In this document: positions 1 to 53,350 of the stretch, piece by piece
Numbering within the stretch: the stretch's first letter is position 1
Layout of the letters: every line of letters begins with the position of its first letter
The notes under the pieces: model-generated
Told to the model about the DNA's origin: nothing
Seen by the model: only the letters and a program-made list of their open reading frames with translations
Database searches by the model: none
Position numbers and translations under genes: made by a program
From: Sulfurimonadaceae bacterium
GTDB lineage: Bacteria > Campylobacterota > Campylobacteria > Campylobacterales > Sulfurimonadaceae
Length of the DNA: 53,350 bases
Assembly: GCA_041571435.1 (NCBI GenBank)
Contig: JBFFUI010000011.1
Location: 1 to 53,350, forward strand
Direction of reading: 5' to 3'

Positions 1-4
1 ATTT

Positions 5-24
5 AGTGTTAGCTGTGTGTAAGC
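5..24 (-). promoter_or_regulatory. Direct-repeat operator GCTTACAC-N4-CTAACACT, probably for a minus-strand gene just outside the window
   Basis: agtgttagctgtgtgtaagc matches agtgttagtgcagtgtaagc at 1705-1724 in 16 of 20 positions; only the 4-nt spacer differs. Confidence 0.55.
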
Positions 25-145
25 GCGAAAAGATATACGAAAGTAATGCATCAACAGGCTATCTTATTGTTTGATAGGTCACAATACTGCAAATGCGTAG
101 AGAAGAGGGCGGTAGTGGGCTGACCTCTTTACAAAGGTCATAACC

Positions 146-703
146 ATGCCAAGTCGTTTAAAGATCATACAGCTGCATATGCTGTTTGCCAGTTTTGTGT
201 TGCCTGCCGTACTGCTCTATATACTCAGCTGAGCGCTCTATACTTTGGATGTTAAGGGCAGTGTCGCCAAGCAGACGTTTACGGTGGCGCTGGAAAAACC
301 GTTTGAGCCTGACCTTGAGCTGCTGTCAGGGGCAGTGAAAAAGACGCTTGCAGAGAAAGCGCTTGTCCTTCCTGACGGCGATCCGTCTCTTAAAAAGTCA
401 AAGGGCGGCTATAAGTTCCTCTTGAACAGTCTGCGCTACTCTGTGACGGTGGTAGCCAAGAAGGGCGAGCCTTCGGTAGAGCTCACCTATAGAGAGCGAA
501 GCGTGCTTACGCAGGTCATGCGCATACATCGTGCTGAGGCCGGTACGATGTTCAAAGTTGTCTCCATAATGGCAGTGGCGGGGTTGATGCTGGTCTTTGC
601 GTCGGGGTTGTACATGGCCTACACAATGCCTAAGTTTCGTAGACCTAGTCTCATCGCGACCGGCTTGGGTGTGTTGCTGCTTTTAGTTGTTGCAATTGCG
701 TAG
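146..703 (+). pseudogene. PepSY-associated TM-helix-like membrane protein interrupted by an in-frame TGA at 230-232
   Basis: ATG at 146 after AAGG is in frame with ORF 245..703. It reads MPSRLKIIQLHMLFASFVLPAVLLYILS*ALYTLDVKG, and the C-terminal part has a 'MRIHRA...SGLYM' pattern plus TM helices typical of PepSY_TM proteins. Confidence 0.7.
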
Positions 704-778
704 AAGGAATGTATACGTTGAACAGAGTGCCTACACCACATTGATGCAGATAGTGTGGCCCGGCGAAAAAGAGTAACT

Positions 779-1366
779 CTATTTTGTTCTGTGGTGATGT
801 TCTGGTTTGTTTGTGTAAAAATGCAGTGCGGCGTCAGCGATGCGTTCGTACATCTTTATCTTGTTGCGGTACGGTATCCAGTCGATGAGGAAGGTGGCGG
901 TGGCTTCCCAAAAAGAGACCCATCCGGCGACGATAAGCCCTTCGGCAAAGACTTTTTGCAAGACGGTCATATGTGTTTCGTAGAGGGTGTTGACCCAGAT
1001 CGACGCGGTGATGAAGGCGAGGCCGATCAAAAAGAGGTAGAAAGACTTGCGCGCCATGCTTTTAAGTTGGTCTATCTTTAGCTCTTTGAGATAGCGGAAA
1101 TAGTTGCTGACACTGCGCTGGAGCCTGGAGGTGAGTTCCGGTTCGATCGGGGTGTTGAGACGAAAGCGGATGATGAACGGTTCATCCCCGATCTCCTTGA
1201 CCGAGTCGATAATATAGTCAACAAGGTTCTGGTCAAGCTCTTTTTTGACGTAAGGGGCGTATTTGTCAAAATCGTTGTAGAGGTCTTCGAGCTTTGTCGC
1301 ACTGATGTCGATGATGATGTCGCCGTTGTCACTGTGGGCATAGCGTTCCGAAATCTCTTTTGTCAT
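779..1366 (-). CDS. Hypothetical membrane protein (soluble N-domain, 2 C-terminal TM helices)
   Basis: 195-aa ORF with protein-like composition and two hydrophobic segments; TGcTAAAAT -10 upstream. Confidence 0.8.
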   Translation of the reverse strand: MTKEISERYAHSDNGDIIIDISATKLEDLYNDFDKYAPYVKKELDQNLVDYIIDSVKEIGDEPFIIRFRLNTPIEPELTSRLQRSVSNYFRYLKELKIDQLKSMARKSFYLFLIGLAFITASIWVNTLYETHMTVLQKVFAEGLIVAGWVSFWEATATFLIDWIPYRNKIKMYERIADAALHFYTNKPEHHHRTK

Positions 1367-1462
1367 GGATGGTCAGCTTTTTTTGATTATTTTAGCACAG
1401 GAAATCGGATTATTGACGTTATAGAGTAGATAAATGTGGTCTGGATGTTGAAAGTCTATGTT

Positions 1463-1496
1463 GAAAGAGAAGTGATGCTCTCTTGCGAAAGCATCA
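1463..1496 (-). terminator. Intrinsic terminator downstream of the 44-aa peptide gene
   Basis: Minus strand TGATGCTTTC-GCAA-GAGAGCATCA (10-bp stem with one G-U, GNRA loop) followed by CTTCTCTTT. Confidence 0.7.
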
Positions 1497-1530
1497 TCTA
1501 TTAGGAAAATTGAATCTAAAAAATGTAGGT

Positions 1531-1665
1531 TTAGAAAACCATATCTAAATGCGGAGAGTCCTCCGGGATGTAGATACCTGCGTCCTCATAAGCTGCCATG
1601 TGGTGAGCGAATGCGCTAGATGCCAATGCTCCGGCAATAAATAGTGTTGTAATGAACTTTTTCAT
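1531..1665 (-). CDS. Small secreted His/Met/acidic peptide, 44 aa (not in ORF track)
   Basis: MKKFITTLFIAGALASSAFA|HHMAAYEDAGIYIPEDSPHLDMVF*. RBS AAGGA 6 nt upstream, Sec signal with an A-F-A cleavage site, CATAAT -10, and a terminator downstream. Confidence 0.85.
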   Translation of the reverse strand: MKKFITTLFIAGALASSAFAHHMAAYEDAGIYIPEDSPHLDMVF

Positions 1666-1691
1666 GTTGTTTCCTTTTTTTTGGATGCGGT

Positions 1692-1724
1692 ATTATGACG
1701 CTAAAGTGTTAGTGCAGTGTAAGC
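1692..1724 (-). promoter_or_regulatory. Promoter with TTACA-N6-TAAC direct repeat 10 nt upstream of -10 CATAAT
   Basis: Minus strand reads gcTTACActgcacTAACactttagcgtCATAAT. Confidence 0.65.
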
Positions 1725-1984
1725 AGATAGGGAAACCTTGGCAGGCGTCAGATGGTGTCAGGATCGCCCTCGATTAGCCTAGAGCTTCTTGATGCCAAAG
1801 CACCTCTCTGTAGTCTTTGGTCTTAAAGATGTTGTCCGAGTGGGACTGTCTCTATTGCTCTCTCATGGTGTCAACTCCGATTGTGTTTATAACAATAGCT
1901 TAGCCTTGAAAAAAAGTCTATACGTCATATCATGCACCCTATATAAGTTAAACCGTATACAATTACGCTATTAAAACCAATATA

Positions 1985-2344
1985 ATGACCACAAGGATAC
2001 CCATCAAACCCAAAGCCACTAACAACAAAGCAGCGAACAAGAAAAAAGGTGGCCTCTCACCGCAGGAACTAAAACGAAGAGCGTCTAAAAAGAACGCGTT
2101 GGAGACTCTCTACAGAGAAGAGGTCAAGGAGATGTTCGTCAAATGGTTTGCAAGACAGAATGCGGTAGCAGGGCATGTCATGACGAAGACGGATGTGCTG
2201 AAGAACATCATAAAAAATCTGGATAAAAAACAGGATGACGTTCTGGAGAGTGCGATGAATGAGTTGATCTCGAGCGGCTTTATGACGACGCTCGAAGACG
2301 GTTTTTCACTGATGCTGACCGAAAAAGGGGCCGAGAGCCTTTAA
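1985..2344 (+). CDS. Hypothetical protein with Lys-rich N-terminus and probable winged-helix C-terminus
   Basis: 119 aa; basic tail and a C-terminal 'ELISSGFM...LMLTEKG' wing-like motif. Confidence 0.75.
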   Translation: MTTRIPIKPKATNNKAANKKKGGLSPQELKRRASKKNALETLYREEVKEMFVKWFARQNAVAGHVMTKTDVLKNIIKNLDKKQDDVLESAMNELISSGFMTTLEDGFSLMLTEKGAESL

Positions 2345-2397
2345 CAACTCGGCGGTTCATAAAAAGGGTTATGCAGCGCGTAATGACCCTGCAGGTA

Positions 2398-2676
2398 TTA
2401 CAGCAGTTTTTTGCACTCTGGGTGTCTTTCGACGTAGGCGACGATATAAGAACATCCCGGCTTCATCTTGCAGTTGCGTTTCTCAATGTCCTCCATCACG
2501 TCCTTGACCAGCGCTCCCGCGATCCCTCTGCCGCCAAGCTCTTTGGGTACGAAGGTGTTGGTCAGGTTCAGGACCCCGTCTTCCTCTTGATAGACGACAC
2601 GGGCCAGGTGCCCTTCGATGTGGTATTCGTATTGGCATGCCTCTTCATTGTGTATCAGTTCGTAGTTGTGTTCCAT
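2398..2676 (-). CDS. GNAT-family N-acetyltransferase (YjdJ-like)
   Basis: Motifs TFVPKELGGRGIAGALV and PGCSYI; RBS AAGGA. Confidence 0.9.
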   Translation of the reverse strand: MEHNYELIHNEEACQYEYHIEGHLARVVYQEEDGVLNLTNTFVPKELGGRGIAGALVKDVMEDIEKRNCKMKPGCSYIVAYVERHPECKKLL

Positions 2677-2701
2677 ATGTCGTGTTCCTTTCTTGTGTTG
2701 T

Positions 2702-3070
2702 TTACAGATCGAGTGCGTATTTTTTCAGTGTTTCAAGGTCGATAAGCTGCAGTATCGCCTGATGGGTCGAGTGGATGAAGATACCCGGCGCCTTGCCGTC
2801 TTTGACGGCCTGGACAAAACGTGGGCCAGAGAGGCACCAGCTCTGTCCGGGTTTGACACCGGCAAAGTTGTACCGGGGCATCGGCGTAGAGAGGTCGTTC
2901 CCGACCGATTTGGAGTACTCCAGGAACGCCTCAGTCGCATAGATGCAGACAGCGTGTACGCCGGGATTGTCCGGACCTGTCTGACACAAGCCGTCACGGT
3001 AAAACCCTGTCAGCGGTTTGGTGCTGCAGGGCTCAAGCGGGCCGCCGAGAGCGTTGATGGGTTCATACAT
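2702..3070 (-). CDS. DUF2237 family protein
   Basis: Motifs NALGGPLEPCS, TGFYRDG, GNDLSTP, PGQSWCL. Confidence 0.9.
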   Translation of the reverse strand: MYEPINALGGPLEPCSTKPLTGFYRDGLCQTGPDNPGVHAVCIYATEAFLEYSKSVGNDLSTPMPRYNFAGVKPGQSWCLSGPRFVQAVKDGKAPGIFIHSTHQAILQLIDLETLKKYALDL

Positions 3071-3175
3071 CGATAGACCTTTAAAATAGTTGCCTGATTG
3101 TAGCAGAGCAATTTTGGATTTTGAGGCGGTATTTGAATCCTTCTGCGCTTTTTAATCTTTGGCTTAGTTTTACAT

Positions 3176-3943
3176 TCAGCGTTCAAAGAGCAGATCGGTA
3201 CGGATGATGTACTTGACCCCAGAGAGCACTTCTTGCGAACTGTGAAGGCAGTGCAGCGGATGCGTTCCGTGCGGAAAACAGAGCACGCTGCCTGCAGGCG
3301 TCCTGACGTCGACAAGTTCTATCTCCTCGTTGCGTTTGGCGGGTCTGGTCGGATCATTTTTGTCGACAAAGAACTGTGTGGCTCCGCCGGTGAAATCGTC
3401 GTTCAAAAGGAGAAGAAAGGTCATCAGACTGTATCTGTCCGGGTAGGCGTTTTGAACAATTTTTTTATTGATTATGCTGCTTCCCGGCCAGGCACCGTCC
3501 GTGTGGGGCCTGAAATAGTCGCCCTGAGCGTATTTGTAGAATCGGAAACGCTGGTTGATGCCCAAAGGCTTTTTACCGCCGAAAATACCGGCAGAATCAT
3601 GCAGAAACGGTCTGCACCGCTCCCAGATGACCTTGTGTGTCGCGTCATCGACTATCCAAACAAGGTTCTCGTTGTGACGCACGCTTCTTGGCAGTGAGAC
3701 GGATGCATCTTCACTGTAACCCATTGCCTCGGATGCGGCTACAAAACGCTTGCACTCCTCCTGCGTAAAGAGATCGAAAAGCTGAAATGCACCGGGCACG
3801 GTGTCGACTTTGACACGTCTTGTCGTTAAAGGTGTCGTCTCATCCAGTGCCAGCGGATTCTCTGTCTCGTTTGCCCATGTCGGAACGGGCGTGTTCTCGG
3901 CACCGGCTTCGTAAGCGGCGATATAAAAATTGTTCGTGTTCAT
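3176..3943 (-). CDS. 2OG-Fe(II) oxygenase (prolyl-4-hydroxylase-like)
   Basis: RFYKY..GDYFRPHTD (HxD), LNDDFTGGAT, distal His (LHS) and KYIIRTD. Start moved to ATG 3943. Confidence 0.88.
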   Translation of the reverse strand: MNTNNFYIAAYEAGAENTPVPTWANETENPLALDETTPLTTRRVKVDTVPGAFQLFDLFTQEECKRFVAASEAMGYSEDASVSLPRSVRHNENLVWIVDDATHKVIWERCRPFLHDSAGIFGGKKPLGINQRFRFYKYAQGDYFRPHTDGAWPGSSIINKKIVQNAYPDRYSLMTFLLLLNDDFTGGATQFFVDKNDPTRPAKRNEEIELVDVRTPAGSVLCFPHGTHPLHCLHSSQEVLSGVKYIIRTDLLFER

Positions 3944-4037
3944 GGCAGAATAGTACCAAAATATCTTATTACAGAAAAAGGCGTACGGCAAACTGTTTGT
4001 CATAGTGCTGATATCTCTCTCTTGCCATTATCAATCA

Positions 4038-4063
4038 ACAAACCTCTATATTTAGGGCTTTAC
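4038..4063. repeat. Imperfect palindrome, copy 1 of a dispersed family
   Basis: acaaacctctatatttagggctttac shares the exact core CTATATTTAGG with 43606-43633. Confidence 0.55.
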
Positions 4064-4274
4064 TTTTTAAGAAATATCTTGCTGTGCCCAAAAGCAAGGG
4101 TTTTTCTGAACAAGCATAAAGAAACCCTATACTATTTATGAAATCTAGCAGCTAATGTGTAGAATCAGGTAAGCACTAAAAAGAAAGAGGAAAACTTCAT
4201 TTGATTTAGATACACTCAATAAACATAAAGAATATGAAGTTGTGATGTATCTGTTAAAAAAGGGAATTGAGATA

Positions 4275-4595
4275 ATGTTAGGACAAAAAAATCTACAATG
4301 GTTACTTGCCTTCATAGGTACTTTTTTCTTGATTCGTGTCTTTTATTATACAGATCCATCATTTTTGTCGTATGAAGGGCACAATGTAATTGTTTGGACA
4401 TTGGAAAATGTGATAGTTCTTCCTATTCTATTTTGGGTTGTACTTGCTGCAAATCATAAGTTATATGATCTATGGTTTGGTGAAAGTAGAATCAAGAATC
4501 TAATAAAGTATGATGTCTTTCAAAAAATAGTTTCTTTGTATCTCTTATTTATTACTTTGGGAATAATATATGGCAATTTAAAATGGATAGATTGA
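4275..4595 (+). CDS. Hypothetical AT-rich membrane protein (about 3 TM)
   Basis: ATG after AAGGGA; hydrophobic helices; much lower GC than its flanks. Confidence 0.7.
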   Translation: MLGQKNLQWLLAFIGTFFLIRVFYYTDPSFLSYEGHNVIVWTLENVIVLPILFWVVLAANHKLYDLWFGESRIKNLIKYDVFQKIVSLYLLFITLGIIYGNLKWID

Positions 4596-4741
4596 ATAAC
4601 GAAGATTACTTAAGATTATCGAAGAAGAATGTGTAGTCAATTAGATATTTCAAGAAGTTATGGACAGGACATGACAATAGATATTTTAAGTACAAGGTAT
4701 ACCATTCAATACGGTAACAGGTGTAGTAGTTGGAGCTGGAT

Positions 4742-5281
4742 ATGAAGCAGGTAAGTAAAACCACTGCAATAATAATTTTGTTATTAGTATGCTTGCTTTT
4801 CATATTAAAACAATTAGGCTACCCAGTGACATGGTATGCACTAAACGTTGTTTACAATATGAAAAATTTAAATGTAATCGAAACAACAGAATATAAACTA
4901 CATTTACCTAAACATTTATGGCGAATCAACCATAGAACCAACTATACGTATGTCCTAGACGGAATATCAAGTGGCCGAGAGTTTTTAAGTGCTTCTATCG
5001 AAGAAAATACATCCGACTATACATTGTTGAACTTACAAGCATCTTGTAATGGTAAAAGTATGGTAAATACTCAACAATTAAATCTATATGATATATATGA
5101 TATTACATGTGACAATGAGCATAGTATGGGATTGCAACCGTACAGAATATATTGGGTTCCAAATCAAGTTTTTGTTTTTATGTATGATTACAATAAAACA
5201 AACAAACGTGTATATGACTCATTGATAGAAAACATTTTTTTGAAAAAAACTTCATCATATGCAACTGTAAAAAATATATAA
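4742..5281 (+). CDS. Hypothetical AT-rich protein with N-terminal membrane anchor
   Basis: GGAG RBS, N-terminal hydrophobic helix, two Cys in the soluble domain, low GC. Confidence 0.7.
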   Translation: MKQVSKTTAIIILLLVCLLFILKQLGYPVTWYALNVVYNMKNLNVIETTEYKLHLPKHLWRINHRTNYTYVLDGISSGREFLSASIEENTSDYTLLNLQASCNGKSMVNTQQLNLYDIYDITCDNEHSMGLQPYRIYWVPNQVFVFMYDYNKTNKRVYDSLIENIFLKKTSSYATVKNI

Positions 5282-5307
5282 ATTAAAGTGTTTCAAAAAA
5301 ACCATTC

Positions 5308-5339
5308 CTCATTCTAACGTTTCACGTAGGAATGTCTAC
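5308..5339 (-). repeat. Degenerate GTAG-type REP-like palindrome
   Basis: Minus strand GTAG-A-CATTCCTACG-TGAAA-CGTTAGAATG-AG. Confidence 0.5.
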
Positions 5340-5377
5340 GAGGTTTAAATATAGAATTACTCACTGCAATTACTTTG

Positions 5378-5408
5378 GCCTTCTGATATTATGGAAGGCT
5401 TTTTATTT
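5378..5408 (+). terminator. Intrinsic terminator
   Basis: GCCTTC-N10-GAAGGC followed by TTTTTATTT. Confidence 0.65.
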
Positions 5409-5493
5409 GGCATGGGGGGAGTGTAACAGTGCATTGTGCAGTGATTGCGGGTTATAGGTTATAATGTTGTAAATAAATAAAGGTTTTGCACGC

Positions 5494-6408
5494 ATGTCAA
5501 AATACCCTACGATGTTAGAACAATTTCGCTCATTCTGTTTCCAAAACAACGCCACCGATGTTGAGAAGGCGGTTGAGTACTTTGCTGTTTTCGGCGGAAT
5601 GGGGTGGAGTGTTGATATGTCCAGACCCTTGCGAGAGCTGATCGAAGAGAAAGTACTGAAGAACTACCGCTATATCCACGGCGATATCGCGAAGATCACC
5701 CAGAGTGACAAGACGCACCATGCGCTTCTAAGCGCTCTTGCCAGCGGTGACAGACGGGAACATGCCGCGTTTAAAAGGGCCGATCTCTCCCGCCAGGAGG
5801 GTGAAACCTCGATCGATTTTCTGGTCGAAAACGGTCTTCTGATCCGCGAGCGGTCACAGACTCAGCCGGTCGACGAGCGCGAAGAGGTCTCGGACAGACT
5901 ACTTTTTACACTCCCTTTTTTACGTTTCTGGTTCTCCACTATCTCCCCTTTTTACAAAGGGATCAGAGACGGTGACTATACCGAGGTCAACGCCCGTCTT
6001 GACAACATGGCTCATGACTTTTCGGACCATATCCATCACCAGCTGGTGATGGAGCTTGTCAAAAAGAGCTTTAAAGAGGACCCTGTAGAGAAGGTCGGTT
6101 CATACTGGGATAAAAAAGTGGAGATCGATATTTTAGGAAAGACCAAATCGGGCAAGATCCTTGCCGGAGCCTGCAAGTATTCCAAGGCAAAGGCCAAAAA
6201 GAGCGAATTGACCAAGCTCAAAGAGAGCTGTGCTCAGGCCGAGCTCGAGCCAGATATTTACGTAATCTTCTCAAAAAGCGGTTTTTCAAACGAACTGAAA
6301 AAAGAGAAGGGTGCCGATCTCAGACTCTTTACGTTAAAAAGTCTCAAAAGCCTTATGGAAGAGCTTTCGCAAGCAGATCTGCTTGTCAATACGAATAAAA
6401 AGTATTAA
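5494..6408 (+). CDS. DUF234 domain protein (PD-(D/E)XK-like C-terminus)
   Basis: Motifs PFLRFWF, GSYWD...EIDI, CKY, IFSKSGFS; lacks an N-terminal P-loop. Confidence 0.85.
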   Translation: MSKYPTMLEQFRSFCFQNNATDVEKAVEYFAVFGGMGWSVDMSRPLRELIEEKVLKNYRYIHGDIAKITQSDKTHHALLSALASGDRREHAAFKRADLSRQEGETSIDFLVENGLLIRERSQTQPVDEREEVSDRLLFTLPFLRFWFSTISPFYKGIRDGDYTEVNARLDNMAHDFSDHIHHQLVMELVKKSFKEDPVEKVGSYWDKKVEIDILGKTKSGKILAGACKYSKAKAKKSELTKLKESCAQAELEPDIYVIFSKSGFSNELKKEKGADLRLFTLKSLKSLMEELSQADLLVNTNKKY

Positions 6409-6603
6409 ACTCTTCACGATATTTTCTATCCGCTGGTCAGCTCTCTTCTGATGCAGCTTTCTCTTCAAGGCGGTTCTGTCTGCCACATCTTACCTGCAAC
6501 CCTTTAAAACAAAACCTGTAGCTGTATGTTTTTATTTGATAGATTTTAAGATACAATGGATGTTTAGTTAGTTTCGAATCGTATTCGAGAGGAGGTTTTT
6601 ACG

Positions 6604-9600
6604 GTGAAAACATTTAACACGTATTACGATAAAGCAGATGAATTTTCACACTATATTGAGACACATGGTCTTATAGACAATGACAAACTTCTTGTTCAGA
6701 TCTTCACGGGATTGACGGACAAAAAAGAGATAGAACATCTGCTTAAAGAGATAACGTTGCTTCTGCCTAGTGCTGCCGTTATTGGCACGACAACGGATGG
6801 CGAGATATGTTCGGGGAAGGTCAGTACGGCCAAGACGGTTGTCTCATTGACGCAGTTTGAAAACACGACACTCCGAGTCGCTTTTCTTGAAAACTGTGAA
6901 GAGAGCCAGAAGGCCGGCCGGGCAATGGCTACTGAACTGATAATCCCGACGACAAAGCTCATCATCTCATTTACAGATGGTCTAAACTGCAATGGTGACG
7001 AGTATCTTAGCGGTATGACTTCGGTCAACAAAGAGGTCATCATCGCTGGCGGTATGGCAGGGGACAGTGCTGCTTTTGATACCACCTATGTCTTTTGTAA
7101 TACAAAGGTCTCTGCCAAGGGTGCTGTCGGTGTCGCACTGTGCAGTAGTGAACTCTACATCCATACCAACTACAGTTTCAATTGGCTGACAATCGGCAAA
7201 CATATGACGATCACCAAGGCTGAAAGCAACAGGGTCTATACGATAGATGACCTTTCGGCGACAGCGCTTTATCAAAAGTATCTTGGCAAAGAGCTCGCGG
7301 ACAACCTGCCTACTGTCGGGGTGGAATTCCCGTTGATCATTCAGACAGAGAATGGACCTGTTGCCCGTGCAGTGGTCGCAAAACATGATGACGGTTCGCT
7401 CTCGTTTGGCGGCAAGTTTACCACCGGTGATATTGTGAACTTTGGTTATGGTGATGCAAAGATGATCCTGGAACGCTCTGTTGAAGCCCAATATGACATG
7501 GCAGATCATCCTGTAGAATCGATCTTTATCTACTCCTGTATGGCCAGGCGACGGTTTATGCCCGATCTTATTGAAAGTGAGATCACGCCGTTTCAAGAGC
7601 TTGCCGATGTCGCCGGATTCTTTACCTATGGGGAGTTTTTTTCCTATCCGACAAAAAAAGAGTTGTTAAACCAGTCAATGACGGTACTCGCCATTAGTGA
7701 ATCCAATGATGCTTTTAAAACGATCGTTAAAAAGGACGAAAAGAGCACACAGGGGATAGATGCACAAAAGTCTATCAAAGCATTTGCCAACCTGCTGAAT
7801 GTGACAACACAAGAGTTGGCAGACGAGAACCAGTGGCTTGAAGAGAGAACAGCGATAATCCAGGCTAAAACAGAATCCATGAGTCAGGCTCAGGAGGTAG
7901 GCCACTTTGGGAGCTGGGAGATCGATCTCATTACTAAAGAGTCGGTCTGGTCACCGGAGAGTTACCGAATCTATAAACTGGATCCAGCGACCACAAAGCC
8001 TACGTTGGACTTGTTCTTATCTTTGATCGTCGAGGAAGACAGGGCCAAGGCAGCAAAGGCCATTGAGTCGGCTTACGATGGCAAGATAAAAAGTGTTGAA
8101 CTGCATGTCAGAAGAAGCGACGGGGTGATCATTACCGTTTTGTTAAACGGGAAGATCCTGTTTAATGAGAACGGTGATGCGGTCAAGATGATCGGTACGA
8201 CGCTCGATATCACCGAACAGGTCAAACTAAGAGAGGAAAATGAAGAGCTGGCGGCCATTATCGAACACTCTTCCAATGAGGTCTACATCGTTCAGGTGGA
8301 GACCTATCGGTACCTCTATGTCAACAATGAAGCACTGCAGAAACTGGGGTACTCTCGTGAAGAGATGTATTCCATGAATATGCTGGACATCAACAAGGAG
8401 ATGACACTTGAACAGACGCGGGGCCTGGAGAAGAAACTGATAGAGCAGGGGTCGATTTTCAACCGGACGGTACATACGAAAAAAGATGGCACCAAATACC
8501 CTGTACAGTCTTATGTCCAATACCGCAAATACAACAACCATGACGTAGCGATAATCTTGGATATCGATATTACCGAGCTGGTGGCGGCTGAATTAAAACA
8601 GAAACGACAGGCACAGATTCTTGAACAGATCCACGACTCGGTTGTATCAACCGATACAGAAGGGCTTATTACGCATTGGAATCACGGTGCGTCAATTATT
8701 TACGGTTATTCCGCAAATGAGGCGATTGGCTGTTCAAATGAGATGTTATACCCTGAAGAAGATCACGCAAAAATAAGATGGATACGTCAGCAGGCCTTGT
8801 CTCACGGTGTCTTTAATGAACAGTTGCGGAGTGTTACCAAGTCGGGGCAGACGATCTATATAGATATGACTGTCTCGACTCTGAAAGATGAAACCGGTAC
8901 TGTTATCGGTATCACCTGTTATGCCCAGGATATAACCCAAAGAAAAGAGATCGAAGAGAAACTCCGGGAGAAGACGCAACTTCTCAATTTCCAGGCCTAT
9001 CATGACTCCTTGACACAGCTGCCGAACAGGGCACTTTTCGATGACAGACTTCAACAGTCTATCGCCAATGCCCATCGCCATAATGAACAGTTTGGACTAC
9101 TTTTCATTGATCTGGACAACTTTAAACGGATCAATGACACACTGGGCCATCATATCGGTGATGGAGTCTTGAAGGTGATTGCACAGAGGCTTTTGTTATG
9201 CATTAGAGAAGATGACACGCTGTCTCGTCTCGGCGGTGACGAATTTACGTTAATTGTCCAGAACTTACGGACATCCGAATCAGCGGCAAGGGTCGCCGAG
9301 ACCATTATTGACGCATTAAAGCCGAAAATAGTCATAGACGAGCATGAACTGCATATCTCTGCCAGTATCGGTATCAGTCTCTATCCCAAAGATTCAATTC
9401 TGAAAAACGACCTGCTTAAGTATGCCGATAGTGCAATGTACACGGCCAAAGATATGGGACGCAACAACTTCCAGTTCTATTCTGCTGAGATGACGCAATT
9501 GGTGTTTGAAAAAGCTGCCATGGAGTCGAGCCTGCATCGGGCGATAGAAGAGGAACAGTTTGTTATCTATTATCAACCCCAAATCGATGCACGAAATAAC

Positions 9601-10320
9601 AAAGTCATCGGTATGGAGGCTCTGGTACGATGGATGCATCCCGAGATAGGACTGGTCATGCCGGACAAGTTTATACCGCTGGCAGAAGAGACGGGCTTTG
9701 TCAAAGAGTTGGACAACTATGTGATGCGTCAGGCGATGAAGGATATGGTTGCGTGGTACAAGATGGGGATCAACCCCGGTAAATTGTCGCTGAACCTTTC
9801 GATCAAACAGCTTGCCAGTACCAGTTATTTGGAGATATTGCAAGAGACCATGTATGATACTGGGTTTAACGTCGAATGGCTAGAGTTGGAGATAACTGAG
9901 AGTCAAATGATGTTTGATCCGATGCGATCCATTGATATCTTGCAGACGATAAGCAATATGGGAATAGAGATCTCTATCGATGATTTTGGAACCGGTTACT
10001 CGTCTCTGGCCTATTTAAAACGTCTGCCTGTTGACAAGCTCAAGATAGACCGCTCTTTTATTCAAGAATTGCCTTATGATGACGAAGACCGTGCTATTTC
10101 CAACGCGATCATCGCTTTGGCTGAGAGTTTGAATCTGTCGATTATTGCAGAGGGCGTGGAAAACAGCGACCAGATCGCCTATCTGATTTCAAACGGCTGT
10201 CACACGTTCCAGGGGTATTACTATTCGAAGGCAATTGATAAAGAGGCGATGACAGATTACCTGATGAATAATGATATGGTCTCTAATTCTGTTGAAGAGA
10301 GCATATCAGTAGATCTATAG
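6604..10320 (+). CDS. FIST/FIST_C - PAS x3 - GGDEF - EAL c-di-GMP signalling protein
   Basis: FIST motifs (GTTTDGEI, AGGMAGD, YSCMARR, GFFTYGEF), PAS/PAC repeats, SRLGGDEF with an RxxD (REDD) I-site, EALVRW, DDFGTGYSSL. Confidence 0.95.
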   Translation: MKTFNTYYDKADEFSHYIETHGLIDNDKLLVQIFTGLTDKKEIEHLLKEITLLLPSAAVIGTTTDGEICSGKVSTAKTVVSLTQFENTTLRVAFLENCEESQKAGRAMATELIIPTTKLIISFTDGLNCNGDEYLSGMTSVNKEVIIAGGMAGDSAAFDTTYVFCNTKVSAKGAVGVALCSSELYIHTNYSFNWLTIGKHMTITKAESNRVYTIDDLSATALYQKYLGKELADNLPTVGVEFPLIIQTENGPVARAVVAKHDDGSLSFGGKFTTGDIVNFGYGDAKMILERSVEAQYDMADHPVESIFIYSCMARRRFMPDLIESEITPFQELADVAGFFTYGEFFSYPTKKELLNQSMTVLAISESNDAFKTIVKKDEKSTQGIDAQKSIKAFANLLNVTTQELADENQWLEERTAIIQAKTESMSQAQEVGHFGSWEIDLITKESVWSPESYRIYKLDPATTKPTLDLFLSLIVEEDRAKAAKAIESAYDGKIKSVELHVRRSDGVIITVLLNGKILFNENGDAVKMIGTTLDITEQVKLREENEELAAIIEHSSNEVYIVQVETYRYLYVNNEALQKLGYSREEMYSMNMLDINKEMTLEQTRGLEKKLIEQGSIFNRTVHTKKDGTKYPVQSYVQYRKYNNHDVAIILDIDITELVAAELKQKRQAQILEQIHDSVVSTDTEGLITHWNHGASIIYGYSANEAIGCSNEMLYPEEDHAKIRWIRQQALSHGVFNEQLRSVTKSGQTIYIDMTVSTLKDETGTVIGITCYAQDITQRKEIEEKLREKTQLLNFQAYHDSLTQLPNRALFDDRLQQSIANAHRHNEQFGLLFIDLDNFKRINDTLGHHIGDGVLKVIAQRLLLCIREDDTLSRLGGDEFTLIVQNLRTSESAARVAETIIDALKPKIVIDEHELHISASIGISLYPKDSILKNDLLKYADSAMYTAKDMGRNNFQFYSAEMTQLVFEKAAMESSLHRAIEEEQFVIYYQPQIDARNNKVIGMEALVRWMHPEIGLVMPDKFIPLAEETGFVKELDNYVMRQAMKDMVAWYKMGINPGKLSLNLSIKQLASTSYLEILQETMYDTGFNVEWLELEITESQMMFDPMRSIDILQTISNMGIEISIDDFGTGYSSLAYLKRLPVDKLKIDRSFIQELPYDDEDRAISNAIIALAESLNLSIIAEGVENSDQIAYLISNGCHTFQGYYYSKAIDKEAMTDYLMNNDMVSNSVEESISVDL

Positions 10321-11211
10321 ATGTGCAACAGAGATGTTCTGCACAAGTATATGACTCTCGTCTGTCTGCAACAGTATCGCATCCTGCAGCGCATTGGTTG
10401 TTTCGATGCAGACGAACTCCCTGTATTTGTCATCGGGAAGGTCGTGCAAGCCGCTCTCCTGCCATGGGTTCCAGATCGTCGTCGAGCGGCTGCCGCTTTT
10501 TTCAATAACTATTTTTCTTTTCAAAGCGGTGTCGGTAATGGTACAGGCTGCATCGGTAGGAACATAGACACGGTTGACCTCTTGATGGATCGCTAATGTC
10601 CTCTCTTCACACTTCTCTTTTCGGTTGTCGGTATAGTCAACAAACGGCGTACCTTCCACTCCGGAGATAGCGATCGTCTCGATGTCACTGATAGAAAAGT
10701 AGGTGTGCAGTGCCTGAGTGATGGTAAAGGGCTCTTTGCCGGTGTTGGTGCTTTTAAGCGCTACATTGAGTGTTTGGCCGATCGTGAATGTCAGTTCGAG
10801 CGCAAAGTCGTAGGGAAAGAGACGCTTTGTCTGCGGATTTTCATGCAGTGTCAAAACAACTACGATCGCTTTGGAATCGAGGTTTCTCGTATTTTTGAGC
10901 TGCCACTGCATGTCGCGTGCAAAACCGTGCTGGGGCTTTGTGCTGTCTACGGGATGGGCACCGAACCATGGCCAGCAGATGGGTATGCCGGCATGCACTG
11001 TCTTCGGCGGGGTAATACGGCTCTTTGTCGCATCAAAGATCAGGGGCGCTTCGCCTTTGGGCTGAAAGTGGGTCAGATGCGCACCGTGCAGGTAGATCTC
11101 CGCATCTGAAAGATCATTTTTTACAACAATTCGAACCACCCCGTTTTTATCTGTCTCAAACCAGAGTGTGCCGGGGATTTCAAAGGTTTGCAGCATCTTT
11201 GTATCTTGCAT
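10315..11211 (-). CDS. D-hexose-6-phosphate mutarotase / aldose 1-epimerase family
   Basis: Motifs GIPICWPWFG, QHGFAR, ALHTYF, WNPW, FVCIE. Confidence 0.92.
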   Translation of the reverse strand: MQDTKMLQTFEIPGTLWFETDKNGVVRIVVKNDLSDAEIYLHGAHLTHFQPKGEAPLIFDATKSRITPPKTVHAGIPICWPWFGAHPVDSTKPQHGFARDMQWQLKNTRNLDSKAIVVVLTLHENPQTKRLFPYDFALELTFTIGQTLNVALKSTNTGKEPFTITQALHTYFSISDIETIAISGVEGTPFVDYTDNRKEKCEERTLAIHQEVNRVYVPTDAACTITDTALKRKIVIEKSGSRSTTIWNPWQESGLHDLPDDKYREFVCIETTNALQDAILLQTDESHILVQNISVAHL

Positions 11212-11505
11212 TGCGGATCCTTCTTTAGGGTGAACGATTTTAGTGTTTTTAAGAAAAAATGTAGCTTATAGAGGCGAGATCGTTTTTTTGATATTCTGAC
11301 AGTGCACTGATTTGAGTAAAGAAGGGCACATTGTAAGAACGTAAAGCTTGGGCTCAACAGCGCGCGAAAATGCCAGAACATATCTACTTATGCAGCATTT
11401 CGGGAGTAGGTTCTCTCTTGTCAAACACGAGGAACTGTTCACGATGGTTGATTGGCGGGGCTTTTCGTAGTATAATAAAAAACAAACCTTATGATAGGAA
11501 TCGCT

Positions 11506-11784
11506 ATGGCAAAGATGAGTATGGCAGAGGAGATCAAGTATCTCCGTGAAGAGGTGGAGCGTCTGAAAAAAGAGGACGTCGAGAGCAACAGCGAAGAGGT
11601 AGAAGAAGATGCCGCGCTGGACGCGCTGGTCGAAGGTGTCCATAACATTGAAGGCGAAGTGGAAGAGAAGGTCCATGAGCTTGTTGATCGAATGAAAGAA
11701 GATTACGAGAACATGTCGCCGGTGACGGCTGTGGCGATCTTTGCCGTAGGTGCACTCTTTGGTCGCATCTTTCTGTCGAAATAA
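11506..11784 (+). CDS. ElaB/YqjD (DUF883)-like tail-anchored protein
   Basis: Acidic coiled-coil plus C-terminal 'PVTAVAIFAVGALFGR' anchor; AGGA RBS; TATAAT upstream. Confidence 0.7.
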   Translation: MAKMSMAEEIKYLREEVERLKKEDVESNSEEVEEDAALDALVEGVHNIEGEVEEKVHELVDRMKEDYENMSPVTAVAIFAVGALFGRIFLSK

Positions 11785-11793
11785 GGGATTGGA

Positions 11794-12279
11794 ATGAATA
11801 AAGAACTCAGCAATAAGCTCAACCTGCTGCTTCGCAGTGAAAAAGCACTGCTAAAATTGGAGATGCGTAAAAAAGGGCGTCAAGTCATTCTCTCCACCAT
11901 CGGTGTCCTGGCAATTCTGGCCACCTTGGTGATGCTCAACATCAGCGCTTATCTCTATATGCAAGAGAGCTATTCACCGTTGCATTCGGCACTTATCCTG
12001 ACCGGTGTCGATCTTGCATTGGCCATACTCTTCTTTGTCCTGGCAGTTCGTCAGGAGCTGGGCCATGAAGCCGAAGCGATAAATGAGATACGCGACTATG
12101 CGCTTAAAGAGCTCACGGTCGAGTTCGATGAGATCAAGCAGGAAGCGGCAGAGATCAGAGAGAGTTTTTCAAAGGTAAGCAGCGGCATAGGTTCTGTATT
12201 CAACCGTGACTTCAGTGCCGTAAAGGCCGTGCTGCCGCTTGTTGAGATATTTATTAAAAACCGAAACAAGGAGAAGTGA
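11794..12279 (+). CDS. YqjE/holin-X-like membrane protein
   Basis: 'L..LE....GR' followed by two TM helices; lies directly after the DUF883-like gene, as in yqjDE. Confidence 0.7.
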   Translation: MNKELSNKLNLLLRSEKALLKLEMRKKGRQVILSTIGVLAILATLVMLNISAYLYMQESYSPLHSALILTGVDLALAILFFVLAVRQELGHEAEAINEIRDYALKELTVEFDEIKQEAAEIRESFSKVSSGIGSVFNRDFSAVKAVLPLVEIFIKNRNKEK

Positions 12280-12800
12280 TGACAGTGTCCAGAAATGTTG
12301 CACTGCTGGGTATCGCTGCATTGAGTGCAGCGATGCTGAGCGGATGCATGGGTCGTCCCGGTGCAAAGATGCAGGAGGCCGGCGGGTTTATTGGTTACAT
12401 GTTCGACAAAATCGATACAAATGGTGATGGTTTTGTGGATAAAAAAGAGTACATGGCGCATTCGAATGAACGCTTTGCGAGGTTTGATGATAACGGTGAC
12501 GGAAATGTCACGCTTACCGAGTTCAATCAAAGCCGTTTTGCAGAGTTTGCTCCCGGTATGGCACAAGATATCTTTAGCCGTTACGACAGCAATCGTGACG
12601 GAGTCGTGACAAAAGAGGAGATGCTGCAAAAAGAGGAAAAAGACTTCTCAGAGATGGCCGTCGTTCACACCGACAAGTTCACAAAAAAAGAGATGATCGC
12701 CTTCTACAAAAAAGAGCGTTTTAACCGCTTGGATACAAACGGTGACGGCTGTATCAGCCTTGAAGAGTATCAAAACGCTAAGTCGCCGTTTGAACGCTAA
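12276..12800 (+). CDS. EF-hand calcium-binding lipoprotein
   Basis: Lipobox LSG-C; loops DTNGDGFVDKKE, DDNGDGNVTLTE, DSNRDGVVTKEE, DTNGDGCISLEE. Confidence 0.9.
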   Translation: MMTVSRNVALLGIAALSAAMLSGCMGRPGAKMQEAGGFIGYMFDKIDTNGDGFVDKKEYMAHSNERFARFDDNGDGNVTLTEFNQSRFAEFAPGMAQDIFSRYDSNRDGVVTKEEMLQKEEKDFSEMAVVHTDKFTKKEMIAFYKKERFNRLDTNGDGCISLEEYQNAKSPFER

Positions 12801-12885
12801 TGCGTTGCATCCGACATTGCGTCAAAGATACCGCTGTATCGACACGCCTAACTAAGTATACTCGGCCGTCGGAGAGTCAACACGT

Positions 12886-14307
12886 TTATTTTATTGCCGT
12901 GACAAAGATGCGGCCGCCGCGGTTGAGATAGACACGTTTATAACTGCCTTTGTATTTTTTCAGTACTTTTTTCAGTGTGGCTATGTCTGTGATGAGCTCT
13001 TTTTCGATCTGCATAATAACATCACCCTGGCGTATGTTCTGGCGGTACGCTTCGCTTCTGACATCCACTTCCGTGACCAAAACACCTTCAACATCTTCAC
13101 CGATACGGTAGTTGTATCGGTTCTGGCTGTCAAGATTGCTAAGCTTTAGCCCCTCCAGAAGCGTATTTTCTGCTGTCGATGCCAGCATCCCCTTGTTGAG
13201 ATCGCCCAGTTTGAGTTTGACGGTATGAAGCTCTTTATCGCGTTCATAGGTGAGGGTGATACGGCTGCCGGGTTTGTACCGTCCGATGATATTTTTAAGT
13301 GCAGCGGCGCTTTCGATCTTTTTACCGTCTATTTGGGTGATAAGGTCACCGCGCTGCAGATCAGCTTTTGCGGCCGGTGAATCGGCTGAAACCTGTATGA
13401 CCATCGCTCCGTCGGAGCTTTTGTAGAGTTTGCGGAGCTCTTTGGTCAAGTTGCTGATTGAGACGCCCAGATAACCTCTTTGGATCTCACCGGTTTCGAT
13501 CAACTGTTTGGCAATGTTGCGCACCATGTCGACCTCGATAGCAAATCCGATCCCGTTATTGCCGCCGCTGCGCGTCATTATGGCGGAGTTGATACCGACG
13601 AGTGCACCACGGCTGTCAACGAGCGCTCCCCCCGAATTACCCGGGTTGATCGAAGCATCTGTCTGTATGAAGTTTTCATACTCGTTGATACCGACACTGT
13701 CTTTATGCTGGGCCGAAATAATCCCCTGTGTTACACTCAGTCCGACCCCGAAAGGGTTACCGATAGCGAAAACAACATCACCGATCTTTAAATTATCTGA
13801 ACGCCCCATCAAGATCGGCGAGAGCTTTTGTTTGGCATCTATCTTGATAACGGCAACATCGGACTTGGGGTCTTTACCGATGACTTTCGCATCATAGACG
13901 GTCGTGCCGCCGTTGATCTGTACCGTGATAGCATCTGCATTGGCAACAACATGGTTATTGGTGACGATGTAGCCGTCTTCCGAGATGATGACACCGGAAC
14001 CAAGGCCTTGGCGTGACTGCGGTGGCTGTGGAATCCTTCCCTCACCGAAAAACTCTTTAAAGAAGGGGTGCATCTGTCCCATCTCATTGGAGATATCCTG
14101 TGTCGTAGAGATATAGACAATAGATTTAGTTGCTGTTTTTATGGCGCTGTTGTATGAAAGGATCACCTTGTCATCTGAGGGCATGACACGCTCTGTGACA
14201 TCAGCAGCATCATTAAAGGTAATGGCTGTGACCTCCAGGCTTAGTGATAGGACAATGGCGAGGAAGAGCGATTTAGGCGTGTTAAACATTTTTGAATGAA
14301 GTGGCAT
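12886..14307 (-). CDS. htrA: Periplasmic serine protease Do (HtrA/DegP)
   Basis: GLGSGVI, TNNHV, DVAV, NPGNSGG and two PDZ domains. Confidence 0.96.
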   Translation of the reverse strand: MPLHSKMFNTPKSLFLAIVLSLSLEVTAITFNDAADVTERVMPSDDKVILSYNSAIKTATKSIVYISTTQDISNEMGQMHPFFKEFFGEGRIPQPPQSRQGLGSGVIISEDGYIVTNNHVVANADAITVQINGGTTVYDAKVIGKDPKSDVAVIKIDAKQKLSPILMGRSDNLKIGDVVFAIGNPFGVGLSVTQGIISAQHKDSVGINEYENFIQTDASINPGNSGGALVDSRGALVGINSAIMTRSGGNNGIGFAIEVDMVRNIAKQLIETGEIQRGYLGVSISNLTKELRKLYKSSDGAMVIQVSADSPAAKADLQRGDLITQIDGKKIESAAALKNIIGRYKPGSRITLTYERDKELHTVKLKLGDLNKGMLASTAENTLLEGLKLSNLDSQNRYNYRIGEDVEGVLVTEVDVRSEAYRQNIRQGDVIMQIEKELITDIATLKKVLKKYKGSYKRVYLNRGGRIFVTAIK

Positions 14308-14340
14308 CGTTAATCCTTTTTCTCTAGTTATAGTAGGGTA

Positions 14341-14371
14341 AGTATAGATAGAGAAGGTTAATAAGATGTAA
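14341..14371 (-). promoter_or_regulatory. htrA promoter with TTACA-N6-TAAC box 10 nt upstream of -10 TATACT
   Basis: Minus strand reads TTACAtcttatTAACcttctctatcTATACT. Confidence 0.55.
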
Positions 14372-14439
14372 ATTGCAGTTGTGAGCGGTTCAGACTTCTA
14401 TGTAAGAAATCCGTCAGATCTTTCACCGTTTTCCAGTGT

Positions 14440-14652
14440 TTACATGAAATGCTCTATGGGCTCATCCAAAAAGTTGTTGAGCGGCTCGGTGTGCTTTTCA
14501 ACCTTACCGTTTCTGGAGTTGGCGAGGTCAATTGCTTCATCAAGGTCTGTACATTGTGCGATGATCTCATCATAACAGCACTCTTTATTGTCGATTAAAA
14601 CGGCCTGCTGCACTTTGACAAAGTAGGTTATAGACTCTAATGTACTTGCCAT
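14440..14652 (-). CDS. Small acidic hypothetical protein (70 aa)
   Basis: AGGAG RBS before ATG 14652; candidate -10 elements upstream. Confidence 0.7.
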   Translation of the reverse strand: MASTLESITYFVKVQQAVLIDNKECCYDEIIAQCTDLDEAIDLANSRNGKVEKHTEPLNNFLDEPIEHFM

Positions 14653-14782
14653 TAATTTACTCCTGAAATTACTTTTTATAATACTATTATAGAAAAATAA
14701 TGTCACATATATATCACTAAAATTTATATATGTTGTTGTGGAAAAGAATCAGTAGAGAGGGTAAAGTCGTGCCGACAAATGC

Positions 14783-15711
14783 TTACGAAGTGTGTTGTGC
14801 AGTGATAAGTTCAACAGCTGCATCGACAGCATTGCGGTAGCTGAGTGTATTGGCTTCACCTCTGTAGGCAATATCAAAGGCCGTTCCATGGTCGACTGAC
14901 GTACGGATAATAGGCAGATTGAGCGAGATGTTGACACTCTCATCAAAGTAGAGCGCTTTAAGCGGACCGAGCCCTTGATCATGATACATGGCGACAAAGT
15001 AGGTAAACTGCTCTCTGAAATGCGGTGTAAATGCGATATCCGGAACGACCGGACCGACAAAGAGCTCTCGACCGAGCGCATCATTCAACAAGGTGATCGC
15101 TTCGGTAATGATCGTCTCTTCATCGCCCAGTACACCGTTGTCCCCGGCATGCGGGTTGAGTCCAAGTACGGCGACTTTGTGATCGCCGATCGCACGGTGA
15201 AAATCTTCCAAAAAGCCGGTGAGACGTTTGAGGGTCAATGCGCTTGGCACCGCCTGAAGCGGGATGTGCTCGGTAAAGAGAGCGACATAGAGGCTCGAGC
15301 AGCCCAGCATCATAATGGCCTCTTTGTCAAAGATGTCTCGAAGCATATCGGTATGCCCCTTGTAGTCGATACCTGCCAGTGACCATGCCTCTTTATGGAT
15401 AGGAAGCGTGACAATGGCATCTACTTTTTTTGTTTTGGCCAGATCGATTGCGTGAAGAAATGAGCTGCAGGAGAACTCCCCCGATTTTTCTGAAACACGT
15501 CCCGGTTCGATTGTAATGTCTTCACCGATCTCAGAGAGTTCAAAATCATCGGGTATTGCAATCTTCAGAATATCCGATGCTTTTTGAAGTAGAGGGCGGT
15601 TGATGCAGTAGACAGGGGAGACCGTTTTTGAGATAGCACTGTGTGCTTTGAGTGCGATCTCGATACCAACACCGTTGATATCACCGATGCTGACGGCAAT
15701 ACGCGGTCGTG

Positions 15712-15724
<13 letters not shown>
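14783..15724 (-). CDS. pdxA: 4-hydroxythreonine-4-phosphate dehydrogenase
   Basis: Motifs GDINGVGIE, GLNPHAG, MYHDQG, RTSVDHGTAFDIA. Confidence 0.97.
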
Positions 15725-17665
<1,941 letters not shown>

Positions 17666-17794
17666 TTACCACATTCCTTACAGGAGGTAACGAATATGCT
17701 ACAATCATACCCTAAATAATACATTCGGGTTGATCAAGAGGCAGCATTTTAGAGTGCTCATCTGCGATATAGACCCGAGTCAATGATGGTGCAT

Positions 17795-19201
17795 ATGAAA
17801 AAGATTTTAATTATCAGTGACAGTAAGATCGGCCACAACTTCGTACAGCGGGCCATCGATACTTTTGCCAAAGATAACCTCTACTACGTGATCGAGACGA
17901 AAGCACGAGAGTATGAGAATGCACCAGCGTCGAGATTCAAGTTTTTCGAGTTTGATCCGACCAGCCTTTATAAACTGTCAAATGTTCTGAAAATGGAATT
18001 TGTACAGGTCTTCATCGCGATGAAAAACCCTGTCGATGTTGAACAGACGATAGCCAACATCCGTGTCACCAAAAAACAGCTTCGTATTATTGTCGTTGAC
18101 CATTGGGGTATGGACCTTCAACAGTACAATGTCGTGCAGATCAACACGACCGAGATACTTGCATCGCATCTGTTTGATTATCTGCCTAACGTACCGGTTG
18201 TTGCACAGAATGTGGGACTGGGTGAAGGCGAGATCATGGATGTCCTGGTCCCGTTTGGAAGCTCATTCGTCTATCGCCATGTTGGTGTTATCGAACAGAA
18301 AAACTGGCGCATTGTCGGGATATACAGGGGCGGAGAACTTATTTTGCCGGATGATCGAAAGATGATCCATCCCAATGACCAGCTCCTGCTGGTTGGTGAG
18401 CCCTCTGTGTTGAACTCTGTATACCGGGCTATCAAAAGAGAGATTGGCCAATTCCCACAGCCTTTTGGAACCAACCTCTATCTGTTTATCGATATGATCA
18501 AAGATGATGAAGATGAGATCATTTCTCTTTTGGACAAAGCGTTGACGGTGCATGAGAATTTCAGTAACCGGCTGATCGTCAAAATTTGCAATCCGAGCAG
18601 TATTGCGCTGCTCGAACAGATCAAAAGCAGGCGCAGTGAGCAGGTAGTTATTGATATAGACTATCAGCAAAGTTACATCGAAGATGTCGTGATCAATGAC
18701 GTCAAGCAGTATGATGTCGGTCTGATCATGGTCTCAGCCTATATGTTTGACAAAGATAAGATGCGAGAGATACTCTATGACGCCACTGTCCCTGTGCTTT
18801 CGCTTGCCAAACGCCCAATAGAGAAGATCAAAGATGCGGTTATTGTGATAAATGACAACAAAGACCTGGAGAAGATCTCAACGACTGTTTTTGACTTCTC
18901 TGCGCAGATGAGCTATAACATGGAGCTGCTGAAAAATGCAGATGAGGAGAGCAAAGAACAAGATGAGATCATTGAACACTATCAAAACCTTGCCGTGATC
19001 TTCTCTAAAAATATTCATGTCAACCTCCATTATGACAACCCGATACGCAAGCTCTCAAAACGTGAAAATTTCCTGCACTGTATCCCGTTTACCGAAAATG
19101 TTCTGGAGGATAAAAGCGCGACACTCTTTTCAACCAATATCGAGATGCTTTATCACCGTTTGAACCGCTATCATCAGCTCTTTATCCCGATCAAGATCTA
19201 G
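17795..19201 (+). CDS. COG3400 family TrkA-C (RCK) domain protein
   Basis: FDPTS and AQNVGLGEGEIM..VPFGSSF.YRH; position before aroB is typical of Campylobacterota. Confidence 0.85.
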   Translation: MKKILIISDSKIGHNFVQRAIDTFAKDNLYYVIETKAREYENAPASRFKFFEFDPTSLYKLSNVLKMEFVQVFIAMKNPVDVEQTIANIRVTKKQLRIIVVDHWGMDLQQYNVVQINTTEILASHLFDYLPNVPVVAQNVGLGEGEIMDVLVPFGSSFVYRHVGVIEQKNWRIVGIYRGGELILPDDRKMIHPNDQLLLVGEPSVLNSVYRAIKREIGQFPQPFGTNLYLFIDMIKDDEDEIISLLDKALTVHENFSNRLIVKICNPSSIALLEQIKSRRSEQVVIDIDYQQSYIEDVVINDVKQYDVGLIMVSAYMFDKDKMREILYDATVPVLSLAKRPIEKIKDAVIVINDNKDLEKISTTVFDFSAQMSYNMELLKNADEESKEQDEIIEHYQNLAVIFSKNIHVNLHYDNPIRKLSKRENFLHCIPFTENVLEDKSATLFSTNIEMLYHRLNRYHQLFIPIKI

Positions 19202-19324
19202 GTTTCCTGTGCGCGGGATGCACACTCGCGACAAAGCTTTTTCAACCGCCCGTTTATTCACTGTTTTTTAAGTTCCTGTAAAGTATTATATTTACTATAA
19301 TTTGCAAATATAATGGACCTCTAT

Positions 19325-20374
19325 ATGATCATCGATATCAACCTCAAAAAAGAGATCGATCTCTCCTATCAAGTGACGATAGCCCCGTTGCCGGAGCTCA
19401 CTTTTGACACCAAAGTCGCTATCGTGACCAACCCGACAGTTTCAACCCTGCATCTTGATTATCTGACCTCAAAGATCAAGGCCAAAGAGCTGCATGTCAT
19501 CACCGTACCGGATGGCGAAGAGTATAAGAACTGGCAGAGCATAGAGATGATCCTTGAAGGGATGTTTGAAGCACGCTTCAACCGAAACTCTCTTTTGATC
19601 GCTTTTGGCGGCGGCGTTATCGGCGATATGACAGGATTTGCGGCAAGTATCTATCAGCGCGGTATCAACTTTGTACAGATCCCGACGACACTCCTTGCGC
19701 AGGTAGATGCAAGTGTCGGCGGAAAGACCGGTTTCAACAACAAATACGGCAAAAACCTTGTGGGCGCCTTTCATCAACCGCAGGCAGTCTATGCTGATGC
19801 CCATTTTTTACAGACACTGCCCAAACGTGAATTTGCTGCCGGTGTCGCCGAGGTGGTAAAGATGGCCGTATGTTTTGATGCCGATTTCTTTTCCTGGCTG
19901 GAAAAGGCGGACCTCAATGACGAAAACCAACTTGCCGAGGCTGTCGCCAAGTCGGTTCAGACAAAGGCATGGGTGGTTGCCCAAGATGAAAAAGAGAGAG
20001 GACTGCGTGCCGCGCTCAATTACGGGCATACTTTCGGCCACGTGATCGAAAACGAGACAAACTATACCGGTTTCCTGCATGGCGAAGCCGTTGCCATTGG
20101 TATGGTTATGGCCAATGATACGGCCGTTGCTCTCGGCTGGATGAGCGAAGAGGAGGCTGAACGGGTGAAAGCACTTCTGCAGCACTATGGCCTGCCGACC
20201 TCATATGCCATCAAAGATGTCGAGCACTTTTATGAAACGTTCTATCTGGACAAAAAGAGTGCTGACAGTGCCATAACATTTATTATTCCAAGATCACTGG
20301 GCGGTGTGGAGATTACAGACAAAATCGATGCTTCTGTCATAAAAAAGGTGTTACAACAATATGCGGTCAACTAG
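19325..20374 (+). CDS. aroB: 3-dehydroquinate synthase
   Basis: Motifs GGGVIGD, PTTLLAQVDASVGGKT, LNYGHTFGH. Confidence 0.97.
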   Translation: MIIDINLKKEIDLSYQVTIAPLPELTFDTKVAIVTNPTVSTLHLDYLTSKIKAKELHVITVPDGEEYKNWQSIEMILEGMFEARFNRNSLLIAFGGGVIGDMTGFAASIYQRGINFVQIPTTLLAQVDASVGGKTGFNNKYGKNLVGAFHQPQAVYADAHFLQTLPKREFAAGVAEVVKMAVCFDADFFSWLEKADLNDENQLAEAVAKSVQTKAWVVAQDEKERGLRAALNYGHTFGHVIENETNYTGFLHGEAVAIGMVMANDTAVALGWMSEEEAERVKALLQHYGLPTSYAIKDVEHFYETFYLDKKSADSAITFIIPRSLGGVEITDKIDASVIKKVLQQYAVN

Positions 20375-22064
20375 TTTGCGGTTTTTACTTTCGATTTTAT
20401 TCCTTCAGGTCACTCTCAGTGCCGAGCCAACTGCAGTCACTGTGGATCAGAATGCCAGTGTTGACGACCACGTTGCCCAAGAGCTGTTGATCAAAGCCTC
20501 GATCGCTGAGAACGAACGCCTTATCCGTGAGAAGCGGATCGAGACGATCACACAGTTTCAGACCGAACTTGATGATATCAACAAGCAGTTGTCAAAAGAC
20601 AATATCTGGGAGAAGAGCTACAGTTCACATATTGCCTATTCCCAGGTACGGGATGATCTGGCGCAACTTCAGACAAAAATAAAGCAACTGAGCAAAAAAC
20701 GTTCGAAGAGCAGTGATGATGTCGAGATGCTTGAGGACCTTAGAAGTAAGGAGAAGATACTTTCCGAACAGTTTGAACTGCTTGACAGACAGCAAGGTAA
20801 GAGCTTGTTTGCCGCACTGCTACAGCCAGAAGAGATCGAAGAGATCCCGGTTCTCTCAAATCCGTTCGACATATTTACAGCGATCTCATTTATTAAACAT
20901 CTTGAAGAGATCTATGCCGACTATAACAAACGGGGTGTAGAACTTACCGATATCATCTCCCTTCTGCAGAAGAAGAAAGAACTTTTAGTCAACCTCAAAG
21001 CGATTAATGAAAATGGCGGGTATGACGAAGAGCTCAACGATACGACGCGTCGCTTGGACAAATTTACCAATGCACAGGATATTTTGAAGATCACTGCCAA
21101 TATCTATGACAAACGTATTGATGAGATCGAAGTCAAGGTCAACAAAGAGGTCCAGATACAGTTTTACAAGCTCAGTAAGATCGGTCTGATCATTCTGTTC
21201 CTCTTTGGCCTTGCCTTCTTCCTTAAGGTAATGAGCAAAAAATATATCACGGACAACGACCGTTTTTACATGGCCAATAAGGTGATTAACTTCGGAAACT
21301 TTATACTGATCATGATCATCGTGCTCTTTAGCTATATAGAGAATGTTTCGTATCTGGTCACCGTACTCGGTTTCGCTTCGGCGGGTATCGCCATTGCAAT
21401 GAAGGACTGGTTCATGTCGATGCTGGGGTGGCTGGTGATCGTCTTGGGCGGTTCGATTCATGTCGGTGACAGGATCCGTGTCGATATGGACGGTATGCAG
21501 TATGTCGGTGATATTATGGATATCTCACTGCTGCGGATGACCCTGCTCGAAGACATTACACTGACGACCTATATGGACAATAGACGTGCCGGCAGGATCG
21601 TCTTTATACCGAACAACTACGTCTTCACCCGTATGATCGCAAGTTATTCGCACGATTCGCTTAAGACGGTCTGGGACGGGATCGATGTGACAATCACCTT
21701 TGACTCTAACCACAAAAAAGCGATGCACATCGCCAGAGAGGCTGCGCGCAAATATTCGAAAGGGTATACCGACATCACGCGCAAGCAGTTAAACAAACTG
21801 CGCCACAAATACAGTCTTAAAAACACCAATGTCGAGCCGAGGATATTTTCGTTTATCGAACCAAACGGCATTAATGTCAGTGTCTGGTATTTGACAAACG
21901 CGTATGCGACCTTGACGTTGCGAAGTACGATTTCGACCGATATTATCGATGCGTTTAATCTGGAAGACGATATTACGATTGCATACCCAACACAACAGCT
22001 CAAACTCTCAATGGAGAAATCGAAACGCAGCCTCCCGCCGGAGCAGGGTGAGGAGCAGTCATGA
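20361..22064 (+). CDS. MscS-family mechanosensitive channel with periplasmic coiled-coil
   Basis: LGFASAGIAIAMKD, IHVGDRI, FIPN. Confidence 0.9.
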   Translation: MRSTSLRFLLSILFLQVTLSAEPTAVTVDQNASVDDHVAQELLIKASIAENERLIREKRIETITQFQTELDDINKQLSKDNIWEKSYSSHIAYSQVRDDLAQLQTKIKQLSKKRSKSSDDVEMLEDLRSKEKILSEQFELLDRQQGKSLFAALLQPEEIEEIPVLSNPFDIFTAISFIKHLEEIYADYNKRGVELTDIISLLQKKKELLVNLKAINENGGYDEELNDTTRRLDKFTNAQDILKITANIYDKRIDEIEVKVNKEVQIQFYKLSKIGLIILFLFGLAFFLKVMSKKYITDNDRFYMANKVINFGNFILIMIIVLFSYIENVSYLVTVLGFASAGIAIAMKDWFMSMLGWLVIVLGGSIHVGDRIRVDMDGMQYVGDIMDISLLRMTLLEDITLTTYMDNRRAGRIVFIPNNYVFTRMIASYSHDSLKTVWDGIDVTITFDSNHKKAMHIAREAARKYSKGYTDITRKQLNKLRHKYSLKNTNVEPRIFSFIEPNGINVSVWYLTNAYATLTLRSTISTDIIDAFNLEDDITIAYPTQQLKLSMEKSKRSLPPEQGEEQS

Positions 22065-23311
22065 AGCGCAAGGTCTATTTAAAAACATTCGGCTGCCGTA
22101 CCAACCTTTTTGACTCGCAGGTGATGATGAGCAATCTTAAAGATTTCGACATCACCGAAAATGAGGCAGAGGCTGATATTATCATCGTCAACTCATGTAC
22201 CGTCACCAACAGTGCCGATGTCGGTGTCCGCGGTTACATCAACAGTATTGAAAAAGCGGGCAAGGCGAAGGTCTATTTGACGGGATGCGGTGCCCATACC
22301 AAAGGTGAGTCTCTTTTTGAGAACAACAAGATTTTCGGTGTGTTCGGCCAGTCAGAAAAGGTAAAGATCAATTCTCTGCTCCAAGAGAAAGAACGTTTTT
22401 ATGAACTGGGCGATCTTGATTTTGTTGATGATACCATCGTGGAAGAGTTTGTGGGCAAGTCCCGCGCCTTTATCAAGATCCAGGAGGGGTGCGATTTTCG
22501 CTGTTCTTACTGTATCATTCCCTATGTCCGAGGTGACTCACGCTCTATGGATGAGGCCAAGATCCTTGAGCAGGTAACGACACTTGCTATCAACGGATTT
22601 GGCGAATTTATCCTGACCGGGACAAATGTCGGATCATACGGCCACAGAGAAGACCGCACACTTGCTTCGCTGCTTAAAAAGATGTCCCAGATCCGAGGGG
22701 TACGCCGTATACGTCTTGGATCGCTGGAACCGATCCAGATTTCAGAAGAGTTTGAGGAGCTGCTTGATGAACCCTGGTTGGAAAAGCACCTGCATATTGC
22801 GTTGCAGCATACCTCACCGACAATGCTTAAGATCATGAACCGACGCAACAAGTTTGAGAATGACATCGCGCTTTTCCAACGCCTGCGTGAGAGAGGCTTT
22901 GCATTGGGAACGGATTTTATTGTCGGTCATCCGGGTGAGACGGAGCAGTTATGGCAAGAGGCGATGCAAAACCTTAAAGGTCTGCCGTTGACCCATGTCC
23001 ATGCCTTTACGTACTCGAAACGTGACGGTACGCCATCGGCTACCATGAAAAATGAGGTGAACGGTGCTGTTGCAAAGGCCCGACTTAAAGAGTTGATAGA
23101 ACTTGTCGATCAGAACAACTATGCCTTTCGAAAAGAGTTTGCCCATCTCCCCCTAGAGGTCCTGATCGAGAGTGAAAAAGAGGGGCAGTACCATGGGCTG
23201 GACCAGTTCTTTAACAAGATCATCATCGATTCGACGAAAGATCTTCTCGGTAACTGGTTGAGTGTTGAGAACTATGAAGTCAAAAAAGGCGGTAACTATG
23301 TTCGACTCTAA
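22061..23311 (+). CDS. mtaB: tRNA t6A37 methylthiotransferase
   Basis: TFGCRTN, NSCTVT, CDFRCSYC. Confidence 0.92.
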   Translation: MKRKVYLKTFGCRTNLFDSQVMMSNLKDFDITENEAEADIIIVNSCTVTNSADVGVRGYINSIEKAGKAKVYLTGCGAHTKGESLFENNKIFGVFGQSEKVKINSLLQEKERFYELGDLDFVDDTIVEEFVGKSRAFIKIQEGCDFRCSYCIIPYVRGDSRSMDEAKILEQVTTLAINGFGEFILTGTNVGSYGHREDRTLASLLKKMSQIRGVRRIRLGSLEPIQISEEFEELLDEPWLEKHLHIALQHTSPTMLKIMNRRNKFENDIALFQRLRERGFALGTDFIVGHPGETEQLWQEAMQNLKGLPLTHVHAFTYSKRDGTPSATMKNEVNGAVAKARLKELIELVDQNNYAFRKEFAHLPLEVLIESEKEGQYHGLDQFFNKIIIDSTKDLLGNWLSVENYEVKKGGNYVRL

Positions 23312-24938
23312 ACAAAACCGTATTATTCTTATTGCATCTGCTGCTATCATCCTCGCGCTGGTTGCCTTTGCCGTTCTACGCGATACGTCTCAGGTCGCCT
23401 CTCTGACGAAGGTGACCGAACTTGTCAAAGCGAAAAAAATTGTGCATATCGTACAGGGTGAGGAGAACTACTACATCCAAACAGCCGATACGATCTATAG
23501 TATTCCCATCAGCCAGGTATCGCCACGACTGCTTAGAAATTACAGCATCGAAGTCGATAGCGACAGTACGGTCATTATCACGATCACACTGGTGATCATG
23601 GCATTGGCCGGACTCTCATACGGTGTGCGCTACTGGTTAAAGCTTGAGAGTGGGGCGTCAAACGAAGGGACGATCTTTAAAGCATCTTCGGCTTCGGGAA
23701 GCGGTGAAGGCGAGAACATTCTACCGGTTGAGTCTGATGTGACGTTCGATGATATTGGCGGTATTGCTGATGTTAAACAGGAACTTCAGGAGATCATTGT
23801 GTTTTTGCGTAATCCATCACGTTTCAAGAGCTTTGGTGCACGTATGCCGCGAGGGGTTCTACTGGTCGGTCCTCCCGGTGTCGGTAAGACAATGATCGCC
23901 AAAGCTGTTGCGGCTGAAGCCGGTGTGCCTTTTTATTATCAGAGTGCAGCCTCATTTGTCCAGATTTATGTCGGAATGGGTGCCAAACGTGTGCACGAAC
24001 TTTTTACAGCGGCGAAAAACAACTCCCCGGCGATCATCTTTATCGATGAGATCGATGCCGTGGGTAAAAAACGTGACGGCAACCGCTCTGATGAGCGTGA
24101 GGGGACACTCAACCAGCTTCTGACGGAGATGGACGGTTTTGAGGACAGCAGCGGTGTTATCGTTGTCGCCGCTACTAACAAGATCGAAGTTCTAGATGAT
24201 GCCTTGCTACGTGCAGGGCGTTTTGACAGACGTGTTTTTGTTGAGCTTCCGACACCCACAGAACGCGAAGCGATCATTCACAAATATCTCTCAAAGGTGC
24301 CAAATAGTGCCGATGTCGACGAGATCGTACATATGAGTGTCGGTTTCAATGGGGCAGCCCTGGCGACACTAGTCAACGAAGCTGCCTTGTTGGCCTTGCG
24401 TGAGAAGGCGATGCAGGTCACGATGGAACACTTTTATGCGGTCAAAGACAAAGTCGCTTACGGCAAAAAGAAACTGGCCATCCTGTCACCGCAGCAGAAA
24501 CAGTTCAGAGCACGCTATCTGGCTTCAAAAGCGGTCCTTGCCTATACGAATGACCTCTCGTTTGAGAAGGTGATGCTCTCTTCCGAAACGATCAAACCGC
24601 AGTTGGATGCACCGATGATCCAAAGTGAGATAGAAGTGCGTATCAAGGTTCTGCTCGCAGGTATGGCCGGTTGTGATATCCATTTTGATCAGCATGCGAC
24701 CAATGTCAACAGCGACCTGAGTCATGCCAAGCGACTTGCATTGGAGATGGTAACACTGTACGGGATGGGCAAAAGTGTTGCTGCTTCAGCCGGTGAGGAT
24801 GCCGCTATTTTAGACAAGCTGTATGATCAGACAAAAAGCCAGCTTGGCCAATACGAGAGTGCAATCGCTGCAATTGAAGCGGTCTTGATGGAGAAAGAGG
24901 CGATCACCAAAGAGCATATCGGCGAGTTGATAGGCTGA
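23298..24938 (+). CDS. FtsH-like membrane AAA+ ATPase lacking HEXXH
   Basis: GPPGVGKT, IFIDE, NQLLTEMDGF, RAGRFDR; the zinc-site region reads RARYLASKA. Confidence 0.9.
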   Translation: MFDSKQNRIILIASAAIILALVAFAVLRDTSQVASLTKVTELVKAKKIVHIVQGEENYYIQTADTIYSIPISQVSPRLLRNYSIEVDSDSTVIITITLVIMALAGLSYGVRYWLKLESGASNEGTIFKASSASGSGEGENILPVESDVTFDDIGGIADVKQELQEIIVFLRNPSRFKSFGARMPRGVLLVGPPGVGKTMIAKAVAAEAGVPFYYQSAASFVQIYVGMGAKRVHELFTAAKNNSPAIIFIDEIDAVGKKRDGNRSDEREGTLNQLLTEMDGFEDSSGVIVVAATNKIEVLDDALLRAGRFDRRVFVELPTPTEREAIIHKYLSKVPNSADVDEIVHMSVGFNGAALATLVNEAALLALREKAMQVTMEHFYAVKDKVAYGKKKLAILSPQQKQFRARYLASKAVLAYTNDLSFEKVMLSSETIKPQLDAPMIQSEIEVRIKVLLAGMAGCDIHFDQHATNVNSDLSHAKRLALEMVTLYGMGKSVAASAGEDAAILDKLYDQTKSQLGQYESAIAAIEAVLMEKEAITKEHIGELIG

Positions 24939-24940
24939 TA

Positions 24941-25450
24941 ATGTACTTTAACGGTTTCGCGCTTCAAGATGAAGCTCACTTTTTTGACACTATCTTGGAG
25001 CATGGACAATACGTCATCAGCGGTTTCAGTTACGGTGCTATCAAAGCGTTTGAAGAGGCAATTAGCAGCACTACCCGCGTCGACAAACTGCAGCTTATCT
25101 CTCCAGCATTTTTTCAAAGTAAACCTGAAAAATTTAAACGCCTTCAGCTGATGGGCTATAAAAAAGACAGCAACACGTATCTGGAAAAATTTACAGCGAA
25201 CTGTTTTCTGCCCTACGATGTTCGAGCGCTACATTACCGCGTGCACAGTGTTGAAGAGCTGGAAGAGCTTTTACACTATGTGTGGGATACTGATGTGCTT
25301 CAAAAGCTTGTCAGCAAAGGGACCCGCATTGAGGTCTATTTAGGCGATCAGGACAAGATAAGCGATGTCGGAGCGGCCTACGACTTTTTTTTGCCTTTTG
25401 CAACGGTAACGTTGATCAAAGGTGCCAACCATTTTTTACAAGGAGAATAA
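24941..25450 (+). CDS. bioV: Pimeloyl-ACP methyl ester esterase BioV
   Basis: YFNGF, GFSYG, LQLISPAFF, GANH. Confidence 0.88.
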   Translation: MYFNGFALQDEAHFFDTILEHGQYVISGFSYGAIKAFEEAISSTTRVDKLQLISPAFFQSKPEKFKRLQLMGYKKDSNTYLEKFTANCFLPYDVRALHYRVHSVEELEELLHYVWDTDVLQKLVSKGTRIEVYLGDQDKISDVGAAYDFFLPFATVTLIKGANHFLQGE

Positions 25451-25453
25451 GAT

Positions 25454-25987
25454 ATGAGCCAGATCAAGATAGGTGTTATTACGGCATCTGACAGAGCCAG
25501 CGCAGGGATATATGAAGATATATCAGGGATGGCGATACAAGAGACGATGAAAGCGTATTTGACCAGTGAATTTGAGATCGAGTATCGCTGTATACCAGAT
25601 GAACAGTCGACGATCGAAGAGACGATGAAAGATCTGTGTGACGAAGCAGGTTGTTGCCTTGTTGTCACGACCGGCGGAACGGGTCCTGCACTGCGCGATG
25701 TCACACCTGAAGCGACAGAAAATGTCTGTCAAAAGATGATGCCCGGTTTTGGTGAGCTAATGCGCCAGGTCTCACTGCAGTATGTACCGACGGCGATTCT
25801 GTCACGCCAAACGGCGGGTATCCGCGGTCAATCACTGATCATCAACCTTCCGGGCAAACCCAAATCGATACGCGAGTGTCTTGATGCGGTCTTTCCGGCC
25901 GTGCCATACTGCATCGATCTGATAGAGGGGCCCTACCTGGAGTGTGACGAGAGTGTCATCAAAGCGTTCCGCCCAAAGGCAAAATAG
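25454..25987 (+). CDS. mog: Molybdopterin adenylyltransferase
   Basis: SDRAS.G.YED, TTGGTGP, DVTPEAT, NLPGKP. Confidence 0.96.
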   Translation: MSQIKIGVITASDRASAGIYEDISGMAIQETMKAYLTSEFEIEYRCIPDEQSTIEETMKDLCDEAGCCLVVTTGGTGPALRDVTPEATENVCQKMMPGFGELMRQVSLQYVPTAILSRQTAGIRGQSLIINLPGKPKSIRECLDAVFPAVPYCIDLIEGPYLECDESVIKAFRPKAK

Positions 25988-26031
25988 GTACGCTAGGAAT
26001 CTGCTCTGATCATCAAGGCAATAGCGATGAG

Positions 26032-26808
26032 CTATAAAGCCAGGCGTATTCCGACCGGACAGTGGTCCGAACCTTCGATCTCCTGGAGTATGAATGCATC
26101 TTCCAGTACTTCGGCCAGATCATCGGAGATAAAGAAGTAGTCGATCCTCCATCCGACGTTCTTGGCCCGAGCGCCGGAGCGGTAGGACCACCAGCTGTAC
26201 TCCTCTTCTTTGTTGCCATGGACATATCGGAAGGTGTCGATGTAGCCGCTCTGTATCAGACGGTCAATCCATTCGCGTTCAATAGGCAAAAAGCCAGACG
26301 TTTTTGAATTGGCCTTCGGGTTTTTGAGGTCGATCTCACGGTGGGCGGTGTTGACGTCACCGCAGATGATGATAGATTTTCCTTCTTCGCGTAGTTTGTC
26401 GCAGTACTCCAGGAAGTCTTCATAAAACTGCATTTTCAGCGCCAGGCGGATATCGTCTTTCTGACCGTTAGGAAAATAGACGTTAAAGAGCACAAAATCG
26501 CCGTAATCCTGCTCAACGATACGTCCTTCATGTGCCAGGTCGATATCGTAACGATTGTCCGTGTAGTTCGGATCCAGTGTGGAGTAGGTGGCTGTCCCGG
26601 AGTAGCCTTTCTTCTCAGCGCTGTTGACAGCAAGTGAGCTGTATTTGAATTCAAACATATCTGTCGGTATCTGATCGTAGGTCGCTTTGATCTCCTGTAG
26701 ACATAAGATGTCCGGTTGACGTTCGTCGATCCATTTAAGTGCTTCTTTGTTAGCAACGGCGCGGATACCGTTGACATTCCATGAAATTATCTCGATACTA
26801 TCTGCCAT
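26032..26808 (-). CDS. xth: Exodeoxyribonuclease III
   Basis: SWNVNG, LQEIK, GDVNTAH, GWRIDY, SDHCP. Confidence 0.96.
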   Translation of the reverse strand: MADSIEIISWNVNGIRAVANKEALKWIDERQPDILCLQEIKATYDQIPTDMFEFKYSSLAVNSAEKKGYSGTATYSTLDPNYTDNRYDIDLAHEGRIVEQDYGDFVLFNVYFPNGQKDDIRLALKMQFYEDFLEYCDKLREEGKSIIICGDVNTAHREIDLKNPKANSKTSGFLPIEREWIDRLIQSGYIDTFRYVHGNKEEEYSWWSYRSGARAKNVGWRIDYFFISDDLAEVLEDAFILQEIEGSDHCPVGIRLAL

Positions 26809-26971
26809 ATAAATTCCTGCTATTCTATTGTTGGCATATTTTACAATCTAAAACTATGAATTTTCTTACTGTTCTCTCTCAGGGTAGAAAATGCGTCAAA
26901 TACGCGCGATTTGGAAAATGGAGAGGTGCTCTGTTTGGAGTAGAATGCAAGCTTGTTTGCTATGCTTGAGC

Positions 26972-27763
26972 TTAAAAAAGAAAGCTCTCTTTCATATGTT
27001 CTTCAATGTCGTGCAGGTCAAATGCGGCATGGATAAAGTGGTTGCTGGCAAGGATACCCTGTCCCAGCAGCATGTCCGCACCGTCTTTGGTCGTGACGTT
27101 CAACTCTTTTGAGAGTTTTAGAAAAGGTGTCTCTTTACCGTAGATAACATCGGCACTGAAAGCGGCTCTCTGCAGCAGCAGTTTGAGCGTCCCGATAGGA
27201 GCAGGGTAGCTGTCGTCTTCCAGACCGGCAGAGGTGGTGTTGACAATAAGATCGTATGCTTCGATCTTTATACTGTCCCAGGTCTCCGTTTTGAAGCCCA
27301 CTTTTTTGAATGGCTCAAGACGACCGGCTGATCGGTTCAACACGGTCACATCTGCTCCTTCGTCTTTGAAACGTGTCGAGAGTGCTTTGGACGTGCCGCC
27401 GGCACCGATGATGAGTACACGCTCTATTTTGCCGAAGGGGGCGATGGCATAGAGAAAGCCGTCGGCATCTGTGTTGTAACCGATAAGTTTTCCATCTTCA
27501 TTGACGATGGTATTGACAACGCCGATCTTCTTGGCAAATCCGCGGATCTCGTCACAGGCTTTGAAGGCTGCCTCTTTATGGGGTACAGTAACATTGGCAC
27601 CGCAGAGACCCAGCTTGAAAAAAGTCTCACGCAGTTTTGTGCCGTCTGTAAGATGGACACGCGTATAGCAGGCCTTGATACCGAGCGATTTGAATACATG
27701 GTTGTGCATCAACGGGGAGCGCGAGTGGGCTACAGGGTCACCGAAGATGGCAAAGAATTTCAT
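26972..27763 (-). CDS. aroE: Shikimate dehydrogenase
   Basis: HSRSP, NVTVPHK, NTD, GAGG. Confidence 0.96.
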   Translation of the reverse strand: MKFFAIFGDPVAHSRSPLMHNHVFKSLGIKACYTRVHLTDGTKLRETFFKLGLCGANVTVPHKEAAFKACDEIRGFAKKIGVVNTIVNEDGKLIGYNTDADGFLYAIAPFGKIERVLIIGAGGTSKALSTRFKDEGADVTVLNRSAGRLEPFKKVGFKTETWDSIKIEAYDLIVNTTSAGLEDDSYPAPIGTLKLLLQRAAFSADVIYGKETPFLKLSKELNVTTKDGADMLLGQGILASNHFIHAAFDLHDIEEHMKESFLF

Positions 27764-29172
27764 TTTATCTCTTTAAGATCATTCAACGAGCTGACAAGCG
27801 CGCCGAGCTTGTTGTGTACCTCCAGATACTCCATCTCGGGTACAGAGTCGGCTACGATGCCGGCACCGGCCTGCAGGATGACCTGGTCCGGTTTGACCAG
27901 TGCGGTACGGATCGTGATAGCGGAGTCCATATTACCGTCAAAACCGAAGTAACCGACAGAACCGCTGTAAAAGCCGCGCTTGAGTCCTTCGAATTCGGCG
28001 ATGAGCTCCATGGCACGGATCTTTGGTGCACCGGTCATCGTACCGGCCGTGAAGGTTGCCGCAAAGAGGTCAAACATATCTTTGTCGTCACGCAGCTTTG
28101 CAACAACGTCTGTGACGATGTGCATGACATGCGAATAGCGCTCAATATGCATCATGTTCTCGACCTTGACCGTGCCTGTCTTGGCGACACGGCCCACATC
28201 GTTACGACCGAGGTCGATAAGCATAAGATGTTCTGCCAGCTCTTTAGGATCAGCCAAAAGTTCATCTTCCATAGCCTTATCCTGCTCTTTTGTCTTGCCG
28301 CGTTTTCGCGTACCGGCAATAGGGCGTAGCAGCAGCTCTCCCTCAGTCAATCGTACCATCACCTCTGGCGATGAGCCGACAATACTGAAGGCTTCAAACT
28401 CCATCAAAAACATATAAGGCGACGGGTTTTTAGTCCGCAGGATCCTGTAGAAAGAGAAAGGGTCCACCTCTACATTTCGCGTAAATCTGTTGGTCATAAG
28501 TATCTGGAAGACATCGCCGCTTTTGATCATCTCTTTAGACTTGGCGACCATGTCGAAGAATGTCTCTTTGGAGAAGGCGAAGGAACCTTCATCTTCACCA
28601 ACAAGCGGTTTTAACGGTGTGTAGTTATAAGCAGATTTCAGATCGGCCTCGATCTCGTCAAAATGTTCTTCGAACCCTTCGGCCAAGGTCAGCAGTGTGA
28701 TCTGATGGTCTTTGTGGGAGTAGACGGCAACCATCTTAGGCAAAACCAGGTCAAGGTCAGGTACGTCCATTGTGTCTTCGAGTTTGTCCATGTAACGTGC
28801 AAGTACGGGCTCGAACACTTTGACCATGTCATAGCCGATATAGCCGATAAAACCGTCAACGTAGCCGAGTCCGAGCGTTTTGGTGTACTCTTTGTATTTC
28901 TGCGTGTCGATCTTGTTGTAGTACTCTTTCAAAAATGCAAAAGGGGAGCCGTCTATGGTCTCCTGAGAGCCCAGCGCATCGGTATAGGTCGTTACGTTAC
29001 CTTTGTATTGAAGACGCTCTCTTGCGCCGATAATGACAATTGAGTAGTTGCCTTCGGAACCGCCGGCACTTTCAAAGAGAAAACTGATCTCATCGCTGAA
29101 CCGTGTTTTAAGCTTTTCATAAACCGCGATCGGTGCGAACTGATCGAGCATAAAATGTTGTGTTTTGATCAC
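27760..29172 (-). CDS. trpE: Anthranilate synthase component I
   Basis: NPSPY, SSPE, PIAGT, AEHLMLIDLGRND, TGAPK. Confidence 0.93.
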   Translation of the reverse strand: MIKTQHFMLDQFAPIAVYEKLKTRFSDEISFLFESAGGSEGNYSIVIIGARERLQYKGNVTTYTDALGSQETIDGSPFAFLKEYYNKIDTQKYKEYTKTLGLGYVDGFIGYIGYDMVKVFEPVLARYMDKLEDTMDVPDLDLVLPKMVAVYSHKDHQITLLTLAEGFEEHFDEIEADLKSAYNYTPLKPLVGEDEGSFAFSKETFFDMVAKSKEMIKSGDVFQILMTNRFTRNVEVDPFSFYRILRTKNPSPYMFLMEFEAFSIVGSSPEVMVRLTEGELLLRPIAGTRKRGKTKEQDKAMEDELLADPKELAEHLMLIDLGRNDVGRVAKTGTVKVENMMHIERYSHVMHIVTDVVAKLRDDKDMFDLFAATFTAGTMTGAPKIRAMELIAEFEGLKRGFYSGSVGYFGFDGNMDSAITIRTALVKPDQVILQAGAGIVADSVPEMEYLEVHNKLGALVSSLNDLKEIK

Positions 29173-29181
29173 AGTGACCCT

Positions 29182-29991
29182 TTAGAGTTTAATAAGAAAC
29201 GCGCCCGGCTCAACGCTCTTTTTGATAATAGGAAGTGCCTCGCGTGCAGCCGACTGCGTTTTAAATGGTCCGACAAGGACCTTGTTCAAGGTCTTACCGC
29301 CGCGCGTAACCTTGTGGTAGGTATAGGTATAACCGCGATTTGTAATCTTGGCTAAAAAGGCTTTGGATGGTTCATATTTTGCAAATGAACCAACCTGAAC
29401 ATAGTATTTACCGTATTGAGCTTCCGTTTTATGCTTCTGTACGACTTGTTTGCTTTTCGGATCATATTTTCCGGAAGGACGTACTGGTTTTGGCTTAAGC
29501 ACCTGTTTCGGTTCAGCTTTTTGTACCGGTTTCGGCGGAACACTCTTAGGCTTGGTCGTTGTCGTATAGACAGGCTCTTCGATAATCTCAGGCTCTTCAA
29601 AAGCAGTTTCATAGATACGGTGTGTTTCATCTTTGCCATCAGGTGTTTTAGAGACTTCCTTCTGTTGAACATCGACGGGCGCTTCACTCTCGACAGGGGT
29701 ACTCTCTTCGACCGGTTCATTTACAGGTTCGCTTACCGGTTCATTAACCGCAATAGGCTCTTCAACTACGTTGAACTCAGGTTCTTCAACCACCTCTTCA
29801 ACCACTACTTCGCTCATTTTCGGAGCATGTGGAAGAGCGGACTCTTTTTTCCCGCTGAACTGGTTCATGATGACGACCACGATGATCAGGATAATAGCAA
29901 AAGTGGCCACTGTCAAGAGGATCTTTTTGGTATTGTTTCCTTTGGAGTGTTTGTTCAAGATGATGTCATTGAGTCCGTTTTTCTCGTCCAT
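29182..29991 (-). CDS. SPOR-domain cell division protein (FtsN/DedD-like)
   Basis: N-terminal TM, Pro/Glu linker, YYVQVGSF...VLVGPF. Confidence 0.9.
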   Translation of the reverse strand: MDEKNGLNDIILNKHSKGNNTKKILLTVATFAIILIIVVVIMNQFSGKKESALPHAPKMSEVVVEEVVEEPEFNVVEEPIAVNEPVSEPVNEPVEESTPVESEAPVDVQQKEVSKTPDGKDETHRIYETAFEEPEIIEEPVYTTTTKPKSVPPKPVQKAEPKQVLKPKPVRPSGKYDPKSKQVVQKHKTEAQYGKYYVQVGSFAKYEPSKAFLAKITNRGYTYTYHKVTRGGKTLNKVLVGPFKTQSAAREALPIIKKSVEPGAFLIKL

Positions 29992-29994
29992 AGA

Positions 29995-30495
29995 TTAACC
30001 TTTAAAAGTATTGTAGGGCAGATTTAAAATATTATATGCATCTGGTAGGCCCGGATTAGGAAAAATACGCCACTGTTTGTGGAGTTTTTCTTCCAATTTA
30101 TGCGAGATTATTTTACCAAGTTCTTCTCTTTGTGGAGCTGAAATATCACCGCAATAGACATAGAGGTGCAGATGAGAAGGTGTTTTGCTCTCATAGGGGA
30201 TAAAGTCATTAAGTCCCTGACTGCGTAAAACTTTGGAGATCTTATGATAAAAAAGTTCTCTGTTGTCACCATTGTAATCGAATACAAAATAGTGGGCATC
30301 TGGCGGAATAGTGGTTGCTATGGTGATCTTGTGGTTGCGGTGTTTTTCAATGAGCTCGTCGGTTAGATAACGGTCGATCTTTTCATATTTACTTAAGAAG
30401 GTGCGCCCTTCAAAAGTGATTTTCTCGATGATCTTCGGGTGTTTTAACCAGTAGTGATCTCTGATCAAAGGAAATAGAGCAGAGATCATAGCCAT
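29995..30495 (-). CDS. DUF1882 domain protein
   Basis: FDYNG, YESKTP.HLHLY, WRIFP, NILNLPY; lies next to glyA. Confidence 0.85.
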   Translation of the reverse strand: MAMISALFPLIRDHYWLKHPKIIEKITFEGRTFLSKYEKIDRYLTDELIEKHRNHKITIATTIPPDAHYFVFDYNGDNRELFYHKISKVLRSQGLNDFIPYESKTPSHLHLYVYCGDISAPQREELGKIISHKLEEKLHKQWRIFPNPGLPDAYNILNLPYNTFKG

Positions 30496-31743
30496 TTAGT
30501 ATGTAGGCTGGTTGTAGATTACGAAGTTTTGAGCAAGGGCTTTTAGCTCTTCTTTGATTGTCGCATGTTTTGCACTGTCTTCAATGTTATCAAGTACATC
30601 ACAGATGCGTTCAGCGATAAGTTCGAACTCTTTCTCTTTCATACCGCGAGATGTCAATGCTGCCGAACCGATACGGATGCCTGATGTTACAAACGGCGAA
30701 CGTGTCTCACCCGGAACGGTATTTTTATTCACGGTGATACCGGCATTGCCCAGAGCAGCATCGGCGTCTTTACCTGAGAACTCTTTGTCCAGGAACGAAA
30801 CAAGAACAAGGTGGTTGTCTGTACCGCCGGAAACAACGTCATATCCGCGTCGCATAAGTACATCAGCAAGTACAGAAGCATTCTTTTTGACTTGCACCGC
30901 ATACTCTTTCCACTCCGGTGAAAGATTGTATTTAAAACCGACCGCTTTTGCCGCAATAACGTGAACAAGCGGACCGCCCTGAAGACCCGGGAAGATAGCA
31001 GAGTTGACCTTCTTGGCGATCTCTTCGTCATTGGTCATGATCATACCGCCACGAGGACCGGCAAGAGTTTTGTGCGTCGTTGTCGTGACAACATCGGCGT
31101 ACGGGAATGGGCTAGGGTGCTCACCGGCAGCGACAAGACCGGCAATGTGTGCGATGTCGGCAAAAAGAATAGCGCCGACTTCGTCAGCGATTTCACGGAA
31201 TTTCTTAAAGTCGATCTCACGTGCATACGCAGAGGCACCACAAACGATGATTTTCGGCTGTGTAATGCGAGCGATGTCAAGAACGCGCTCGTAGTTGATG
31301 CGGCCGTCAAGTTCAACACCATAGGTGAATGAAGAGTAGTTCTTACCAGAGAACGACGGTTTAGAGCCGTGTGTAAGGTGACCACCGTGTGAAAGGTCCA
31401 TACCCAGGATCTTGTCACCCGCTTTAAGAAGTGCTGCATAGACAGCGCCGTTTGCCTGTGAACCGGCGTGCGGTTGAACATTGGCAAATTTACAGTTGAA
31501 AAGTTCGCAGGCGCGGTCAATAGCCAGCTGCTCCACACCGTCAGCATATTCGCATCCGCCGTAATAGCGTTTCGCAGGGTACCCTTCAGCATATTTATTA
31601 GTAAATACAGAACCCATCGCTTCCATTACTGCCGGAAGTGTAAAGTTTTCAGAGGCGATCATCTCCAGGTGGTCCGTCTGACGCTCCAACTCTTTTTCGC
31701 AGAGTGTGAAGATCTCATTGTCAAATTCTTGTAAAAAACTCAT
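30496..31743 (-). CDS. glyA: Serine hydroxymethyltransferase
   Basis: [25 protein letters not shown]. Confidence 0.98.
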
Positions 31744-31807
31744 GTTAATCCTTTTTTGAAATTTAAATTTTGTTGTCCAAAGACTTTATTTTATTAGTTT
31801 GAGCCAT

Positions 31808-33328
31808 TTATGACTCTGTATCCTCTTGTTCAATGTCTGTGTTAAGCGGTTTCATTGCCGGGAACAATAAAACGTCTCGAATTGAGTGTTCGTTTGTCAA
31901 CAGCATGACCAGTCGATCCATTCCAATACCCTGACCGGCAGTAGGTGCCATACCATAGGAAAGCGCGTTGACGAAGTCGGCATCCATCTCATGCGCCTCA
32001 TCGTCACCCGTCGCCTCTTTGGAAGCCATCTGCCCTTCAAAACGCTCTAGCTGGTCGAGCGGATCATTGAGCTCAGAGAAGGCGTTGGCGATCTCTCGGC
32101 CTGCGATGAAGAGCTCAAAGCGGTCCGTCAGGGCAGGGTTCTCGTCATTGCGGCGTGCCAGTGGCGAGATCTCAACCGGGTACATCGTGATAAACGTAGG
32201 GTTGATCAGTTTCTCTTCAACATATTCGTCAAACAGTTCGCCTTGCAGTTGACCGAGGTTCATCGCCTCGTTGACATCGACATTGCGCTCTTTCAGATAA
32301 GCGACGATCTTCTCTTTGTCATTGACAATATCGCTCGGCACACCGCCGATCTCTGTCAACGAGTCGATCAGTGTAATCTCGCTAAACTGGTTGTAATCGA
32401 CTTCAATATCACCATACGGTAGCACTGTTGGAAGGTCCAGATGTTTGAACAGATACGCAAAATACTCTTTTGTCACAGCGATAAGATCTTTATAGGTCTT
32501 GTAGGCCCAGTAGAACTCGATAGAGGTAAACTCAGGATTATGCGTTGCGTCCATCCCCTCGTTTCGGAAGTTTCGGTTGATCTCAAAGACTGCTTCGAAA
32601 CCGCCGACGATCAGACGTTTCAAATAAAGTTCCGGAGCGATACGAAGATAACGGTCAATACTCAAAGCGTTGTGATGGGTCACAAACGGCTTTGCATTAG
32701 CACCGCCAGCAATAGGATGCATCATCGGCGTTTCGACCTCTAAAAAACCTTTCTCTTCAAAAAAACGGCGTGTCAAAGAGATCACTTTTGAGCGGATATG
32801 GAAGGTGCGGCGTACGTCAGCATTCATAATAAGGTCAAGATAACGCTGTCGATAACGCAGCTCTTTGTCCGTGATACCGTGGAACTTTTCCGGTAACGGA
32901 GAGACGGCTTTCGTCAGAAGTTTGAGCGTACCGACATGCAGCGAAAGTTCGCCTTTGTTGGTTACGAACGGAAAACCGTTCACCTCGATAATATCGCCCA
33001 CTTCGAAGTTCTTTTTGAAGATTTCGTTGTAAAAACCTTCCGGGAGGTTGTCACGTGTGACATAGACCTGAAGCATACCGCTCTCATCTTCAATCTTAAG
33101 AAAGCTAGCTTTACCCATGATACGGAAAAATTTGATACGTCCGGCAACGGTAAAGTTGCGCTTCTCATCACGTTTCTCTTCCATTGCTGCGATGTCGCTG
33201 TTCACATCAAAGTACTGGGCAATAGTCGTATTGCGACTGACGTCATTGGCATAAGGGTTAATGCCGTGTTCGCGCAGTGTGTTGGCTTTTTCAATACGCT
33301 GTTGTATATATTTGTTTTCTAAATTCAA
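31808..33328 (-). CDS. lysS: Lysine--tRNA ligase
   Basis: [30 protein letters not shown]. Confidence 0.98.
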
Positions 33329-33349
33329 CGAGTTCTCCTATAAAATCTC

Positions 33350-33817
33350 TTAATTTTTTTGGCATTTTTTACAGATCCCGTAGATCTGCATCGAATGGTC
33401 TTGCATCTTAAACCCGAATTTTTCGGCAATTTTGCGCTGCTGTGCCTCTATGACATCATCAACAAATTCGGTGATCTTTCCGCATTTGGTACAGATCATA
33501 TGGTCATGGTGGTCTTTGGCACCAAGTTCGTATTTTTTGCCTTGTGCACCGAAAGAGAGCGAAGAGACGATGTCATTATCTTCGAGCATCGAGAGTGTTC
33601 TATAGACGGTTGCGATGCCGGCGTTGAGTTCAGGATACTTCTCTTTGATCAGCTGGTACAGCGCCTCTGGTGTCAAGTGCTCCTGCGAGTAGTAGAGTGT
33701 CTCAAGAATCTTTTCACGCTGGTTGGTGTACTTAAGACCTTTCTCTTTGAGGAGTCTCTTAAAGTCGGATAAAAGCTTATCGTATTCAACCGTGCGTTCA
33801 GTAAATGATGAGTCCAT
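33350..33817 (-). CDS. fur: Fur-family transcriptional regulator
   Basis: ATVYRTL, HHDHMICTKCG, CKKC; cvpA-fur-lysS-glyA synteny. Confidence 0.92.
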   Translation of the reverse strand: MDSSFTERTVEYDKLLSDFKRLLKEKGLKYTNQREKILETLYYSQEHLTPEALYQLIKEKYPELNAGIATVYRTLSMLEDNDIVSSLSFGAQGKKYELGAKDHHDHMICTKCGKITEFVDDVIEAQQRKIAEKFGFKMQDHSMQIYGICKKCQKN

Positions 33818-33819
33818 AT

Positions 33820-34485
33820 CTACTCTCCTTCAGTCAGGTTGTCTTCGATCTGTTTTTTAACACTTTTTTTGATCTTTTCTGCGCTTTCATCCAATGTTTC
33901 GTCAACTTTTTCTGTAACAATCTCTTTAGCATCCTTGATCTGCTCTTGCGCAGCTTCAACACCTTCGTCAATCGTCTCGTTGATATCGCCACTGACCTCT
34001 GCCGGATCGATGTGCATAATTATACTACCGGTCTCAACAAGAACCGGGAAGAGGACGCTTTTTTTCATGACTGGTTCAAGATTGACACGAATTGCCTGTA
34101 CATTATAAACAGCATAGGCGATGACAGCGGCGATCAGAAAGAACTTCCCGCTGCCTACAATAAAGCCCAATATCTTGTCTATCGGACCCAGGCCGCTTAC
34201 TTTTGACAGCTTTGTAAAGAACATGCCAAGGATGATCATGCCAGCCCAGAAGATGATAAGGGTTGCAACAAAGCCGACAAAGCTTATCGCGGCACCCGAT
34301 TCGAACTTGAAGATAGAATCACTGATGAGCCCGCCGACGCTGTCACCCAAACGTGAAGCAACAAAGATACCTCCGATGATTCCGATCAGTCCAAAAACCT
34401 CTTTGAAAAAACCGTTAATGATCCCTTTTAGACCAAGAAGCAAGATGATAATACCGACGACAAGATCGAAGTAACTAAGTTCCAT
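33820..34485 (-). CDS. cvpA: CvpA family protein
   Basis: GFFKEVFGLIG, GLGPIDKILG. Confidence 0.9.
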   Translation of the reverse strand: MELSYFDLVVGIIILLLGLKGIINGFFKEVFGLIGIIGGIFVASRLGDSVGGLISDSIFKFESGAAISFVGFVATLIIFWAGMIILGMFFTKLSKVSGLGPIDKILGFIVGSGKFFLIAAVIAYAVYNVQAIRVNLEPVMKKSVLFPVLVETGSIIMHIDPAEVSGDINETIDEGVEAAQEQIKDAKEIVTEKVDETLDESAEKIKKSVKKQIEDNLTEGE

Positions 34486-34680
34486 AGGCACGTCTTTAAT
34501 AGTAGAATTTAACGCGTATTATATCGCCCAAAACTGTATTTTAGATAATGAGTGTGCTTATCAAGCAGTTTGAAGCGGAGAAATCAGAACATATTTAGTA
34601 ACTTTTGTGTAATATAAATCTTTTAAAATTGAGAGCGTACATGAATGTGTGCGCAATAGATATATAAACAAGGTTTAATT

Positions 34681-36030
34681 ATGAGTATTTGGACACCGTC
34701 AAGCTGGAGAGAGAAGCCGATTTTACAACAACCAACGTATCCTGACTTGGAAGAGTTACAACGTGTTGAAAAACAGCTAAGCTCTTATCCGCCTCTTGTT
34801 TTTGCCGGTGAAGCCCGCAACCTTAAAAACCAGTTGGGGAACGTCGCTAACGGTAAAGCCTTCCTGTTGCAAGGCGGCGATTGTGCCGAGAGTTTTTCAG
34901 AGTTCCATGCCGACAACATCCGTGACACCTTCAAGGCGATGATGCAGATGGCTGTTGTCATGACGTTCGCCGGTGGTCTGCCTGTTGTCAAAGTAGGGCG
35001 TATGGGTGGTCAATTTGCCAAGCCGCGCTCTTCGGATACAGAGACGTTCGGTGATGTGACACTTCCAAGCTACCGCGGCGATATCATCAACAGTGTTGAC
35101 TTTACTGAAGAAGCACGTGTGCCGGACCCTCACCGTATGATACAAGCCTACAACCAATCGACGGCGACACTGAATCTCTTGCGTGCTTTTGCATCAGGCG
35201 GCTTGGCTGACCTGCATCAAGTCCATAAATGGAACCTTGATTTTGCACATCAAAGCGAGATCTCGTCCAAGTACGAAGAACTGGCTGAGCAGATCTCACA
35301 GTCACTGGAGTTCATGGAAGCATGTGGTGTCAACTCAACGACATTCCGTACACTACGCGAAACAGATTTCTATACATCACATGAAGCGCTTCTTCTTCCT
35401 TATGAGGAAGCCTTCACGCGTAAAGACTCACTGACAGGCGAGTGGTATGATGTTTCAGCACACATGCTTTGGATCGGTGATCGTACGCGTCAACTTGACG
35501 GTGCTCACGTAGAGTTCCTAAGCGGTGTCAAAAACCCGATCGGCCTCAAATGTGGCCCAAGTATGGAAACGGATGATCTTATTAGACTCATCGACAAACT
35601 GAATCCGGAAAATGAAGCAGGTCGTCTAAACCTGATCGTTCGTATGGGTGCAGACAAAGTCGCAGAGGGGATGCCAAAACTCGTGCAGGCTGTAGAACGT
35701 GAAGGTAGATCAGTGGTCTGGAGCTGTGATCCGATGCATGGCAATGTCTATAAGTCCAGTAATGGCTATAAAACGCGTCCCGTCGATGCGATATTGACTG
35801 AGATGAAACAGTTCTTCCAGGTCCATAAAGCAGAAGGTACCCATGCCGGCGGTGTTCACCTCGAGATGACGGGTAAAGATGTCACTGAATGTGTCGGCGG
35901 ATCATTCCAGGTGTCCGAAGAAGACCTCTCTTCACGTTACCACACGCACTGTGATCCGCGCCTGAATGCAGACCAGTCGCTGGAACTTGCATTCCTGATC
36001 GCTGACACGCTCAAAGAGGCAACACACTAA
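34681..36030 (+). CDS. Class II DAHP synthase
   Basis: [36 protein letters not shown]. Confidence 0.96.
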
Positions 36031-36037
36031 GACGCAA

Positions 36038-36448
36038 ATGCGCAACTATAAAGAGATCTATCTTCGTAACCGATACGAGATAGAACTCTCTGATGATTAC
36101 ACACTCTCTTTCTCCCTGATCGATTTTACCGACAACCACTTTTTTGATCGCCCTTTCGGTATCGTTACAGCATCAAACCCGTTCAACACAACACTTGATG
36201 ATGATGAAAACAGGCATCGCAATGAAGTACTATATAACGAACTAAATAGTAGATATGAAATTCTGCCGGTCAAGGGGTCTCTTGAGAACCACACAGAAGA
36301 GGGGTACCTGCTGTTTGATATCTCTGTTTCCGAGCTGCTGGGAATCGGTCAGAAGTATAATCAGTATGCGATATTCTATAATGCAGTGGACAGATTGATG
36401 TATCTTGAATGTAAAAACGGTAAAGTCATTGTAGAGAAAGAGAGGTAG
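36038..36448 (+). CDS. DUF3293 domain protein
   Basis: IVTASNP, EEG, YNQYAIF. Confidence 0.85.
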   Translation: MRNYKEIYLRNRYEIELSDDYTLSFSLIDFTDNHFFDRPFGIVTASNPFNTTLDDDENRHRNEVLYNELNSRYEILPVKGSLENHTEEGYLLFDISVSELLGIGQKYNQYAIFYNAVDRLMYLECKNGKVIVEKER

Positions 36449-36467
36449 ACCCCCGATAGGGGGGGGC
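36449..36467. terminator. GC hairpin between convergent genes
   Basis: CCCCC-GATA-GGGGGGGG. Confidence 0.5.
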
Positions 36468-36473
36468 AAATAT

Positions 36474-37550
36474 TTAGAGTCCGTTTTGCTCAAAGGTGCG
36501 GATCAACTCATCAGGACGGTTGGCATAAGAGATGGCGGTCTCACGAGATACAATACGCTTTTGAACAAACTCAAGAAGCTGTTGTGTCTGAGTAACCATT
36601 CCTGTCTCCTGCTGATTTAACTGCATTTGAGAATAGACCTGGTGGACCTTGTCTTCACGGATAAGGTTGGCGATCGCCGGATTGGTAAGCATGAACTCCT
36701 GGGTCGCGATACGTCCGCCGCCCATTTTTGGCAGAAGCGCCTGTGCGATAACGGCAACGAGTGATGTTGAGAGTTGTGCACGGATCTGAGGCTGCTCTTC
36801 ACCTGAGAAAACGTCGATAATACGGTTGATTGTCTGCGGTGCAGAGTTGGTGTGAAGCGTACCGAATACAAGGTGACCTGTTTCAGCAGCTGTCAGAGCG
36901 GCACCGATCGTCTCCTGGTCACGCATCTCCCCGATCAGGATGACATCCGGATCCTGACGCATTGCGTACTTGAGGGCGATCGCAAAACTCTTTGTATCGT
37001 TACCGACATTACGCTGGGAGAAGAGGCACTTTTTGTTCGTGTGGACAAATTCAACCGGGTCTTCGACAGTGATAATGTGACGGTTCTCAGTCTCGTTGAC
37101 CTCGTTGAGCATGGCTGCCAGTGTCGTCGATTTACCCGAACCGGTAGGACCGGTAACCAGGATCAGACCTTTTTCACGCTTGATGATCTTTTTGAACGCC
37201 GGATTGGCATTAAGGTCATCAAGAGATGGGATTTCAATAGGAATGATACGAAACGCACAGGCGAGGTCATCCAAAGTCTTGTAGTAGTTGGCACGGAAAC
37301 GGCCGATTTCAGGCAGCATGATCGCGAAGTCAAGCTCATTATGCTCTTCAAGGTCTTTTTTCTGTTTCTCTGTCAACAGGGCGTACGCCATATCTTCGAT
37401 CATCTTGCCGTCGAGTGTAGGCAGATTCAGTGCGACCAGACGACCGTCAATACGAATCTGTGGTTCAGAACGCGAAACAAGGTGAAGGTCAGATGCTTTA
37501 TAGGCAACGACACTTTTTAGCAGTTTTCTAATATCCAATGCTTGACTCAT
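36474..37550 (-). CDS. pilT: Type IV pilus retraction ATPase
   Basis: GPTGSGKST, EDPVE, RQDPD, GEMRD, TGHLVFGTLH, AIANLIRE. Confidence 0.95.
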   Translation of the reverse strand: MSQALDIRKLLKSVVAYKASDLHLVSRSEPQIRIDGRLVALNLPTLDGKMIEDMAYALLTEKQKKDLEEHNELDFAIMLPEIGRFRANYYKTLDDLACAFRIIPIEIPSLDDLNANPAFKKIIKREKGLILVTGPTGSGKSTTLAAMLNEVNETENRHIITVEDPVEFVHTNKKCLFSQRNVGNDTKSFAIALKYAMRQDPDVILIGEMRDQETIGAALTAAETGHLVFGTLHTNSAPQTINRIIDVFSGEEQPQIRAQLSTSLVAVIAQALLPKMGGGRIATQEFMLTNPAIANLIREDKVHQVYSQMQLNQQETGMVTQTQQLLEFVQKRIVSRETAISYANRPDELIRTFEQNGL

Positions 37551-37756
37551 AAATTCACTCCAAGTTAAATTAAGGTGTTCTAGACACCTTTTTTTATATT
37601 TTATTACATTTCTTTATGAAACACTTTAATCTTATAAAAAAATTGCTTAAGTGTACCTCGTAGGTGTGCAAAGAGCACAAATATGGCAAGGGTTGTGAAG
37701 AGATGGGGACAGAGTACCGCTGAATGTAAATAGAGTTGTTGAAGATAGAGACGTTG

Positions 37757-38098
37757 TTACGAAAAGAGCTCTTCGTAAACAGACTGATCAAAGGCGACGG
37801 TGATCCTGCCGTCAAGGTCGAGAACAGGCCGTTTGATAAGCAGGTTCTCTTTGCAGAGCCATTGCAGTTGCTGCTCTTCATTCAGATCGAGCTCTTTGAG
37901 TTTCAGTGTACGATAGGTTGTGCCCCGGGTGTTGAAAAGTGTCTTCATGCTGACTTGTTCAAGCCAAGGTTTGACAATGTCGCAACCGACCGGTGTCGTT
38001 TTAAAGTCAATGAGTTCGTAAGCGATACCTTTAGCTTTTAAAAACTTGATCGCTTTTTTAACACTGTCACAATTCTTGATACCGTAGAGCTTGACCAT
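37757..38098 (-). CDS. ArsC/Spx/YffB family protein
   Basis: YGIKNCDSVKKA, LIKRPV. Confidence 0.92.
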   Translation of the reverse strand: MVKLYGIKNCDSVKKAIKFLKAKGIAYELIDFKTTPVGCDIVKPWLEQVSMKTLFNTRGTTYRTLKLKELDLNEEQQLQWLCKENLLIKRPVLDLDGRITVAFDQSVYEELFS

Positions 38099-38100
38099 CG

Positions 38101-38391
38101 TTATTCGATTATCTTCGGGACAACGAAGAAGTGATCTTCGCTGCGTGGCGCATGTTCAAGGATATCATCGTTGATGGCGCTGTCGCAGGCGCTTTTGTCT
38201 TCTCTGGTTGGTGTACCGTTGTCGTTCATCGCAAAATTGTCATCCACGTTTTCGGTGTTCAGTTCAGAGAGGTTGTCGACAAAATCGACGATACCGCTGA
38301 GTTGTGCGATGATCTCTTCGCGCTTGTCATCTTCGATGGTTAAAAAAGAGAGTTTTTCCAGACGTGTTAAAAGGGCGTCATCTACTTGCAT
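38101..38391 (-). CDS. gatC: Asp/Glu-tRNA amidotransferase subunit C
   Basis: L.KLS.L, RED, FVVPKIIE; AGGA RBS before ATG 38391. Confidence 0.95.
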   Translation of the reverse strand: MQVDDALLTRLEKLSFLTIEDDKREEIIAQLSGIVDFVDNLSELNTENVDDNFAMNDNGTPTREDKSACDSAINDDILEHAPRSEDHFFVVPKIIE

Positions 38392-38540
38392 ATACAGTCC
38401 TGCGTTATTTTTCACCATTTTAACAAAAAAAGCTTATCTTTTGCAGTAAACGGAATATGAGTGTCAAGGGTTGCGGGCGTTTAGAGCGCATTAACCATTG
38501 TTTCGATAACATAGCAGCAATTTTAATGAGGATGTCTACA

Positions 38541-39137
38541 GTGAGTTTAAAAGATAATATCGAAATGGTCAAAAATGAGCTTAACAGCGAAGAGCAGTTT
38601 TTTGAAAAAGCGGTGCAGACAGAACGTTTTGTAAAAAAGTACAAGAAACCGCTTATCGGTATTGTGACAGCAGCGATTTTAGCGATGGTTGCCGGATCGG
38701 CGTATGATATTACGATGCAAAACAGGATTGACCAGTCCAATGCAGCGTTGAACGTGTTGATGATTGACGCGAATGATCAAATAGCACAAGAACAACTAAA
38801 ATCACTTAACCCTGAGCTGTTCGACGTGTGGTCTCTCTCGCAAGCCCTTAAAACAAAAGATCAGGAGGCGCTCCGTGCACTGCAGAGTTCCAAAGCACTT
38901 GTCGTCGCCGATTTGGCAGAGTATGAACTGGCTGCGATCCAGGAAGATACGTCCGGGCTTCAAAACTATGCGCAGAAGAGCGGTGCGCTGCTTAAAGACC
39001 TGGCGTCAATCGAGACAGCTGTTTTATTGATGCATAAAGGTGAAAAAGAGCAGGCCCAAGCGAAACTGGCAATGATCGATATCAACTCACCTGTCTATCA
39101 GCTTGCACAATCATTAGCGCATTACGGAGTCAAGTAA
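38541..39137 (+). CDS. YfgM-like membrane-anchored helical protein
   Basis: GTG start after GAGG; 'E.FVKKYK' plus TM and helical repeats. Confidence 0.75.
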   Translation: MSLKDNIEMVKNELNSEEQFFEKAVQTERFVKKYKKPLIGIVTAAILAMVAGSAYDITMQNRIDQSNAALNVLMIDANDQIAQEQLKSLNPELFDVWSLSQALKTKDQEALRALQSSKALVVADLAEYELAAIQEDTSGLQNYAQKSGALLKDLASIETAVLLMHKGEKEQAQAKLAMIDINSPVYQLAQSLAHYGVK

Positions 39138-39139
39138 GC

Positions 39140-40132
39140 GTGAAAGCCTATTTATCAATTTTTCTACTCGCTCTCTTTGTCTTTAGCGGGTGTAGCAGTA
39201 AAGAGTACTTCACCCCGGAAAAAGTCAAAGACGACTGGGAGGAAAAGGTGTTTATGGAGCAGTCCATTATCACCGCTACTGCCGACGGAGCTGTCCTGGA
39301 AAACGGTCAGATCCTCACGAAAGAGGGTGTACAGGCATACTCGCTGCCCAAAGGGTACAGCTATATCGGTCAAAGTGACGGCTGGATAGTTGCCTCCAAG
39401 GTCAATGGCGAACTTCTGTTGAGCAGTATTGACGATGCAAATACAGAGATCAATCTGGATCTAAAGAAGACGGTGGCAGGTGCGACTGTCAGCGGCGACT
39501 ATGTGGCCGTGCTACTTGCTTCGAATGAGATGGCGCTTTACAGATTAAGCACCAAAGAGCTGCTCTTAAAAGAGAGCGGAAATGCACCGGTGGCAGTCGA
39601 TACGCGTATCGTCAACCCGTATTTCCTGAACGAATTGGTTCTATATCTTACCCTTGATGGCAAAATCGTGATCATCAACGCCAATACGAAGCAGGTGCTT
39701 CGTTCGATGCTGGTAAGCTCTGAAGATAATTTTAACAATATCATCTACTTTAATGTCATCGACAACGTCATGGTGGCTGCAACCGGATCACGACTCTTTT
39801 CTTTGAGCGACAAAGAGCGTCGTGAAAAGTATGAGATTCGTGATGTCATCTTCAGAGATGACGGGATCTGGATCAGTACCAAAGAGGGTGAAGTTGTTGC
39901 CTTGACACCATCACTGCAGCTAAAAGCAAAACGCAAATACCCGTTCGCCCACTTTCTTGGCATGATCATAACCGATGACAAGCTTTATCTGCTTGAAAAA
40001 GAGGGGTATATCATAGAACTGAGCAAGGATCTGTCAGCGTCAAATGCGTATGAACTTAACATTGATGACGGTTATGTCTATGTCGGTGACAAAGCCTTCT
40101 ATGTTAACGATGTGGTCTATTCTGTAGAGTAG
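39140..40132 (+). CDS. Beta-propeller-like outer-membrane lipoprotein (BamB/PgbB-like)
   Basis: Lipobox FSG-C; beta-rich repeats (TLDGK, TKEGE); follows the YfgM-like gene. Confidence 0.7.
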   Translation: MKAYLSIFLLALFVFSGCSSKEYFTPEKVKDDWEEKVFMEQSIITATADGAVLENGQILTKEGVQAYSLPKGYSYIGQSDGWIVASKVNGELLLSSIDDANTEINLDLKKTVAGATVSGDYVAVLLASNEMALYRLSTKELLLKESGNAPVAVDTRIVNPYFLNELVLYLTLDGKIVIINANTKQVLRSMLVSSEDNFNNIIYFNVIDNVMVAATGSRLFSLSDKERREKYEIRDVIFRDDGIWISTKEGEVVALTPSLQLKAKRKYPFAHFLGMIITDDKLYLLEKEGYIIELSKDLSASNAYELNIDDGYVYVGDKAFYVNDVVYSVE

Positions 40133-40134
40133 TT

Positions 40135-40950
40135 ATGTCAAATGAACTTGAAGCTTTTTTAGAGTACATTCAAGTCACCAAAGCGCTCTCCAAAAAGAGT
40201 TGCGAAGCCTACAAAAGTGATCTCTCCCAAATTGAAGAGATCGCTAAAAAACCGCTCATCTCTCTCGACACCAACACCACACTCAAAGCCCTCTCAAACT
40301 ACGATAACAAACGAACATTAAACCGTAAATTGTCGGCAATCAACGCTTTTTTTGCCTTTTGTTTTCGTAGCGAGTTTGTGCAGGAGCAACAAAAACTGAA
40401 GCTGGCAAAGATACCTAAAAGCCTGCCGAAGTTTCTGACGTACGAGCAGATACAAGAGGGGTTAAAAGGTATTGACAATGCGTCATGGCTGGGCAAAAGA
40501 GACACTGCCTTGATACTCTTTTTGTACGCAACGGGCATGCGTATCAGCGAATGTCTTAATATGCGTCTGGAAGACATCGAAGGTAATTGGCTGCGGGTAC
40601 GTCACGGTAAAGGCGACAAAGAGCGTCTGATCCCTGTTGCCAAAGAAGCGTTGCTGCTGCTGCGAAATTATCTTAATGCTGTGCCGTTTGAAAAAGAGCA
40701 GATATGGCTCAACTACACGGGCAAGCCGTTGAGCCGTATCTCTGCATTCAAGATCACGCAGAAATACCTTGATGTCTCGCCCCATGTCCTGCGACACTCC
40801 TATGCGACGGCACTGATACTCGGAGGTGCCGATCTGCGTGTCGTACAGGAGCTGTTGGGACATGCATCCCTGCTGACGACACAGGTCTATACCCATATAC
40901 AGAAACAGAACCTTCAGGATACGGTCTTGCGACATCACCCCATGGCATAG
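40135..40950 (+). CDS. xerD: Tyrosine recombinase, XerD-like
   Basis: YATGMRISE, GKGDKER, HVLRHS, LLGH, TTQVYTH. Confidence 0.85.
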   Translation: MSNELEAFLEYIQVTKALSKKSCEAYKSDLSQIEEIAKKPLISLDTNTTLKALSNYDNKRTLNRKLSAINAFFAFCFRSEFVQEQQKLKLAKIPKSLPKFLTYEQIQEGLKGIDNASWLGKRDTALILFLYATGMRISECLNMRLEDIEGNWLRVRHGKGDKERLIPVAKEALLLLRNYLNAVPFEKEQIWLNYTGKPLSRISAFKITQKYLDVSPHVLRHSYATALILGGADLRVVQELLGHASLLTTQVYTHIQKQNLQDTVLRHHPMA

Positions 40951-41090
40951 TTGCCTATAAAAACAGGCCGTGCATAAAAGGCGCATACGTAAAGATGCGG
41001 CACACCTTTTGGATATAATTGCGCAATAGAAAACATTTTTGAGGCCAGTTAGCGTTGTTACACATCCATGAAATACCCAAAAGAGAGTAT

Positions 41091-41411
41091 ATGAAAGCTT
41101 TGATAGATCAACTTCAATCCAAAGGCAAGATCTACAAATCCCTAGTAGAGGTCCAGCCCAAAGAGCTAAAGGTGCGCAACAAGATCCGCATCTTCTCTGC
41201 AACCGATACAAACGGTTACTACACTACGATTTTTATGGTCTCACAGAAGAGCCGATTACTGATGAAAGATGTGGTCAAATTCGAAGAGATCTATCAAAAG
41301 CTGGTCACCTACAGTGGACACAACTACAAGTATAAGATCCTTATCATTGATGCACCGCTCTGTTCAAAAGCGAAAAAAGCCTTTGGCGAGGCAAAATGGA
41401 AAATCATTTGA
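41091..41411 (+). CDS. Conserved hypothetical protein
   Basis: ATG after GAGAG; basic protein with 'KSRLLMKD' and 'APLCSKA'; coupled to coaX. Confidence 0.8.
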   Translation: MKALIDQLQSKGKIYKSLVEVQPKELKVRNKIRIFSATDTNGYYTTIFMVSQKSRLLMKDVVKFEEIYQKLVTYSGHNYKYKILIIDAPLCSKAKKAFGEAKWKII

Positions 41412-42019
41412 TCCTTTGCGATATCGGCAATACCTCTTACCATTTTTTAGAGGGAGATGTGGAGAGAAAAGAGAATGCTGTGACATTTGACGCTGTATCC
41501 GTAAAAGGTGACGTCTATTACATCAGTGTCAACGCAGATGTTGACAAGATCGTCTCTGAACTCGAAAACTGGCATGACCTTGGCAGGAATATTGCGTGGG
41601 AGAAGTACTATACTACGATGGGTGTAGACCGTGTGGTTGCATGTGAAGCCATCGATGATGGTCTGATCATCGATGCGGGCAGTGCAATCACCGTCGATAT
41701 CGTCACGAACGGATGCTTTGAAGGCGGTTTTATCTATCCCGGTCTCGAGGCGATGCAAGCATGTTACCGCAATATCTCGCCGAGGCTTGACTACAGTCTC
41801 AATTTTGAGCTTGATTTGGATAAAATGCCAAAAAATACCCAAGATGCGATCAGTTACGGTGTGCTTCGTACGCTTTACAGCGAAGTGGTGCGCCATCACA
41901 AGAAGGTCTATCTAACGGGTGGCAATGCCAAGGTGTTGTCCAAAATATTCCCCGAAGCGGTGGTTGATGAACGCCTGCTTTTCAAAGGGATGAAAAAAAT
42001 GATGGAGAAACGATGCTAA
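41408..42019 (+). CDS. coaX: Type III pantothenate kinase
   Basis: DIGNT, GVDR, DAGSAITVD, GGFIYPG, TGG. Confidence 0.95.
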   Translation: MILCDIGNTSYHFLEGDVERKENAVTFDAVSVKGDVYYISVNADVDKIVSELENWHDLGRNIAWEKYYTTMGVDRVVACEAIDDGLIIDAGSAITVDIVTNGCFEGGFIYPGLEAMQACYRNISPRLDYSLNFELDLDKMPKNTQDAISYGVLRTLYSEVVRHHKKVYLTGGNAKVLSKIFPEAVVDERLLFKGMKKMMEKRC

Positions 42020-42636
42020 CAGTCGCACTGCCAAAAGGGCGTATCGCACAAGAGACACTGGAGATCTTTGAGAGCATATTCGGAGAGTCTTTTAAATTTG
42101 ATGACCGCAAACTTATTCTGGAAACAGAGAAGTTCCGCTTTCTACTGGTCCGTAACCAGGATGTAGCGACCTATGTCTATCATCAAGCAGCAGATATCGG
42201 TGTTGTCGGACTGGATACGCTCGAAGAGCAGGGGCTGGATGTTATCCGCCTTCTGGACCTTCGCCGCGGCGTCTGTAAAGTGGCCATCGGTATGCGTGTC
42301 GGCGAAAAACTCGACTTGACAAAAGCGGAGATCAAAGTGGCAACGAAGATGGTCAACATAACAAAACGCTACTTTGCCGAGCGTGCGATTGCCGCCGATG
42401 TTATCAAACTTTACGGCTCTATTGAACTTGCACCATTGGTGGGCCTTGCCGATATGATCGTTGATATCGTTGAGACAGGGGCGACCATGAAGCAAAACGG
42501 TCTTGAAGTTGTTGAAGATATCATGGAGTCTTCGACCTATCTGATCGCCAACAAAAACAGCTACTTCGAGAAAAAGACAGAAGTGCTGGATATCTATGAA
42601 AAGATCAACGCTGTTGTCACCGCAGAACAGAAGTGA
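42013..42636 (+). CDS. hisG: ATP phosphoribosyltransferase (short form)
   Basis: ALPKGR, GSIELAP, DIVETG.T. Confidence 0.96.
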   Translation: MLTVALPKGRIAQETLEIFESIFGESFKFDDRKLILETEKFRFLLVRNQDVATYVYHQAADIGVVGLDTLEEQGLDVIRLLDLRRGVCKVAIGMRVGEKLDLTKAEIKVATKMVNITKRYFAERAIAADVIKLYGSIELAPLVGLADMIVDIVETGATMKQNGLEVVEDIMESSTYLIANKNSYFEKKTEVLDIYEKINAVVTAEQK

Positions 42637-43315
42637 TCTTGAACTCTATGCCCGCATAGAGCACCTTCTCGGTATCGAAGAGTCGACACAGTTTCTTCAC
42701 GACTCTTATGCGCAGACCCTTGAAGCGTACGGTGTCAAATCGGTTTTGGATATCGGCTGCGGTCGCGGCGGTCTGATGCAGCAGCTTGCCTTTGACAATA
42801 TTGAAGCCAAGGGGATCGACCTGAGTGCGACGATGGTCGAAGAGGCGAAAGCCAAAGGGCTTAATGCAGAGTGCATTGATGTGGCAGACGAAAAAGGACA
42901 ATATGACGCGGCAGTGGCTGTTTTTGACGTGCTCAACTTTATGGATGCCGAGACACTGGACACCTTCTTGGAGAATGTGGCCAAAGTCTTGAAACCAAAA
43001 GGGCTCTTTATTGCCGACATCAACACCAAATACGGCTTTAGTGCCGTTGCCGAGGGGACGATGAATGCCGAAGATGAGAACGGCTTTTTAAGTGTTGATG
43101 CCGTTTTCGATCATGATGAACTGCGTACGATCTTCACCTATTTTGAGAAGGGCGAGGGCGAATGCTACACGAAAGAGCAGCAGATGATCACCCAGCACTT
43201 TCATCCTCTCTCGTTTTTCCGCCGAAAACGGGAACTTAAACTTATTAAGCACGAGAAGATCTCTCTTTACGACAAAGATGACAAAGCGCTTCTGATCTTT
43301 TCTAACGAAGCATAA
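42596..43315 (+). CDS. Class I SAM-dependent methyltransferase
   Basis: VLDIGCGRG, GIDLS, FDVLNF; start position uncertain. Confidence 0.9.
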   Translation: MKRSTLLSPQNRSDLELYARIEHLLGIEESTQFLHDSYAQTLEAYGVKSVLDIGCGRGGLMQQLAFDNIEAKGIDLSATMVEEAKAKGLNAECIDVADEKGQYDAAVAVFDVLNFMDAETLDTFLENVAKVLKPKGLFIADINTKYGFSAVAEGTMNAEDENGFLSVDAVFDHDELRTIFTYFEKGEGECYTKEQQMITQHFHPLSFFRRKRELKLIKHEKISLYDKDDKALLIFSNEA

Positions 43316-43341
43316 TTCTCTACACACTGCAGCAATTAAAA

Positions 43342-43439
43342 ATCTGCAGAAAACAAGTGCCGTAAACATAGAGTGTTCTACGCGAGTTTTCCCTACCATG
43401 ACACTTTGTATTGATTGCCATAATTCAGAACCCTTATGA
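43342..43439 (+). pseudogene. Possible decayed DksA/TraR C4 zinc-finger fragment
   Basis: Reads ...SAVNIECSTRVFPTMTLCIDCHN*, with an upstream Cys codon in an adjacent frame. Confidence 0.35.
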
Positions 43440-43605
43440 CTATACAGGATAAGAAAAACGTATATTTACATATATGAAATATCATTGGTGTTACGTTTAT
43501 ACGCAGGCCTCTAGAGCTCAACAGCTTCCTGAAAGAGAAATAAAACGATCTGAAATTAAAAATCAAACAGTGAAAAATTTCGTCTTTACACCTGTTCTAA
43601 TTCTT

Positions 43606-43633
43606 ACAAGCCCCTATATTTAGGAGCTTTCAC
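43606..43633. repeat. Imperfect palindrome, copy 2
   Basis: acaagcccctatatttaggagctttcac. Confidence 0.55.
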
Positions 43634-43963
43634 ACTGTAATATGAAAATGAAAAAAATTTTATTTCATAACTTATAATAATATAATATATCAAACTTAAT
43701 GTAAAAAATATTTATCACATAAAAATCACAAATATAACAAAATAGATGGTCGTATCACGCATATTGATGATTTTATTTTAGACTTTCTCCGTTAGCTTGA
43801 ATGACAGGCTTATACAACCATAAATTCACTTATTGCTTGACATTAGAACGAAAAGAGCGATATCGTATGGAAATCTATGATAACAACGTTGATCAATCTA
43901 AGTTCTAAGATAGAGTTTATAAGATATATTGATAGTCGAAACCAAATCAAAAGGGAAACCAAC

Positions 43964-45385
43964 ATGGAAATGAATCGTCGTAATTTACTTAAACTCGGAG
44001 CTGTCAGTGCTGCTGCGACAGTAACTGGTGTGGCCTTATCGGGTTGTTCAAAAGAGGCTGAAGCTGCTGCACCTGCACCTGCGGCGGCTGCACCTGCACC
44101 TGAACTTATTGGTAAGCATAGTGTTGTCGTCATCGGTGGAGGTATCGGTGGTCTGACTGTTGCCAACAACCTCAAAAAGATGCGTAATAATACGGACATC
44201 TTGGTGATCGAAAAAAATGACACCTTTATGTCATGTCCAGTTTCAAACACCTACCTTGGCAAACTCAAAGGTATGGACCTTGGTACATTCATTTTTGATT
44301 ATGCGCAGCCTATTGAAAAACACGGTTACAACTGGTTAACAGCAGAAGTACAGGGTATTGATAGAGAGGCTAAGGTTGTCCACACGACGAAAGGTGCTGT
44401 AGGTTATGACATCCTGGTACTTTCTCCAGGTATTGCATATAACTATGAAGCACAATTCCCGACATGGTCAAAAGAGAAAATCGCACATGTGAAACGTGTT
44501 GCTCCAGCGGCACTTATCCCTGGGCACGAACACGTTATCTTAGAGCGCAACCTTAACAACATGGAGGATGGTGACGTTATCATTACTATCCCTGGCGGTA
44601 AGTTCCGTTGTCCACCGGCACCGGCTGAACGTGCCTCTATGGTTGCAACATTCATGAAAAAAGAGGAGATTGAAGGTAAGGTCATCTTGATGGCTGAAGG
44701 CGACTCTTTTGCGAAGAAAGCAGCCTTTATGGAATCATGGCAAGAGCTTTTCGGCGATAAAATCGTATTCATGCCACATACAAAAGTCGTTGATGTTGAT
44801 CCTGATGCTAAGAAAGTAACGTATGAGAAACAAGTCGGTACTGGTAAAAAAGATGAACTTGGTGATGAAATCATGAAGGCAGAAACGGCTACACTTGACT
44901 ATCAGGTCCTCAATCTCATACCTCTTAACAAAGCCAATCCAGTGATCGAAATGGCTGGCCTGGATATCACCAAAGATACATTCGGAAAAGTCAAGATGGC
45001 AGGTTGTACATTCCAGACGGCATCTGATGTGAACGTATTTGCAGTCGGTGACGTTGTTGGTCACGCTATCCCGCCAAGTGGCCAAACTGCTAACTGGGCT
45101 GGTAAACAGTGCGCTAAAGAGATCGCAGCGCGTCTTGATGGCGGTTCGTACAAACTTCCAGTCGAATCAACACCTGTATCTGCCGGTAATGTCTGTTACT
45201 CAATGGTCGGTGATAATCCGGAAGAGGCGATCATGGTTACACATGACTTTAGCTGGACGGGTACAGTTATTAAAGGTAAGGGTAATGTCCCTAAAGATGC
45301 TGCTTCGGGTAAATTCCGTTCTAAAGGTACGGCGAAAGCACTTCGTGACTGGTATCGTGGTCTAATGGGTGATCTTTTCGCCTAA
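43964..45385 (+). CDS. fccB: Flavocytochrome c sulfide dehydrogenase flavoprotein (FccB/SoxF-like), Tat lipoprotein
   Basis: NRRNLLK Tat motif, LSG-C lipobox, Ala/Pro linker, GGGIGG, CPVSN (FAD-linking Cys), FRCPPAP.ERAS and NVCYS (catalytic Cys pair). Confidence 0.85.
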   Translation: MEMNRRNLLKLGAVSAAATVTGVALSGCSKEAEAAAPAPAAAAPAPELIGKHSVVVIGGGIGGLTVANNLKKMRNNTDILVIEKNDTFMSCPVSNTYLGKLKGMDLGTFIFDYAQPIEKHGYNWLTAEVQGIDREAKVVHTTKGAVGYDILVLSPGIAYNYEAQFPTWSKEKIAHVKRVAPAALIPGHEHVILERNLNNMEDGDVIITIPGGKFRCPPAPAERASMVATFMKKEEIEGKVILMAEGDSFAKKAAFMESWQELFGDKIVFMPHTKVVDVDPDAKKVTYEKQVGTGKKDELGDEIMKAETATLDYQVLNLIPLNKANPVIEMAGLDITKDTFGKVKMAGCTFQTASDVNVFAVGDVVGHAIPPSGQTANWAGKQCAKEIAARLDGGSYKLPVESTPVSAGNVCYSMVGDNPEEAIMVTHDFSWTGTVIKGKGNVPKDAASGKFRSKGTAKALRDWYRGLMGDLFA

Positions 45386-45420
45386 GACGTAAAATTGCGG
45401 TGTTCGTACCGCGACAATAT

Positions 45421-45448
45421 CGCCAAAAAGTACCTACTTTTGGCGTTT
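45421..45448 (+). terminator. Hairpin/terminator after fccB
   Basis: CGCCAAAA-N9-TTTTGGCG then TTT, preceded by a GCGGTG-TTCG-TACCGC hairpin. Confidence 0.6.
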
Positions 45449-45575
45449 ATGTTATGCTATTATAGACACTTCATAAGTTCCTAAAAAAGTCACAACAACT
45501 GAATAACTTCGCAGATTATGTAAAAGGTGGTTTTTTTAGAGACTTAGTGTCTCAATAATTTTTTTAGGAAACGTA

Positions 45576-46304
45576 ATGAATCGAAGAAATTTTTTAAAAG
45601 TCGCGACTGCCACAGGCGCAATGATCGCCGTTTCACCTTCATCTATCATACAAAAGCTCTATGCCAGCAACGGTTTGATGTATACTGCATACGAACGTGT
45701 TCAGTTGGTAGACGCCGCCGGTCAACCGATCAAAACAAGTGCTTTGAAGAAAGAGACGAATTACATGTTTAACTACCCGCACGTAGGTACACCCGCAATG
45801 CTTCTGGACCTTGATGAGCCGAGTGCACAGGATGTTAAACTCGCTACGGAGTCCGGTGAAGAGTATTTGTGGAAAAGCGGTGTCGGCGCCAAGCACACTA
45901 TCGTTGCGTATTCTGCTATCTGTTCTCATCAGCTTGCCCACCCGACGCCAAGTGACAGTTTTTTGCAGTATGTACAAAAAGATAAGAAGACCATGGCCTA
46001 CAAACACAGTGGTGTCATCGTCTGTTCGTCGCACCTCTCGTCCTTTGAGGCAAAAGAGGGAGCCAAGCGTCTTTCCGGGCCAGCCGTCGACCCATTGGCC
46101 TCAATCGTGCTTGAAGTAGCAGCAGATGATACTATATGGGCAGTAGGTGTTCTTGGTGCGGACCGTTTTCACGAATATTTTAAGGCCTTTAAACCTGAAC
46201 TAAAAGAGTTCTATGGCGGTAAACGCAAGGCCAAGAAACTTGTTAAGATTAGTGCTAAAACAGTGGTGTTAAGCGAATACACCAAAGAGATCATCCAATA
46301 TTAA
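45576..46304 (+). CDS. Tat-exported Rieske [2Fe-2S] protein (AioB-like fold)
   Basis: NRRNFLK; GVG...IVAYSAI-CSH-x31-CSSH; SGPA; these are the only two Cys in the protein. Confidence 0.88.
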   Translation: MNRRNFLKVATATGAMIAVSPSSIIQKLYASNGLMYTAYERVQLVDAAGQPIKTSALKKETNYMFNYPHVGTPAMLLDLDEPSAQDVKLATESGEEYLWKSGVGAKHTIVAYSAICSHQLAHPTPSDSFLQYVQKDKKTMAYKHSGVIVCSSHLSSFEAKEGAKRLSGPAVDPLASIVLEVAADDTIWAVGVLGADRFHEYFKAFKPELKEFYGGKRKAKKLVKISAKTVVLSEYTKEIIQY

Positions 46305-46313
46305 AGAGGAATT

Positions 46314-46724
46314 ATGAAAAAGTTTAAATCAATTACGGTAGCTCTGTTACTCACAATCACAATCTCTTCGAGTGCAGACGATAAACAAAAAAGTTTACTT
46401 CAAAATGATATGCGCTCCATGTTGAGTGCAATGGAGATGATCCAACGCGGCGGTTTTTATAAAAACAAGCCGGGTCTGCAAGAAGGTGTCAGACGTCTTA
46501 AAGAGGGCCTGAAATCACTTCGCTCAAGTGACGCAAAAAAATATCTACCTGAAAATCAGGCCTACGCTGACAGATTTGCACACAAACGTGCCGATATGAT
46601 CGCAATGTTTGCAGATGATATTCTTGTCTCTATAGAAAAAGACAATTGGGATGACTCTCTGAATGATTATCAACAGATTCTAAGTCAGTGTACATCGTGC
46701 CATCTGCGTATCCGTTCTTGGTAA
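46314..46724 (+). CDS. Secreted monoheme class II (c'/c556-like) cytochrome c
   Basis: Signal peptide, helical body, C-terminal CTSCH. Confidence 0.85.
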   Translation: MKKFKSITVALLLTITISSSADDKQKSLLQNDMRSMLSAMEMIQRGGFYKNKPGLQEGVRRLKEGLKSLRSSDAKKYLPENQAYADRFAHKRADMIAMFADDILVSIEKDNWDDSLNDYQQILSQCTSCHLRIRSW

Positions 46725-46879
46725 TACGGTCTTATTGAGAGCAATGCTCACAATAAAGGAACGATAATGCTTTTTCTCTTATGACTTCCAATAAACTTAC
46801 CGCTACCTATTAACATTATACGATTGGCCGATTGCACTTTTTTTGCTAAAATTTGCTGACATTGATTCGAGGAAAGAGT

Positions 46880-47434
46880 ATGATTGAAGACAAAGCACGC
46901 TGGAATGAGAAATATATCGCGATGTGGACACCTGACAAGGTGGCAAAGATTGTCGAGAAGTATATCCCGCTCGCAACCGTCGGTACAGCACTTGATATTG
47001 CAGCAGGTACAGGCCGAAACACACATTTTCTAGCCGAGAAAGGCTTTATCATTGATGCAATCGACTATTCGGACTATGCGCTCTCCAAGATCAAAGATAT
47101 TGCGACGATCAACAAAATAGACACTGATCTGGAATCATACAGATTTTCTTATAACAGTTATGACCTGATTGTTAATTGCAACTATCTTGACCGCAGACAG
47201 TTCCCGCAGATCAAAGAGGCATTAAAAGAGGGCGGTCTGCTGATATATGAGACCTTTTTAGTGGCACACGGCGAAGGGTACCATCAACCGAGCAACCTTG
47301 ACTTTTTGCTTCGCAAGAATGAGCTGCTGCATGCCTTTATCAGTTTGGATGTCATCTATTATGAAGAGAGAGATGATGTCAATCTCCGGGGTGAGAAGGT
47401 CAAAGTTGCATCCCTTGTAGCGCGCAAGGCATAA
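46880..47434 (+). CDS. TehB-like SAM-dependent methyltransferase
   Basis: D..RWN.KY, ALDIAAGTGRN, NYLDR, LL..NELL. Confidence 0.88.
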   Translation: MIEDKARWNEKYIAMWTPDKVAKIVEKYIPLATVGTALDIAAGTGRNTHFLAEKGFIIDAIDYSDYALSKIKDIATINKIDTDLESYRFSYNSYDLIVNCNYLDRRQFPQIKEALKEGGLLIYETFLVAHGEGYHQPSNLDFLLRKNELLHAFISLDVIYYEERDDVNLRGEKVKVASLVARKA

Positions 47435-47440
47435 ATCTGT

Positions 47441-47473
47441 AAACTGTTTACTGGTCAAAAATAAACAGTTTTT
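47441..47473 (+). terminator. Inverted repeat after the methyltransferase
   Basis: AAACTGTTTA-N11-TAAACAGTTT. Confidence 0.45.
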
Positions 47474-47628
47474 GCATCATAGCGATGTGGGTAGATGATG
47501 ATGTCTGATGCCTTTAGGATTCCTCCTTTCGAGTAGTTACATCTTTCCATAATCTATCTTTTCATAGTGTTTTATAATAATTGTTATTTAAACTATAAAT
47601 AATAATACAGTATAGGCATAGATGAATC

Positions 47629-47650
47629 AAAGGCCGTAAACAGGGGTTAT
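47629..47650. repeat. Imperfect palindrome, copy 3
   Basis: aaaggccgtaaacaggggttat is 18/22 identical to 51292-51313. Confidence 0.5.
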
Positions 47651-47726
47651 ATTAATTAATATAATACATAAAACATAACTTTTTAGCTATAATTATAAAG
47701 ATATATAATTTATGCAGAGAGAAACG

Positions 47727-49499
47727 ATGAGTAGACGTAAACCGGATAAAGATCAAAAGAGTGTTTCTGCTTTCAGTGCGAAAGATTTTCTTGTTACAAC
47801 ACGAGAAGAGATGGAGCGCCGCGGTTGGGAACAACTTGATGTCGTCTTGATCTCTGGTGATGCCTACATCGATTCGCCTTTTATCGGAACGGCTGTCGTC
47901 GGTCGTATGCTTGAAAAGATGGGCTACAAGGTCGGCATCATCGGCCAGCCCGATATTGAAAACGGTGACGATATCGGCCGTTTGGGCGAACCACGCCTAT
48001 TCTGGGGTGTTAGCGGCGGCAGCATAGACTCGATGGTCTCAAACTACACCGCCACCAAAAAATTTCGCAACTCAGATGACTACACACCGGGCGGCAAAAA
48101 CAACAAAAGACCAGACAGGGCCGTGCTGGTCTACTCCAACCTCATTCGCCGTTTTTATAAAAACACCGTGCCTATAGTTTTAGGCGGTATCGAAGCCAGT
48201 CTGCGACGTATAACGCATTACGACTACTGGACGAATAAGCTTCGCAAACCGATCCTCTTTGATTCAAAAGCGGATATCTTGATCTATGGGATGGGTGAGA
48301 TCGCGCTCAAAGAGTTGGTCACGGCTTTGGATGAGGGAAAAGAGTACCGTAATATACGCGGTATCTGCTATATTGCAAAAGAGCCTGTAGAGTCATACCA
48401 TCAGGTGCCATCGCATGCCGAATGCCTTGAGGATAAAAACAAGTTTATCGATCTCTTTGACACTTTTTATGACAATAATGATCCTATCTCCGCCAATGGG
48501 CTTTGTCAGAAGGTTGACACCCGTTACAGCATCCAGAATCCGCCGTGCGATTATCTTGATGAGAGCGAGATGGATAGTGTCTCTGCACTTCCGTTTACGC
48601 GTGAACTGCACCCCTTTCATGTCCCGCAAGGCAAGGTGAAGTGTCTGGAGACGATCAAGTTCTCTATCATGACCCATCAGGGGTGCTGGGGCGAATGTAA
48701 CTTCTGTGCTATCGGTGTGCACCAGGGGCGGACTATCCGCACCCGTTCCGAAACGTCGATTGTCAATGAGGCCAAAGAGTTTATGACCTATAAAGATTTT
48801 AAAGGGGTCATCTCCGATCTTGGCGGGCCGACAGCCAATATGTATGGCTATGAATGTAACAAAAAGTTGAAACTGGGCACCTGCGATCATCAGCGCTGTG
48901 TTGACTCCCGTCATCTTTGCTCCAGCATGCGGGTCGACCACAGCCGCGTTATTAACATGATGAAGCAGGTCAGAGAGCTTCCGGGCATTAAAAAGGCTTT
49001 TGTTGCTTCGGGCGTACGCTATGACCTCATCAACGAAGACAAAAAGCACGGATACGACTACCTCAAAGAGATGGTCAAACACCATATCTCAGGCCAGATG
49101 AAAGTCGCTCCGGAACATACCGAACAGCATGTCCTTGATCTGATGGGCAAGCCGGGCAAACAGACCCTCATCGATTTTAAAAAGCTCTATGACAGGTTCA
49201 ACAGAGAAGAGGGCAAAAAACAGTTTTTGACCTACTACCTCATCGCTGCCCATCCGGGCTGTGAAGAGAAAGACATGTATGAGCTGCAGCGCTTTACGCG
49301 CGATGAGCTCAAGATGACGCCGGAACAGGCTCAGGTCTTTACTCCGACGCCGGGGACCTACTCAGCCGTCATGTACTACACGGAAATGGACCCTGTGACA
49401 CGCAAGAAGATCTTTGTCGAGAAAGATACCCGTCGCAAAGAGAAGCAAAAAGAGATCGTGGTCAAAAAACAGACCTTCAAGCGCGATTTCGCAAGCTAA
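47727..49499 (+). CDS. ygiQ: YgiQ family radical SAM protein
   Basis: GDAYID, DSMVSNYT, GGIEASLRR, CWGECNFC, VAPEH, AAHPG. Confidence 0.93.
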   Translation: MSRRKPDKDQKSVSAFSAKDFLVTTREEMERRGWEQLDVVLISGDAYIDSPFIGTAVVGRMLEKMGYKVGIIGQPDIENGDDIGRLGEPRLFWGVSGGSIDSMVSNYTATKKFRNSDDYTPGGKNNKRPDRAVLVYSNLIRRFYKNTVPIVLGGIEASLRRITHYDYWTNKLRKPILFDSKADILIYGMGEIALKELVTALDEGKEYRNIRGICYIAKEPVESYHQVPSHAECLEDKNKFIDLFDTFYDNNDPISANGLCQKVDTRYSIQNPPCDYLDESEMDSVSALPFTRELHPFHVPQGKVKCLETIKFSIMTHQGCWGECNFCAIGVHQGRTIRTRSETSIVNEAKEFMTYKDFKGVISDLGGPTANMYGYECNKKLKLGTCDHQRCVDSRHLCSSMRVDHSRVINMMKQVRELPGIKKAFVASGVRYDLINEDKKHGYDYLKEMVKHHISGQMKVAPEHTEQHVLDLMGKPGKQTLIDFKKLYDRFNREEGKKQFLTYYLIAAHPGCEEKDMYELQRFTRDELKMTPEQAQVFTPTPGTYSAVMYYTEMDPVTRKKIFVEKDTRRKEKQKEIVVKKQTFKRDFAS

Positions 49500-49552
49500 A
49501 AACCGACCTTTTCTGCTAAACTGGGGACACTTCAAACAAGGTACCTTGAATA

Positions 49553-50428
49553 ATGCGTACGAAATCTCTTCTAGCGTTTCTCTTCCTGATCTTTGCAGCC
49601 GTTGCCCTCGATGCGAAAAGCATCCTCTACAAGGTATCTTCAAAGAGCAGTACAGTCTATATCCTCGGTTCCATCCACCTTGCGAAACCTGAACTCTATC
49701 CTCTGGATTCGACGATCGAAGAAGCGTATCGAATCAGTGATGTATTGGTCGTCGAACTTGATACCGAGAGCAAAGAGTCTGCAGCGGCAATACAGAGAGC
49801 AATGGGAACGTTGGGGATATACCAAAACGGTCGTACGTTGAAAACAGAACTCAGCGAAAAAACCTACAAACAGCTGCAGGCATATGCAAAAACGGCCGGA
49901 TTTTCACTTGATCAGCTGGAGCAGTTTCGACCATGGGTGGTGATGCTGCAGCTAAATGTCATGGAGATGGTGCGGCTGGGCTATTCGCCCGAACTTGGCA
50001 TCGACAAGCACTTCATAGAGATGGCCAAACGGGGCAATAAGCCTATCTTGGCACTCGAGACGATTGATGAACAGATGGCGTTGTTCAGCAGAGACGACAA
50101 AGCGTATCAGGAGAAGCTATTGCGCTACACGCTGACATCCATACAGCAGATGGAACCGATGCTGTCGAGGCTGTTCATCAGTTGGTTAAAAGGCGATTCA
50201 AAGGCAATAGAGAAGCTGTTTGTGTTAAGTATGCATGAGAATGCGGAACTGAAAGAGATCTACGATGCATTGATCACAAAGCGTAACTACCAGATGACAG
50301 AAAAAATTATGGCATATCTTAAAACCGACAGAGACTACTTTATCGTCGTTGGTGCGGGGCATGTGGTCGGCGATGATGGAATAGTGGCACTGCTCAGGAA
50401 AAAAGGGTATATCGTAGCACAAAAGTAA
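49553..50428 (+). CDS. TraB/GumN family secreted protein
   Basis: Signal peptide; LGSIH, GID, LETIDEQ, RN, VGAGH. Confidence 0.92.
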   Translation: MRTKSLLAFLFLIFAAVALDAKSILYKVSSKSSTVYILGSIHLAKPELYPLDSTIEEAYRISDVLVVELDTESKESAAAIQRAMGTLGIYQNGRTLKTELSEKTYKQLQAYAKTAGFSLDQLEQFRPWVVMLQLNVMEMVRLGYSPELGIDKHFIEMAKRGNKPILALETIDEQMALFSRDDKAYQEKLLRYTLTSIQQMEPMLSRLFISWLKGDSKAIEKLFVLSMHENAELKEIYDALITKRNYQMTEKIMAYLKTDRDYFIVVGAGHVVGDDGIVALLRKKGYIVAQK

Positions 50429-50740
50429 GCCAAAATTGAGGGGTGAAAGTGCGGTTATGATTGGGATAGGAAAAGCGGTAGTCTGATAATGGGGATGTCT
50501 TTGTGTCTTAATTAGTTGTTATGAAAAATTGCTGATTATGAAGACCTCGTTAAACATCAAAATGGCATTACAGTTGAACAGCTTGCAGATAGGTATTATT
50601 TGTAATGCATTTATATTTTTTATTAATTATATCTTGATCAGAATAGAGCAAACGCTACAGAAATTGAAAATAATCTTAAGAACATCCTTAACTAAAAAAC
50701 AATAGTATATGTTAAATTATAATAAAAAAAAGGGACTATA

Positions 50741-51265
50741 ATGCTTTATTTTAAGAAAAGTATAGCTGTTTCATTGGTTATTAGTACGATGATATTGTCT
50801 GCAGGTTGTGGCGGTGGAGGTGGTTCTGTTGGAGTTTACACTGCAGCTATAGTTGCGCTTGAAGATTTAAACAATACGAACGTAAAAAATCAAGGCTATA
50901 TTATCAATGTCGATATAGATGATATTCATGACACATATGATGCGCAAGATATTTCATATATTTATTGTACTGATGGAGTAGGTACGTTAGATTACTTTGC
51001 TGTTACGAGTGACCAATTACCTTGGGATGGTAGTGTTGTACCGAATTATGATTACGGAGAGTTAGTATTAGGCACACGTTTAGATCATAACAGCAGTGTT
51101 GTAATGGGCCATTATACTCTATCAACAACAGATTATGTAGAAGAAGGTACGACTTATAATATATTAGTAAATTATTTAGAGCCTGGTAATGAAGATGAAG
51201 TAGGTGGAACAATGATAGTTAATAGTATTAATGACTTTAACTGTTCAACACTTGTTATACCATAA
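50741..51265 (+). CDS. AT-rich hypothetical lipoprotein
   Basis: Lipobox SAG-C followed by GGGGGS; acidic, beta-rich; low GC. Confidence 0.8.
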   Translation: MLYFKKSIAVSLVISTMILSAGCGGGGGSVGVYTAAIVALEDLNNTNVKNQGYIINVDIDDIHDTYDAQDISYIYCTDGVGTLDYFAVTSDQLPWDGSVVPNYDYGELVLGTRLDHNSSVVMGHYTLSTTDYVEEGTTYNILVNYLEPGNEDEVGGTMIVNSINDFNCSTLVIP

Positions 51266-51289
51266 CAAGATATCAAGGTTTTATTATTC

Positions 51290-51315
51290 ATAAAGCCCAT
51301 AAACATGGGTTTTAT
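51290..51315. repeat. Imperfect palindrome, copy 4; probable bidirectional terminator
   Basis: ATAAAGCCCAT-AAAC-ATGGGTTTTAT between convergent genes. Confidence 0.6.
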
Positions 51316-51328
51316 TGATTTGTTATAT

Positions 51329-52429
51329 TTAAACGTTGAAACGGAAGTGCATTACATCCCCGTCTTGGACGATGTACTCTTTGCCCTCTAAACGCATTTT
51401 ACCGGCCTCTTTGGCACCGGCTTCACCACCGTTGGCGATGAAATCTTCGTAACCGATCACCTCCGCACGAATAAACCCTTTTTCAAAGTCGTTGTGGATG
51501 ACAGCAGCGGCTTTGGGCGCCGTTGATCCTTTACGTACCGTCCATGCGCGTACCTCTTTGACGCCCGCTGTGAAGTAGCTCATCAGACCAAGTTTGTCAA
51601 AGCCTTTATGGATGATCTGTGCAAGCCCCGACTCTTCGACACCCATCTCTTCCAAGAAAGCGTTTGCCTCGTCATCATCCATACCGACAAGTTCTTCTTC
51701 GAATTTGGCGCAGAGTTTGACAACTTCGCAGTTGTTGGCACTTGCATGCTCTTTGACGCGTTGTACGAATTCATTGTCTTCAGTTAGACCATCCTCGTCA
51801 ACGTTGGCACCGTACATAATCTCTTTTGCCGTCAAAAGACGAAGGTCCTGGTTAAGCTGTCTAAACTCATCACTGTCGACTTCAGAGAAGTTACGGGCTA
51901 GGTTTCCATCCGCCAGAAACTCAGCTAATGTTCCAGCAAAGTCCATCAATGCCTGAGCTTTCTTATCGGCTTTTGCCTGCTTTTTAAGGCGTTCCATACG
52001 GTTGTTCAACGCTTCGACATCAGCCAGGATAAGTTCTGTCTCAATGATCTCGATGTCACGGATAGGATCGATTGAACCTTCAGTGTGGACGATGTTTTCA
52101 TCTTCGAAACAGCGGACGATCTGCAAGATAACTTCTGTTTCACGGATGTTGGACAAAAACTTGTTACCAAGTCCTTCTCCCTTGCTTGCACCTTTGACCA
52201 GACCTGCAATATCGACAAAATCCAGTGTTGAGTGCTGGATTCGTTCTGGGTTAACGATTTTCGCTAATTCGTCCAGGCGTTTGTCCGGTACAGGGACGAC
52301 CGCTTTATTTGGTTCAATAGTACAGAACGGGTAGTTGGCCGCCTCGGCGTTTTGTGCTTTTGTAAGTGCATTAAAAGTAGTTGATTTTCCGACATTTGGC
52401 AGTCCGACGAGACCGATAGCTAAACCCAT
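51329..52429 (-). CDS. ychF: Redox-regulated ATPase YchF
   Basis: [46 protein letters not shown] before 52429. Confidence 0.98.
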
Positions 52430-52531
52430 AAATACGTCCTTGGTAATTGGTAATTGTTTTCGTTGTGCAATTATACTTAATCTTGCTTCAAAAAGCAGTT
52501 CGTTCACAGCTTCCTTAAGGCTCAACGGTGG

Positions 52532-53338
52532 ATGAAGTTACTTGTTTATATTGAAAAAACGATCGTTATAATGAGTCGTAAAAAAGACGATATAAGAGAA
52601 ACAATGCTAGAAATTATCAAAGAAGTGACGCAGTTGTCTAAAATGGTATGCAGCAGCGAGGGCACCACTGTTGAAGAGGCCCTTGCCGAACACTGCAGGG
52701 AGAGCCGTTTTGAATGGATTACCGACCTGCCTATTTCGGTGGTCCATAAAAGAGAGAAACTCAAAGATACTTCGACCGCTGCGTTTCTTAATGCCAATAA
52801 CTTCTTTGATAACTCCGGTTGTGCGGCAAACCGATATACCTTGTCATACCTGAAGCATCTGTACGGCGAACAGAAAAGCGTTTTTCAGACCATTGATCTG
52901 GCAGTGTTGACAAAGGGGTCCGATATGGATGCGCTGATGTTTGAGAGTAAACGTCCCAACGACTACTGGAAGCGCCTGCAGAATGTCGAGCCGATAGAGG
53001 CGATGATCGGCTTGCAGTATGTGGACAGTGCCAGCTGCAGTGAAGAGATGATAGAACGTGCATTGGTTGAGTGCAGTAACGGCCAATGGCAGATCGAGTC
53101 ACAGCTTCGCGATGCCATACGCAGTAAAAAAGAGAATAGCGGGCTGCGAGAGAAACCTTTTATCTGGGTGGTGCTTAAAGAGCATGACGACAGCGGCGCT
53201 GTTGATCACATTGCAAAGATGCTTCAACACTATTTCGGAAATAACGTGATACACGAAACAGGGGCTAAAGCATTTTACATCGGGTATATGCCGACATTAA
53301 ATGCGATCTCACTCAGAGAATTTTACAAAAAGGGGTAG
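52532..53338 (+). CDS. Hypothetical protein (start may be 52571)
   Basis: 268-aa ORF with coding-like composition; no family recognised. Confidence 0.75.
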   Translation: MKLLVYIEKTIVIMSRKKDDIRETMLEIIKEVTQLSKMVCSSEGTTVEEALAEHCRESRFEWITDLPISVVHKREKLKDTSTAAFLNANNFFDNSGCAANRYTLSYLKHLYGEQKSVFQTIDLAVLTKGSDMDALMFESKRPNDYWKRLQNVEPIEAMIGLQYVDSASCSEEMIERALVECSNGQWQIESQLRDAIRSKKENSGLREKPFIWVVLKEHDDSGAVDHIAKMLQHYFGNNVIHETGAKAFYIGYMPTLNAISLREFYKKG

Positions 53339-53350
53339 CCGCTTAAAAAA

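Follow-up and report, generated by a model that had tools for sequence, protein, structure and literature searches.

Near the left end of a contig from a Sulfurimonadaceae bacterium lies an open reading frame (ORF) of only 44 codons, and it raises two questions: whether it is a gene at all and, if it is, what its product does. The window, by which we mean the whole stretch of DNA that was analyzed, comprises 53,350 nucleotides (contig JBFFUI010000011.1). A preliminary description of the locus had proposed an unannotated, stand-alone secreted peptide that might act as an inducible metal sponge or as a signaling peptide. A frame of this length is on its own weak evidence of a gene, and the case for it rests on the sequence conservation described below.

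Architecture of the Locus

The operator, -10 hexamer, AAGGA ribosome binding site (RBS), 44-codon ORF, and hairpin of the preliminary description are each present, all on the minus strand, at the following coordinates, together with their surroundings:

1531..1665, minus strand: precursor ORF of the peptide, 44 codons plus stop, with an ATG start; the only copy inside the window by tblastn (next best match, E = 1.2)
1606..1665, minus strand: predicted signal peptide MKKFITTLFIAGALASSAFA, in which an MKK n-region precedes a hydrophobic core and A-F-A occupies -3 to -1
1534..1605, minus strand: predicted mature peptide HHMAAYEDAGIYIPEDSPHLDMVF, 24 aa, holding the conserved residues (pN/pS 0.22)
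1672..1676, minus strand: RBS AAGGA, 6 nt 5' of the ATG; AAGGA or AAAGGA in nearly all copies
1692..1697, minus strand: -10 hexamer CATAAT, without a -35 hexamer, read directly from the sequence
1706..1723, minus strand: direct-repeat box CTTACACTGCACTAACAC, that is, CTTACAC-TGCA-CTAACAC, ending 8 nt before the -10 hexamer; an exact match to CTWACACNNNNCTWACAY
1463..1496, minus strand: terminator-like hairpin (1496..1473, 10 bp, loop GCAA, -13.7 kcal/mol) followed by the pyrimidine-rich tail CTTCTCTTTC (1472..1463)
6..23, minus strand: second perfect box CTTACACACAGCTAACAC, the outward-facing promoter of a further peptide copy that is cut by the contig end
146..703, plus strand: small PepSY_TM-like membrane protein with two TM segments and weak Pfam matches below curated cut-offs
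779..1366, minus strand: 195-aa membrane protein without a family, directly 3' of the terminator

With its MKK start, 12-residue hydrophobic core, and A-F-A, the precursor has the features of a Sec substrate cleaved by signal peptidase I. The cleavage pattern, A-x-A followed by HH, is kept in 95 of 98 family ORFs, which argues for a predicted Sec-type secreted mini-peptide, as had been proposed. The window precursor is not a lipoprotein because it contains no Cys anywhere, including the +1 position of a lipobox; Pfam LPAM_1 matches it only at E 0.32. The residue counts given earlier for the mature peptide (3 His, 2 Met, and 5 acidic residues among 24) are correct, and its net charge is about -5. 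An AlphaFold2 model based on a 38-sequence alignment (mean pLDDT 75) places residues 2-20 in a helix. What follows is coil, apart from one helix of 4 residues; the model thus predicts coil for the mature part and shows no preformed metal site.

The hairpin had been called a GNRA terminator. Its GCAA loop in the window fits that name, but the loop type varies among relatives and GNRA is not conserved. A hairpin of -6 kcal/mol or lower with a T-rich tail follows 36 of the 76 copies that have at least 60 nt of downstream sequence, and most copies with such a hairpin are the last gene of an array. As for the flanking genes, the one for the PepSY_TM-like protein sits between two peptide promoters, and an in-frame TGA at 230..232 breaks its reading frame. 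The 195-aa protein has no Pfam or NCBIfam match, and only L001 and L002, both close relatives, have it at this place. For neither neighbor is a functional link to the window peptide in evidence.

Conservation and Selection

Conserved homologs, for which a search had been recommended, were found, and the HH pair and the distal His are their most conserved features. A search of genome contigs gave 64 related loci, which together with the window hold 98 family ORFs, and all 52 candidate protein homologs were matched at E <= 2.6e-8. The carriers belong to Sulfurimonas, Sulfuricurvum, Sulfurovum, and Thiomicrorhabdus, and a further one is a TGA-recoded Gracilibacteria contig. Cultured carriers include Sulfurimonas sp. 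HSL3-7 and Thiomicrorhabdus heinhorstiae HH1, and the copies of T. heinhorstiae form a tandem of three. Only 23 clusters at 50% identity represent the family in a set of 1.84 billion representative proteins, and an exhaustive search of the representative proteins found no fused or longer form above 99 aa. Residues H21, H22, M23, Y26, D28, A29, G30, I33, S37, P38, H39, and L40 are invariant across the 52 homologs. In the family, H1 and H2 of the mature peptide, an Asp/Glu, Ala-Gly, and Ser-Pro/Gly-His are near-invariant.

The pN/pS ratio of the mature region is 0.22 (pS 0.79) vs. 0.50 for the signal peptide, and the invariant Ala, Gly, Ser, Pro, and Leu residues are encoded by three to six different codons each. 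In the Gracilibacteria copy, the invariant Gly is encoded by TGA. The mature sequences of locus L013 and of Thiomicrorhabdus locus L048 differ by one residue. These signatures indicate that the ORF is a real gene under purifying selection at the protein level. A spurious ORF, or a non-coding element at this locus, would fit its short length, its position under the usual gene-calling cut-offs, and its lack of a Pfam or NCBIfam family. The probability of this explanation is negligible, and as far as sequence evidence goes it is already refuted: besides the protein-level selection and the recoded copy, the reading frame is conserved in 98 copies, the RBS is conserved, and window positions 1-6000 have no Rfam match at E <= 1.

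The word "unannotated" does not hold everywhere. Pfam and NCBIfam hold no model of the family (no match at E <= 1 other than the weak LPAM_1), but some public records list homologs as "hypothetical protein." The sole match of a PDB profile search was an artificial signal peptide (E 1.4), and the ESM Atlas gave no lead (best feature score 0.81, all clusters unnamed). The family is not represented by any matching family in Pfam, NCBIfam, PDB, or Rfam, and a limited keyword search of the literature, which included DUF2202, found no description of it.

Copy Number, Arrays, and Subtypes

Contrary to the earlier description, the peptide is not stand-alone. Its family is present in multiple copies and includes tandem arrays, paralogous subtypes, and two-unit precursors, and a second copy lies beyond the left end of the window. 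Two to five copies are found in 26 of the 65 sources, with 18 two-gene and 4 three-gene arrays. Three precursors hold two units, in which the second His-His would be internal unless a further protease frees it. Peptide copies occur at contig ends. At the edge of the window, the reverse complement of positions 1..140 can be aligned with the DNA upstream of extra copies in L002, L003, and L005, and the alignment stops 5 nt past the box.

The paralogous subtypes are HHP, HHN, and an SH/SPQL type without histidines. Paralogs of the last type lack all three His and lie under the same box in L019 and L042. Among the 98 ORFs, the 2 without HH are also without the distal His (they read SPQL); when representative proteins are added, the same holds for 4 of 5 members without HH. 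In the HHP subtype the second Met is replaced by Leu, and the C-terminal ends read VFG, VFE, or LIGM. A C-terminal motif similar to that of outer membrane proteins (L-x-M-x-F), considered as a ligand of a protease, a PDZ domain, or BAM, was dropped because the HHP subtype ends otherwise.

Gene Neighborhoods

A total of 196 neighbor proteins were scanned with Pfam. The neighborhoods are heterogeneous and contain mostly housekeeping genes. The earlier statement that no modification enzyme is adjacent holds for the neighbors scanned: MNIO/DUF692, DUF2063, and a recurrent radical-SAM peptide maturase are absent from these 196 proteins. Arrays of small precursors with direct-repeat promoters recall peptide-pheromone and class II bacteriocin loci. 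A role as a secreted pheromone or bacteriocin, or as the precursor of a RiPP whose maturation enzymes are encoded elsewhere, would fit the arrays, the promoter repeats, the multi-unit precursors, and the peptidases that are found in five contexts (M48, S8, C39-like, M16, and HtrA). However, the mature sequence is near-identical across genera and phyla, which is the opposite of pherotype or bacteriocin diversification. Cys is absent from the 86 unique family sequences with the exception of one aberrant copy in L060, and the 196 neighbors include no immunity gene, dedicated exporter, or recurrent maturase. The negative net charge is atypical of a bacteriocin, and for a pheromone an outer-membrane route is not evident. 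We consider such a product improbable, although bufferins, in the accessible part of their description, are an example of Sec-exported RiPPs (bioRxiv 10.1101/2024.03.18.585515).

A CopA-type ATPase, Cus pump, multicopper oxidase, CopC, or CusF is likewise not found among the 196 neighbors. A CcoG gene (406.6 bits, cut-off 316.7) lies 172 nt downstream of a peptide copy. PepSY_TM-like genes lie less than 2 kb from a peptide gene in the window and in all 4 loci that have one, and orthologs in L002 and L005 are 148-154 nt from peptide copies. These genes are short (about 185 aa) and fall below the Pfam cut-offs: the window protein matches PepSY_TM_like_2 at E 0.0012 and its L001 ortholog matches PepSY_TM at E 8.9e-5. 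L049 and L032 have a cytochrome b561 gene 83 and 759 nt, respectively, from a peptide copy. TonB-dependent receptors and ExbB/ExbD are also among the neighbors. Seven of the 8 receptor genes lie less than 2.5 kb from a peptide gene, a zone that makes up 40.5% of the DNA, and the 8 genes reduce to about 5 contexts because they are not independent. The receptor beside a five-copy array has TonB-copper as its best NCBIfam match, at 212 bits vs. 104 for siderophore receptors and far below the curated cut-off of 472 bits; the zinc-piracy receptor model is a weak second-tier match (E 5e-12). The peptide gene is set apart by a hairpin both from ccoG and from the receptor gene, and cotranscription with either is therefore not in evidence. 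The accessible text of a study connects haem-copper oxidase function under copper starvation with three proteins, namely, a TonB-dependent importer of copper, a protein of the PepSY_TM type, and CcoG (PMC13038864). The genomic context of the peptide (CcoG, PepSY_TM-like proteins, and TonB-dependent receptors) points to metal supply and not to a detoxifying "sponge."

The Promoter Box and Its Proposed Regulator

The element previously termed an operator is a conserved direct repeat that abuts the -10 hexamer. Its consensus is CT[TA]ACAC-N4-CT[TA]ACAC, that is, two 7-bp repeats with an 11-bp period. In 32 copies the box is found 58-64 nt upstream of the ATG. Its layout is conserved in 32 Sulfurimonas/Sulfuricurvum-type and 19 Sulfurovum-type copies, and the -10 hexamers of relatives (CATAAT, TACAAT, or TATACT) are found at the same distance from it. 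The conserved box and -10 hexamer support the proposal that the peptide gene has its own regulated promoter. In a position weight matrix scan of ~0.82 Mb, all 36 matches of at least 18 bits precede family peptide genes, including the one cut off at the left end. Within the window itself, boxes are not more numerous than expected by chance: 2 perfect boxes compare with a shuffle mean of 1.73 at up to 2 mismatches, and 53 of 100 shuffles reach at least 2. A sigma-70 consensus scan made no call at this promoter because the promoter has no -35 hexamer. Direct repeats one helical turn apart that adjoin or replace the -35 region form the OmpR/PhoB-type layout, and the box is a candidate site for a response regulator of this type.

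The site of DccR reportedly consists of TTCAC-type pentamers with an 11-bp period, and the box in its Sulfurovum form would match such a site. According to the accessible part of a review, the few genes that DccR activates encode putative periplasmic and membrane proteins. SulR, an OmpR-type regulator of Sulfurimonas, was shown in the accessible text of its description to bind TTACA direct repeats at -51..-17 (PMC12936845). The two kinds of promoter are alike in having TTACA-type direct repeats just upstream of the -10 hexamer, but the half-sites are 13 bp apart for SulR and 11 bp apart at the peptide promoters, and SulR is not supported as the regulator. In Sulfurovum locus L032, the same box is also found in front of genes for two DUF2202 proteins, for one protein similar to di-haem peroxidases, and for another rich in Lys and Gln, and no link of these proteins to copper is known. 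The regulon of this contig also includes the DUF2202 proteins, the di-haem peroxidase-like protein, and possibly small RNAs.

The architecture of the box is similar to that of a Pho box, and phosphate-related genes (PPK2, CHAD twice, GDPD, a Na/Pi cotransporter, pstSCAB, and a TPM phosphatase) are located within 2.5 kb of peptide genes in several contexts. Both facts would fit a phosphate-starvation product of the Pho regulon. This explanation is already disfavored and very improbable, and Pho-regulon identity was rejected because the pstS repeat differs from the peptide repeat in both loci that hold both genes. In L022 and L031 the peptide promoters carry CTAATAC-N4-CTTACAC, whereas the pstS promoters carry TTGTAAC-N4-TTGTTAC at the same distance from TACAAT and score less than 12 bits with the matrix of the peptide box. 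A genome with two such motifs would be expected to have a separate regulator for each.

It is typical of two-component regulons that the best box fronts the regulon's own feedback gene, as with CpxP, ZraP, and MgrB. The peptide might similarly be a periplasmic feedback partner or co-sensor of a sensor kinase and might sense metal or redox state via its His residues. The strongest boxes in all sampled DNA do front peptide genes, pairs of an OmpR-type regulator and a kinase are found at 0.9-4.6 kb from copies in L012, L019, and L003/L005, and the mature peptide is predicted to be disordered, as a binding partner would be. We nevertheless regard this role as unlikely. The nearby response regulators are mutually 25-35% identical and not clearly orthologous, no pair carries a strong box, and every NCBIfam match that could name these systems is far below cut-off. 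In most loci, a two-component system is absent from the surrounding 8 kb. A feedback inhibitor is normally encoded by a single gene, and 2-5 copies and two-unit precursors fit a stoichiometric cargo better. Moreover, the peptide gene is kept without the box in Thiomicrorhabdus and in the Gracilibacteria contig.

Proposed Metal-Ligand Residues

The preliminary description had proposed a His/Met ligand set. The histidines of this set are strongly conserved: 95 of 98 ORFs have both Ala followed by HH and the distal S[P/G]H. Methionine is conserved less strictly: the residue at position 3 of these 95 HH-type ORFs is M in 82, P in 10, and L, F, or N in 3, and Met is thus common but not essential. 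No His is found at this position, and an ATCUN site (NH2-X-X-His) is absent. If cleavage follows A-x-A, the 95 ORFs would have His2 in an NH2-Xxx-His layout, and the window peptide and 82 of the 95 carry the full HHM motif. The NH2-Xxx-His site is a Cu(II) ligand set. Three His with Asp/Glu form a classical Zn(II)/Ni(II) ligand set. NH2-Xxx-His is cited as a Cu(II) motif in the accessible text of a study that describes the binding of Cu(II) and of Cu(I)/Ag(I) by the HHM motif in human Ctr1 (PMC9117721).

By ligand chemistry, Zn(II) or Ni(II) would be served just as well by the three His and the Asp. A peptide of the same architecture and export could be a periplasmic carrier or buffer of one of these metals, for example for [NiFe] hydrogenase or zinc enzymes in sulfidic water, where Zn and Ni are also scarce. 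The dispensability of Met in 13 of 95 members, the nearby TonB-dependent receptors and ExbB/ExbD, and the weak zinc-piracy receptor match would all agree with this. The His-His-Met of the other 82 members and the adjoining CcoG and PepSY_TM-like genes point instead to copper. NikA, Znu, Zur, and NikR are absent from the 196 neighbors, and the box is a direct repeat and not the palindrome expected of Zur, NikR, or Fur. We regard Zn(II) or Ni(II) as possible but rather unlikely.

Proposed Function

The reading that we favor, tentatively and with somewhat less than even confidence, is that the window peptide is an unmodified periplasmic copper-handling peptide made stoichiometrically. The gene, its selection, export signal, copy number, conserved residues, and promoter box are directly supported; cleavage, metal binding, copper as the metal, the link to reductases, and the regulator are what we infer. 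The precursor would be exported by Sec and cut by signal peptidase I after Ala-Phe-Ala, and the product released into the periplasm would be an acidic peptide of 24 residues, unmodified and for the most part disordered. It would bind a transition metal, most likely copper, through its free N-terminal amine, His1, and His2 (NH2-Xxx-His for Cu(II) and His-His-Met for Cu(I)), and the distal histidine of Ser-Pro-His and the conserved Asp/Glu may provide further ligands. A role as a stoichiometric periplasmic copper carrier or buffer would explain the gene amplification, the tandem arrays, and the two-unit precursors. Its purpose would be copper supply in sulfidic, copper-poor habitats. Copper taken from TonB-dependent import would be held for membrane reductases (CcoG, PepSY_TM-like proteins, and cytochrome b561), and these may feed the assembly of haem-copper (cbb3) oxidase. 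Transcription would be turned on by an OmpR-family regulator that binds the direct repeat replacing the -35 element.

A bolder version, which is conceivable but doubtful, is that the peptide acts as a genetically encoded, unmodified 24-residue His-His-Met "cuprophore" that ferries copper from TonB-dependent importers to cupric reductases (CcoG, PepSY_TM-like proteins, and cytochrome b561) for cbb3 oxidase. Produced from amplified genes that a dedicated two-component switch controls, and exported by Sec, it would do so in the periplasm of bacteria whose habitats are rich in sulfide and starved of copper. Its cassette would then have been useful enough to have crossed Campylobacterota, Gammaproteobacteria, and the TGA-recoded Gracilibacteria.

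Periplasmic copper handling is known from folded chaperones (CopC, CusF, PCuAC, and Sco) and from enzyme-modified RiPPs (bufferins and methanobactins). If the favored reading is true, a plain ribosomal peptide of 24 residues would be the simplest metal carrier yet in bacteria, free of maturation and with its dose set by gene copy number. It would help explain how microaerophilic sulfur oxidizers acquire copper where sulfide strips it. The peptide should be easy to synthesize for chemistry and for biosensing uses. The promoter box defines an uncharacterized two-component regulon in environmental Campylobacterota, and the family illustrates how genes of less than 50 codons with a clear biochemical signature escape family databases.

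Comparison with Known Systems

PcoE, SilE, CusF, and CopC/PcoC are periplasmic copper-binding proteins, of which PcoE and SilE are under OmpR-type two-component control, and CopC uses its N-terminal His as a ligand. CopM is another periplasmic copper-binding protein, as described in the accessible text of PMC4335983. These proteins resemble the window peptide in their periplasmic His/Met ligands and, for PcoE, SilE, and CopM, in the OmpR-type two-component control. In contrast to the peptide, they have 70-190 residues, with defined folds or long disordered chains, and belong to copper-resistance operons with pumps or oxidases. No family profile match, PDB relative, or nearby resistance gene connects the window peptide to CopC/PcoC, CusF, PcoE/SilE, or CopM.

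Bufferins are Sec-exported, MNIO-modified RiPP copper chelators, according to the accessible part of their description (bioRxiv 10.1101/2024.03.18.585515). They share with the peptide a Sec signal peptide at the N terminus as well as the proposed stoichiometric holding of copper. However, their conserved Cys are turned to thiooxazoles by adjacent DUF692/DUF2063 partners, while the window peptide is without Cys and DUF692 and DUF2063 are found in 0 of the 196 neighbor proteins. Bufferins are also larger, folded, and protect from copper excess, whereas the window peptide has 24 residues, is predicted to be disordered, and has a context that hints at supply. Human Ctr1 has the same His-His-Met triplet, and the His at position 2 of a free N-terminus is as in NH2-Xxx-His copper peptides; this likeness is one of ligand chemistry only, as Ctr1 is a eukaryotic membrane transporter without homology to the peptide and its motif is internal, beside an ATCUN site. 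As for the CrtA-CrpH-CcoG route, the accessible text describes a system without a small peptide (PMC13038864), and here the PepSY_TM-like protein is short and, like the receptor, below cut-off. The likeness to this route lies in the gene context, where a TonB-dependent receptor, a PepSY_TM-type protein, and CcoG recur beside the peptide genes.

A Conserved, Multi-Copy Peptide Gene

The peptide gene unit of the window is composed of five elements:

1723..1706 (-), direct repeat CTTACAC-TGCA-CTAACAC of 18 nt (the box)
1697..1692 (-), -10 hexamer CATAAT, with no -35
6 nt 5' of the peptide ATG (-), ribosome-binding site AAGGA
1665..1531 (-), peptide ORF, encoding MKKFITTLFIAGALASSAFAHHMAAYEDAGIYIPEDSPHLDMVF
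1496..1473 (-), hairpin of 10 bp with loop GCAA, followed by a pyrimidine-rich tail

The preliminary description placed the unit at 1463-1724, which is its exact extent, and counted the residues of the mature peptide correctly. The promoter was not called by a sigma-70 scan of the window because it has no -35. None of the ORF, RBS, -10, box and hairpin is significant taken singly (2 box matches in the window, against 1.73 expected with <=2 mismatches), and the reality of the unit therefore hinges on conservation.

In a word-indexed protein search with the peptide, every candidate matched (52 of 52), with E never above 2.6e-8 and a length of 44-45 aa in nearly every case; the matches come from metagenomes and from genomes assigned to Sulfurimonas, Sulfuricurvum or, by label, Helicobacteraceae. 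Homologues with the conserved HH(M) and distal His were thus sought and are present. The gene had been termed unannotated; it indeed has no functional name, but its homologues, where named, are entered as 'hypothetical protein'. Residues A20, H21, H22, M23, Y26, D28, A29, G30, I33, S37, P38, H39 and L40 of the precursor are invariant in the alignment of the 52. A pattern scan with one genome per species gave 96 matches, of which 69 were confirmed, leading to 64 related loci (given L numbers here) in Sulfurimonas, Sulfuricurvum, Sulfurovum, unclassified Campylobacterales and the gammaproteobacterium Thiomicrorhabdus. When every short frame of the window and of these loci was searched with a profile, 98 family ORFs or fragments scored E < 1e-3.

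The 44-codon type comes in 48 different nucleotide versions, whose synonymous sites are saturated (pS 0.79). The mature part has a pN of 0.17 and a pN/pS ratio of 0.22, and the ratio is higher, 0.50, in the signal peptide. Between 3 and 6 codons are in use for each of the invariant Ala, Gly, Ser, Pro and Leu. One copy lies in a Candidatus Gracilibacteria MAG contig with 26% G+C:

L054 5735..5887 (+), family gene with the invariant Gly as TGA

Under table 25 this copy reads ...SA/HHMSAYEDAGINIPETSPHLDMVF, and the longest open frames of the contig, 228 aa otherwise, reach 559 aa once TGA is read as sense; hence the copy belongs to a recoded genome. Homologues, low mature pN/pS, codon variety and the TGA-for-Gly copy together indicate that the gene is translated and under selection as a protein, and an artefact is vanishingly improbable. 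One locus, L033, has a gene (8001..8273, +) that is normal to ...AGIYIP and continues with 90 codons of unrelated sequence (QCGTPPADG...); a frameshift in a pseudogene, or a chimera in the assembly, could explain it.

The gene had also been called stand-alone, which does not hold for a multi-copy family with arrays and a further copy beyond the left end of the window. Counting the 64 loci and the window, 39 sources carry one copy, 21 carry two, four carry three and one carries five; 18 arrays consist of two genes and 4 of three. At the left edge of the window lies the following:

23..6 (-), second perfect box, pointing off the left end

Read as its reverse complement, window 1..140 can be aligned to the DNA upstream of extra copies in three related loci (L002, L003, L005), and the alignment stops 5 nt past the box, so at least one further copy lies just outside the contig. 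The window end cuts the promoter of this second copy. The stretch between the left-edge box and a PepSY_TM-like gene is conserved in the same three loci. Many family matches lie at contig ends or a few hundred bases from them, as expected of repeated sequence, and contigs L041, L043, L044 and L061 start or end within a family gene. Short-read assemblies probably break at this repeated gene.

Subtypes include HHMA-x-YEDAG (the type of the window), HHMAQSDTAG, the HHP/HHN form HHPSPSD-x-AGGNMS-xx-SGHL, whose gene is usually just upstream of an HHM gene, and a rare histidine-less form, ...SH[DE]..G.KIVEWSPQLL. Mature residue 3 is Met in 82 cases, Pro in 10 and Leu, Phe or Asn in 3. Most members without His-His are without the distal His as well (2 of 2 from the loci, 4 of 5 when representative proteins are added). 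This joint loss, with probably only one or two evolutionary events behind it, suggests that the histidines work together. Three representative proteins contain two complete units in one precursor.

The Predicted Product

Residues 1-20 of the precursor are built like a Sec signal peptide (MKK, hydrophobic core, A-x-A). AlphaFold2 models a helix spanning residues 2-20, and the sole PDB profile match of the peptide is an artificial signal peptide. A lipoprotein is ruled out because the precursor has no Cys. A cut after A-x-A would leave His-His as the new N-terminus, and 95 of the 98 family ORFs combine A/HH with a distal S-[P/G]-H. The mature chain is modelled as coil with a four-residue helix, P38-D41 (mean pLDDT 75). 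Pfam gave just a weak LPAM_1 match (E 0.32) over the N-terminal signal region of the peptide, NCBIfam gave no match and the ESM Atlas no lead; Rfam had no match in window 1-6000. HMMER against 1.84 billion representative proteins yielded no more than 23 clusters at E <= 1e-3, in which protein length reaches 99 aa at most. The family is small and has no fusions to larger domains among those proteins.

The Promoter Box and Its Regulon

Alignment of the 130 nt upstream of every family copy revealed a box of the form CT[TA]ACAC-N4-CT[TA]ACA[CT] at the first gene of each Sulfurimonas/Sulfuricurvum-type unit, 58-64 nt 5' of the ATG and 7-8 nt 5' of the -10 (CATAAT, TACAAT or TATACT). What had been taken for an operator is thus a conserved direct repeat shared by the peptide promoters of relatives. 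A matrix from 32 instances, scanned over about 0.82 Mb on both strands with a threshold of 12 bits, gave 44 matches. The best 36 score >=18 bits: 33 precede HH-type peptides, 2 precede the histidine-less type and 1 is at the window edge; the matrix derives from peptide promoters, and the informative part is the absence of other strong sites. The 8 weaker sites (12 to <18 bits) include one further peptide site as well as sites 5' of a lipoprotein, of a SelO-PstS-like pair and of a response regulator.

The Sulfurovum variant, TTCA[CT]A[CT]-N4-TTCA[CT]A[CT] followed by TATACT, has 28 sites, of which 19 are directly 5' of family peptides. Five precede non-peptide elements of a single locus, L032 (2 DUF2202, 1 di-haem, 2 ORF-less), one precedes a 110-aa membrane protein (L030), and two have nothing recognisable after them. 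The elements in L032 are:

1279..1848 (-) and 6245..6832 (+), TAT-signal DUF2202 (ferritin-like) proteins, box upstream
7004..9121 (-), 704-aa di-haem CCP_MauG-type protein, box upstream
4542..4805 (+), 87-aa Lys/Gln/Gly-rich secreted protein, 53 nt downstream of a sixth L032 site at 4471
3387..3510 and 4201..4330 (+), Sulfurovum-type boxes with TATAAT or TATACT, no ORF after them

The shared box makes these genes a first outline of a putative wider regulon. Both ORF-less boxes lead into similar stretches of ~70-100 nt that end in hairpin-like segments and may be small RNAs of this regulon. A relative of the 87-aa protein also has a weak box (L019, near 7095). In L025, L029, L030, L032 (3617), L053 and L060 the box lies 85-91 nt from the ATG. 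This longer 5' leader, found with HHP-subtype genes and one HHM gene, contains a conserved, potentially pairing segment (...ctgatc...gatcag-like) and may be a leader structure.

The box is absent from the Thiomicrorhabdus copies and the Gracilibacteria copy. The latter, box-less and in a recoded genome, suggests transfer into a candidate-phyla-radiation bacterium. Thiomicrorhabdus and Campylobacterota mature peptides can differ by a single residue (L048 versus L013), which suggests either recent transfer between phyla or extreme constraint.

OmpR/PhoB-type activators typically bind two 7-bp direct repeats that lie one helical turn apart and replace the -35. The peptide box has this layout. The Sulfurovum variant resembles what we take to be the Campylobacter jejuni DccR binding site. 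The DccR regulon codes for putative periplasmic and membrane proteins, according to a review (PMC9449129). The OmpR-type SulR of Sulfurimonas protects -51..-17 and requires two TTACA repeats; these are 13 bp apart, as against 11 bp in the peptide box (PMC12936845). Another reading, to which we assign a small probability, is that the peptide acts in the periplasm as a feedback partner of the sensor kinase that goes with the regulator.

Phosphate-related genes occur near the peptide in several contexts. Two loci allow a direct comparison with pstS promoters:

L022 9560..9620 (-), pstS direct repeat TTGTAAC-N4-TTGTTAC, 10 nt 5' of TACAAT
L031 6630..6670 (-), the same repeat and spacing

The distance from TACAAT is that of the peptide box, but the peptide promoter of both loci reads CTAATAC-N4-CTTACAC. 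This difference rules out the identity of the peptide box as a Pho box and argues against Pho control, so that a Pho product is very improbable. The pstS repeat is a candidate Pho box of these Campylobacterota, distinct from the peptide box.

Gene Neighborhoods and the Case for Copper

The 834 predicted neighboring proteins were clustered, and 196 representatives of clusters or singletons near peptide genes were scanned with Pfam. No constant companion gene was found, and neighbors are mostly housekeeping. Among the 196 there is no MNIO/DUF692, DUF2063 or recurrent maturase, which bears out the earlier statement that modification enzymes are not adjacent. They also include no recurrent immunity gene or exporter. 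A signal, bacteriocin or RiPP precursor is improbable. CopA-type ATPase, Cus pump, multicopper oxidase, CopC and CusF are likewise absent from the 196.

Of the 8 TonB-dependent receptor genes in the loci, seven are no more than 2.5 kb away from a peptide gene, although this zone covers only 40.5% of the DNA; the 8 represent about five independent contexts, four of them near. One receptor type adjoins the peptide in L020/L021/L047 and in L024, with co-directional as well as divergent orientation. Next to the five-copy array of L019 is a receptor whose best NCBIfam match is TonB-copper (212 bits, below the 472-bit cut-off); with the siderophore model it reaches only 104 bits. CcoG (406.6 bits, cut-off 316.7) lies 172 nt downstream of a peptide copy in L003/L005. 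Hairpins intervene between the peptide gene and ccoG, and likewise before the receptor gene, so the association with these genes is one of position. Small PepSY_TM-like genes, all matching below Pfam cut-offs, occur in 4 loci, always (4 of 4) <=2 kb from the peptide, and likewise in the window:

146..703 (+), PepSY_TM-like gene with an in-frame TGA at 230..232

The L005 orthologue has Gly at this TGA (ILSGALYTL versus ILS*ALYTL); the window gene could be a pseudogene, contain a sequencing error or re-initiate at TTG 245. Cytochrome b561 lies 83 nt (L049) and 759 nt (L032) from copies, and farther away in L012, L014 and L048. The Sulfurovum synteny block contains ExbB/ExbD and, beside the peptide, an ABC-F ATPase. 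An ABC-F ATPase gene also adjoins three tandem copies in Thiomicrorhabdus (L045 and L048), in the opposite orientation. L032 encodes a lipoprotein with three terminal DDDHDDD-type Asp/His repeats (2553..3146, -) and an EF-hand/DUF1104 protein with a Met/Gly-rich stretch, GMGQGMGMGQGMG (5619..6089, -); both are candidate periplasmic metal binders.

Conserved as putative ligands are a free N-terminus bearing His1-His2, an Asp/Glu, a distal His and, in most members, Met3. His-His-Met of human Ctr1 binds Cu(II) and Cu(I)/Ag(I) according to PMC9117721, whose reference list cites the NH2-Xxx-His Cu(II) motif. Copper starvation induces a PepSY_TM protein and a copper importer of the TonB-dependent kind, and in the support of haem-copper oxidases both overlap functionally with CcoG, a putative copper reductase (PMC13038864); the same three gene classes recur beside peptide genes. 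Arrays and two-unit precursors fit a product needed in stoichiometric amounts. The ligand set, the Ctr1 and CcoG parallels and amplification favor, tentatively, an unmodified periplasmic peptide that would handle copper for copper supply and be switched on by an OmpR-type regulator. Against copper count the dispensable Met, the histidine-less paralogues retained under the peptide box, the internal second His-His of two-unit precursors, key context matches below their cut-offs and co-regulated L032 genes without a known copper link. The same peptide design, but for zinc or nickel, is an unlikely alternative.

Comparison with Known Systems

Neither Pfam nor NCBIfam nor the literature searched describes the family, the promoter box or the copy-number behavior. 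The peptide is not an ATCUN peptide, since mature residue 3 is not His. It has ligand chemistry, and no homology, in common with the Ctr1 N-terminus and with CopC, PcoE, SilE and CopM-type proteins. In its proposed working it is most like a bufferin, a Sec-exported, ribosomally made copper binder of the periplasm (bioRxiv 10.1101/2024.03.18.585515); the peptide differs in the defining features of bufferins, having no Cys and no MNIO/DUF2063 partners among the 196 neighbors. We rate it as a candidate member of the periplasmic metal-binding polypeptides.

Follow-up and report, generated by a model that had tools for sequence, protein, structure and literature searches.

Linkage of an FccB-type flavoprotein to a Rieske protein and a small cytochrome c across Sulfurimonas-like and related bacteria, probably forming one periplasmic electron chain

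Sulfurimonas and related bacteria are the dominant sulfide oxidisers of marine redoxclines and hydrothermal plumes. The known partners of Rieske proteins are cytochrome b, AioA and oxygenases, and Allochromatium's flavocytochrome c sulfide dehydrogenase (FCSD) is a soluble enzyme. In the solved FccAB systems (1FCD, 3VRD and 5N1T), the flavoprotein FccB contains the FCSD domains, a cysteine that links the FAD and a redox-active cysteine pair, is exported by the Tat pathway, and stands alongside a class I mono- or dihaem cytochrome, FccA. Tyr306, Thr336 and Trp391 of the Allochromatium FccB are situated between its FAD and the subunit carrying the haem according to the available part of PMC12010331. 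In arsenite oxidase (1G8J/1G8K, 4AAY and 8ED4), the Rieske subunit AioB has the molybdopterin subunit AioA as its catalytic partner, and the entry title of 8ED4 describes the enzyme in complex with the cytochrome c552 that accepts its electrons, a precedent for electron transfer from a Rieske protein to cytochrome c.

The closest described arrangement is that of Sulfurimonas. A 2015 review (PMC4584964) stated, in the portion accessible, that Sulfurimonas has no FCC genes. Supplementary Note 2 of Molari et al. 2023 (PMC10066037) described two fccB clusters under the name 'non-canonical FCC', with fccB present without fccA, and proposed the product of an adjacent aioB-like Rieske gene as the electron carrier. 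A supplementary table of that paper gives high transcription (3601 TPM) for the fccB homologue of S. pluma, where this non-canonical fccB may stand in for SQR. Hence the core idea of fccB working with an AioB-like Rieske protein is not new, and the arrangement, which the sequence-only reading of the DNA analyzed here had taken as unrecognised, is the same gene pair. Beyond what the available parts of that source contain, we add a conserved four-helix cytochrome, a predicted Tat-lipoprotein anchor (lipobox) on FccB, a docking model, gene-order statistics and a second module type with SoxYZ inserted; our literature search found nothing on the full trio of FccB, Rieske protein and small cytochrome. 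A dhsU-Rieske-dhsU-sox cluster was also drawn for a Sulfurihydrogenibium-like Aquificae bacterium (PMC3504083). As far as its description in the accessible text goes, its FccB-like gene adjoins a Rieske gene and sox genes and has the FCSD cysteines also seen at our locus, but it belongs to another phylum and has an additional upstream flavocytochrome ORF. Homologues from Aquificota are mentioned in PMC10066037 as well as in PMC3504083.

The window, by which we mean the whole stretch of 53,350 nucleotides analyzed, comes from a Sulfurimonas-like marine bacterium. Three co-oriented genes with the motifs claimed for them from sequence alone were confirmed by the ORF list, Pfam, alignments, conserved cysteines and PDB matches, and the region contains the following features:

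43837..43866, + strand: promoter-like site TTGACA, 18 nt, TATCGT (consensus scan, 10/12 matches), some 100 nt upstream of the start of the flavoprotein
43964..45385, + strand: FccB/SoxF-type FAD flavoprotein of the FCSD family, module type A, 473 aa (Pfam, PDB matches)
43964..44047, + strand: twin-arginine signal (R5-R6) ending in the lipobox L25-S26-G27-C28, followed by an Ala/Pro-rich linker (read from the sequence)
45386..45575, + strand: fccB-Rieske spacer of 190 nt with three hairpins
45576..46304, + strand: AioB-like Rieske [2Fe-2S] protein, predicted to be Tat-exported, 242 aa (Pfam Rieske and TAT, AF2 model)
46314..46724, + strand: monohaem four-helix-bundle cytochrome c, divergent class II, predicted to be Sec-exported, 136 aa (AF2 model, Foldseek)

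The flavoprotein ORF, which ends at 45385 (+), has two possible starts at 43877 and 43964, and the N-termini of aligned homologues favoured the latter. Between the end of the Rieske gene (46304) and the beginning of the cytochrome gene (46314) there are 9 nt, as had been noted.

The flavoprotein carries both FCSD-specific domains above their Pfam cut-offs, namely FCSD_central (PF21706, 91.1 bits, cut-off 27) and FCSD-flav_bind (PF09242, 30 bits, cut-off 26). Its best PDB sequence matches were the FCSD flavoprotein chains 5N1T (E 8.8e-45), 1FCD and 3VRD, although the identity to the solved chains was low (E 8.8e-45 to 4e-37). When aligned with 1FCD and 5N1T, C91, C216 and C411 fall on Cys42, Cys161 and Cys337 (Allochromatium numbering), and all three were invariant in 28 of 28 aligned homologues. 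The FCSD cysteine set proposed from the sequence, consisting of the FAD-linking cysteine and the redox-active pair, is therefore completely kept. In contrast to the solved FccAB systems, the flavoprotein also has a lipobox and an Ala/Pro linker, suggesting that it is tethered to the membrane. Its signal scored 21.9 bits against Pfam TAT_signal, slightly below the cut-off of 22.7 bits. The lipobox cysteine was found in at least 90% of the rows of the flavoprotein alignment, and the two arginines together with the lipobox were present in 62 of the 70 loci having a complete N-terminus. No class I c-type cytochrome subunit (FccA/SoxE) adjoins the flavoprotein at this locus. The 136-aa protein is the sole haem-motif ORF of the cluster in the ORF list, consistent with the earlier remark that a dihaem FccA is missing there. 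The genes around the module in the window are housekeeping genes, unlike the sox-cluster context of SoxF.

The second protein scored 21.2 bits against Pfam Rieske (cut-off 20.3), and a TAT signal was found. The predicted cluster ligands are C116-S-H118 and C150-S-S-H153, with all four residues invariant in 28 of 28 homologues; 31 residues separate H118 and C150, in agreement with the CSH-x31-CSSH spacing read previously. The AF2 model (pLDDT 85.6) matched AioB chains best (E ~3e-8, TM 0.76-0.85 on the target), with the SoxF Rieske protein of Sulfolobus also among the best fold matches. The motifs, the Pfam match and these structures together place the CxH...CxxH ligand set on a Rieske fold, and the label 'AioB-like' was borne out since AioB is the closest fold. 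Apart from the fold and the Tat signal shared with AioB, several differences were observed. The protein exceeds AioB in length by about 100 residues and ends in a conserved basic tail (residues 195-242), and its score of 41.9 against the NCBIfam model arsenite_ox_S (TIGR02694) is below the cut-off of 95.65. The cysteines of the bc1/b6f-type disulfide, which joins the two cluster-binding loops, were at neither position in 79 of 79 Rieske homologues; the protein of this window has A and S there. Its catalytic partner would be a flavoprotein instead of AioA. No protein longer than 381 aa, and hence no FccB-Rieske fusion, was found among the best 150 of 559 Rieske-family profile matches.

The small cytochrome has a single C126-T-S-C129-H130 motif six residues from its C-terminus, and a single CxxCH close to that end was seen in each of the 72 homologues found. 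The AF2 model (pLDDT 83) shows four long helices, and the best natural Foldseek matches were cytochrome b562/cb562 and cytochromes c' (E 0.02-0.1, TM 0.6-0.78). The protein thus combines a four-helix bundle with a single C-terminal CxxCH, as in the class II cytochromes c (c', c556) and cytochrome b562, and fold comparison upheld its naming as a class II cytochrome c. Pfam and NCBIfam searches with it gave no match, and PF01322 (Cytochrom_C_2) did not match the window's own cytochrome at E up to 1. Weak PF01322 matches were obtained for 18 of 22 family members, the best (E 0.0019) not being a gathering-score match, and PF01322 was found on 37% of the members of one look-alike Atlas cluster. Against PDB chains, the single sequence gave chance-level matches only, and the best profile match (E 0.43) was to the CxxCH end of an engineered cytochrome cb562. 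Low-spin class II cytochromes c have a Met as the sixth haem ligand. M33 and M40 in helix 1 are invariant, and by analogy one of them could be the sixth ligand here.

The sequence-only reading had made its proposal depend on the Rieske and cytochrome genes being linked to fccB in related genomes, and this linkage was found. An FccB-like gene directly adjoins the Rieske gene in all 14 loci of relatives. A wider survey took in 79 public loci, located by way of the Rieske protein (best 80 matches, nearly all Campylobacterota). On the same strand within 3.5 kb of the Rieske gene, 75 of these loci have an FccB-like gene and 72 have a cytochrome gene. The four loci missing FccB comprise one contig end and three real absences, with no FccB within 6 kb (L049, L055 and L075), while the seven missing the cytochrome comprise two contig ends and five real absences (L086, L093, L101, L110 and L075). 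With the flavoprotein, Rieske protein, cytochrome, SoxY and SoxZ abbreviated as F, R, C, Y and Z, the gene orders were F-R-C (63 loci), R-F (2), R-C-F (1), F-Y-Z-R-C (1), F-R-Y-Z-C (2) and R-C-F-Y-Z (2). The linkage was kept although the gene order varied, which argues for selection on the linkage, and the association of the three genes is not a chance one.

Two paralogous module types exist in Campylobacterota. Type A is the F-R-C module of this window, and type B has SoxY and SoxZ inside the cluster, as in L022 and L027 (Pfam SoxY 94 and 86 bits; SoxZ 87 and 75 bits). One locus, L059, was considered as two flavoproteins sharing one Rieske-cytochrome pair. This was rejected, since both module types occur there as complete tandem modules, each with its own Rieske and cytochrome genes; in the gene-order counts the locus was tallied under R-C-F-Y-Z, i.e., as type B.

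An interface between FccB and the Rieske protein had also been proposed, and the predicted complex of these two chains passed against its controls, with a score of 0.68 (runs 0.80, 0.67 and 0.68) compared with 0.00 for the best of three controls. The score is the model's own confidence and not a measurement of binding. In calibration, 116 of 157 solved complexes came up to its mark, as did 2 of 215 mismatched pairs; these counts apply only roughly here because our own alignments were supplied. The runs shared at least 97% of contacts, with a partner pLDDT of at least 91. No such complex between a flavoprotein and a Rieske protein is known to us as a solved structure, and so a pass from model memory seems unlikely. 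The predicted contacts involve the cluster loops of the Rieske protein (residues 118-121 and 151-154) and Q374, V410 and W463 of FccB, which correspond to Tyr306, Thr336 and Trp391 of the Allochromatium FccB in the PDB-chain alignments. The Rieske [2Fe-2S] tip is thus modelled at those sites of FccB that separate the FAD from the haem subunit in the canonical flavocytochrome. The FccB interface residues were no more conserved than the rest (0.670 vs 0.671), and interface conservation was accordingly counted against the complex and not for it. On the Rieske side the interface was slightly more conserved (0.797 vs 0.732; 472 of 10000 random sets reached that value). The model singles out FccB Trp463, Rieske His153 and the last five Rieske residues for mutation.

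Our proposal, held at a probability of about 0.58, is that the products of the three genes make up a single membrane-tethered module for sulfide oxidation in the periplasm, in which the Rieske protein takes the place of FccA. The lipid-anchored flavoprotein would oxidise sulfide at the Cys216/Cys411 disulfide and its covalent FAD, as judged from family membership. The tip of the AioB-like Rieske protein, including His153, is predicted to dock at the FAD exit port of FccB near Trp463, with its conserved C-terminal tail clamping onto the last helix of FccB. Electrons would then pass singly to the co-encoded four-helix cytochrome c, which would hand them on to the pool of cytochrome c and the cbb3 oxidase, for which the genome has a ccoN gene (687 bits). 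The exit through cytochrome c is suggested by gene adjacency and by the AioB precedent. For the chain from sulfide through FAD and [2Fe-2S] to cytochrome c that had been suggested from the sequence, the linkage and the FccB-Rieske prediction thus speak in favour, and its path and substrate are inferred. A broader claim is more tentative, and we hold it at somewhat below even odds: that here, for the first time, a Rieske protein is dedicated to a flavoprotein dehydrogenase as its redox partner. The resulting sulfide:cytochrome c oxidoreductase, with three components and a lipid anchor, would stand in for FccA across the environmental Campylobacterota, and the SoxYZ-bearing sister module would connect sulfur bound to its carrier directly with the pool of cytochrome c.

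The same complex could act on another substrate, with a SoxF-like support role on protein-bound or chain sulfur (SoxY-persulfide, polysulfide or thiosulfate-derived sulfane) and not on free sulfide. SoxYZ was found in 5 of the 79 surveyed loci, each time beside a type B FccB, and the dhsU-Rieske-dhsU-soxXYZAB cluster, as drawn in PMC3504083, shows a similar association. However, none of the 63 type A loci scored had SoxYZ adjacent, and type A and type B flavoproteins are only ~31-38% identical, so that their substrates may differ. With all three sulfide-site cysteines of FCSD kept as well, we regard this substrate as unlikely for the module in the window. Within the genome, SoxY (PF13501) and SoxB (TIGR04486) were not found in the contigs. 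A C-terminal fragment of SoxZ lies at the first bases of contig C5, which means that an assembly gap interrupts a sox cluster, and a description of the genome as having no Sox system was dropped. Less probable still is that the products of these neighbouring genes form no complex. FccB would then pass electrons to quinone or to some other soluble cytochrome c, and the Rieske protein and its cytochrome would serve a different enzyme. The authors of PMC10066037 also left direct quinone reduction possible in the accessible text. Across the surveyed loci the Rieske and cytochrome genes lie close together (mostly 7-31 nt apart), the FccB and Rieske genes less so (17-580 nt), and two of the loci without FccB (L049 and L055) keep the Rieske and cytochrome genes. 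Four two-haem ORFs were found in the genome, i.e., CCP, cytochrome c1, CcoP and a 389-aa class I dihaem cytochrome on contig C23, and the last may be an alternative partner of FccB. On the other hand, the linkage survived several gene-order rearrangements, the complex prediction passed while its controls gave 0.00, and among the loci examined the Rieske gene had no other recurring neighbour that could be its catalytic partner.

AioB/bc1-type Rieske clusters and c-type cytochromes have potentials far above the S0/HS- couple, and they would thus be poor donors for sulfur reduction. Since the cluster also lacks a reductase-type partner, operation in the reverse direction, drawing on the cytochrome c pool to reduce sulfur or polysulfide, e.g., in sulfur disproportionation, is very improbable; in its favour, a Sulfurovum gene named 'sulfide dehydrogenase (Sudh/Fcc)', likened to ours by name alone, was up under sulfur disproportionation in the available part of PMC13609358. 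Some sources name homologues of the Rieske protein 'arsenite oxidase small subunit', in keeping with the AioB fold matches. Against this naming, the constant neighbour is FccB and not a molybdoenzyme, the TIGR02694 score falls short as given above, and no AioA was found above cut-off in the genome, with the best TIGR02693 match at 28 bits against 359. The identity as AioB of an arsenite oxidase was therefore refuted for this genome, barring an AioA gene in an assembly gap, and has only the slightest probability left. The only other Rieske-motif ORF in the genome is a petA-like one beside cytochrome c1.

If the proposed sulfide-oxidising module operates as described, electrons from sulfide enter at the level of cytochrome c by way of a Rieske centre, and the energy yield that models of these organisms assume would change. 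A flavoprotein would join the known partners of Rieske proteins, and marker-gene surveys for 'fccAB' would miss or misread the module.

The spacer between fccB and the Rieske gene was reported to contain a hairpin, and three were found, at 45397-45412, at 45421-45446 followed by TTTAT, and at 45539-45553 followed by AATAATTTTT. Its minimum free energy was -46.1 kcal/mol, compared with a shuffle mean of -34.4 (z = -2.9), and 1 of 200 shuffles folded as well. Because of the length of this spacer and its terminator-like hairpin, co-transcription of fccB with the Rieske gene is uncertain in this organism. The promoter-like site upstream of the flavoprotein is tentative, since the 10 such sites in the region are no more than the 9.9 expected from shuffled sequence. 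In more distant relatives the fccB-Rieske gap is only 17-130 nt, and in four close relatives (L017-L020) the spacer stems still pair despite base changes.

The three co-oriented genes that the sequence-only reading had described were found as open reading frames on the forward strand:

43964-45385, + strand, flavoprotein of the FccB type, 473 aa
45576-46304, + strand, Rieske protein, 242 aa
46314-46724, + strand, haem protein (cytochrome), 136 aa

The longest frame of the flavoprotein gene opens at 43877, and in the alignment all homologue N-termini start at the MEMNRR of 43964. The assembly comprises 2.16 Mb in 66 contigs, of which the window represents 53 kb of contig C11, and the titles of closely related assemblies name Sulfurimonadaceae and Campylobacterota MAGs, among others. 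Because the trio is flanked on both sides by housekeeping genes (hisG, type III pantothenate kinase, two SAM methyltransferases and a YgiQ-type radical SAM protein), it lies outside any sulfur island in this genome. One of the neighbors, a TehB-like SAM methyltransferase (46853-47434, Pfam TehB E 7.3e-9), directly follows the cytochrome gene and keeps the same place in the four closest relatives (L017-L020). An AT-rich stretch of about 650 nt, unusually long for this compact genome, precedes the flavoprotein gene (43316-43963); no ORF of at least 90 aa was retained there by the greedy ORF pick, and it may provide room for regulatory sites or a small RNA. Elsewhere in the window, 6604-10317 encodes a signalling protein of 1238 aa with FIST, PAS, GGDEF and EAL domains.

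The flavoprotein matched Pfam FCSD_central (91.1 bits) and FCSD-flav_bind (30 bits), both over the cut-offs. Its closest solved structures are flavin subunits of flavocytochrome c sulfide dehydrogenase (FCSD), namely 5N1T (E 8.8e-45) followed by 1FCD and 3VRD, and the sulfide:quinone oxidoreductases (SQRs) are ranked far behind. C91, C216 and C411 align with the FAD-linking Cys42 and the redox pair Cys161/Cys337, respectively, and are invariant in all 28 aligned homologues. The Tat signal, at 21.9 bits just below the Pfam cut-off of 22.7, terminates with a lipobox (L-S-G-C28) that leads into an Ala/Pro-rich linker, a feature missing from the sequence-only reading. Among the 70 loci in which the N-terminus is complete, 62 combine Arg-Arg with the lipobox; the remaining eight keep the Tat signal and have lost the lipobox Cys. 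This conserved motif suggests that the flavoprotein is probably tethered to a membrane. The sole other gene of the FccB/SQR superfamily that this query found in the genome (C1:88318-89763; L032:1423-2865) is nearest to type III SQR, with an NCBIfam score of 187.7 bits, under the cut-off of 525.

The ligands of the Rieske protein, C116-S-H118 and C150-S-S-H153, are invariant among homologues, and the disulfide cysteines of the bc1 type were found neither in this protein nor in any of 79 homologues. The best fold matches of its AlphaFold model (pLDDT 85.6) were arsenite oxidase AioB chains (E ~3e-8, TM 0.76-0.85 on the target), with the Sulfolobus SoxF Rieske protein ranked second. This ranking is consistent with the sequence searches, so that the earlier description as AioB-like holds. 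The protein was rejected as a true AioB (NCBIfam 41.9 vs the cut-off of 95.65), and unlike AioB it carries a conserved basic C-terminal tail (residues 195-242). The best match to AioA in the genome reached 28 bits vs a cut-off of 359. A motif scan of all ORFs in the genome yielded one other credible Rieske protein, which is petA-like and encoded next to cytochrome c1 on contig C26. With 87, 265 and 559 cluster representatives among 1.84 billion at E <=1e-30, 1e-10 and 1e-3, respectively, the family is of modest size, and no long Rieske fusion forms were seen among the best 150 of the 559 matches.

The 136-aa cytochrome alone gave no significant Pfam, NCBIfam or PDB sequence match. Its model is a four-helix bundle (pLDDT 83), and the top natural Foldseek matches were cytochrome b562/cb562 and several cytochromes c' (E 0.02-0.1, TM 0.6-0.78). 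PF01322 was weakly matched by 18 of 22 family members (best E 0.0019), one JGI homologue carries the name cytochrome c556, and a single CxxCH is located at the C-terminal end in all 72 homologues. Hence, the earlier label of class II cytochrome c is reasonable, provided that the protein is taken as a divergent member. Met33 and Met40 on helix 1 are invariant and are candidates for the sixth haem ligand; such a ligand would presumably make the cytochrome low-spin, as in c556 or b562.

A Rieske homologue (E <=0.001) was found in 16 of 41 related genomes, including the window's own genome and one weak partial match (E 2.4e-4). All 14 of the other loci have an FccB-like gene directly 5' of the Rieske gene, and ten have a cytochrome match. 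A wider scan with one genome per species confirmed at least 389 relatives, and the best 79 loci were analyzed. Within 3.5 kb of the Rieske gene and on the same strand, an FccB-like gene was present in 75 of these 79 and a cytochrome gene in 72, which bears out the co-occurrence that the module proposal predicted. Of the four loci that lack the FccB-like gene, L090 is cut by a contig end, and in L049, L055 and L075 the gene is truly absent; of the seven without the cytochrome gene, two are cut by contig ends and five are true absences.

Gene orders in the best 79 loci among at least 389 relatives (F, FccB-like; R, Rieske; C, cytochrome; Y, SoxY; Z, SoxZ)
F-R-C: 63
F-R: 4
R-C: 3
R-F: 2
R-C-F: 1
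F-R-Y-Z-C: 2
R-C-F-Y-Z: 2
F-Y-Z-R-C: 1
R alone: 1

Since the linkage survives rearrangement of the gene order, the synteny argues for selection on co-expression of the three genes. Among 301 high-quality Campylobacterota genomes sampled, the Rieske gene was present in 21, from 14 of 57 genera; no copy was found in the two largest families sampled, which contribute 214 genomes.

The 190-nt spacer between fccB and the Rieske gene contains three hairpins; TTTAT comes directly after the second, and a T-rich run after the third. The hairpins are kept in four close relatives with base changes that preserve pairing, and the gap is 17-130 nt in more distant relatives. It is plausible that the spacer acts as a partial terminator or processing site setting the subunit ratio.

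Two types of flavoprotein occur in the best 79 loci: type A, which resembles that of the window, in 63 loci, and type B in 12. Identity to the window's flavoprotein is ~31-38% for type B, and the Rieske proteins encoded next to type B are still 50-62% identical. SoxY and SoxZ genes, Pfam-confirmed in L022 and L027, are inserted in five of the 79, in each case next to a type B flavoprotein gene. In one locus (L059:1867-8198), the two modules lie in tandem as F(A)-R-C and then F(B)-R-Y-Z-C, both with a separate Rieske and cytochrome gene, which underlines the trio as a unit. Just 5' of the type B flavoprotein gene, two loci (L027:3953-5662 and L028:9008-10684) encode a ~560-aa protein with an FGE-sulfatase (SUMF1-like) domain, one of them also with a weak caspase-domain match. 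In the window's genome, a C-terminal fragment of SoxZ occupies the first bases of contig C5 (L113:1-135), next to unrelated genes. SoxY and SoxB were not found in the assembly, and a sox cluster probably falls in an assembly gap.

The FccB-Rieske interface proposed earlier was examined by complex prediction with mature FccB (48-473) and Rieske protein (31-242), using alignments for both. The scores, which express the model's own confidence as distinct from measured binding, were 0.80, 0.67 and 0.68 (median 0.68) vs 0.00 in all three controls, in favor of the proposed pairing. Among 157 solved complexes, 116 reach the score mark, as do 2 among 215 mismatched pairs; this calibration is only rough, as custom alignments were used. 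The runs share at least 97% of contacts, with partner pLDDT of at least 91. On the Rieske side, the predicted interface consists of the cluster loops 118-121 and 151-154, including the ligand His153, and the last residues 238 and 240-242; on the FccB side, it consists of 374, 404-410 and 454-473. The least predicted error was found for the pairs of Trp463 with Ser152/His153. Q374 and V410 of FccB correspond to Tyr306 and Thr336 of the Allochromatium enzyme in the PDB alignments, and W463 to Trp391 in end-anchored 3VRD and 5N1T alignments. PMC12010331 locates these three positions between FAD and the haem subunit. In its accessible text, the Allochromatium residues are printed as Tyr306, Thr366 and Trp336 and the paper's own as Tyr305, Thr335 and Trp390; we read the last two Allochromatium numbers as 336 and 391 because of the +1 offset. 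With the interface on the equivalents of Tyr306, Thr336 and Trp391, the [2Fe-2S] tip of the Rieske protein is predicted to occupy the site of the FccA haem. However, conservation of the FccB interface was no better than average (0.670 vs 0.671), which counts against the docking. That of the Rieske interface was modestly higher (0.797 vs 0.732), a value reached by 472 of 10000 random sets.

Canonical FCSD has a haem subunit, FccA, whereas in the window its place is taken by a Rieske protein together with a class II-type cytochrome, and the trio is thus an FCSD variant. As inferred from the family, sulfide would be oxidized at the Cys216/Cys411 disulfide and FAD of FccB. Single electrons are predicted to pass from FAD to the [2Fe-2S] cluster by way of the region around Trp463 and would then reach the four-helix cytochrome, as suggested by the conserved tight adjacency of the two genes (gap mostly 7-31 nt in the best 79 loci) and by the example of AioB, whose Rieske centre reduces a cytochrome c (entry title of PDB 8ED4). 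They would finish at a cbb3 oxidase, which the genome encodes (ccoN, 687 bits). Within the reach of sequence, synteny and structure prediction, the evidence supports the proposed chain from sulfide through FAD and [2Fe-2S] to cytochrome c, and the trio is of interest for sulfur-cycle biochemistry.

As far as the accessible text of each paper goes, Han and Perner (2015) described Sulfurimonas as without FCC genes (PMC4584964), and Molari et al. (2023) drew attention to fccB genes of Sulfurimonas that had been overlooked, all without fccA and every one adjoining a gene annotated aioB, whose Rieske product they proposed as the electron carrier, with fccB transcription of 3601 TPM in S. pluma (PMC10066037). 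Tamazawa et al. (2012) showed a flavocytochrome-dhsU1-Rieske-dhsU2-sox cluster in an Aquificae bacterium (PMC3504083). The idea of FccB acting with a Rieske protein is hence already in print as a hypothesis, which nobody appears to have tested at the bench. In the accessible text of these three papers, nothing was found on the cytochrome encoded downstream, on a lipoprotein signal, on a model of the docking or on a module type that carries SoxYZ. No further published account of the trio was found in a search that left most subscription journals outside, and there may be earlier biochemical notes on the Aquifex homologues.

Outside the window, contig C1 (~12160-29580) contains a cluster of multihaem ORFs with 4, 10, 4, 11 and 8 CxxCH motifs, and further ones lie at C5:68338-70722 (12 CxxCH) and C10:27035-29413 (7 CxxCH). 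These multihaem cytochromes resemble those that carry electrons to extracellular acceptors or minerals.
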